Part shown: piece by piece, positions 1 to 32,000 of the stretch
Position numbering within the stretch: position 1 is the stretch's first letter
Layout: each line of letters starts with the position of its first letter
Source of the DNA: an uncultured Erysipelotrichaceae bacterium
Lineage (GTDB): Bacteria > Bacillota_I > Bacilli_A > Erysipelotrichales > Erysipelotrichaceae
Direction of reading: 5' to 3'
Assembly: GCA_942492995.1 (NCBI GenBank)
Contig: OW818653.1
Coordinates: 300,001-332,000 of the forward strand
Length of the DNA stretch: 32,000 nt
Notes under the pieces: generated by a model
The model's database searches: none
Told to the model about the DNA's origin: nothing
The model's input: the letters and a program-made list of their open reading frames with translations, nothing else
Made by a program: the position numbers and the translations under genes

Positions 1-305
1 AACTTTATGAGACAGTATTACAAGTTCGTAAATTCTCAAATCCTGATTTAGTAATTGAAGGTGTGTTGTTAAACAAATACAATTCAAGAATTCATTTAAA
101 TAAAGAAGTAAAAGGCGCTGCGGAACTTGTCTTGAATGATTTGAAAGTTAAATTATTTAAAACGACCATTCGTTCTAGTATCACTGTCGCAGAAGCACAA
201 TCGACACAAAAAGATCTTGTGACAGGATATAAACAAAATGGTGCTGCACTTGATTACATTAAATTCTCTAAAGAATTGATAAAAGGGGAAAAAGATGTCA
301 AATAA
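1..305 (+). CDS. ParA/Soj-family P-loop ATPase, C-terminal fragment (5' end outside the window)
   Basis: The frame is open from position 3 to TAA at 303-305. The translation (...LVIEGVLLNKYNSRIHLNKEV...TIRSSITVAEAQSTQKDL...GAALDYIKFSKELI) has the layout of the C-terminal third of Soj/ParA/MinD-type ATPases. The stop overlaps the next start (ATGTCAAATAA). Confidence 0.6.
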   Translation, partial: LYETVLQVRKFSNPDLVIEGVLLNKYNSRIHLNKEVKGAAELVLNDLKVKLFKTTIRSSITVAEAQSTQKDLVTGYKQNGAALDYIKFSKELIKGEKDVK

Positions 306-684
306 TCGCGCAATTGATAAAGAAGCAATGTATAAAAAAATCATGCCAAGTGCTGCTCAAAAAGAACGAGTTAGTGAAATGAGTGAAGAAACTCCAAATG
401 TCACTAATACACCTAAAGTATCTTATTTTCAACCTAAGATACTCGTTAATTTGGCAGAACTAGCCGTAAAAGAACGTTTGAATGAAGCGCTGGATCGGTT
501 TAAGTGTTGTGAATGTGATCGATGTATAAAGGATATACTCGCAATTGCGGTGAATACGTTACCACCAAAATATATTGTAAGAAGCGAACAAGATATCGCT
601 ATTGAACTAAGAAAATATGAAGGTGATGTCGTTGGGGCACTCGTAAATGCAGTAATAACAGTAAAGAATAATCCAAGACACTAG
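295..684 (+). CDS. ComFB-domain protein (late competence development protein ComFB family)
   Basis: 129 aa with the characteristic cysteine cluster and following helix (RFKCCECDRCIKDILAIAVNTLPPKYIV). The start overlaps the upstream ParA-like stop by 11 nt. Identified by motif recall, not by HMM. Confidence 0.7.
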   Translation: MSNNRAIDKEAMYKKIMPSAAQKERVSEMSEETPNVTNTPKVSYFQPKILVNLAELAVKERLNEALDRFKCCECDRCIKDILAIAVNTLPPKYIVRSEQDIAIELRKYEGDVVGALVNAVITVKNNPRH

Positions 685-695
685 GGGGAAATGTT

Positions 696-1310
696 GTGTT
701 GATTGATGAAGAATATCGATTTGCGAATTGTGAGCTTAGAACAATTAATAACGATTTATTAACAAAAGGTAAAATTATAAAAATTGGGAGTGATTTTCTA
801 GAGATAAGTAATGAACTTGGTTCTACAAGTTTAAATCGATATGAAAAACGCATTAAAGTTATTATCAATCATGCATACTTGGAATCTAAAGTAATTGAAG
901 GCGATTTATATATTCCGACGATGGAGTTCTTTCGTGTAATTGATACGAAAACAGTCATGGAAAAGGAACAACGTAATTTCTTTAGAGTCAATGTGAATAT
1001 AGATGCAGTAGCCGGAGTTGGACCTCGAGGGGGAGGACCGATTAAAAAGTATCCAGTTATAATCAATGATCTTAGTTTAAATGGTGCATTAATGATTACG
1101 AATACAATCATTGCACAACGCGCAAAAATAGAATTAACATTCGAAATCGATAATAATGAACTCATTCTTGATGGACAAGTCGTACGTTGTCGATTGAATT
1201 CCGATAATATGTATTGTTATGGAGTACGCTTTATTGATATCGATAATGCGAATTCTAATCTAATATGCCAATATTTGTTTAAAAAACAAAAAGAAGTAAT
1301 AGAAATTTAA
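696..1310 (+). CDS. PilZ-domain c-di-GMP receptor, YcgR/MotI-like (flagellar brake type architecture)
   Basis: GTG start at 696 preceded by GGGGGAA (684-690). 204 aa. An N-terminal ~90-aa domain is followed by a PilZ domain carrying both c-di-GMP motifs, RxxxR (QRNFFRV) and D-x-S-x-x-G (NDLSLNGA). Confidence 0.8.
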   Translation: MLIDEEYRFANCELRTINNDLLTKGKIIKIGSDFLEISNELGSTSLNRYEKRIKVIINHAYLESKVIEGDLYIPTMEFFRVIDTKTVMEKEQRNFFRVNVNIDAVAGVGPRGGGPIKKYPVIINDLSLNGALMITNTIIAQRAKIELTFEIDNNELILDGQVVRCRLNSDNMYCYGVRFIDIDNANSNLICQYLFKKQKEVIEI

Positions 1311-1319
1311 TAAAAGTAC

Positions 1320-1346
1320 TTAAGTTCTTCAAAAATAGTTCGATAT
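1320..1346 (+). promoter_or_regulatory. Candidate sigma-D/sigma-28 type promoter for flgM operon
   Basis: TTAA (1320-1323), 15-nt spacer, TTCGATAT (1339-1346), compared with the consensus TAAA-N15-GCCGATAT. The -10 part sits in the loop of the upstream terminator hairpin. The match is partial. Confidence 0.3.
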
Positions 1347-1370
1347 AACTATAGAAGAACTTTATTTTTT
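1322..1370 (+). terminator. Rho-independent terminator after the PilZ gene
   Basis: 9-bp stem AAGTTCTTC (1322-1330) / GAAGAACTT (1354-1362) with an inner stem ATAGTT/AACTAT (1335-1340 / 1347-1352), followed by TATTTTTT. Confidence 0.6.
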
Positions 1371-1385
1371 AAGAAAGGGGTACAT

Positions 1386-1697
1386 ATGATGAAAATTAAT
1401 CCAAATAAAATTAGTCAAATATACCAAACAAAACCAAACACAACACACACTTCAAAAGAATCAAATACTATTAGTAATGTTGATAAAATTGAAGTACGTA
1501 ATCACTCTAAACAGAGTATTAAAATAAAAGATATCAAAAATGATTTAACACAAGCAATTAATTCAACTCATTCACAGGAAAAAATCAACTTGTTAAAAGA
1601 ACAAATCAAAAATGGACAATATGAAGTTAAACATAAACACGTAGCAGAAGCTATTATTGCGTTTAGTGAAACTATGTTGGGAGATAAACATGATTGA
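1386..1697 (+). CDS. flgM: Anti-sigma-28 factor FlgM
   Basis: RBS AAGAAAGGGG 1371-1380. 103 aa. DKIEV and the C-terminal EKINLLKEQIKNGQYEVKHKHVAEAIIAF parallel B. subtilis FlgM (DKIEIS...EKIAQLKAQIENGSYKVD). Located upstream of flgN-flgK-flgL. Confidence 0.85.
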   Translation: MMKINPNKISQIYQTKPNTTHTSKESNTISNVDKIEVRNHSKQSIKIKDIKNDLTQAINSTHSQEKINLLKEQIKNGQYEVKHKHVAEAIIAFSETMLGDKHD

Positions 1698-2103
1698 TCA
1701 TCAGAAATTAGTTCATTTTTTTGATGAATATACCTCTTTTTATGAATCAATGGTAAATGAAGAAAATAATAAACTAAAAATACTTTTATCGAATGATTTA
1801 AAATCGATTGAAGAAAATATTCTTGTTCAACAAGTAAACGCAAAACGTATGGAAAATATAGAGAATCGTAGAATCGCATTATTTGAAAGTATGAAACTTG
1901 GTCAATATAGTTTCAGACAAATTATTGATCTAGTGGAAGATAAAACAATTCTACAAGCGTATTATTCACGTATTGATTACGCAATTCAACAAATCAAGTA
2001 TATGAATCAGAAGAGTATGGAATTGATACGTTTTAACCTTAAAACAGTAGAAACTAAAAAAACCAATACGGATTATGGATATGATATGAAAGGAGCACGC
2101 TAA
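1690..2103 (+). CDS. flgN: FlgN-family flagellar export chaperone (YvyG-like)
   Basis: All-helical ~137-aa protein in the conserved slot between flgM and flgK. I prefer ATG 1690, which overlaps the flgM stop (ATGATTGA), over the ORF-track start at 1657. Confidence 0.55.
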   Translation: MIDHQKLVHFFDEYTSFYESMVNEENNKLKILLSNDLKSIEENILVQQVNAKRMENIENRRIALFESMKLGQYSFRQIIDLVEDKTILQAYYSRIDYAIQQIKYMNQKSMELIRFNLKTVETKKTNTDYGYDMKGAR

Positions 2104-2105
2104 GT

Positions 2106-3539
2106 ATGCGCTCAACATTCTTAGGTTTAGAAACTGCTCGTAAAGGATTATCCGCTAATCAAAAAGGATTAGATGTGACAGGTCAAAATATTACGAACGT
2201 AAATACTGAAGGTTATACGCGCCAAAGAATTGATACAGTTAGTGTTTCTTCAGTCACCAATAGTCGTATTCGTGAATTAGGTACAAGCTCAGTTGGTCAA
2301 GGAGTACTTGTAAGTGGTATTAGTCAAATAAGAGATAAACAACTAGATATACGCTTTAGATCAGAAATGGGTGAAACAGCGTATTATGATAAAACATTAT
2401 CGATTCTTGATGGAATAGAATCAATCGTTAATGAATTAGGCAGTGGTATTCAACCAATTTTAAGCGATTTTGTAGGTGCACTACAGGATTTGAGTATTAG
2501 TCCAGATCAAGCGACGAACGCAAACATCGTATTATCAAATGCGAAAAGTATGACCCAAATATTACGTCAATATTCATCACAATTTGATCAATTAAAAAGT
2601 CAATATGCGTCAGATTTGATTATTGATGTAGAAAATACGAACACATTAATAAAGAAAATATCAGAATTAAACACCGCAATTTCAAATGAACTCGGTCAAT
2701 CAACATCTGAGCATGATACGAGTAATGTGAACGAATTATTGGACAAACGTAATGTGCTAATGGACCAATTATCACAATATGGGAATATGAGTGTTAGTGA
2801 AAATTTAGATGGGTCTGTAAATATCTCGTTTAATGAACACGTTATCATATCGAATAAATTTGTTGAACAAATTAATATAATGAAGAGTTCTGATAATACA
2901 ATTAATTTAACGTGGCAATCAACTGGAAATTCTATCATTCTAAGTTCAGGTACTCTAAAGGCAAGCCTTGACTTTATGAATGGAGATGGTGGGGAAATCA
3001 ATGGAATTCCATACTATCAGAAACAACTCGATACACTCGCAATCCAATTTGCGGAGATACTAAATACATCACTTATTGATACGAACGATGATTATAAGAA
3101 GCTGATTGAAATCGATGATACCAATCCTGCACACACCATCACAATCCATGATGATTGGATTAATAAAGCTTCATATATTATTGATAATCTTAAGAGTCAA
3201 GGAACACTTGATAATACTCCAATACTAAGTATTATTTCGAAACTTGAAGGTAAGAATACATTAGGTACATTTGTTGGAAGTTTATCGGATTTTGTGACGA
3301 GTTATGTCACAACGCTTGGTCAGGATAAGAGTTACTATGAGTCACGTTATGAGGTGAGTGGTTCAATCACTGATGATCTTCAAAATCGTAGAGATTCTGT
3401 GAGTGCAGTATCACTTGATGAAGAAGGCGCGAATTTAATGTTATACGATAAAGCATATAAAGCAGTTTCTCGCTTAATGACCGCAATGGATGAATTCCTT
3501 GATGTCTTAATCAATAAAACCGGACTTGTTGGACGTTAG
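2106..3539 (+). CDS. flgK: Flagellar hook-associated protein 1 FlgK
   Basis: N-terminus MRSTFLGLETARKGLSANQKGLDVTGQNITNVNTEGYTRQR and C-terminus EEGANLMLYDKAYKAVSRLM are canonical FlgK rod/hook-family termini. AAGGAG RBS. Confidence 0.95.
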   Translation: MRSTFLGLETARKGLSANQKGLDVTGQNITNVNTEGYTRQRIDTVSVSSVTNSRIRELGTSSVGQGVLVSGISQIRDKQLDIRFRSEMGETAYYDKTLSILDGIESIVNELGSGIQPILSDFVGALQDLSISPDQATNANIVLSNAKSMTQILRQYSSQFDQLKSQYASDLIIDVENTNTLIKKISELNTAISNELGQSTSEHDTSNVNELLDKRNVLMDQLSQYGNMSVSENLDGSVNISFNEHVIISNKFVEQINIMKSSDNTINLTWQSTGNSIILSSGTLKASLDFMNGDGGEINGIPYYQKQLDTLAIQFAEILNTSLIDTNDDYKKLIEIDDTNPAHTITIHDDWINKASYIIDNLKSQGTLDNTPILSIISKLEGKNTLGTFVGSLSDFVTSYVTTLGQDKSYYESRYEVSGSITDDLQNRRDSVSAVSLDEEGANLMLYDKAYKAVSRLMTAMDEFLDVLINKTGLVGR

Positions 3540-3551
3540 GAGTAAAATACG

Positions 3552-4523
3552 ATGAGAATTACACAGAAAAATCTTACACGTGCGTATTTAACTGGATTAA
3601 ATCGTAATATAAGTCAGTTATCAAAATCAAATGCTCGACTAACAACAGGTAAACGATTTAATAAAGTAAGTGAAAATGTTACAGATGCACAGAAAGCATT
3701 AAAAGTACGTAATCAGTTAAAACGTAATGAACAATTTATTACGAATATCCAAAGTCTTCAAAATGAAATCAGTGCTCAAGAAACAAGCGCAATGCAGATG
3801 AATGATATCTTACTCAATGTTAAAGAATTGATTGTAAAAGCAGGCAATGAAACAAATGATGCGTCTGATAAAGAAATTATTGCGAACGAGATTGATCAAC
3901 TTAATAAGAGCTTATTACAACTTATTAACGTTAAGACAAGTGATCGTTATACATTTGCAGGTTTAAATAATGATATTCCAATTACTGTAGATAATAGTGG
4001 AACCGTTCTATTTAATGGCGTTGATGTGGATACACTACTTGATAGCGATATAAAGGAAGACGCAGTATTTATCGATATTGGATTAGGCATGCAATTTAAT
4101 GCGAGTAACGTGGATGAAAGTAGTGTTGTACAACTTACAACATCCGCAATTCAAGTATTAGGTTATGGAGTAAATGCGGATGGTGTACCAAACAGTTTAA
4201 TCTCATTCTTAGGGAATGTTGTTAGTGATTTGAAGAATAATGATACATCAAAAATCACACTCTACAATAAGCAATTAACTCAATCGACTGAACGATTATT
4301 AGTACAAGTAACGAATATCGGATCACGTTTTGCGTATCTAGAGAATTCGATCAATCGATTAGAAAATGAAAAGTTAGATTTAACAAGCCAACAGAATTTT
4401 CTAGAATCAATCGATTATGAAGAAGAAACGATTACCAATAAATCGTATGATATGGCATATCAAATAAGCCTTCAATTAGGATCGAAAGTATTGCCATTAT
4501 CCATATTCGATTTTATGCGTTAA
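3552..4523 (+). CDS. flgL: Flagellar hook-associated protein 3 FlgL
   Basis: MRITQKNL...LTTGKRFNKVSENVTDAQKAL is a flagellin-N-like start of the FlgL type (not flagellin: it lacks the LSSGLRINRA...DDAAG signature). 323 aa, directly after flgK. AGGAG RBS. Confidence 0.85.
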   Translation: MRITQKNLTRAYLTGLNRNISQLSKSNARLTTGKRFNKVSENVTDAQKALKVRNQLKRNEQFITNIQSLQNEISAQETSAMQMNDILLNVKELIVKAGNETNDASDKEIIANEIDQLNKSLLQLINVKTSDRYTFAGLNNDIPITVDNSGTVLFNGVDVDTLLDSDIKEDAVFIDIGLGMQFNASNVDESSVVQLTTSAIQVLGYGVNADGVPNSLISFLGNVVSDLKNNDTSKITLYNKQLTQSTERLLVQVTNIGSRFAYLENSINRLENEKLDLTSQQNFLESIDYEEETITNKSYDMAYQISLQLGSKVLPLSIFDFMR

Positions 4524-4524
4524 T

Positions 4525-4968
4525 ATGAACAATCTATTAAAAATCACAACGAAACCGATAAAAATAACGGTACAAGTTGAAAAGGGTAAATTTATTAAAG
4601 TAGAACGTTCTATTCAATTAAAGAATTATAAGAATAAATCAAATGATCTATTAGTCCAATCAAGTAAAAATGAAGTAAATCGTGTAGAAGCATTACCAAA
4701 ACACATCAAACTAAATCAAACGGATAATAATATTCATAAGATTATTACCCAATCTATTACACAAGAAGAATCAAGGAATGTACCGTTTATATCGCATTTT
4801 GATAGTAATCTAAAAATCGAACCGATTCCAAGTGAGATTGAACAAGAGTTGAAATATCAACCAAGTGATTTAGATTTTGTGATTAAACAATACAGTGAGA
4901 TAGAATTCGAATATGTAGGTGAACCCATCTACATGCCATTGAGTGCAAATCCTAATAAGGATAAATAG
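4525..4968 (+). CDS. Hypothetical protein in the conserved flgL-fliW slot (B. subtilis YviE-like position)
   Basis: 147-aa ORF starting 1 nt after the flgL stop. It sits in the same position as yviE in the B. subtilis flgL-yviE-fliW-csrA arrangement. I recognise no motif in it. Confidence 0.5.
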   Translation: MNNLLKITTKPIKITVQVEKGKFIKVERSIQLKNYKNKSNDLLVQSSKNEVNRVEALPKHIKLNQTDNNIHKIITQSITQEESRNVPFISHFDSNLKIEPIPSEIEQELKYQPSDLDFVIKQYSEIEFEYVGEPIYMPLSANPNKDK

Positions 4969-4976
4969 AGGAAATT

Positions 4977-5396
4977 ATGGAAATACAAAGTAAATATTTC
5001 GGAACAATCGATATTCAAGACGAAACAATCATTGAGATGATTCAACCTATTTATGGATTTGAATCATTAAAACGATTTACATTAATATCTGATCAAGAAA
5101 TTGGGACTGATTTACTTTGGTTTCAATCACTTGATCAAGCTGATATTTGTTTTATGGTCGCAAATCCTAATGCGTTTGTGAAAGATTTTAAAATTGAACT
5201 AAATAGTGAAGATATTAATAGTGTTGGTGCTCATGAAATTGATGATATTGATGTATTAAGCATTGTCAGTTTAGGTGAAACATTTGAACAATCCACAATG
5301 AACCTTAAAAGTCCTATCTTACTAAATTCTAAAAATAATAAAGGTGCTCAAGTAATTCTTAATCAAGATTTACCATTTAGAGCAAACTTGGTGTAA
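4977..5396 (+). CDS. fliW: Flagellar assembly factor FliW
   Basis: 139 aa. The start MEIQSKYFGTIDIQDETIIEMIQPIYGFESLKRFTLI is typical of FliW. GAGGAA RBS. Immediately upstream of csrA. Confidence 0.9.
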   Translation: MEIQSKYFGTIDIQDETIIEMIQPIYGFESLKRFTLISDQEIGTDLLWFQSLDQADICFMVANPNAFVKDFKIELNSEDINSVGAHEIDDIDVLSIVSLGETFEQSTMNLKSPILLNSKNNKGAQVILNQDLPFRANLV

Positions 5397-5398
5397 GT

Positions 5399-5638
5399 AT
5401 GTTAATTCTTGCACGTAAAGAAAAAGAATCGATTATCATCGATGGTGGAATTGAAATCATAATACAAGAGATTAGTAAGGATTCAGTTAAAATCGCAATT
5501 ATTGCGCCAAAAGAAGTAAAAGTATTTAGAAAAGAATTAATTGATTCAGTTAAATCAGAGAATATTAATGCGTTAAAACAATTAGAGAAAAATCAAATTA
5601 AGACATACTTTAATCGTGTAAAAAAAGATAATGAATAA
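5399..5638 (+). CDS. csrA: Carbon storage regulator CsrA (FliW-partner type with C-terminal extension)
   Basis: MLILARKEKESIIIDGGIEIIIQEISKDSVKIAIIAPKEVKVFRKEL matches the CsrA fold signature (MLxLxRKxxESIxI...GIxAPKxVxxxRxEx). 79 aa. Confidence 0.9.
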   Translation: MLILARKEKESIIIDGGIEIIIQEISKDSVKIAIIAPKEVKVFRKELIDSVKSENINALKQLEKNQIKTYFNRVKKDNE

Positions 5639-6110
5639 TCAAGAACAAATCTTAAAATTAATCAATGAAAAAAGAGCACATTTAATGGCGTATGAGTCAT
5701 TTACGACATCAATTATAAACAGTGACTTAGATGCGATAAACAATGTGTTAATTCAAAGAGAATCAATCATACAGTCAATTAATTCCATTGATCAATTAAT
5801 CAAAGATATGATTGAACAATCTATTGATAAAACAGTAATCAATGCGATATTTCAACATAAAATTCATATGGGTGAAGTACCAGATAAGTACTATTCATTA
5901 TATGAAGGTATAGAATCTATCGTCGATTCATTGGAAAACATACATGTTTTAGATACATTGATTTATACAAGAATTGGTCAATTAAAAGAAGAAATATTAT
6001 TGAATATTAAGCAAACAAATAATGTATCAAAAATACAAAAGTATTTTGATACATATGAAACAGAGTTAGATTCGATCAATGATTTAACATCTCTTGCGAA
6101 GAAAGTATAG
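5631..6110 (+). CDS. Uncharacterised all-helical protein, possibly a FliT/FlgN-like chaperone
   Basis: 159-aa ORF whose ATG overlaps the csrA stop (ATGAATAA). The sequence is rich in heptad-like helical segments. It sits directly upstream of fliD. The functional call is positional inference only. Confidence 0.35.
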   Translation: MNNQEQILKLINEKRAHLMAYESFTTSIINSDLDAINNVLIQRESIIQSINSIDQLIKDMIEQSIDKTVINAIFQHKIHMGEVPDKYYSLYEGIESIVDSLENIHVLDTLIYTRIGQLKEEILLNIKQTNNVSKIQKYFDTYETELDSINDLTSLAKKV

Positions 6111-6119
6111 GTGAAATAA

Positions 6120-7913
6120 ATGGTATCCATAAACAATAGTAATAACTCTAGATCATATGGTTCAACAGGTATTTTAGGTTTATCATCAGGTATTGATTCT
6201 GAGAGTGTCATTGAAGGAATGTTGTCAGGGACACAATCAAAAATTGATAAGCAACTCGGTCTTAAGCAACAAACTCTTTGGAAACAAGAACTCTATCGAG
6301 GAATTATCGGTGATATACAGAGTTTACAACGTAAGTTCTTTGATACATTAAATCCTCAATCCAATTTATTATCTAACTCATTCTTTTCCAATCAAACTGT
6401 CACTTCTTCCTCATCAAATGTACAAGCGACTTCGAATCAAAGAACTGCTTCAGAATTAACGATTGATTCAATAACTCAACTTGCGACAGGTTCAAAGATA
6501 ATCAGTCAATCGAGTGTATCAAATGTGATTCAATGTAATGTAAATAGTTCACTAATTACAGGGTCAAGTTCAATAAATGTATCTCTCGATGGTGTTAGTA
6601 AATCAATAAACTTACATGGATTAGATAATATAGAAGTCTTAGATAATCTACAAATTGATTTAAATAAAGCATTTGGTACGGGTGTCAATGTCGCAGTGGA
6701 TGGCACAATCACTACCAATGGTTCAAGACAAATAAGTATTTCTGGAAGTGTAGAGAATCTTGCATGTTTGGGGTTTACCGCAAGTATTTCTAATCGTGTT
6801 GATTTGAATACGCCATTAAGTAATTTAAATCTTAATCAGGATTTACTTGGTACAAGTTTCAAATTCTCAATTAATGGTACGAACTTTGAATTCGATGAGA
6901 CACAAAGTTTAGCGGAAGTAGTAGATACGATAAATAAGAGTAATGCGAATGTCACATTGAGCTATTCTAACGTAAGTGATGTATTTACGCTTACTTCAAA
7001 AACACTTGGTCAAGGGGTTCAAATCGATTGTAGTGAGAGTGAAGGAAATTTACTCAACGCATTATTAAAAGTAGATCAACCGGATTATCAAACAATAGAT
7101 GGTAAAAACGCTATCTTAAGTGTTAATGGCACAACAATTGAACGTAATACGAATAGCTTTGAAGTGAATCAATTTAAACTAAACTTAGTTTCAGAAACCA
7201 ATACTAAAACAGTATTAAGCGCAAAAAACAACACAACACAAGTCGTCGATGGACTGACAAAATTTGTGGAGGAATACAATAAACTTATTGATAAAGTTTA
7301 TACACTCACAACAGAAAAATCAGAATATCGTGAATTTAGTCCATTAACTGATGAACAGAAAAAAGATATGTCTGAATCAGAAGTCGAACTTTGGGAGAAG
7401 AAAGCAAAGACTGGATTAGTACGAAGTGATACTAACTTAGTTTCATTACTATCCGAACTTAGACAAGTATTATTTACGCATCCTACAGGAAGTTCACTAA
7501 GTTTAAGTGATATGGGTATAGCGTCTTCAAGTTTTGGGGATCGTGGTAAATTAACCATTGATCCAATAAAACTCAATCAAGCACTTGAAACGAGAATGAA
7601 TGAAGTCCAATCATTATTTACGGATAAGGAAAATGGAATTGCGGTTAAATTCAATGCCATTTTAAATAAAAACGCGCAATCAAGTCTAAGTAATCCAGGA
7701 CGATTAGTCGTAATGGCGGGTATTGCCAATACGACAAGTGATGTGAAAAACACATTAACTGAACGTATTAAATCAATAGAACTTACGATTGAGAATTTCA
7801 AACGTATGTATGAATCTCAAAAATCAAGATACTGGAAACAATTCTCACAATTAGAAACCGCAATGAGTAAAATGAACTCACAAAGTTCATGGTTAACCCA
7901 ACAACTCGGTTAA
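6120..7913 (+). CDS. fliD: Flagellar filament capping protein FliD
   Basis: 597 aa. N-terminus GILGLSSGIDSESVIEGMLSGTQSKIDKQLGLKQQTLWKQELY and C-terminus KRMYESQKSRYWKQFSQLETAMSKMNSQSSWLTQQL are the conserved FliD N and C regions. Confidence 0.9.
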   Translation: MVSINNSNNSRSYGSTGILGLSSGIDSESVIEGMLSGTQSKIDKQLGLKQQTLWKQELYRGIIGDIQSLQRKFFDTLNPQSNLLSNSFFSNQTVTSSSSNVQATSNQRTASELTIDSITQLATGSKIISQSSVSNVIQCNVNSSLITGSSSINVSLDGVSKSINLHGLDNIEVLDNLQIDLNKAFGTGVNVAVDGTITTNGSRQISISGSVENLACLGFTASISNRVDLNTPLSNLNLNQDLLGTSFKFSINGTNFEFDETQSLAEVVDTINKSNANVTLSYSNVSDVFTLTSKTLGQGVQIDCSESEGNLLNALLKVDQPDYQTIDGKNAILSVNGTTIERNTNSFEVNQFKLNLVSETNTKTVLSAKNNTTQVVDGLTKFVEEYNKLIDKVYTLTTEKSEYREFSPLTDEQKKDMSESEVELWEKKAKTGLVRSDTNLVSLLSELRQVLFTHPTGSSLSLSDMGIASSSFGDRGKLTIDPIKLNQALETRMNEVQSLFTDKENGIAVKFNAILNKNAQSSLSNPGRLVVMAGIANTTSDVKNTLTERIKSIELTIENFKRMYESQKSRYWKQFSQLETAMSKMNSQSSWLTQQLG

Positions 7914-7921
7914 GGAAAAAT

Positions 7922-8293
7922 ATGAACAATCCATACGCAAGTTATAAAACACAATCAATTCAAACAATGACTCCAGGTGAAATGGTTGTCGCATTATATG
8001 AAGGATTAATCAAACAATTAAATCTAGCCATTCTCTATATCGAAGAAAAAAATATAGCGGAAGGTCATACGAGCTTAATGAAAAGCCAAGATATTATTAC
8101 GTATTTAATTTCCACATTAAATCCAGATATAGAGATTAGTAAAACAATCCTTCCATATTACGAACTATTCCAAAGACAAATAATGGATGCGAATCTTAAA
8201 AAAGATGTACAAACAATTAAGTCAGTATTACCATTAATTGAAGAATTTAAACTAATATTTTCGCAAGCTGATCGTTTAAACCGAATAAAATAA
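7922..8293 (+). CDS. fliS: Flagellar export chaperone FliS
   Basis: ATG 7922 with AAGGAAAAA upstream (the ORF-track start 7889 lies inside fliD). MNNPYASYKTQSIQTMTPGEMVVALYEGLIKQLN is a typical FliS start. Follows fliD. Confidence 0.85.
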   Translation: MNNPYASYKTQSIQTMTPGEMVVALYEGLIKQLNLAILYIEEKNIAEGHTSLMKSQDIITYLISTLNPDIEISKTILPYYELFQRQIMDANLKKDVQTIKSVLPLIEEFKLIFSQADRLNRIK

Positions 8294-8314
8294 CGTCACA
8301 TTTCTATGACGTTA
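8284..8314 (-). terminator. Intrinsic terminator serving the minus-strand hydrolase gene
   Basis: 8-bp stem TAACGTCA / TGACGTTA (8291-8298 / 8307-8314). On the minus strand it is followed by TTTTATT. It overlaps the fliS stop codon. Confidence 0.45.
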
Positions 8315-8336
8315 GATAATATATGTATTACATCGT

Positions 8337-8368
8337 AACTCTTAGTTCTCTAAGAGTTTTTTATTTAT
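8337..8368 (+). terminator. Rho-independent terminator of the flagellar operon
   Basis: Stem AACTCTTAG (8337-8345) / CTAAGAGTT (8350-8358), loop TTCT, then TTTTATTT. Confidence 0.7.
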
Positions 8369-9084
8369 TGTTCAATTTTAATTAACTCATTTATAAAGAA
8401 ATCATGAATCATTTTTAGTACATCTTTATTGATCGGATATTCATCTAATATGCGATGTGGAACATTCTTTAATATAAATAATCGTTTATTTTGATGATAA
8501 ATAGATTCATAAGCATAATCACTACTTCTTAATGGAATTGTTTCGTCACTTGTGCCATGAAAAATAAGAACAGGACAATCGACATGTTTTATCGAATCTT
8601 TACATTTAGACACAATGTCTTTAAATGTATTTGTGAATGAATCAGGTAAAGGGGGATAATCATTTGATTGTATTTCTGGTCGTTTGATTATTTGGCGTGC
8701 AACACCTTCAACCGTGTCAATAATTGCTTTAATCGTGATGTACTCAAACGCAGGTGCTAATAAGACTAATCGTTCAACGTTGAACTTAGATGCTAAGTAT
8801 GACGCAATAACACCACCCATAGAGAAACCAATGAGTAATATCTTTTTATTCTCGCTTATTAGCTTGATTAAAGGCTGTTCTACACGATTTAACCATTGAT
8901 CAGGATTAATATCATCAAACTGCGTTTGATCAAAAATTTCCGGTATTACAACGGTATATCCTAATGTCTCGAAATATTCTTTTAGGACATTATATTCATG
9001 CGTTCTTCTAACGCCAAACCCATGTACACAATATAAAATAGGCTTCTCTTCTTCGGGATTAAAAAATCGTTTTAACCAGTTCAT
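8365..9084 (-). CDS. Alpha/beta hydrolase (carboxylesterase/lipase-like)
   Basis: 239 aa. Nucleophile elbow GFSMGG, HGF oxyanion region (LYCVHGFG), late HGTSDETIP and a C-terminal His. AAGAGG RBS. Confidence 0.8.
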   Translation of the reverse strand: MNWLKRFFNPEEEKPILYCVHGFGVRRTHEYNVLKEYFETLGYTVVIPEIFDQTQFDDINPDQWLNRVEQPLIKLISENKKILLIGFSMGGVIASYLASKFNVERLVLLAPAFEYITIKAIIDTVEGVARQIIKRPEIQSNDYPPLPDSFTNTFKDIVSKCKDSIKHVDCPVLIFHGTSDETIPLRSSDYAYESIYHQNKRLFILKNVPHRILDEYPINKDVLKMIHDFFINELIKIEQ

Positions 9085-9162
9085 ACAAATTCCTCTTATA
9101 ACATACTATAGTCTAGATATAAAAAATTTGCATCATGATATAATAATTAAAAAGGTGAAACT

Positions 9163-10032
9163 ATGAAAAAAATTGCGTGGATTGGGACCGGAGTCATGGG
9201 TAATGCGATGGTTGGACATCTTATCGATGCTGGTTATGAATGTTCACTCTATAATCGATCAAGCGAAAAGATGATGAACTTTGTCGGTAGAGCTTTAATT
9301 ACTGAATCAATTAAAGAAGTCGTTAAAGATGCGGATATTATATTCACAATGGTAGGTTATCCAAAAGATGTGTATGAAGTATATTGTGCAGAAAACGGGA
9401 TATTTAATCATTGTAAAAAAGGTGTTTTATGTGTTGATATGACCACATCTGCACCAAGTTTGGCAGAGGAATTATATGAAATCGCTAAGACTAAAAATAT
9501 ACGCATTATCGATGCCCCAGTATCGGGTGGTGATATTGGCGCAAAGAATGCGACATTATCGATTATGGTTGGTGGAGATAAAGCAGACTTTGATGAAGCA
9601 AGTGAATACTTTAACTATATGGGTAAACAAATCAGTTATATTGGCGCAAGTGGATCTGGTCAACACTGTAAAATGGCAAATCAAATCTTAGTGGCAGGGA
9701 ATATCGCGGCTGTGACTGAAGCACTTCTTTACATGGATTCAAAGAAACTTGATCAAACACTTGTTTTACAAGCGATTTCAGGTGGTGCAGCGGGTTCTTG
9801 GCAACTCACCAATAATGGCCCAAAAATTATAAAAGAGGATTATAATCCTGGTTTTTATATTCATCATTTCGTAAAAGATCTTAAACTAATTTGTGAAGAG
9901 GCAGAAAAAAACAATCTTGATCTAACGATTGTTAAGGAAGTTACGAAGAAATATGAACGATTATTAGAAAAAGGAAATGGATACTTAGGAACTCAAGCTC
10001 TTATAAAAGATTATCATGAATCAGGGAAGTAA
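9163..10032 (+). CDS. NAD(P)-dependent oxidoreductase, 3-hydroxyisobutyrate dehydrogenase (HIBADH/GarR) family
   Basis: N-terminal Rossmann motif IAWIGTGVMGNAMVGHL, DAPVSGG, and the catalytic-region K in GSGQHCKMANQI. 289 aa. Confidence 0.8.
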   Translation: MKKIAWIGTGVMGNAMVGHLIDAGYECSLYNRSSEKMMNFVGRALITESIKEVVKDADIIFTMVGYPKDVYEVYCAENGIFNHCKKGVLCVDMTTSAPSLAEELYEIAKTKNIRIIDAPVSGGDIGAKNATLSIMVGGDKADFDEASEYFNYMGKQISYIGASGSGQHCKMANQILVAGNIAAVTEALLYMDSKKLDQTLVLQAISGGAAGSWQLTNNGPKIIKEDYNPGFYIHHFVKDLKLICEEAEKNNLDLTIVKEVTKKYERLLEKGNGYLGTQALIKDYHESGK

Positions 10033-10956
10033 CTTATCCAGTAATTTCTGATTAAACGTAGTTGAAGTTTCATGTAATAAATGTCCTTCATCAAACAGCT
10101 CAACTGAATTCACCTCAACATATTTCTTAATCATCTCAATCGTATCGACACTTACCCAAGTGTCTTTTTTACCCCAAAATAAGTTTATTGGAATATCTTT
10201 CTGTGTGAATTCATCAATTAAAAAATTGTCGGATGTCTTCACAAAATCAATCAATGCGTTAATTGTACCTTTAGTTTTAAATGGAGCTAAATAAGCCTCA
10301 ACCATTTCATTACTTGGTTTCTGAGCTGAAGCACTTTCTAGAAATGATGTAAATTGTGTTTCATTAATCAAGAAATAACGTAACCCAACTTTTAGCCATT
10401 GTCCAATTGGTGTATAGAATAACCATTTATTTGAATTGGTATCCTCTGTAATAGCTCCCGCAATTAAATTAATCGAACTGACCTTATTCGGTTTCTGTTC
10501 TGCCATCGCTAAAATTGTAGAACCACCCATTGAATGACCAACTAAATGCCAAGCATCTATTAATTTATTCTCATCATCATAGTAATCAAGAAATTCCAAT
10601 ATTAAACGTGCTCGATTTACTTGTGAATGATCAATCCCACTCTCTTTTGAACTATACCCAAATGCAGGTAAATCGATTGATATAACCTGATAACCTTGTT
10701 GGGCAAAAAATGGCGCATTGTTTCTAAAGCTTGCGGAAGATGCCCCAAGTCCATGAATAAACACTATTTTACCTTTGTACACATTTTCATTTGGATACAC
10801 TTGAGCATGTAAACGGATATTATCTGAGCTGGTGAAAAAGACAGAGTTCGGATAAGGTGATTCTGGAATGGACTGATTAAATTCAGTTGGAATAAAATAA
10901 GGCAAAATTAAAAGGATGAATAGAATGATTAAAATAACACGATACGATTTCTTCAT
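10021..10956 (-). CDS. Membrane-anchored alpha/beta hydrolase
   Basis: N-terminal hydrophobic helix (VILIILFILLILPYF), HGLGAS, nucleophile elbow GHSMGG. 311 aa. Its 3' end overlaps the convergent dehydrogenase gene by 12 nt. No obvious SD. Confidence 0.75.
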   Translation of the reverse strand: MKKSYRVILIILFILLILPYFIPTEFNQSIPESPYPNSVFFTSSDNIRLHAQVYPNENVYKGKIVFIHGLGASSASFRNNAPFFAQQGYQVISIDLPAFGYSSKESGIDHSQVNRARLILEFLDYYDDENKLIDAWHLVGHSMGGSTILAMAEQKPNKVSSINLIAGAITEDTNSNKWLFYTPIGQWLKVGLRYFLINETQFTSFLESASAQKPSNEMVEAYLAPFKTKGTINALIDFVKTSDNFLIDEFTQKDIPINLFWGKKDTWVSVDTIEMIKKYVEVNSVELFDEGHLLHETSTTFNQKLLDKLLP

Positions 10957-11080
10957 ATTTTAGTTATGAAGCATTTTTATAAGAAACGCAATTAAAATGC
11001 GATTTAATATATTAATACGGTAAAAATGTTATAGATAGTCGTTAAACAAACTATCTCAATTAAGTGTTAAGATAATAATA

Positions 11081-12403
11081 ATGAAACAATTAACACACAA
11101 TGATCTATCAGCACTTAGTGAATTCACAAAATTGAATCCATTCCTTTTTAATAAAGATGGACTTATTAATCATGAAAATACGAATGTTTTTGAAATAAAA
11201 CGCTTAAATGAATGTGTTAAATGGAATGAACTCTATGATATATTCTGTTTAAATCCTAATTCACAAATAGAGATAGAAATTACCGAAAATAAGAATAATC
11301 CAGTTTGGGTTTTAATTATCGGACAAAGTGTTACATATGAGAATCAAATTGTCATATTAGCCTACTTCTATAATATTAGTAATATGAAACGAAAGAGTTT
11401 TGAACTTGAACGTTCAACGCGTTTACGTGCTTTAATGTTAGAAGTTACGCAATCAATATTTATTGCGGACACAATCGAAGAAATATTTGATTTGAGCTTA
11501 GCGAATTCAATAAAAGCACTTGAAAAATCAAACTATGGATCAATTATGGTAAAACGTGACCAGTTCTTTAAAGCTGTTTCATATATTGGATTCCCAGATG
11601 AAATTGTAGATTTTAATTTACCATGTGAAGAGAGTTTTTTAGCGAAGAACACAGAAGGCAAAATGGATCGTTTTGTGTGTTTAAATGAAGATCAATTAGG
11701 GTCATTAACGAACTTTAAAATCGATGATACAGAGAATAAAACGCAGATACGATCCACATTAACAGGTCCAATTACGATTCAAGGAAAATTGTTTGGGATA
11801 ATTAACATCGATTCATTCGAAAATAATGCGTTTGATGATTCAGATGTTCAAACGATGGAGTTTATTCGTAATAATATTGAAATCGCAATTACCAATCATC
11901 AACTTTATCAAGAAAAACTTGTATTATCTCGTCATGATAATTTAACAGGATTATACAATCGTCATTATTTTGAGGAACAATTCGAAATAAACCGTAAACG
12001 TGCGAATCGTTATAATGAAACATTCTGTTTAGTATTGTTTGATGTGGATCATTTTAAATCTGTAAATGATATTTATGGACATTATGTTGGTGATCAAGTT
12101 TTGAAATTTATCTCAAAGGAACTCTTAGATAACCAAAGAGAAAGCGATATTTTAGCTCGTTTTGGTGGGGATGAGTTTATTGGAATACTATATGAAACAA
12201 GTCCAAGTGAATTAAGTAAAAAGTATGTTAGTTTAAATCAATATCTCGTAAATCAAAAGATTAAAATTGATCAAACGCTAATTGCCAGTTCATTTAGTTT
12301 TGGGATTGCGCAATATCCAAATGATGGGGCTAATTTAGATGATTTAGTAAAAGTCGCAGATTTTGAAATGTACAAGAATAAACGTTCAAGACGTAAAGAT
12401 TAA
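11081..12403 (+). CDS. GAF-domain diguanylate cyclase (GGDEF) with intact active site and I-site
   Basis: The C-terminal domain has HDNLTGLYNRHYF, DVDHFKSVND, RFGGDEFIG (GGDEF) and RESD five residues upstream (RxxD I-site). The middle ~160 aa is GAF-like (GPITIQGKLFGIINIDS). No TM segment. No SD before the ATG. Confidence 0.85.
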   Translation: MKQLTHNDLSALSEFTKLNPFLFNKDGLINHENTNVFEIKRLNECVKWNELYDIFCLNPNSQIEIEITENKNNPVWVLIIGQSVTYENQIVILAYFYNISNMKRKSFELERSTRLRALMLEVTQSIFIADTIEEIFDLSLANSIKALEKSNYGSIMVKRDQFFKAVSYIGFPDEIVDFNLPCEESFLAKNTEGKMDRFVCLNEDQLGSLTNFKIDDTENKTQIRSTLTGPITIQGKLFGIINIDSFENNAFDDSDVQTMEFIRNNIEIAITNHQLYQEKLVLSRHDNLTGLYNRHYFEEQFEINRKRANRYNETFCLVLFDVDHFKSVNDIYGHYVGDQVLKFISKELLDNQRESDILARFGGDEFIGILYETSPSELSKKYVSLNQYLVNQKIKIDQTLIASSFSFGIAQYPNDGANLDDLVKVADFEMYKNKRSRRKD

Positions 12404-12428
12404 TAAAAAACACATCGATTGATGTGTT
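12402..12428 (-). terminator. Intrinsic terminator (minus-strand orientation, partly bidirectional)
   Basis: Stem AACACATC / GATGTGTT (12409-12416 / 12421-12428), loop GATT. An A-run on the plus side gives a U-run for the minus transcript. It overlaps the stop of the minus-strand gene. Confidence 0.55.
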
Positions 12429-13503
12429 ATACGTTAATAATATTAAATCCAGCTGCTTTCTTTAATCGATTCATTAGTGCTAAACCAAGATCATCTTCAC
12501 TGAATGATTCTGCGAATATCACTTGAATTCCTTGTTTATCACATTCTCTTAAACAGTTGAATAAATTTGAAGCCAGTTCATCTGGCTTATTTATACTGCC
12601 AAGACTCATGACGATTGTATTTATATAGTTATCTTTATGTTCATCACATGTGATAACCGCATTCTTCAAATTTCCATTATTCGCATGTTCGACTTCAGAT
12701 TGAATACGACGAACCATATTATCAGATAAACCTTTATAGATTGTTAGTTGTGCATTTGGCGCATAATGTGTATATTTCATGCCTGGTGATTTTGGCTTAT
12801 CAACAGACATATGTATACTTTCATCGATGTTAATCGGTCCAATAATCGATTCAATTTGTGCGACTGTTACACCACCTGGTCTAAGTAATGTTGGAATATT
12901 AGTACTCATATCAAGCACCGTAGACTCTAATCCAATACGACTTTGATTGGCGGTAATAATCATATCAACGCGACCTATCATATCATTCAATACATGTTCA
13001 GCTTCAGTAGGACTTGGTTTTCCTGATAGATTAGCACTTGGCGCAGCGATTGGAACACCTGCTAACTCAATTAATTTCAGCGCGATCGGATGATCAGGCA
13101 TACGAATTCCAACTGTATCTAAGTTCGCACTTACAAGATTCGGTATTTTATCTGAATGTTTTAATATAATGGTTAATGCGCCTGGCCAAAAAGCATCAAT
13201 GAGTTTCTTACAATTCGTATTTAATGGCTTATCAATTAATGAATTTACCATCTCAATATTAGACACATGGACAATCAAAGGATTATCCTGTGGACGTCCT
13301 TTCGCAATAAAAATCTTCGCGACCGCATCATTGGATAATGCGTTTGCGCCAAGTCCATATACTGTTTCAGTAGGGAAGATAACAGTCTTTCCTTCACGAA
13401 TAAAAGTAGCGGCTTGGATTAATGCGTTTGTATCGATATCCATCGAATCAATGTGTAATGTGATTGTGTTTTTCATACTATTGGTAATTTTAACGCATAT
13501 CAT
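12427..13503 (-). CDS. L-threonylcarbamoyladenylate synthase, Sua5/YwlC type (t6A biosynthesis)
   Basis: YrdC-domain signature GKTVIFPTETVYGLGANA, plus SANLSGKPSPT and a C-terminal Sua5 domain. An alternative start at 13476 (MKNTITL) is possible. Neither start has a good SD. Confidence 0.85.
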   Translation of the reverse strand: MICVKITNSMKNTITLHIDSMDIDTNALIQAATFIREGKTVIFPTETVYGLGANALSNDAVAKIFIAKGRPQDNPLIVHVSNIEMVNSLIDKPLNTNCKKLIDAFWPGALTIILKHSDKIPNLVSANLDTVGIRMPDHPIALKLIELAGVPIAAPSANLSGKPSPTEAEHVLNDMIGRVDMIITANQSRIGLESTVLDMSTNIPTLLRPGGVTVAQIESIIGPINIDESIHMSVDKPKSPGMKYTHYAPNAQLTIYKGLSDNMVRRIQSEVEHANNGNLKNAVITCDEHKDNYINTIVMSLGSINKPDELASNLFNCLRECDKQGIQVIFAESFSEDDLGLALMNRLKKAAGFNIINV

Positions 13504-13520
13504 TCAAGATGTAAAAATAA

Positions 13521-14372
13521 TTATGAAAATAAGTCATTAAGTAATGCGAGTTCTTCTGCACTAAATGTATCCCATTCTTCTAAATCACCATTCGTATAAC
13601 CTTTATAAAACCAGTTACGTCTTTGTGCAGATGTACCATGTGTAAAGTTATCGGGGGTTACACGACCAGTCGCTTCTTCTTGAATACGATCATCCCCAAC
13701 AGCGCTTGCGGCATTTAATGCCTCATCTAAATCGCCTTCTTCAAGATAACCCATTCCTTGGACATGCTTTGCCCAAACACCCGCTAAATAATCGGCTTGT
13801 AGTTCTAGTTTTACCGATAATTGATTAAATTCTGTTGTGCTTAATTGTGATCTAAGAGAATTATATTCTTCGAGAATACCAGTTAAGTGTTGGATATGAT
13901 GACCAATTTCATGCGCAATAACATATGCCATCGCAAAATCACCCGGCGCATTAAAATCAGTTCTAAGTTGTTTATAGAAAATTAAATCGATGTATACACT
14001 TTGGTCTTCTGAACAATAGAATGGTCCAACGGATGATGACGCAAATCCACATCCTGTATTCGTAGAGTCTTTATATAAGACAAGTGTTGCGGGAGAGTAA
14101 GTCATATCATATTGTTCAAAAATGGATGTCCAAACTGTTTCAGTATCATTTAATACTACCGATACAAATTCACCCATTTGAACTTCTTCAGCGGTTAGGT
14201 CAGTAGATGTACTTCCACCTTGATTAAACAATGAACCGAGTAGAGCACTTGGATCACCTGTTAATAAGGTGTATACCAATAAAACCACAATCCCAACACC
14301 ACCAACTGCCGCACCACCTGTTAATCGTCTATCTGAAACATTACGACTCCCAGTTCGTCCTTGCCATTTCAT
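13521..14372 (-). CDS. ypfJ: YpfJ-family neutral zinc metallopeptidase
   Basis: MKWQGRTGSRNVSDRR start, one TM helix, HExxH (AHEIGHH), QADYLAGVWA. Strong AAGGAGG RBS. Confidence 0.8.
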   Translation of the reverse strand: MKWQGRTGSRNVSDRRLTGGAAVGGVGIVVLLVYTLLTGDPSALLGSLFNQGGSTSTDLTAEEVQMGEFVSVVLNDTETVWTSIFEQYDMTYSPATLVLYKDSTNTGCGFASSSVGPFYCSEDQSVYIDLIFYKQLRTDFNAPGDFAMAYVIAHEIGHHIQHLTGILEEYNSLRSQLSTTEFNQLSVKLELQADYLAGVWAKHVQGMGYLEEGDLDEALNAASAVGDDRIQEEATGRVTPDNFTHGTSAQRRNWFYKGYTNGDLEEWDTFSAEELALLNDLFS

Positions 14373-14391
14373 AAAAGTCCTCCTTTATTGT

Positions 14392-14420
14392 TTGGTAAAC
14401 GTATAAATATCGAGTATAAT
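14392..14420 (+). promoter_or_regulatory. Candidate sigma-A promoter positioned for a leaderless transcript
   Basis: TTGGTA (14392-14397), 17-nt spacer, TATAAT (14415-14420). The second in-frame ATG (14428) lies 7-8 nt downstream of the -10 box. Confidence 0.35.
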
Positions 14421-14421
14421 A

Positions 14422-14769
14422 ATGACTATGATTGTACTTGCACATATAAAACTTGATCCAACTAAAATGGATAAAAATGAGATTAAATTGATTCTAACAT
14501 CGTATTTTAATGAAGGGAATAAGTTTATTACTGTAGAATGGTTTGACTTAAGTTTAAACCAAGCCCAAACAGAATTCTATTATATGGATTTAGTCCATGA
14601 AGCTCAAAAGATAGGATTCGATGTCTATTGTATTATGTCACAACGTGTAGCGGAGAACCTCGTTCGTTATAAGAGACTCATGTTTGTCGATACGATTTGG
14701 CTAGGTAAATTTAAATTTAAGGAAATCAAATTTACACTTCCATATAATCGACCTGATTTAATGCGCTAA
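14422..14769 (+). CDS. Hypothetical protein (no recognisable family)
   Basis: 115-aa ORF ending in a clean terminator. No SD. The start could be 14422 or 14428. I recognise no motif in it. Confidence 0.5.
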   Translation: MTMIVLAHIKLDPTKMDKNEIKLILTSYFNEGNKFITVEWFDLSLNQAQTEFYYMDLVHEAQKIGFDVYCIMSQRVAENLVRYKRLMFVDTIWLGKFKFKEIKFTLPYNRPDLMR

Positions 14770-14790
14770 CCCATCACTGATGGGTTTTTA
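14768..14790 (+). terminator. Rho-independent terminator
   Basis: Stem AACCCATC (14768-14775) / GATGGGTT (14779-14786), then TTTA. Abuts the stop of the convergent MBL gene. Confidence 0.6.
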
Positions 14791-15615
14791 TATCTCTTGA
14801 ACACTTCCAACTGAATTATATACAATTTTATCTTGCATAATCGTTTTCATTAACTCATATGCTTTTATTCCTGTACAATGCCCAGTATAAAATATTGCGT
14901 TCGTTTTTAATAATTCATTCGCTATTTGTTTTAGTCGATCATCATCTTCATAGGTATCAAGCGTTAAGTTATAACAGTGAAACCCTCCATATACATAATC
15001 AATTGTAAAATGAGTACGTTCTGATATTTGTTCAATTGTATTCACAATACCATTGTGTGCGCATCCAGCCATTAAGATAATCTTATTATGATCACGTAGG
15101 ATAAGATTCTGCTCATGTGTAAACGTATCTAGCTTAACCAAGTCAAATCGTTTTTCCATTAGTACAGAATTTCCTAATGGACTAAGTTTATTTTGTTTAA
15201 TCCCTGAATAAAGAATGAGTGAATCATCAATCACATACGAATCATGATTGATTAATCGAATTTGTTTGTGTCGCATTAATTCTTTATTTAATCCAATATA
15301 GTTTAATTCATTATTAGATTTCTTTGAGTAATACTCATTAAACGCATTTTGATTAAGATAGATGATTGCTTTATGATTAATGTCCAAAAAGTCCTTTAAA
15401 CCACCACCATGATCATAATGACCATGCGATATGATTACAATATCAATTTGTGTTAAATCGATCTTCAATAATTTTGCGTTATCTATAAACGCATTGCCTT
15501 GTCCGCAGTCAAAAAGTATTTTATGGTGATCTGTTTCAATGTAATAACTCAAACCATGTTCGCATTTTAAATCGGGTTTATAAGAGATATTATCAATCAA
15601 ATTCGTAATTTTCAT
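14788..15615 (-). CDS. MBL-fold metallo-hydrolase (COG1237-like)
   Basis: HxHxDH motif (ISHGHYDHGGG), EHGLSYYIE near the N-terminus, later GCAH and GHCTG. AAGGAG RBS. Confidence 0.8.
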   Translation of the reverse strand: MKITNLIDNISYKPDLKCEHGLSYYIETDHHKILFDCGQGNAFIDNAKLLKIDLTQIDIVIISHGHYDHGGGLKDFLDINHKAIIYLNQNAFNEYYSKKSNNELNYIGLNKELMRHKQIRLINHDSYVIDDSLILYSGIKQNKLSPLGNSVLMEKRFDLVKLDTFTHEQNLILRDHNKIILMAGCAHNGIVNTIEQISERTHFTIDYVYGGFHCYNLTLDTYEDDDRLKQIANELLKTNAIFYTGHCTGIKAYELMKTIMQDKIVYNSVGSVQEI

Positions 15616-15744
15616 TTTTAGTTCTCCTTTTAAAGGTGAATCAATAATCTATACTTTTATTATAGACTTTGTGTGTTATATTTTATATTGAATCAGTTAA
15701 AATAAACGTAATATGTATTAACTTTGGGGAAAGTTGGGGGAAAT

Positions 15745-16377
15745 ATGGAACCGTCTAGATGTAATAGATGTGGGGCATGGGTGTATGATGGTGCACCATT
15801 ATGTCCAAATTGTGCGCTTAGGTATAATGAGGTTTATAATAATTCATCAAGAAGTGTGGTTAAACCAGTAATAAAGAAAACAGCTTCAAAGCCGGTAAAA
15901 GTAATGATAGGTGTAAGTGTATTTATCGTACTTGTATTAAGTTTTTATTTTTTTGGTTACAGTAGAATTTTTAATCGAATCGATTTTGAATCATTTCCGC
16001 CACATGCACAAGTTTTTGAATATGATTTAGAGTTGTTTCAAACAACGAAGAATAGTCCATTAATCTTAGAAACAGATAATAATTATGCTTATTTTGTGAA
16101 GATTATTGATCAAAAGAATGAGAATACAATTCTCTCTGTATTTCTTTATCCAAGCGAATCCTATGAAATTAAAATACCTGTAGGAGATTATCGCATTGAA
16201 TATGCGTTTGGTAAGCGTTGGGAGAATATTCTAACGTATTTTGGGGATGATACACAGAATATGCAAATTGTAGAACAATTAAACTTTACACAAGAAAGCG
16301 GTTATCATATTAAATTAGGTCATAATGAATCGATTCAATTGGGGCTAATATCAATTAATATATCTGATTATAAATAA
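15745..16377 (+). CDS. Zinc-ribbon, single-pass membrane protein of unknown function
   Basis: ATG 15745 preceded by GTTGGGGGAAAT (the ORF-track TTG at 15724 is less likely). CNRCG...CPNC zinc ribbon, TM helix IGVSVFIVLVLSFYFFGY, then a ~130-aa beta-rich extracytoplasmic domain. Confidence 0.6.
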   Translation: MEPSRCNRCGAWVYDGAPLCPNCALRYNEVYNNSSRSVVKPVIKKTASKPVKVMIGVSVFIVLVLSFYFFGYSRIFNRIDFESFPPHAQVFEYDLELFQTTKNSPLILETDNNYAYFVKIIDQKNENTILSVFLYPSESYEIKIPVGDYRIEYAFGKRWENILTYFGDDTQNMQIVEQLNFTQESGYHIKLGHNESIQLGLISINISDYK

Positions 16378-16412
16378 AAAGATTATACTATAAATAGTAG
16401 TGGAGGTCAGAT

Positions 16413-17306
16413 ATGAAAACTGTACAACGGTTAAAAGATGCTTATACCAATGGCAGATTAGAAATGTTTGATGAAACATCTAAGTATGTTTTTTTGAGCG
16501 ATTGTCATAGAGGGAATGGGAATCAAGCAGATGAATTCACTAAGAATCAGAATACATTTCAATATGCTTTGAGTTTCTATTATCAACGTGGATTTACGTA
16601 TGTTGAAGTTGGGGATGGGGATGAACTTTGGGAACATCCACGTATTAAAGATATTAAGAATGCACATTTTGAAACATTTGAAATTATCAAACGATTTCAC
16701 CAAAATAATCGATTTATATTAATCTTTGGGAATCATAATATCTATTTAAAAGACCCTAACTATGTAGAAAAGAATTTATTTAAACATTTAAATGAGCATT
16801 CTGGACAAGAAGTTGATTTTTTAAATGGCATTAAACCAGAAGAAGGATTAGTTTTGAAACATAAACGAACAGGGCAACAGATTTTCGTTGTACATGGTCA
16901 TCAAGGTGATTTCTCAAACGATCAATTCTGGTATTTGAATATGTTGTCTCTAAAGTATTTCTGGAGATTTCTACATGCGGTTGGTGTTCAAAACCCATCA
17001 AGTCCTGTTAAAAATGAATTTAAACGCCACAAAATTGAGAAGAATTATGTGAAGTGGATTGATAAATACCGAATGATGTTAATCTGTGGGCATACGCATC
17101 GTTTGAAATTTCCTAAAAAGGATGACTTACCCTATTTCAATACTGGATGTTGTATCTATCCAACAAGTTTGACCGCAATTGAACTTGAGAACAGTGAAAT
17201 AACCTTTGTCCGATGGAAAATACAAGCGAATGAAGAAGGTATGTTACAAGTAGAACGTAATGTTATACATGGACCAAGTCCAATCGAAAATTTTGATATA
17301 CGATAA
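16413..17306 (+). CDS. Calcineurin-like metallophosphoesterase
   Basis: Motifs LSDCHRG (DxH), GDGDELWE (GDxxD), FGNHN (GNH), HGHQGD, GHTH. GGAGG RBS. No terminator separates it from the upstream zinc-ribbon gene. Confidence 0.8.
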   Translation: MKTVQRLKDAYTNGRLEMFDETSKYVFLSDCHRGNGNQADEFTKNQNTFQYALSFYYQRGFTYVEVGDGDELWEHPRIKDIKNAHFETFEIIKRFHQNNRFILIFGNHNIYLKDPNYVEKNLFKHLNEHSGQEVDFLNGIKPEEGLVLKHKRTGQQIFVVHGHQGDFSNDQFWYLNMLSLKYFWRFLHAVGVQNPSSPVKNEFKRHKIEKNYVKWIDKYRMMLICGHTHRLKFPKKDDLPYFNTGCCIYPTSLTAIELENSEITFVRWKIQANEEGMLQVERNVIHGPSPIENFDIR

Positions 17307-17330
17307 CGAGAAGAGATTCTCGTTTTTTTA
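17306..17330 (+). terminator. Rho-independent terminator
   Basis: Stem ACGAGAA / TTCTCGT (17306-17312 / 17317-17323), loop GAGA, then TTTTTT. Confidence 0.7.
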
Positions 17331-17372
17331 TCTGAAATCGTTTACACTAGAGATATAATGTTAGGAGATTCT

Positions 17373-18338
17373 ATGCGAAAATTTATCATTGATACAGATA
17401 CAGGGAGTGATGATGCGATAGCACTTATCATGGCTTTAAGTGACCCTAATTGTGAAGTATGCGCAATCACAACAGTTATGGGAAATGTTTCGCTTGAATT
17501 GGCGACACGAAACGCAAGAATTGCGATGGAAATAGCAGAACAACGAGATATTCCAATCTATCAAGGACTACATCGTCCGCTTGTGAGAACCATTCTCAAT
17601 GCGACACATGTTCATGGAACGGATGGATTAAGCCATGTAAAAGTGGAAGAACCAACCATAAAAGTTCAAGAAAAACATGCCGTAGACGCAATTATTGAAT
17701 GGGTTGATAAACTAAAAAATGAATGTGAAGTTATTATGTTAGGTCCTTTAACAAATCTTGCGTTGGCAATTAGAAAAGCACCTGAAGTTATGAAACAAAT
17801 TAAACATGTCTATATCATGGGTGGAGCACAACTTGGCTATGCAGGTGAAACAGAAGTTGCGGAGTTTAACATACTTGCGGATCCAGAAGCTGCACATATT
17901 GTGTTTAGATCTGGGTTAAATATGACGATGGTACCACTTGAAGTTTGTTTAAATGGTGATGGCAGAGATGGAGCTGAAACAGTATTATCACTTGATGATG
18001 TGAATAAGTTATTATCAATTAACACAAAGAAGGCAAAGTTCTGTGTTGATTGTTCCACAAGTTTAGTGGAATACCACAAACAATTATTGGGGGATTTTGG
18101 ATTAGAACTACCAGATCCAACGACGATTGCAGTCGCATTAAGACCAGAATTGATTTTACATCGCTATAAAGCACAAGTAGATGTAGATTTATCCAATTCA
18201 TTATCCTATGGTCAAACGGTTGTGAATACTAAAGGTGGAACAGTTCTAGAACATCAAATTTATCAAGCAAATATGGACATTATTACTGCGATTGATGGTA
18301 AAGGTTTTAAAGAATACCTAATGGAGTGTGTAAAATAA
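17373..18338 (+). CDS. Nucleoside hydrolase (IUNH family), paralog 1
   Basis: N-terminal metal-binding signature IIDTDTGSDDAIAL. AGGAG RBS before ATG 17373 (the ORF-track start 17358 is less likely). ~321 aa. Confidence 0.85.
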   Translation: MRKFIIDTDTGSDDAIALIMALSDPNCEVCAITTVMGNVSLELATRNARIAMEIAEQRDIPIYQGLHRPLVRTILNATHVHGTDGLSHVKVEEPTIKVQEKHAVDAIIEWVDKLKNECEVIMLGPLTNLALAIRKAPEVMKQIKHVYIMGGAQLGYAGETEVAEFNILADPEAAHIVFRSGLNMTMVPLEVCLNGDGRDGAETVLSLDDVNKLLSINTKKAKFCVDCSTSLVEYHKQLLGDFGLELPDPTTIAVALRPELILHRYKAQVDVDLSNSLSYGQTVVNTKGGTVLEHQIYQANMDIITAIDGKGFKEYLMECVK

Positions 18339-19270
18339 TGGAAAAAAGAAACTTTATTATTGATACCGATACTGCATCAGACGATGCGGTCGCTATCGTT
18401 ATGGCACTTAGAAGTGAATCAATCCATATTGAAGCTATTACATGTACGGCCGGTAATTTATCACTATCTAAAACAACCCGTAATGCGCGGTTATCAGTTG
18501 AATTTGCGAATACCTATGTTCCACATATCTATGCTGGGGCAGATCGTCCACTTGTTCGAGATTTAGTTGTCGGTGAGAATGTTCATGGTAAAGATGGACT
18601 GGGTGATATGAATTATCTTGAACCGATGGTATCACTAGATACAGGTCATGCGGTCGATATTATCCTTGATTACGCTAGAAATTATCGAAATATCGGATTA
18701 ATCACAATTGGTCCTCTTACAAATGTCGCAATGGCAATCTTACAAGATCCAAAAGCGATGTTAAACATCAGAGAAATCATCGCAATGGGTGGTCAATATA
18801 AAATGACAAACGGTTGTACAGCGAATGCCGAATTTAACATTTGGGTTGATGGTGAAGCAGCTAAAATTGTACTTGAAAGTGGTATTCCAATAACCTTGGT
18901 CCCATTAGATATGTGTTATGGAGAAGCAGAGATTAATGAAGACGATCGTTCTTATCTAAAATCACTTAAAACGAATCGAGGACATTTCTTCGTTGATTGT
19001 AATCGAAGATTACTTGAATATAATCTCAGAAGTTATAATAAAAACATTATTTCGATGCCAGATCCAACTGCTATGGCAATAGCGATTGATCCAAGCATTA
19101 TTCTTGAATCTAAAGATTTATATACTAGAATTGAACTATATAGCACATTAAGTTATGGTCAATTAATCTATGATTATATGAACATACATAAACAAAAACC
19201 AAATGTAAGACTTGTCACTAAAATTGATGTAAAGAAATTTAAAGAACTTGTGTTTAAATCAGCACAATAG
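18338..19270 (+). CDS. Nucleoside hydrolase (IUNH family), paralog 2
   Basis: IIDTDTASDDAVAIV signature. The ATG overlaps the paralog 1 stop (TAATG at 18336-18340). By eye roughly 35-40 percent identical to paralog 1. Confidence 0.85.
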   Translation: MEKRNFIIDTDTASDDAVAIVMALRSESIHIEAITCTAGNLSLSKTTRNARLSVEFANTYVPHIYAGADRPLVRDLVVGENVHGKDGLGDMNYLEPMVSLDTGHAVDIILDYARNYRNIGLITIGPLTNVAMAILQDPKAMLNIREIIAMGGQYKMTNGCTANAEFNIWVDGEAAKIVLESGIPITLVPLDMCYGEAEINEDDRSYLKSLKTNRGHFFVDCNRRLLEYNLRSYNKNIISMPDPTAMAIAIDPSIILESKDLYTRIELYSTLSYGQLIYDYMNIHKQKPNVRLVTKIDVKKFKELVFKSAQ

Positions 19271-19278
19271 GAGGCAAT

Positions 19279-19686
19279 ATGATTACACCATTCCTAAACT
19301 TCCATGGTAAATGTGAAGAAGCAGTTCGTTATTATCAAACTGTATTCGGATTTGAGGACCCTAAATTCCTGAAATTTGGAATGGCTCCTCTGCGAGGCTT
19401 TGATGTGTATAAAGACTATGATGATAAAATCATGTTCACATTCTTTGTGGTTGCGAATACTCAAGTGATGGCATGTGATTATTATCCCGGTTTAGAATCT
19501 ATTCCTGGTCAATCTGCTAGTTTGAATATTATTCATGAAAGTGAAGAGGATATTCGAAAGTGGTTTGAATTACTATCAATGGATGGAAAAAGAGGTATGG
19601 AACTTCAAGAAACAGCTTGGGCACCACTCTATGCGTCATGTATTGATAAATATGGAATCGTATGGCAGTTTAGTTGGAATAAATAA
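19279..19686 (+). CDS. VOC/glyoxalase-fold protein, PhnB-like
   Basis: MITPFLNFHGKCEEAVRYYQTVFG start and C-terminal KYGIVWQF are typical of PhnB-like (3-demethylubiquinone methyltransferase-like fold) proteins. GGAGG RBS. Confidence 0.7.
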   Translation: MITPFLNFHGKCEEAVRYYQTVFGFEDPKFLKFGMAPLRGFDVYKDYDDKIMFTFFVVANTQVMACDYYPGLESIPGQSASLNIIHESEEDIRKWFELLSMDGKRGMELQETAWAPLYASCIDKYGIVWQFSWNK

Positions 19687-19707
19687 AAAACGACGGAAGT
19701 CGTTTTT
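19686..19707. terminator. Bidirectional intrinsic terminator
   Basis: AAAAACGAC-GGAA-GTCGTTTTT palindrome between convergent genes, with an A-run and a T-run on either side. Confidence 0.7.
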
Positions 19708-20269
19708 ATGCGAATAAATGTGTAAGTAGAATTCTAAGTCCCATAATCACAAGCACTAATCCACCAAATATCTCAGCTTTATGATCTAACCATAAAGCAC
19801 TTTTCTTACCAATCAATACACCTAAACTCGATAATACGAACGTTATAAGTCCGATTATAAGGGATGTTTTAATAATTGATTGATCATGAAATGAGAAACT
19901 AACGCCAACGGCCAATGCGTCAATACTTGTCGCAATTGATATATATAATAATGTTTTTAATGATAATTTTGGTTCTATTTCGCAATTAATCGCATCTGTT
20001 TTTAATCCATCTATAATCATTTTTACACCGATGATTGATAATAGGATAAATGAGATCCAATGATCATAATCAACAATATATTGATTAAATCCGCGGCCTA
20101 ATGTATACCCTAACCAAATCATAAACCCTTGGAAGAATCCAAATGATAAACCAATGATGAGTGAGATTCGAGTTCTAGAATCTTTTGTACATAAACCTTT
20201 AACTAATGCGACGGTAAAGGCATCCATAGAAACACCAATTCCAACGAGTAAGATACTTGATAATTCCAT
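19706..20269 (-). CDS. mntP: Manganese efflux pump MntP
   Basis: ATG 20269 with AAGAGG RBS (the longer ORF-track start 20320 is unlikely). Two repeats with the conserved acidic motif (GIGVSMDAFTVA and ATSIDALAVGVS). ~187 aa, 6 TM helices. Confidence 0.85.
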   Translation of the reverse strand: MELSSILLVGIGVSMDAFTVALVKGLCTKDSRTRISLIIGLSFGFFQGFMIWLGYTLGRGFNQYIVDYDHWISFILLSIIGVKMIIDGLKTDAINCEIEPKLSLKTLLYISIATSIDALAVGVSFSFHDQSIIKTSLIIGLITFVLSSLGVLIGKKSALWLDHKAEIFGGLVLVIMGLRILLTHLFA

Positions 20270-20323
20270 AGAGACCTCTTTAAAGTGGATTGTCATTATA
20301 TATGACGATTGTAAAGCCACTTA

Positions 20324-20352
20324 ATTTTAATTAATCCAAAAGTTACTGTCAA
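20324..20352 (-). promoter_or_regulatory. Sigma-A promoter of mntP
   Basis: On the minus strand: TTGACA (20352-20347), 17-nt spacer, TAAAAT (20329-20324). Confidence 0.5.
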
Positions 20353-20424
20353 GCATGAAAGGGAAATGCTAGCTTAATAATGTGTTTGACTCTATAATAA
20401 AATTAATATAAATGGGAGGATTTT

Positions 20425-21951
20425 ATGAGTCAGTCCGTAGAATTAATCATTGGTCAAGGTAAGGATAAAATAATATTACATTCAAAAATGGCGAATCGTC
20501 ATGGTTTGATTGCGGGTGCTACTGGGACAGGTAAAACAATTTCATTAAAAGTACTTGCGGAACAATTCAGTGAACAAGGCATTCCTGTATTTCTTGCGGA
20601 TGTAAAAGGTGATTTAGCATCTCTTGCAGAAAAGGGTGTAGAAAATCCAAAGTTACTTGAAAGAATTAACAATTTAGGTTTAACACCATTTGAGTTTAAA
20701 GACTATCCTGTTCGCTTATGGGATGTGTTTGGGGAATTAGGTCATCCACTTCGTACTACAGTATCCGAAATGGGTCCATTACTACTAACGCGTATATTAG
20801 AATTAAACGATACTCAAGCTGGTGTATTAAATATCGTGTTTAGAGTAGCGGATGAACAAGGATTATTGTTAATCGACTTAAAAGATTTACGTGCAATGAT
20901 TCAACATGTAGGTGATCATGCGGATGAATACACAACTCAATATGGGAATGTGTCTAAGACATCCATTGGCGCAATACAACGATCATTATTAACACTAGAA
21001 GATCAAGGTGGTAATAATTTCTTTGCGGAACCGGCGTTTGAGATATTAGATTTAATGAAAGTTGATTCGTATGGCAGAGGAACAATTAATGTCTTAGCAT
21101 CAGAAAAGCTAATGATGTCGCCAACACTCTATTCAACATTCCTTTTATGGTTATTATCTGAATTGTTTGAAGAACTTCCAGAAGTAGGGGATATCGATAA
21201 ACCTAAACTCGTATTCTTCTTCGATGAAGCACATTTATTATTCTCAGATGCCCCTAAGGCACTACTTGATAAGATTGAGTTAGTTGTACGATTAATTCGG
21301 TCAAAAGGTGTTGGGGTCTATTTCGTAACCCAAAATCCAATTGATATTCCGGATAAAGTATTAGGTCAATTAGGTAATCGTATTCAACATGCAATTCGAG
21401 CATTTACACCTAAGGAACAAAAAGCAATTACCGCAATGGCAGAGACGTTCAGACAAAATCCAGAAATCGATATTCCTACTGTTATAACTGAGCTAAAAAC
21501 AGGTGAAGCACTGGTATCGATGTTGGATTTAGAAGGTAGACCTGAAATCGTTCAACGTGCAATGATTTATCCTCCACATAGTTTGATTGGGACACTTACA
21601 CCTTTAAGACGTACTGATTTAATTGAGAATTCTCCATTTCATTTTAAATATCATCAAATTATTGATAAAGAATCTGCTTTTGAAATGTTAAAGAATAAGA
21701 TTGAAACTCAAACAATTGCTCATCAAACGAATGTAGAATCTAAGCAACTTGAGAAAGAAAGAAGACAAGCTGAAATTGATGAATTAAAACTTCAAAGAGA
21801 AAGAGCTAAAACTGAAAGAGAAATTGCGAAAGCAAAAGAAAAGAGTGCTAATCAAGTCCAAAGAATGGCGAAATCATTCTTAGGTACAATGAGTAGCTCA
21901 ATTGGACGTGAAATTGCGCGTGGAGTGTTCGGTTCACTACTAAAACGATAA
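20425..21951 (+). CDS. yjgR: DUF853-family (YjgR-like, HerA-like) P-loop ATPase
   Basis: Walker A GATGTGKT, Walker B LVFFFDEAH, and a lysine/glutamate-rich coiled C-terminal tail. GGGAGG RBS. Confidence 0.75.
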   Translation: MSQSVELIIGQGKDKIILHSKMANRHGLIAGATGTGKTISLKVLAEQFSEQGIPVFLADVKGDLASLAEKGVENPKLLERINNLGLTPFEFKDYPVRLWDVFGELGHPLRTTVSEMGPLLLTRILELNDTQAGVLNIVFRVADEQGLLLIDLKDLRAMIQHVGDHADEYTTQYGNVSKTSIGAIQRSLLTLEDQGGNNFFAEPAFEILDLMKVDSYGRGTINVLASEKLMMSPTLYSTFLLWLLSELFEELPEVGDIDKPKLVFFFDEAHLLFSDAPKALLDKIELVVRLIRSKGVGVYFVTQNPIDIPDKVLGQLGNRIQHAIRAFTPKEQKAITAMAETFRQNPEIDIPTVITELKTGEALVSMLDLEGRPEIVQRAMIYPPHSLIGTLTPLRRTDLIENSPFHFKYHQIIDKESAFEMLKNKIETQTIAHQTNVESKQLEKERRQAEIDELKLQRERAKTEREIAKAKEKSANQVQRMAKSFLGTMSSSIGREIARGVFGSLLKR

Positions 21952-21971
21952 GTTAATATAGACCGAATATC

Positions 21972-22000
21972 TTGATAATACTTACAGCTTTTGGTATAAT
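21972..22000 (+). promoter_or_regulatory. Sigma-A promoter of the riboswitch-ATPase transcript
   Basis: TTGATA (21972-21977), 17-nt spacer, TATAAT (21995-22000). Confidence 0.55.
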
Positions 22001-22006
22001 CACAAC

Positions 22007-22121
22007 GTTAAAGGGAGTAGATGCCCACTGGGAGATTCGTTCCGTCAATACGATGCTAAAACATCCGGACCTATCATAACTTTCAAGACTTTAGCAATAA
22101 AAGGCTAGAGTCTTTTATTTT
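22007..22121 (+). promoter_or_regulatory. yybP-ykoY (Mn2+) riboswitch with terminator expression platform
   Basis: The conserved 5' element is AAAGGGAGUAG (22011-22020). GUCAAUACG-[GAUG/CAUC hairpin]-CGG (22055-22078) parallels L. lactis GUCAAUUCG-[hairpin]-CGG. CAAGAC is at 22084-22089. P1 is GUUAAAG (22007-22013) / CUUUAGC (22089-22095). The P1 3' strand is also the 5' arm of the terminator AAGACTTTAGC / GCTAGAGTCTT (22085-22095 / 22104-22114), followed by TTTTATTTT. Confidence 0.65.
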
Positions 22122-22134
22122 GTAAAGGAGCAAA

Positions 22135-24723
22135 ATGGAATCAGAAAAGAAATGGTATCAAAAGAGTTTAGAATCTATTACAAGTGAATATAATCAAAAT
22201 GGTTTAACCGATGAACAAGTTATTGCGAATCGTGAAACGTACGGTTTGAATAAGTTGGATGAAGGTAAAAAAGTTAGCCTTTGGATGTTGTTTCTAAATC
22301 AGTTTAATAATTCGATGATAATTATTTTGATTATCGCATCCGTAATATCATTCTTTTTAGATGAAAAAGCAGATGCGATGATAATACTTGCGATCGTGCT
22401 ATTAAATGCGATATTAGGTGTTCTACAAGAAGATAAAGCAGAAAAGGCATTAGCTGCACTCAAAGAAATGGCTGCGCCAATGACCAAAGTAAAACGAAAT
22501 GGTCAAGAACTGGTTATCGATTCCAAGGATGTTGTAATGTTTGATGTAGTAATACTGGATGCGGGAGACCAAGTTTCAGCTGATTTACGTTTAATAAAAT
22601 CATCAAGTTGTCAGATCCAAGAATCATCTTTAACGGGTGAATCTGTTCCTGTTGATAAAGATGCTCAACTTGAAATAAGTGATGTTGTATCACTTGGTGA
22701 TCGTAAAAACATGGCTTATGCTTCATCAAGCGTAACCTATGGACGAGCTACGGGACTTGTCGTCGGAGTTGGGATGAATACAGAAGTTGGTAAAATCGCA
22801 AATTTACTAACATCTAATAAAAAAGAAAGTACACCTCTTGAGCAGAAATTAGACCAATTAGGTAAAATTCTAGGGATAGGGGCATTGATATCTGTCGTGA
22901 TAATATTTGGGATTGGTGTATTGAATGGTAAACCACTACTCGAATTATTTATGAGTTCTGTTTCATTGGCAGTTGCGGTTATACCTGAAAGTTTACCTGC
23001 CGTTGCGACAATTGTAATGGCGATGGGTGTACAACGTTTAGCGAAGCGTAATGCGATTATTCGTAATCTATCCAGTGTTGAAACATTGGGTGGCGCAACG
23101 GTTATATGTTCCGATAAAACCGGTACATTAACACAAAATAAAATGACTGTAACAGATTATTGGTTACTAAACGATGATAATCGCGAAGATTTACTTAAAG
23201 CCGCAAGTCTTTGTAATGATGCACGATTAATTGATAATAAATGGGTTGGAGATCCAACAGAAACCGCATTAACTGAATGGGCAGTTAAATTAGGATTAGA
23301 TTTTGATCATACATCGAAAAACTACCCACGTGTTGCAGAAGTTCCATTTGAGTCAAATCGTAAGCGTATGACTACAGTTCATTCACATCATGAACATTTC
23401 ACTGTGTTTGTGAAGGGTGGAGTGGATGAAGTACTAACAAAAGTTACGCATATCTTAGAAGGTAAAACAATTCGTGAAATTACAGATAATGATATAAGTC
23501 AAATTCAGACACAGAATCACCAAATGGGTTCTCAGGCATTACGTGTACTCGCTTATGCTAAACGTAGATTAACTGAGAATATTAAAGATGGTGATCAAAG
23601 TGTAGAAGCTCATTTATGCTTCATTGGGTTAACAGGGATGATTGATCCGCCACGAGAAGAAGTTAAATTAGCGATTGCGGAATGTAGAAGTGCAGGCATT
23701 CGACCAATCATGATTACTGGCGATCATAAAACTACTGCAGAGGCAATTGGTCTTCAAATTGGATTAATGTTGCCGGGTGATAAGGTTGTGACTGGGAATG
23801 AATTAGATTTAATGAGTGATGATGATCTATTCAATGATGTTAAGAATATAGCAGTATATGCACGTGTATCCCCTGAACATAAAATGCGTATCATTGACGC
23901 ATGGAAGAAACATGGTGAAGTTGTTGCGATGACTGGTGATGGTGTTAATGATGCTCCGGCACTTAAGAAATCTGACATTGGAGCCGCGATGGGCGTTGTT
24001 GGGACTGAAGTTGCGAAAGGCGCTGCAGATATGGTTTTAGCGGATGACAATTTTGCGACAGTAGTTCATGCGGTAGAAGAGGGTCGTCGTATTCGTGATA
24101 ATATCACAAAAGCAATCTCATACTTATTATCATGTAATGTTGGAGAATTGTTCACCTTACTGGTTGCGAGCTTAATGAACTGGGCTACACCTTTATTACC
24201 AATTCATATTTTATGGATTAATCTTGTAACAGATAGTCTTCCAGCTTTAGCGCTAGGAGTTGATCCTGCTGAAGAAGGGATTATGAAACGCTTACCAAAT
24301 CGGGATAAAGGCTTACTTAATCGTTCTATGATTTATCGAATCTCATATCAAGGTATATTAATTGGCGTACTTACCTTAATCGCTTTCTCATATGGGTATG
24401 GTTGGTTAGGTAAAGAAGGTAGTCTTGCTCAAGGTCAAACAATGGCATTTATCGTCTTAGCGTTTAGTCAATTAGTACATTCGTATAATATACATTCATT
24501 TAAAATATCTGTATTCAAATCATTCTTCAAAAATATCTGGTTAATTCTTGCGACATTTGTAAACGCATTAATGATGTTAGCTGTATTATTTATTCCACCT
24601 GTACGTGATTTATTCAAGCTAGTTACACTTGATCTACATCATTGGGAAGTTGTAATTCTACTAATGTTTATTCCACTTGTTGTTGTTGAGTTTATGAAGT
24701 TATTTAAGTTAAATGGTAAATAA
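22135..24723 (+). CDS. P2-type cation-translocating P-type ATPase (Ca2+/Mn2+ exporter-like)
   Basis: 862 aa. TGES, the phosphorylation site CSDKTGTLT, MITGDH, GDGVNDAPALK, and the TM4 and TM6 ion-site motifs IPESLP and NLVTDSLPA. AAAGGAG RBS. Confidence 0.9.
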   Translation: MESEKKWYQKSLESITSEYNQNGLTDEQVIANRETYGLNKLDEGKKVSLWMLFLNQFNNSMIIILIIASVISFFLDEKADAMIILAIVLLNAILGVLQEDKAEKALAALKEMAAPMTKVKRNGQELVIDSKDVVMFDVVILDAGDQVSADLRLIKSSSCQIQESSLTGESVPVDKDAQLEISDVVSLGDRKNMAYASSSVTYGRATGLVVGVGMNTEVGKIANLLTSNKKESTPLEQKLDQLGKILGIGALISVVIIFGIGVLNGKPLLELFMSSVSLAVAVIPESLPAVATIVMAMGVQRLAKRNAIIRNLSSVETLGGATVICSDKTGTLTQNKMTVTDYWLLNDDNREDLLKAASLCNDARLIDNKWVGDPTETALTEWAVKLGLDFDHTSKNYPRVAEVPFESNRKRMTTVHSHHEHFTVFVKGGVDEVLTKVTHILEGKTIREITDNDISQIQTQNHQMGSQALRVLAYAKRRLTENIKDGDQSVEAHLCFIGLTGMIDPPREEVKLAIAECRSAGIRPIMITGDHKTTAEAIGLQIGLMLPGDKVVTGNELDLMSDDDLFNDVKNIAVYARVSPEHKMRIIDAWKKHGEVVAMTGDGVNDAPALKKSDIGAAMGVVGTEVAKGAADMVLADDNFATVVHAVEEGRRIRDNITKAISYLLSCNVGELFTLLVASLMNWATPLLPIHILWINLVTDSLPALALGVDPAEEGIMKRLPNRDKGLLNRSMIYRISYQGILIGVLTLIAFSYGYGWLGKEGSLAQGQTMAFIVLAFSQLVHSYNIHSFKISVFKSFFKNIWLILATFVNALMMLAVLFIPPVRDLFKLVTLDLHHWEVVILLMFIPLVVVEFMKLFKLNGK

Positions 24724-24736
24724 TACACAATAAATT

Positions 24737-24780
24737 AAAAAAATAGTATTAATTCAAGTGAATTAGTACTATTTTTATTT
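24737..24780. terminator. Bidirectional intrinsic terminator
   Basis: ~14-bp stem AATAGTATTAATTCA / TGAATTAGTACTATT (24742-24756 / 24759-24773, one G-U pair), flanked by an A-run and TTTTATTT. Lies between convergent genes. Confidence 0.7.
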
Positions 24781-26221
24781 ATTCTTCGATTACTTCTTCA
24801 ACTGTATTTATTAATTTAAACTTATCCCTAACAACACCCAAACTATTTGTATCAATAACTGAATAATACAGTTCTTTCCCAAAACTAGGTGTATAGATCA
24901 TCGCATCATGTGTTTCAATTTCTAATCGTTCTGGCAATAATGAATCAATTCCATATTTTCCGAGTAATAAACTCGCATCATTATAATAGGTTACTAAACT
25001 ACCTGCACTTAGATTAGTTAGAACTGATTTTTGAACCGTATTTAGAAATCCACTGATTCTCCACCAAGAACTCGGTTTAGCTAGTTGTTTTAACATCGCA
25101 AGAATAAATTGTTCCTGATGATTACTACGTCCATAAACTCCATCGGCAAGTGTCTTACGATGTCTCAAATAAGCAAGTGCTTCTCTTCCATTTAAATTCT
25201 GTTTACCAGGTTGAATCACAATCATATTCTCGAAGCTTCTATTTTCATCTTGTTCTTCAATTAATTGATCAACTTCGATGGTAACGCCACCAATACTATT
25301 TACGACATCAATTAAACCTTCAAAATCAATTAGCATGTATTTATCTATCGTAATTCCTAAGAAGTTTGTAAGTGATTTAGTTAGACATTCTGCACCATAC
25401 CAACCAGTATGGGTAATCTTATCTTTTTTGTTTGTACATGTATTTGTAATATATGAATCACGAGGAATACTAATTAATGCGGATTCTTGTGTCTTGAAAT
25501 TATACGATACGACAATGATCACATCATAATTAAATCCAGAAGTAGAATTACCTTCAATTGGATTGTCACCACCAATTAATACTAAATTTAATATATCCTG
25601 ATGTTCATCAAATAAATTAGATTTTTCTTTCTTAATAACTTTATATTGTGTGAACATTAAACTTGTATCAATATCGAACCCTTCAATGTCATTAAAGGTC
25701 TTCTCATACCCACCAGGTAAAACAATAAGATCAACTTTCTTGTTTAACAAAGCCTTTATTGAATCAATGTATGAACCATATTCGACAAATTTCACGTCAA
25801 TCTCAACTTCTTCAATAATCGATTTAGGATAAATATACGCAACTTTAGAACTCTCATCTTTCAAAATCCCAATCTTCAAACCACTTAATTCTTCAACACT
25901 ATTAAATTTTGTGTCTGTTAATCCAACAAAATGAATTTCAAATACTTCCGTTTTAGTGCTTATACTTCGAATGAATCCAGAGAATAGGGAATTTGGTACC
26001 ATTATCAATAGAATCACAACTATTTTTACAATAGATTGTATCTTAGGCAATGATGGTTTATTCGTACGAAACAGATAGAAGTACGCTAATCCATCGAGTA
26101 ATAAAATTAATATTAAAAATATCCAGCGTATTGAACCTGGAATAATTGGCGCAAGAAATATGACAAGCGCTAAGACAATACTGAGTAAATAACTGATGTT
26201 TTTCCAATTTAATCGTTTCAT
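24779..26221 (-). CDS. LytR-CpsA-Psr (LCP) family protein with multi-TM N-terminus and extra extracytoplasmic domain
   Basis: ATG 26221 with GGAG 6 nt upstream (the ORF-track TTG at 26233 is less likely). LCP core LISIPRDSY...ITHTGWYG...IDKYMLIDFEGLIDVVNSIGGVTIEVD. Hydrophobic helices in the first ~90 aa. Confidence 0.75.
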   Translation of the reverse strand: MKRLNWKNISYLLSIVLALVIFLAPIIPGSIRWIFLILILLLDGLAYFYLFRTNKPSLPKIQSIVKIVVILLIMVPNSLFSGFIRSISTKTEVFEIHFVGLTDTKFNSVEELSGLKIGILKDESSKVAYIYPKSIIEEVEIDVKFVEYGSYIDSIKALLNKKVDLIVLPGGYEKTFNDIEGFDIDTSLMFTQYKVIKKEKSNLFDEHQDILNLVLIGGDNPIEGNSTSGFNYDVIIVVSYNFKTQESALISIPRDSYITNTCTNKKDKITHTGWYGAECLTKSLTNFLGITIDKYMLIDFEGLIDVVNSIGGVTIEVDQLIEEQDENRSFENMIVIQPGKQNLNGREALAYLRHRKTLADGVYGRSNHQEQFILAMLKQLAKPSSWWRISGFLNTVQKSVLTNLSAGSLVTYYNDASLLLGKYGIDSLLPERLEIETHDAMIYTPSFGKELYYSVIDTNSLGVVRDKFKLINTVEEVIEE

Positions 26222-26489
26222 TTTAAACTCCAATAAACAAGTAATTAAGATATCATTATTATGGTTATTTGTCCACTTATAATAGACAAAGACAAGAAAA
26301 TTTGATAATTTGTTAGTAAATAAACGTAGGTAGATTTATTAGAATGTGAAACTTTTGACACAATATCAAAAATATACCCTAGGTGGGTTTACGATATAGT
26401 ATGCATCTGTTATAATCTCAAAGAATAAAATAAGCGACGGTTTTTATAATAATGCCAAAGATCTTATAATTGAAATAGAAAAGGTGCCC

Positions 26490-27656
26490 ATGCGATTAAA
26501 GAAGAAATATAAAATCATGCTGTATGTATCCGCAACTTTACTTTTAGGTTGGGTACTAACCGTATCAGGAATTTCAGCATTTAAATACCTTAAAATGGTA
26601 GATGCGTATAATTTTGTGGTAGATGGAGAAGTACGTTTTACTATCCCAGCTGACAAACATGAAGAGTTGGAAATTTTCTTAACCAAATATAAATTACATT
26701 ATCTTTCATTGGCGAATATTTCACAAAACGCTGAAATACTCAGTGTTGAATTCAAACAGGATATTCAAATTAATCCGACAAAAGTAGATGAAAAAGAATT
26801 AGATAGCATTGAAGATTTAAAACTAGAATTCGAGAAGAATGAAGAAGAGGCGATTTATTATACTATTGTTAAAGGTGATAACCTCTGGGATATTGGGAAT
26901 GCACATGATATAAACCTTGCAAAAATGGTTGAATATAATTCATGGTTAACAGCAGAAAATGATTATATGATTCACCCTGATAAAGTGCTTATGTTTAAAC
27001 CAGCTAATCCATTATTTGATGTCGAAGTTCACTTACAAAACGTCGCAACTGAACCAGTCCCATTTGAAACGATTAAGATTCAAGACGCAAGTTTATATAC
27101 ATCGCAACGTGTCATTCTAAAAGAAGGCGTAGCGGGTGAGAAAAAAGTAGTTTATGATATAAAAATGGAGAATGGCTATGCGACAAGCATTGAACCAATT
27201 CAAGAAACTGTATTAGTTCAACCAATTAGTGCAGAAGTTAAAGTTGGCACAAAACGTACTTTATCATTTAGTGGTGGTAACAACTATGGTGTCACAACGG
27301 GTCGATTATCTAGTGGATATGGTTATCGTACACATCCAATATCAGGTGTAAGGACGTTCCATAATGGAATTGATATTGCGGCTTCTACAGGTACAGGTGT
27401 TTACTCATACGCATCAGGTACTGTAATTGCGGTAAGTCAAGATAATACATTAGGTAAATATATTGCGGTAGATCATGGTAATGGACTTGTAACACGTTAT
27501 CTACACTTATCAAAATTCAATGTCTCTAAAGGCGATAAAGTCTCAACAGGTGATCGAATTGGATCGGTTGGTAATACAGGTTATAGTACAGGATCACATT
27601 TACATTTCGAAGTATTGAAGAATGGTTCTTATCAAGATCCATGGAACTACATTTAA
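26490..27656 (+). CDS. LysM-G5-M23 peptidoglycan metalloendopeptidase
   Basis: ATG 26490 after AAAAGG. N-terminal TM helix. LysM (YYTIVKGDNLWDIGNAHDINLAKMVEYN). G5-like segment (FETIKIQDASLYTSQRVILKEGVAGEKKVVY). M23 motifs HNGIDIAA and GNTGYSTGSHLHFEV. Confidence 0.85.
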   Translation: MRLKKKYKIMLYVSATLLLGWVLTVSGISAFKYLKMVDAYNFVVDGEVRFTIPADKHEELEIFLTKYKLHYLSLANISQNAEILSVEFKQDIQINPTKVDEKELDSIEDLKLEFEKNEEEAIYYTIVKGDNLWDIGNAHDINLAKMVEYNSWLTAENDYMIHPDKVLMFKPANPLFDVEVHLQNVATEPVPFETIKIQDASLYTSQRVILKEGVAGEKKVVYDIKMENGYATSIEPIQETVLVQPISAEVKVGTKRTLSFSGGNNYGVTTGRLSSGYGYRTHPISGVRTFHNGIDIAASTGTGVYSYASGTVIAVSQDNTLGKYIAVDHGNGLVTRYLHLSKFNVSKGDKVSTGDRIGSVGNTGYSTGSHLHFEVLKNGSYQDPWNYI

Positions 27657-27681
27657 GAGAGTTAATCACTCTCTTTTTTTG
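27655..27681 (+). terminator. Rho-independent terminator
   Basis: Stem AAGAGAGT / ACTCTCTT (27655-27662 / 27668-27675), then a T-run. Confidence 0.7.
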
Positions 27682-27741
27682 TATAATAGAGTGTATAAAT
27701 TCTATTTGTAATAATCAAAAGAATTAGAATAAGAGGTTAAA

Positions 27742-28260
27742 ATGGAAATTTTTGATGCCTATGATGAACATGGGAATGAATTAGGTTTTGAGCTTGTAAG
27801 AGGTGATTCCATTCCTACAGGTGTTTATCACAAAATCGTTCAAATCTATACACTAGATGAAATGAATCGAATACTTATCACTAAACGTCATCCCCTAAAG
27901 CACTTTGGTTATTATTGGGAAATAACTGCTGGAAGTGTAATCAAAGGAGAGGATGAGTTAAATGCGGCTGTACGTGAATTATTTGAAGAAACTGGAATTC
28001 AAGTTGAAGTATCAAATTTACATCTAATTCAACATTATTTAGGTCAAAATTCTATTTGGTATACTTATATTCATAAAGTTAATATGAATGAACATCGTAT
28101 TCAATTAGCTGAGAATGAAACAATAGATTATCGTTTTATCACGATTGATGAATTCAATCATATGGTTCAAACAAAACAATTTCCTAGACCTTCATTAGAG
28201 TACTTTAAGTTATATAAAGATAATTTTATTGATAAGTACCTTCAATTCTCAACAAAATAA
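27742..28260 (+). CDS. NUDIX hydrolase
   Basis: Complete Nudix box GSVIKGEDELNAAVRELFEETGI (Gx5Ex7REx2EExG). AAGAGG RBS. Confidence 0.85.
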   Translation: MEIFDAYDEHGNELGFELVRGDSIPTGVYHKIVQIYTLDEMNRILITKRHPLKHFGYYWEITAGSVIKGEDELNAAVRELFEETGIQVEVSNLHLIQHYLGQNSIWYTYIHKVNMNEHRIQLAENETIDYRFITIDEFNHMVQTKQFPRPSLEYFKLYKDNFIDKYLQFSTK

Positions 28261-28323
28261 TTACATCATATTAAATGATTATTGAACTCATTATTGGTAT
28301 AATCATGTCCATTAGGAGATTCA

Positions 28324-28686
28324 ATGATTAAATTAATATTTCTATTTACGGGTACATTAAGTTTTGGTTTATCGATTGCGGGAGTGTTTTTACCCGTACT
28401 TCCAACAACCCCATTTGTCTTATTAGCGATTTATTTGTTTAGCAAAGGACATCCTGAAAAGGTTAATGAAGTACTTAATCATCCTAATTTAAAACCTTAT
28501 ATAAAAGATTACTTATCCAAAGATGGAATACCTCAAAACGCAAAAATAAGAGCACTTATCGTATTATGGGTAAGTATTCTAATTAGTATAATTTTCTTTA
28601 TTCCGTCTATCATTATTAGATTAGTATGTTTAACCAGCGCAACACTAGTCACAATTTACATAATTACACGTAAAACAAAGAAATGA
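28324..28686 (+). CDS. ybaN: YbaN-family (DUF454) small inner-membrane protein
   Basis: 120 aa. Conserved start region GVFLPVLPTTPFVLLA and four hydrophobic segments. AGGAG RBS. Confidence 0.75.
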   Translation: MIKLIFLFTGTLSFGLSIAGVFLPVLPTTPFVLLAIYLFSKGHPEKVNEVLNHPNLKPYIKDYLSKDGIPQNAKIRALIVLWVSILISIIFFIPSIIIRLVCLTSATLVTIYIITRKTKK

Positions 28687-28705
28687 ACCAATTGGTTCAT
28701 TTTTC
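28684..28705 (+). terminator. Intrinsic terminator (palindrome shared with the convergent gene)
   Basis: Perfect palindrome TGAACCAATTGGTTCA (28684-28699), then TTTTT. Overlaps the stop of the minus-strand gene. Confidence 0.55.
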
Positions 28706-29206
28706 GTTTAAATACTCGTTTTTTAGATTAACATATTCTTCCGCATTCCATTGAATGTGTTCAATCTCAGATTCTTTTAATGCTCGTTTACTAACAGCAG
28801 GTAATCCAACAATCAGATTACCAGACTCAATTACAGTTCTAGGTGATACAAGAGCACCTGCAGCGATTAGATTGTTAGAATGAATTATCGCATTATCAAG
28901 AACAGTTGATGTACTTCCAATTAATACATTATTATGAATCGTTGCGCCATGAACATGAGCTAAATGACCGATTGTGACATTTTCACCGATAAATACTTTT
29001 GTGTCTGGATCAACATGAATCACAGCCCCATCTTGAACATTTGATCCTTTACCAATCACAATCGTATTAACATCACCTCTTATAACAGCGGATGGCCATA
29101 TTGATACGTCATCACCCAGTGTCACATCGCCAATTACCGTTGCGGTTTCAGCTATATATACATTTTTACCTAATTTAGGTGTTTTATTTCGAAATGTTAG
29201 TATCAT
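28697..29206 (-). CDS. Gamma-carbonic-anhydrase-like / hexapeptide-repeat (LbH) protein, YrdA/PaaY-like
   Basis: ATG 29206 with GAGGA RBS (the ORF-track GTG at 29218 is less likely). KTPKLGKNVYIAETATVIGDVTLGDDVSIWPSAVIRGD, followed by repeated [LIV]-G-x4 hexapeptides and HLAHVHG. Confidence 0.8.
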   Translation of the reverse strand: MILTFRNKTPKLGKNVYIAETATVIGDVTLGDDVSIWPSAVIRGDVNTIVIGKGSNVQDGAVIHVDPDTKVFIGENVTIGHLAHVHGATIHNNVLIGSTSTVLDNAIIHSNNLIAAGALVSPRTVIESGNLIVGLPAVSKRALKESEIEHIQWNAEEYVNLKNEYLNEK

Positions 29207-29337
29207 ATTCTTCCTCACTTTATTATCTATTCTATCATATTTGATTTAATAATTATTATTAATAAAATCAATCTAATTATTAAATATATTAATATTATAT
29301 TGACATAAATTAATAATAATATAATATATATCTATAT

Positions 29338-30600
29338 ATGAACAAGAAACTATACAATAAAGATTATTTATTACTCTTACAAGGAAGCGCATTTTCAGTT
29401 TTTGGTGATATTTTATATAGTATCGCAATATCTGTATGGGTTTATGAGAAAACACATTCCACATCCCTTATGGGTATTATGGCATCCATCAGTTTATTTG
29501 TGACAATGTTTGGATCACCAATCGCTGGGGCGTTTGTGGATCGTGGTAATCGTAAATGGATTATCATTATGACAGATTTTATCCGTGCCATCTTGATGTT
29601 TGGGGTTGCGTATTTATCGTTCCAGGAGAATCTAAGTGTATTTATCGTTTTATTTGCGGCAATCGTTGCGGCATTCTGTCATTTATTTTTCGTGCCTGCA
29701 TCAATGACTGTAATGGTTGATTTAATCCCTGAAGATAAAATCATGAAGGGGCAATCACTACATCAAGGCATTGTAAGTTTATTAAACTTTGCGGGTAAAG
29801 CGTTAAGTGGCGTTCTCATTATTGTGTTTGGTGTATCTTGGATGATATTGATTAATGCGATTTCATTCTTACTATCCGCATTTTCTGAACTATTCATAAA
29901 TGTTCCTAAAACCATTAAAGCTCAAGATACTTTCACATTTAAGAAAGTCTTCGTAGATTTAAAAAAAGGTGCGCTTGAAACATTCAATGATAAGATATTA
30001 AGAAAACTCATTTTCTTAGCATTAAGCATCAATTTATTTAGTTCTGGTGTCTATCATTTATTCTTACCATTTACCGATCAAAAAGGTTTAGATATTGTCC
30101 ATTATGGCTATCTAATGTCGGTTTTATCGTTAGCGGGTATTGTCGGAATGGCGATTACCGCAAGTGTCGATTTCAAACCTAAGCAACAACACCAAATCAT
30201 GGTTTATGGATTTCTAATCGGTATGAGCATTGAAGCAATTGCCTATCTAAGTTCTGGATTCTATACATTAAGTATTTTGTTCTTCTTGGGTAATGTATTG
30301 GGTACAATTGCGAACGCATCTTTAAACGCAGTATTGATACTCGCAATACCAAAAGAGAAACGAGCATTAGTCATTGGGTTTGTGATGGCTGGAAGTTCAG
30401 GTGGAATAGCGTTATCATCATTAGGTTATGGATTATTAGCTGAATTTATCCCGTTAAGTATCTTAGGCGCAAGTGGTATGGTAATCGCATTAGTTCCGAT
30501 GATGTTGCTGGGATTTGATCGAAGAGTTAAAGCATTATTTCTTAAACAAGAAATAGTTAGTGAATCATTGGTTGAACAACTAAGCCAATCAAGCAATTAA
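29338..30600 (+). CDS. MFS transporter
   Basis: 420 aa with about 12 hydrophobic segments. The N-terminus LLLLQGSAFSVFGDILYSIAISVWVYEKT is typical of DHA3/EntS-like MFS proteins. No SD; preceded by a very AT-rich region. Confidence 0.75.
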   Translation: MNKKLYNKDYLLLLQGSAFSVFGDILYSIAISVWVYEKTHSTSLMGIMASISLFVTMFGSPIAGAFVDRGNRKWIIIMTDFIRAILMFGVAYLSFQENLSVFIVLFAAIVAAFCHLFFVPASMTVMVDLIPEDKIMKGQSLHQGIVSLLNFAGKALSGVLIIVFGVSWMILINAISFLLSAFSELFINVPKTIKAQDTFTFKKVFVDLKKGALETFNDKILRKLIFLALSINLFSSGVYHLFLPFTDQKGLDIVHYGYLMSVLSLAGIVGMAITASVDFKPKQQHQIMVYGFLIGMSIEAIAYLSSGFYTLSILFFLGNVLGTIANASLNAVLILAIPKEKRALVIGFVMAGSSGGIALSSLGYGLLAEFIPLSILGASGMVIALVPMMLLGFDRRVKALFLKQEIVSESLVEQLSQSSN

Positions 30601-30611
30601 TAAGAGATTTG

Positions 30612-30640
30612 TTGACACGATAATAGGGTTAAGCTAAAAT
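30612..30640 (+). promoter_or_regulatory. Sigma-A promoter of the antiporter leader
   Basis: TTGACA (30612-30617), exactly 17-nt spacer, TAAAAT (30635-30640). Confidence 0.6.
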
Positions 30641-30645
30641 TCTAT

Positions 30646-30726
30646 TGGGAATGAATGTCTCCCATCGAAAGAAAACCGCGTAAAGCTGATGACTTCTGTT
30701 TTTTTAACAGAGCATCAGCTTTTTTT
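30646..30726 (+). promoter_or_regulatory. Fluoride (crcB-motif)-like riboswitch, variant, with terminator expression platform
   Basis: P1 is UGGGA/UCCCA (30646-30650 / 30660-30664) with a loop AUGAAUGUC. The linker ends in AAAC (30673-30676). A mini-hairpin GC-GUAAA-GC is at 30678-30686. UGAUGACUUCU is at 30687-30697. Pseudoknot: G30653-A-A-(U)-G-U30658 with A30692-C-U-U-C30696. The terminator is AAAGCTGATG..TTCTGTT / AACAGAG.CATCAGCTTT (30682-30722) followed by a T-run. Matched from memory to the T. petrophila and B. cereus fluoride riboswitch sequences. Confidence 0.5.
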
Positions 30727-30737
30727 GGAGGAAAACT

Positions 30738-31925
30738 ATGTTAGTAAGTTTATCGCTCATGTTGTTACTGGGATTTGCATTAAGTGGAATATTTAAAATG
30801 CTTAATTTACCAGGTTTAATTGGTATGATCCTTGCTGGTATTATCTTAGGACCCTATAGTTTAAATCTAATCAGTCCATCTCTTTTAACAATCGCAGCTG
30901 AATTAAGACAAATTGCACTTATTGTAATTCTTCTTAGAGCAGGATTAAGTTTAGACCTTAAAGACTTATCAAAAGTTGGAAGACCTGCTTTTCTAATGAG
31001 TTTTCTACCTGCACTTTTTGAAATGGGAATGATTATACTAATTGCGCCAAAACTATTAAATATAACAATATTAGATGCGGCAATATTAGGTGCTGTTCTT
31101 GCAGCAGTTTCTCCAGCTGTTGTTGTACCTAGGATGTTACATCTTATGCAAGAAGGATATGGACATAAAAATAAGATACCTCAACTCATTATGGCTGGCG
31201 CAAGTCTCGATGATATCTTTGTCATAATACTTTTTACTTCATTTATTACCTTAAGACAAGGTCAATCAATCGATTTATCACTGTTTACTTCATTACCACT
31301 TTCAATCATTACAGGTATTGGATTTGGGTTTCTTATAGGTTACTTATTTGTCTTAATATTCAAAAAGATACACATGCGCGATACCATAAAAGTTTTACTC
31401 TTACTTAGTATTTCATTCTTAGTGTTAGGATTGGAAAAAACCATCTCAAATGTAATCCCATTCTCAGCACTACTTGCGGTTATGTCAATGGGCATAAGTA
31501 TTCTTCGTTTCTATCCTGTTCTTGCCCAACGCATCACTTCGAAATTCTCAAAGATTTGGGTCGCATCTGAAGTGTTTCTATTTATCTTAGTTGGTGCAGT
31601 CGTAAATCTAGCTAGTCTTCAATCGTATGTTTGGTTAATTATAATCGTTCTTATATTAGGACTAATCTCTCGTTTTATTGGTGTACAAACATGTTTAATA
31701 AAATCGAATTTTACATCAAAAGAACGATTATTTACGGGTATTGCATATATTCCTAAGGCAACTGTTCAAGCAGCGATTGGATCTATTCCGCTTACTCTAG
31801 GATTTAGTTCAGGAAATATCATTCTAAGTTCTGCAGTATTAGCGATATTAATCACTGCACCACTTGGCGCAATTGGAATCGATTTATTAAGCTCTAAATT
31901 ACTTACTAAAGACAAAAAGTATTAG
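30738..31925 (+). CDS. Cation:proton antiporter (Na+/H+ exchanger family, CPA-type)
   Basis: 395 aa, polytopic. The N-terminus LPGLIGMILAGIILGP and the AGASLDDIFVI segment (adjacent DD pair) are typical of the Na_H_exchanger family. GGAGG RBS. Confidence 0.8.
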   Translation: MLVSLSLMLLLGFALSGIFKMLNLPGLIGMILAGIILGPYSLNLISPSLLTIAAELRQIALIVILLRAGLSLDLKDLSKVGRPAFLMSFLPALFEMGMIILIAPKLLNITILDAAILGAVLAAVSPAVVVPRMLHLMQEGYGHKNKIPQLIMAGASLDDIFVIILFTSFITLRQGQSIDLSLFTSLPLSIITGIGFGFLIGYLFVLIFKKIHMRDTIKVLLLLSISFLVLGLEKTISNVIPFSALLAVMSMGISILRFYPVLAQRITSKFSKIWVASEVFLFILVGAVVNLASLQSYVWLIIIVLILGLISRFIGVQTCLIKSNFTSKERLFTGIAYIPKATVQAAIGSIPLTLGFSSGNIILSSAVLAILITAPLGAIGIDLLSSKLLTKDKKY

Positions 31926-31963
31926 ATATAATGTTGTACAATATTACCATAAAGAGGTACGTT

Positions 31964-32000
31964 ATGAACTCAATCTTAGAAAGCTTATATCACCGTAAAT
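31964..32000 (+). CDS. Start of an unidentified CDS (runs off the window)
   Basis: ATG 31964 preceded by AAAGAGG. Only 12 codons are visible (MNSILESLYHRK). Confidence 0.3.
   Translation, partial: MNSILESLYHRK

Follow-up and report, generated by a model that had tools for sequence, protein, structure and literature searches.

The leader of a cation/proton antiporter gene in the window (the whole 32,000-nucleotide stretch of DNA analyzed here) is very probably a genuine fluoride riboswitch (RF01734, crcB motif), predicted from its sequence to switch transcription on; the gene encodes an NHA2-like antiporter and forms a monocistronic unit or at most a bicistronic one. This assignment was based on membership in the family by covariance model, on the finding that P1, P3, and the pseudoknot are conserved and covary among relatives, on the mutual exclusivity of aptamer and terminator, and on the identity of the gene. 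A first-pass annotation made from the sequence alone had described the element as a variant fluoride-riboswitch-like leader. Its placement in the fluoride riboswitch class was borne out by an RF01734 score above threshold and by covariation, whereas the word "variant" was too strong, since the four deviations listed with it proved to be ordinary in the antiporter-linked subgroup.

All 4227 Rfam families were searched against both strands of the whole window (a 64-kb search space). The sole match was to RF01734 (Fluoride), at positions 30638 to 30705 of the forward strand (37.1 bits against a gathering score of 34; E = 5.9e-7; model positions 1 to 64 of 64), and no match was added at E ≤ 0.5. 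The score exceeded the gathering threshold by only 3 bits, and relatives preceding the antiporter gene scored between 34.8 and 52.8 bits. The riboswitch families for Na+ (DUF1646) and Li+ (nhaA-I/II), which had been proposed in the first-pass annotation as competitors to the fluoride model, are included in Rfam 15. In a permissive scan of positions 30500 to 30800 at E ≤ 10, neither these competitors nor any other riboswitch family was matched besides RF01734, so that the fluoride model alone passed. The three other matches in that interval, to a miRNA, the drum sRNA, and a snoRNA, fell well short of their own thresholds.

The features of the leader and its gene are collected in Table 1. The order proposed in the first-pass annotation, in which a consensus promoter is followed by a structured leader, a 17-bp terminator with a U-run, GGAGG, and ATG, was recovered in full and at the same positions. 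The aptamer is 51 nt long, and the U-run has seven residues. Transcription is predicted to start at about positions 30646 to 30648, at the foot of P1 or a few nucleotides before it. The same Met served as the start in antiporter homologues. By eye, -10-like hexamers were also seen a few nucleotides 5' of GGGA in relatives.

Table 1. Features of the antiporter leader and gene, by position in the window
Feature	Positions	Strand	Details and basis
Sigma-70-type promoter	30612-30640	+	-35 TTGACA 30612-30617, 17-nt spacer, -10 TAAAAT 30635-30640; 11/12 consensus matches
P1 hairpin, GGGA 30647-30650 / UCCC 30660-30663, with 9-nt loop AUGAAUGUC 30651-30659	30647-30663	+	Rfam alignment, folds
Pseudoknot 5' strand GAA(U)GUC, U30656 bulged	30653-30659	+	Pairing test 6/6, metagenome matches
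P1-to-P3 linker AUCGAAAGAAAACC, conserved AAAC(C)	30664-30677	+	Sequence, Rfam alignment
Second stem (Rfam P3), G30678-C30686 and C30679-G30685, loop GUAAA	30678-30686	+	Rfam alignment, fold
Conserved 3' core UGAUGACUUCU (UGAUGA-CUUC-U)	30687-30697	+	Rfam alignment; mapped onto PMC8004769, PMC11586693
Intrinsic terminator, 17-pair hairpin 30682-30722 and U-run 30720-30726	30682-30726	+	Energy folds
Shine-Dalgarno GGAGG 30727-30731, 6-nt spacer, ATG 30738-30740	30727-30740	+	Sequence and ORF
395-aa CPA-superfamily cation/proton antiporter, NHA2/SLC9B-like, DD motif D158-D159	30738-31925	+	PF00999, 1.3e-46

The elements of the aptamer that had been aligned with known fluoride riboswitches were all located. 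P1 can be extended by a U30646-A30664 pair, which yields the UGGGA/UCCCA stem of the first-pass annotation around a loop that begins with AUGA. The conserved AUG at the start of this loop corresponds to A30651, U30652, and G30653, which we equate with the AUG lining the Mg2+/F- pocket of solved structures, a role reportedly described by Ren et al. in 2012. The 14-nt linker ends in AAAACC and thus contains the AAAC that had been reported. Within it, a mini-hairpin of 2 bp (U30665-A30672 and C30666-G30671, with a GAAA loop) could form, although it was absent from the predicted minimum free energy fold. The small hairpin after the linker is the two-pair P3 of Rfam, known as stem 2 or P2 in structural papers, and it is directly followed by the UGAUGA-CUUC-U core. 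In this core, U30687 is the expected reverse Watson-Crick partner of A30651, A30689 is the linchpin A, and U30697 occupies the position of the linchpin U, as had been claimed. U30697 lies 8 nt after A30689, as in the A37.U45 pair of Bacillus cereus and the A40.U48 pair of Thermotoga petrophila. From this position and spacing, the tertiary pairs A30651/U30687 and A30689/U30697 are predicted to form.

The pseudoknot previously drawn between G30653 to U30658 and A30692 to C30696 was found to pair in the register of the class (G30653-C30696, A30654-U30695, A30655-U30694, G30657-C30693, and U30658-A30692, with U30656 bulged). A sixth pair, C30659-G30691, extends the earlier count by one, so that the 3' strand is GACUUC at positions 30691 to 30696. 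The nested part of the aptamer alone had a predicted energy of -6.9 kcal/mol and was no stabler than its shuffles (z = +0.4). Because the second stem consists of two Watson-Crick pairs and the nested fold is no stabler than shuffled sequences, folding would have to rely on tertiary contacts and on the ligand.

These elements resemble two known fluoride riboswitches. The crcB riboswitch of B. cereus, a transcriptional ON switch that has served as a model system for NMR and kinetic work, shares with the window a P1 whose loop begins with AUG, a small second stem, a pseudoknot to the 3' tail, and a linchpin A.U pair spaced 8 nt apart (PMC8004769). Its A5/U35 and A37/U45 positions correspond to A30651/U30687 and A30689/U30697 of the window. 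The T. petrophila aptamer (4ENC) likewise has two stems, a six-pair pseudoknot, an A6.U38 reverse Watson-Crick pair, and an A40.U48 reverse Hoogsteen pair (PMC11586693), for which the same two pairs of window positions are the counterparts at the same spacing; the T. petrophila crystal construct has no expression platform. The window differs from the B. cereus system in its 14-nt linker with a vestigial hairpin and in its gene, which encodes an antiporter and not a Fluc channel.

Searched against species-representative genomes, the antiporter protein gave 80 loci with 51 to 94% identity. These loci came from an Erysipelotrichaceae metagenome-assembled genome (94%), many Bacillota, Acholeplasma, Bacteroidota, Treponema, and others. 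RF01734 matches above threshold were found directly 5' of the antiporter in 15 of the first 20 loci (34.8 to 52.8 bits). A subgroup covariance model was built from 14 of the RF01734 matches, with P1 and P3 only and no pseudoknot. With this model, 57 of the 80 loci each yielded exactly one aptamer, located 5' of the antiporter and on its strand in every case, and no matches were found elsewhere in the 555 kb of these loci. The 3' ends of the aptamers lay 31 to 169 nt ahead of the point where the protein match begins, which in a few loci is 11 to 21 codons inside the gene. The remaining 23 of the 80 antiporter homologues had no aptamer, and the antiporter is therefore not obligatorily fluoride regulated. 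Whether the riboswitch-less homologues form a separate clade was considered and rejected, as they were scattered across a rough neighbor-joining tree (without support values). This scatter suggests an old association of aptamer and antiporter with repeated loss.

The first-pass annotation had proposed that covariation of P1 and the pseudoknot be examined in orthologous leaders, and both helices were found to covary. Among 55 distinct sequences, 94.8% of the cells in P1, P3, and the pseudoknot were paired, and 8 of the 14 pairs were changed on both sides (40 cells). None of 500 shuffles was as high in the percentage paired, the number of pairs with double changes, the number of cells with double changes, or the covariation score; the count of further pair types was matched by 76 of the 500. 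Pairing fell to between 39 and 70% when the 3' partners were slid by 1 to 3 columns. P1 was 98.2% paired in the 55 distinct relatives. These values come from related sequences in an alignment fitted by the model to P1 and P3, which biases those two helices. Four of the six pseudoknot pairs also showed double changes, in a helix that lies outside the search model (for example, GGAACU/AGUUCC in Bacteroidota versus GAAGU/ACUUC in Bacillota).

None of the four deviations listed in the first-pass annotation is a departure from the fluoride riboswitch family. Relative to the Rfam consensus, the P1 loop of the window has 9 nt instead of 8, with one bulged pseudoknot base, and the second stem has two pairs instead of four; the T. 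petrophila aptamer presumably has a pseudoknot without a bulge and a stem 2 longer than that of the window. The bulged U had been counted as the first deviation, yet an extra base is the rule in the subgroup, because the 9-nt P1 loop found in 52 of 58 sequences makes the 5' strand of the pseudoknot 7 nt long instead of 6. A P3 of only 2 bp is not peculiar to the window either, and two-pair stems were also found in loci L051, L057, and L019. The proximal P3 pairs were nearly invariant (GC in 53 of 54 and CG in 54 of 54 sequences), and the distal pairs covaried (14 and 9 double changes) and were unpaired in 5 and 15 of the 54 sequences. The linker that had been called long is a shrunken form of the hairpin found in most relatives. 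A hairpin of at least 3 bp was present at the same place in 43 of 50 distinct linkers of relatives, a stretch that is treated as an insertion in the Rfam consensus, and the window, L001, L002, and L143 retain only UCGAAAGA of it. The UGU found in place of UAC at the 3' end is one of the two commonest triplets in the subgroup (UGC and UGU) and is part of the terminator stem.

The extra base usually occupies position 5 or 6 of the 5' strand of the pseudoknot. The window, L001, L002, and L057 have it at position 4 instead, as a C in L002. A metagenome scan for the form with the bulge at position 4 returned at least 120 stretches, and 80 loci of these were analyzed. Among these 80 matches, at least 45 distinct aptamers were present, and all six pairs formed in 79 of the 80. 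The bulged base was U, C, G, or A among the matches listed. For the same 80, the third pair was A-U in 68, U.G in 8, U-A in 2, and G.U in 1; the last had a U.U mismatch. An antiporter homologue was found 3' of the aptamer in 66 of the 80 matches listed, with more than 300 nt of downstream sequence available in 73 of the 80. Between the window and L002 (80% protein identity), aptamer and terminator were almost identical, whereas the promoter spacer, from the -35 box to P1, had diverged at about half of its positions. Only two aptamer differences separated them, both in the 5' strand of the pseudoknot: an A-to-G change in the third pair, which converts A-U to G.U, and the identity of the bulged base.

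The terminator hairpin was strongly stable (ViennaRNA, -19.9 kcal/mol; z = -5.5; none of 200 shuffles as stable). Its 5' arm, at positions 30682 to 30700, takes up the 3' strand of P3, U30687, the linchpin A30689, the UGAUG core, the 3' strand of the pseudoknot, and U30697, which it pairs with A30709, and it thus overlaps the aptamer at positions 30682 to 30697. The earlier claim that the 3' strand of the pseudoknot lies inside the terminator arm was accordingly confirmed (30691 to 30696 within 30682 to 30700). In B. cereus, the 5' arm of the terminator similarly overlaps the 3' strand of the pseudoknot and pairs the linchpin U, with U45 leaving A37 for A65 of the terminator in the published model (PMC8004769), as U30697 would leave A30689 for A30709 here. 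Terminators often overlap crcB-motif RNAs, which has been taken to imply ON switches (PMC2864571). Of 58 relatives, at least 43 have a hairpin that engages four or more bases of the 3' strand of the pseudoknot and is followed by a U-rich tail. A consensus terminator scan of positions 30400 to 32000 reported no terminator. The scan sets fixed limits for stem, loop, and G-C pairs, and this hairpin falls outside them, probably because two bases in its stem are unpaired and some of the U-run is absorbed by pairing; in the energy folds the hairpin was plain.

These overlaps support the fluoride-ON logic that had been proposed by analogy with B. cereus crcB. Transcription would begin a few nucleotides 5' of P1. 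At low fluoride concentrations, the 17-bp terminator (30682 to 30722, with U7) would form, and transcription would halt before the Shine-Dalgarno sequence. Capture of Mg2+-bound fluoride would hold the pseudoknot (30653 to 30659 with 30691 to 30696), the second stem, and the A30689.U30697 linchpin in place. RNA polymerase would then read through and the antiporter would be made, because the nucleotides so held are exactly those that the 5' arm of the terminator needs. Given the weak nested fold of the aptamer (-6.9 kcal/mol; z = +0.4), the terminator should win unless the ligand locks the tertiary fold, and a terminator that wins without ligand would make the leader a fluoride-ON transcriptional switch.

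The gene that the leader precedes belongs to the Na+/H+-exchanger family, as had been stated in the first-pass annotation (Pfam PF00999, Na_H_Exchanger). Its closest solved relative was mammalian NHA2/SLC9B2 (7b4l; E = 1e-37), with MjNhaP1 and NapA far behind, and its SLDD was aligned to SFDD of NHA2. D158 was present in 81 of 81 homologues and D159 in 80 of 81, and the AVSPAxxVP segment, the DD motif, and PKATVQAA were essentially invariant among these 81. The protein scored under the NCBIfam cutoffs for K+/H+ antiporter equivalogs. Fluoride-riboswitch-linked antiporters from Bacillota, Mollicutes-like lineages, and Bacteroidota make up a single clade, which is NHA2/SLC9B-like and has an invariant DD motif. 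This clade offers a clean target for experiments on the role of the antiporter in fluoride stress.

Such genes have been linked to fluoride sensing before. A 2010 study described the crcB motif 5' of genes for K+ and Cl- transport, among others (PMC2864571). The first-pass annotation had placed antiporters among fluoride-riboswitch-associated genes, and PMC11139923, citing Baker et al. 2012, ranks Na+/H+ antiporters as the second most common associated class, after exporters. The same paper links them to pH homeostasis under weak-acid fluoride accumulation, and in published opinion they counter fluoride-linked disturbance of pH and the proton motive force. Exchange of outward-moving cations for inward-moving H+ might shrink the pH gradient that drives accumulation of fluoride as a weak acid (HF). 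A limited literature search yielded no experiments on a Na+/H+ antiporter linked to a fluoride riboswitch, whether on binding, termination, or expression.

Other explanations of the leader were weighed against the fluoride riboswitch. The aptamer is short and AT-rich and its covariance score is modest, so the likeness might be due to chance, in a stretch that lacks any ligand-sensing RNA and consists of a promoter, a strong hairpin (terminator or attenuator), and a ribosome-binding site alone. This is refuted for practical purposes by the RF01734 score (E = 5.9e-7 over 64 kb), the retention of the aptamer at orthologues in 57 of 80 genomes across phyla, and covariation that beat all 500 shuffles and all register slides. 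It is also most improbable that the leader senses another small ion (Na+ or Li+, in the manner of DUF1646 [Na+-I] or nhaA-I/II RNAs), with a superficial fluoride likeness or a re-tuned pocket. The Li+ and Na+ riboswitches are likewise ion-sensing leaders that switch on cation/proton antiporters, which are their typical targets (PMC9646797 and PMC9337991); the window contains no fluoride exporter, the bulge of the aptamer is shifted, and its second stem is minimal. The ligand class and fold of those riboswitches are, however, unrelated to the crcB motif, and they had no sequence or structure match in the window. Only RF01734 among riboswitch models reached E ≤ 10 between 30500 and 30800, which leaves the suggestion in the first-pass annotation of a different small ion-sensing class unsupported. 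All conserved positions of the fluoride consensus were present (AUG, AAAC, GCUGAUGA, and a U 8 nt after the linchpin A), and relatives with the canonical loop, scoring up to 52.8 bits, preceded the same gene family.

Decay of a former riboswitch is an unlikely account, in which the two-pair stem and displaced bulge would have crippled binding and left a constitutive attenuator or a leaky leader that has lost fluoride control. The near-threshold score and weak nested fold would fit such decay, as would L034, which retains only the 3' half and the terminator, and L026 and L035, which have no aptamer while their near-identical relatives L018 and L025 do. Yet the aptamer was almost unchanged in L001, L002, and L143 (94%, 80%, and 82% protein identity), and its differences between the window and L002 were confined to the A-U to G.U change and the bulged base in the 5' strand of the pseudoknot. 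Furthermore, at least 45 distinct metagenome aptamers share the bulge at position 4 and show compensatory change, and two-pair second stems recurred independently in L051, L057, and L019. A constitutive terminator of -19.9 kcal/mol would also silence a gene that is under clear purifying selection. We similarly doubt that the bulge after the third pseudoknot pair, the two-pair second stem, and the nearly hairpin-less linker together mark a functionally distinct form, whose fluoride threshold or folding kinetics might differ markedly or whose ligand might, in the extreme case, have changed. Such a form might be adjusted to an NHA2-like antiporter dedicated to collapsing the HF-concentrating pH gradient and not to generic pH homeostasis. 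The leader is instead an ordinary, Rfam-detectable fluoride riboswitch in an already documented gene context. Any Rfam-based pipeline would label the element a fluoride riboswitch, and the value of the result is chiefly one of correct annotation. In most antiporter-linked aptamers, the P1 loop is one base longer and an extra linker hairpin is present, and both are absent from the Rfam consensus.

The surroundings of the antiporter gene were examined for genes of fluoride export. The first-pass annotation had noted neither crcB nor eriC-F in the window, and no CRCB or CLC domain (Pfam) was found in any of its 34 principal ORFs of at least 90 aa. Across the 80 loci, no conserved operon partner (in particular crcB or CLC-F) was found downstream of the antiporter. 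The next ORFs were mutually unrelated, and the groups obtained by all-against-all BLAST were small and came from closely related loci only. In 57 of the 80 loci, the riboswitch is followed first by the antiporter gene, which has neither a conserved partner nor a neighboring exporter. This arrangement differs from that of CD0656-CD0657 in Clostridioides difficile, where one fluoride riboswitch precedes a CLC-type gene and an NhaP-type antiporter gene (PMC11477304). The proteins differ as well, the C. difficile antiporter being annotated as NhaP type and that of the window being NHA2/SLC9B-like with a DD motif. The next gene in the window and in L001 encodes a nitroreductase-family protein, which is not shared by L002.

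The entire riboswitch-linked antiporter clade is NHA2-like. The antiporter encoded in the window matched mammalian NHA2/SLC9B2 at an E value of 1e-37, much more closely than bacterial and archaeal NhaP and NapA structures (E values of about 1e-6), and the paired aspartates D158-D159 were kept in 80 of the 81 antiporter homologues.

Most of the aptamers linked to these antiporters (loci L003 to L080, in an alignment of aptamers found with a custom covariance model of stems P1 and P3 only) contained an additional covarying hairpin in the linker between P1 and P3, a stretch that appears only as an insertion in the Rfam consensus. Among 50 distinct linkers, the hairpin reached 3 bp or more in 43, with stems such as UAGC/GCUA, UGGC/GCCA, and CGGA/UCCG, and has shrunk to UC-GAAA-GA in the lineage of the window. 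In L019, an insertion of ~70 nt separated P1 from the AACCGC core, and the aptamer was detected with the custom model (37.5 bits) and not recovered by Rfam at the gathering threshold. In L034, the locus of a Sedimentibacter homologue, P1 was missing and what remained was the terminator and the aptamer's 3' half (GCUGAUGACUUCUGC); this remnant looks like a decaying riboswitch. Neither L026 nor L035 had the aptamer, although it was present in L018 and L025, which are nearly identical to them.

The genes around the riboswitch-antiporter unit vary, and the unit itself forms a self-contained cassette. Between the conserved hexapeptide-transferase gene and this unit, L002 (80% antiporter identity) carried a T-box leader and a gene for the tryptophan transporter TrpP, and the corresponding position in the window was occupied instead by an MFS transporter gene. 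Downstream, a gap of 39 nt with no obvious terminator separated the antiporter stop codon from the start of a nitroreductase-family gene, which is not conserved in L002 and may be cotranscribed with the antiporter under fluoride control.

Coordinates of features in the window and in homologue loci
Feature	Location	Details
Late flagellar gene set	window 295-12403	ComFB-domain, PilZ, FlgM, FlgN, FlgK, flagellin-N-domain protein, FliW, FliD, FliS
Nucleoside hydrolase pair	window 17358-19270	PF01156, 1e-83 and 7e-79
MntP-family gene and upstream region	window 19706-20424	- strand
Region with MFS transporter gene	window 29338-30600	
P1-P3 linker	window 30664-30677	
Antiporter gene	window 30738-31925	+ strand
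Nitroreductase-family gene	window 31965-32000; L001:4137-4928	PF00881, 1e-22
Region with T-box leader and TrpP gene	L002:1430-2276	RF00230, 100.6 bits
Enlarged aptamer	L019:2824-2944	
Aptamer remnant	L034:2838-2925	3' half at 2883-2897

Elsewhere in the window, a late flagellar gene set, with a GGDEF diguanylate cyclase gene close by, was unexpected because the nearest match of the genome is a metagenome-assembled genome of the Erysipelotrichaceae, a group usually described as nonmotile. Genes of the MntP manganese efflux family are often preceded by a yybP-ykoY (Mn2+) riboswitch; upstream of the MntP-family gene found here, no match to this riboswitch was obtained even at an E value of ≤0.5. 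Two inosine-uridine nucleoside hydrolase genes were arranged in tandem with a 13-nt overlap.
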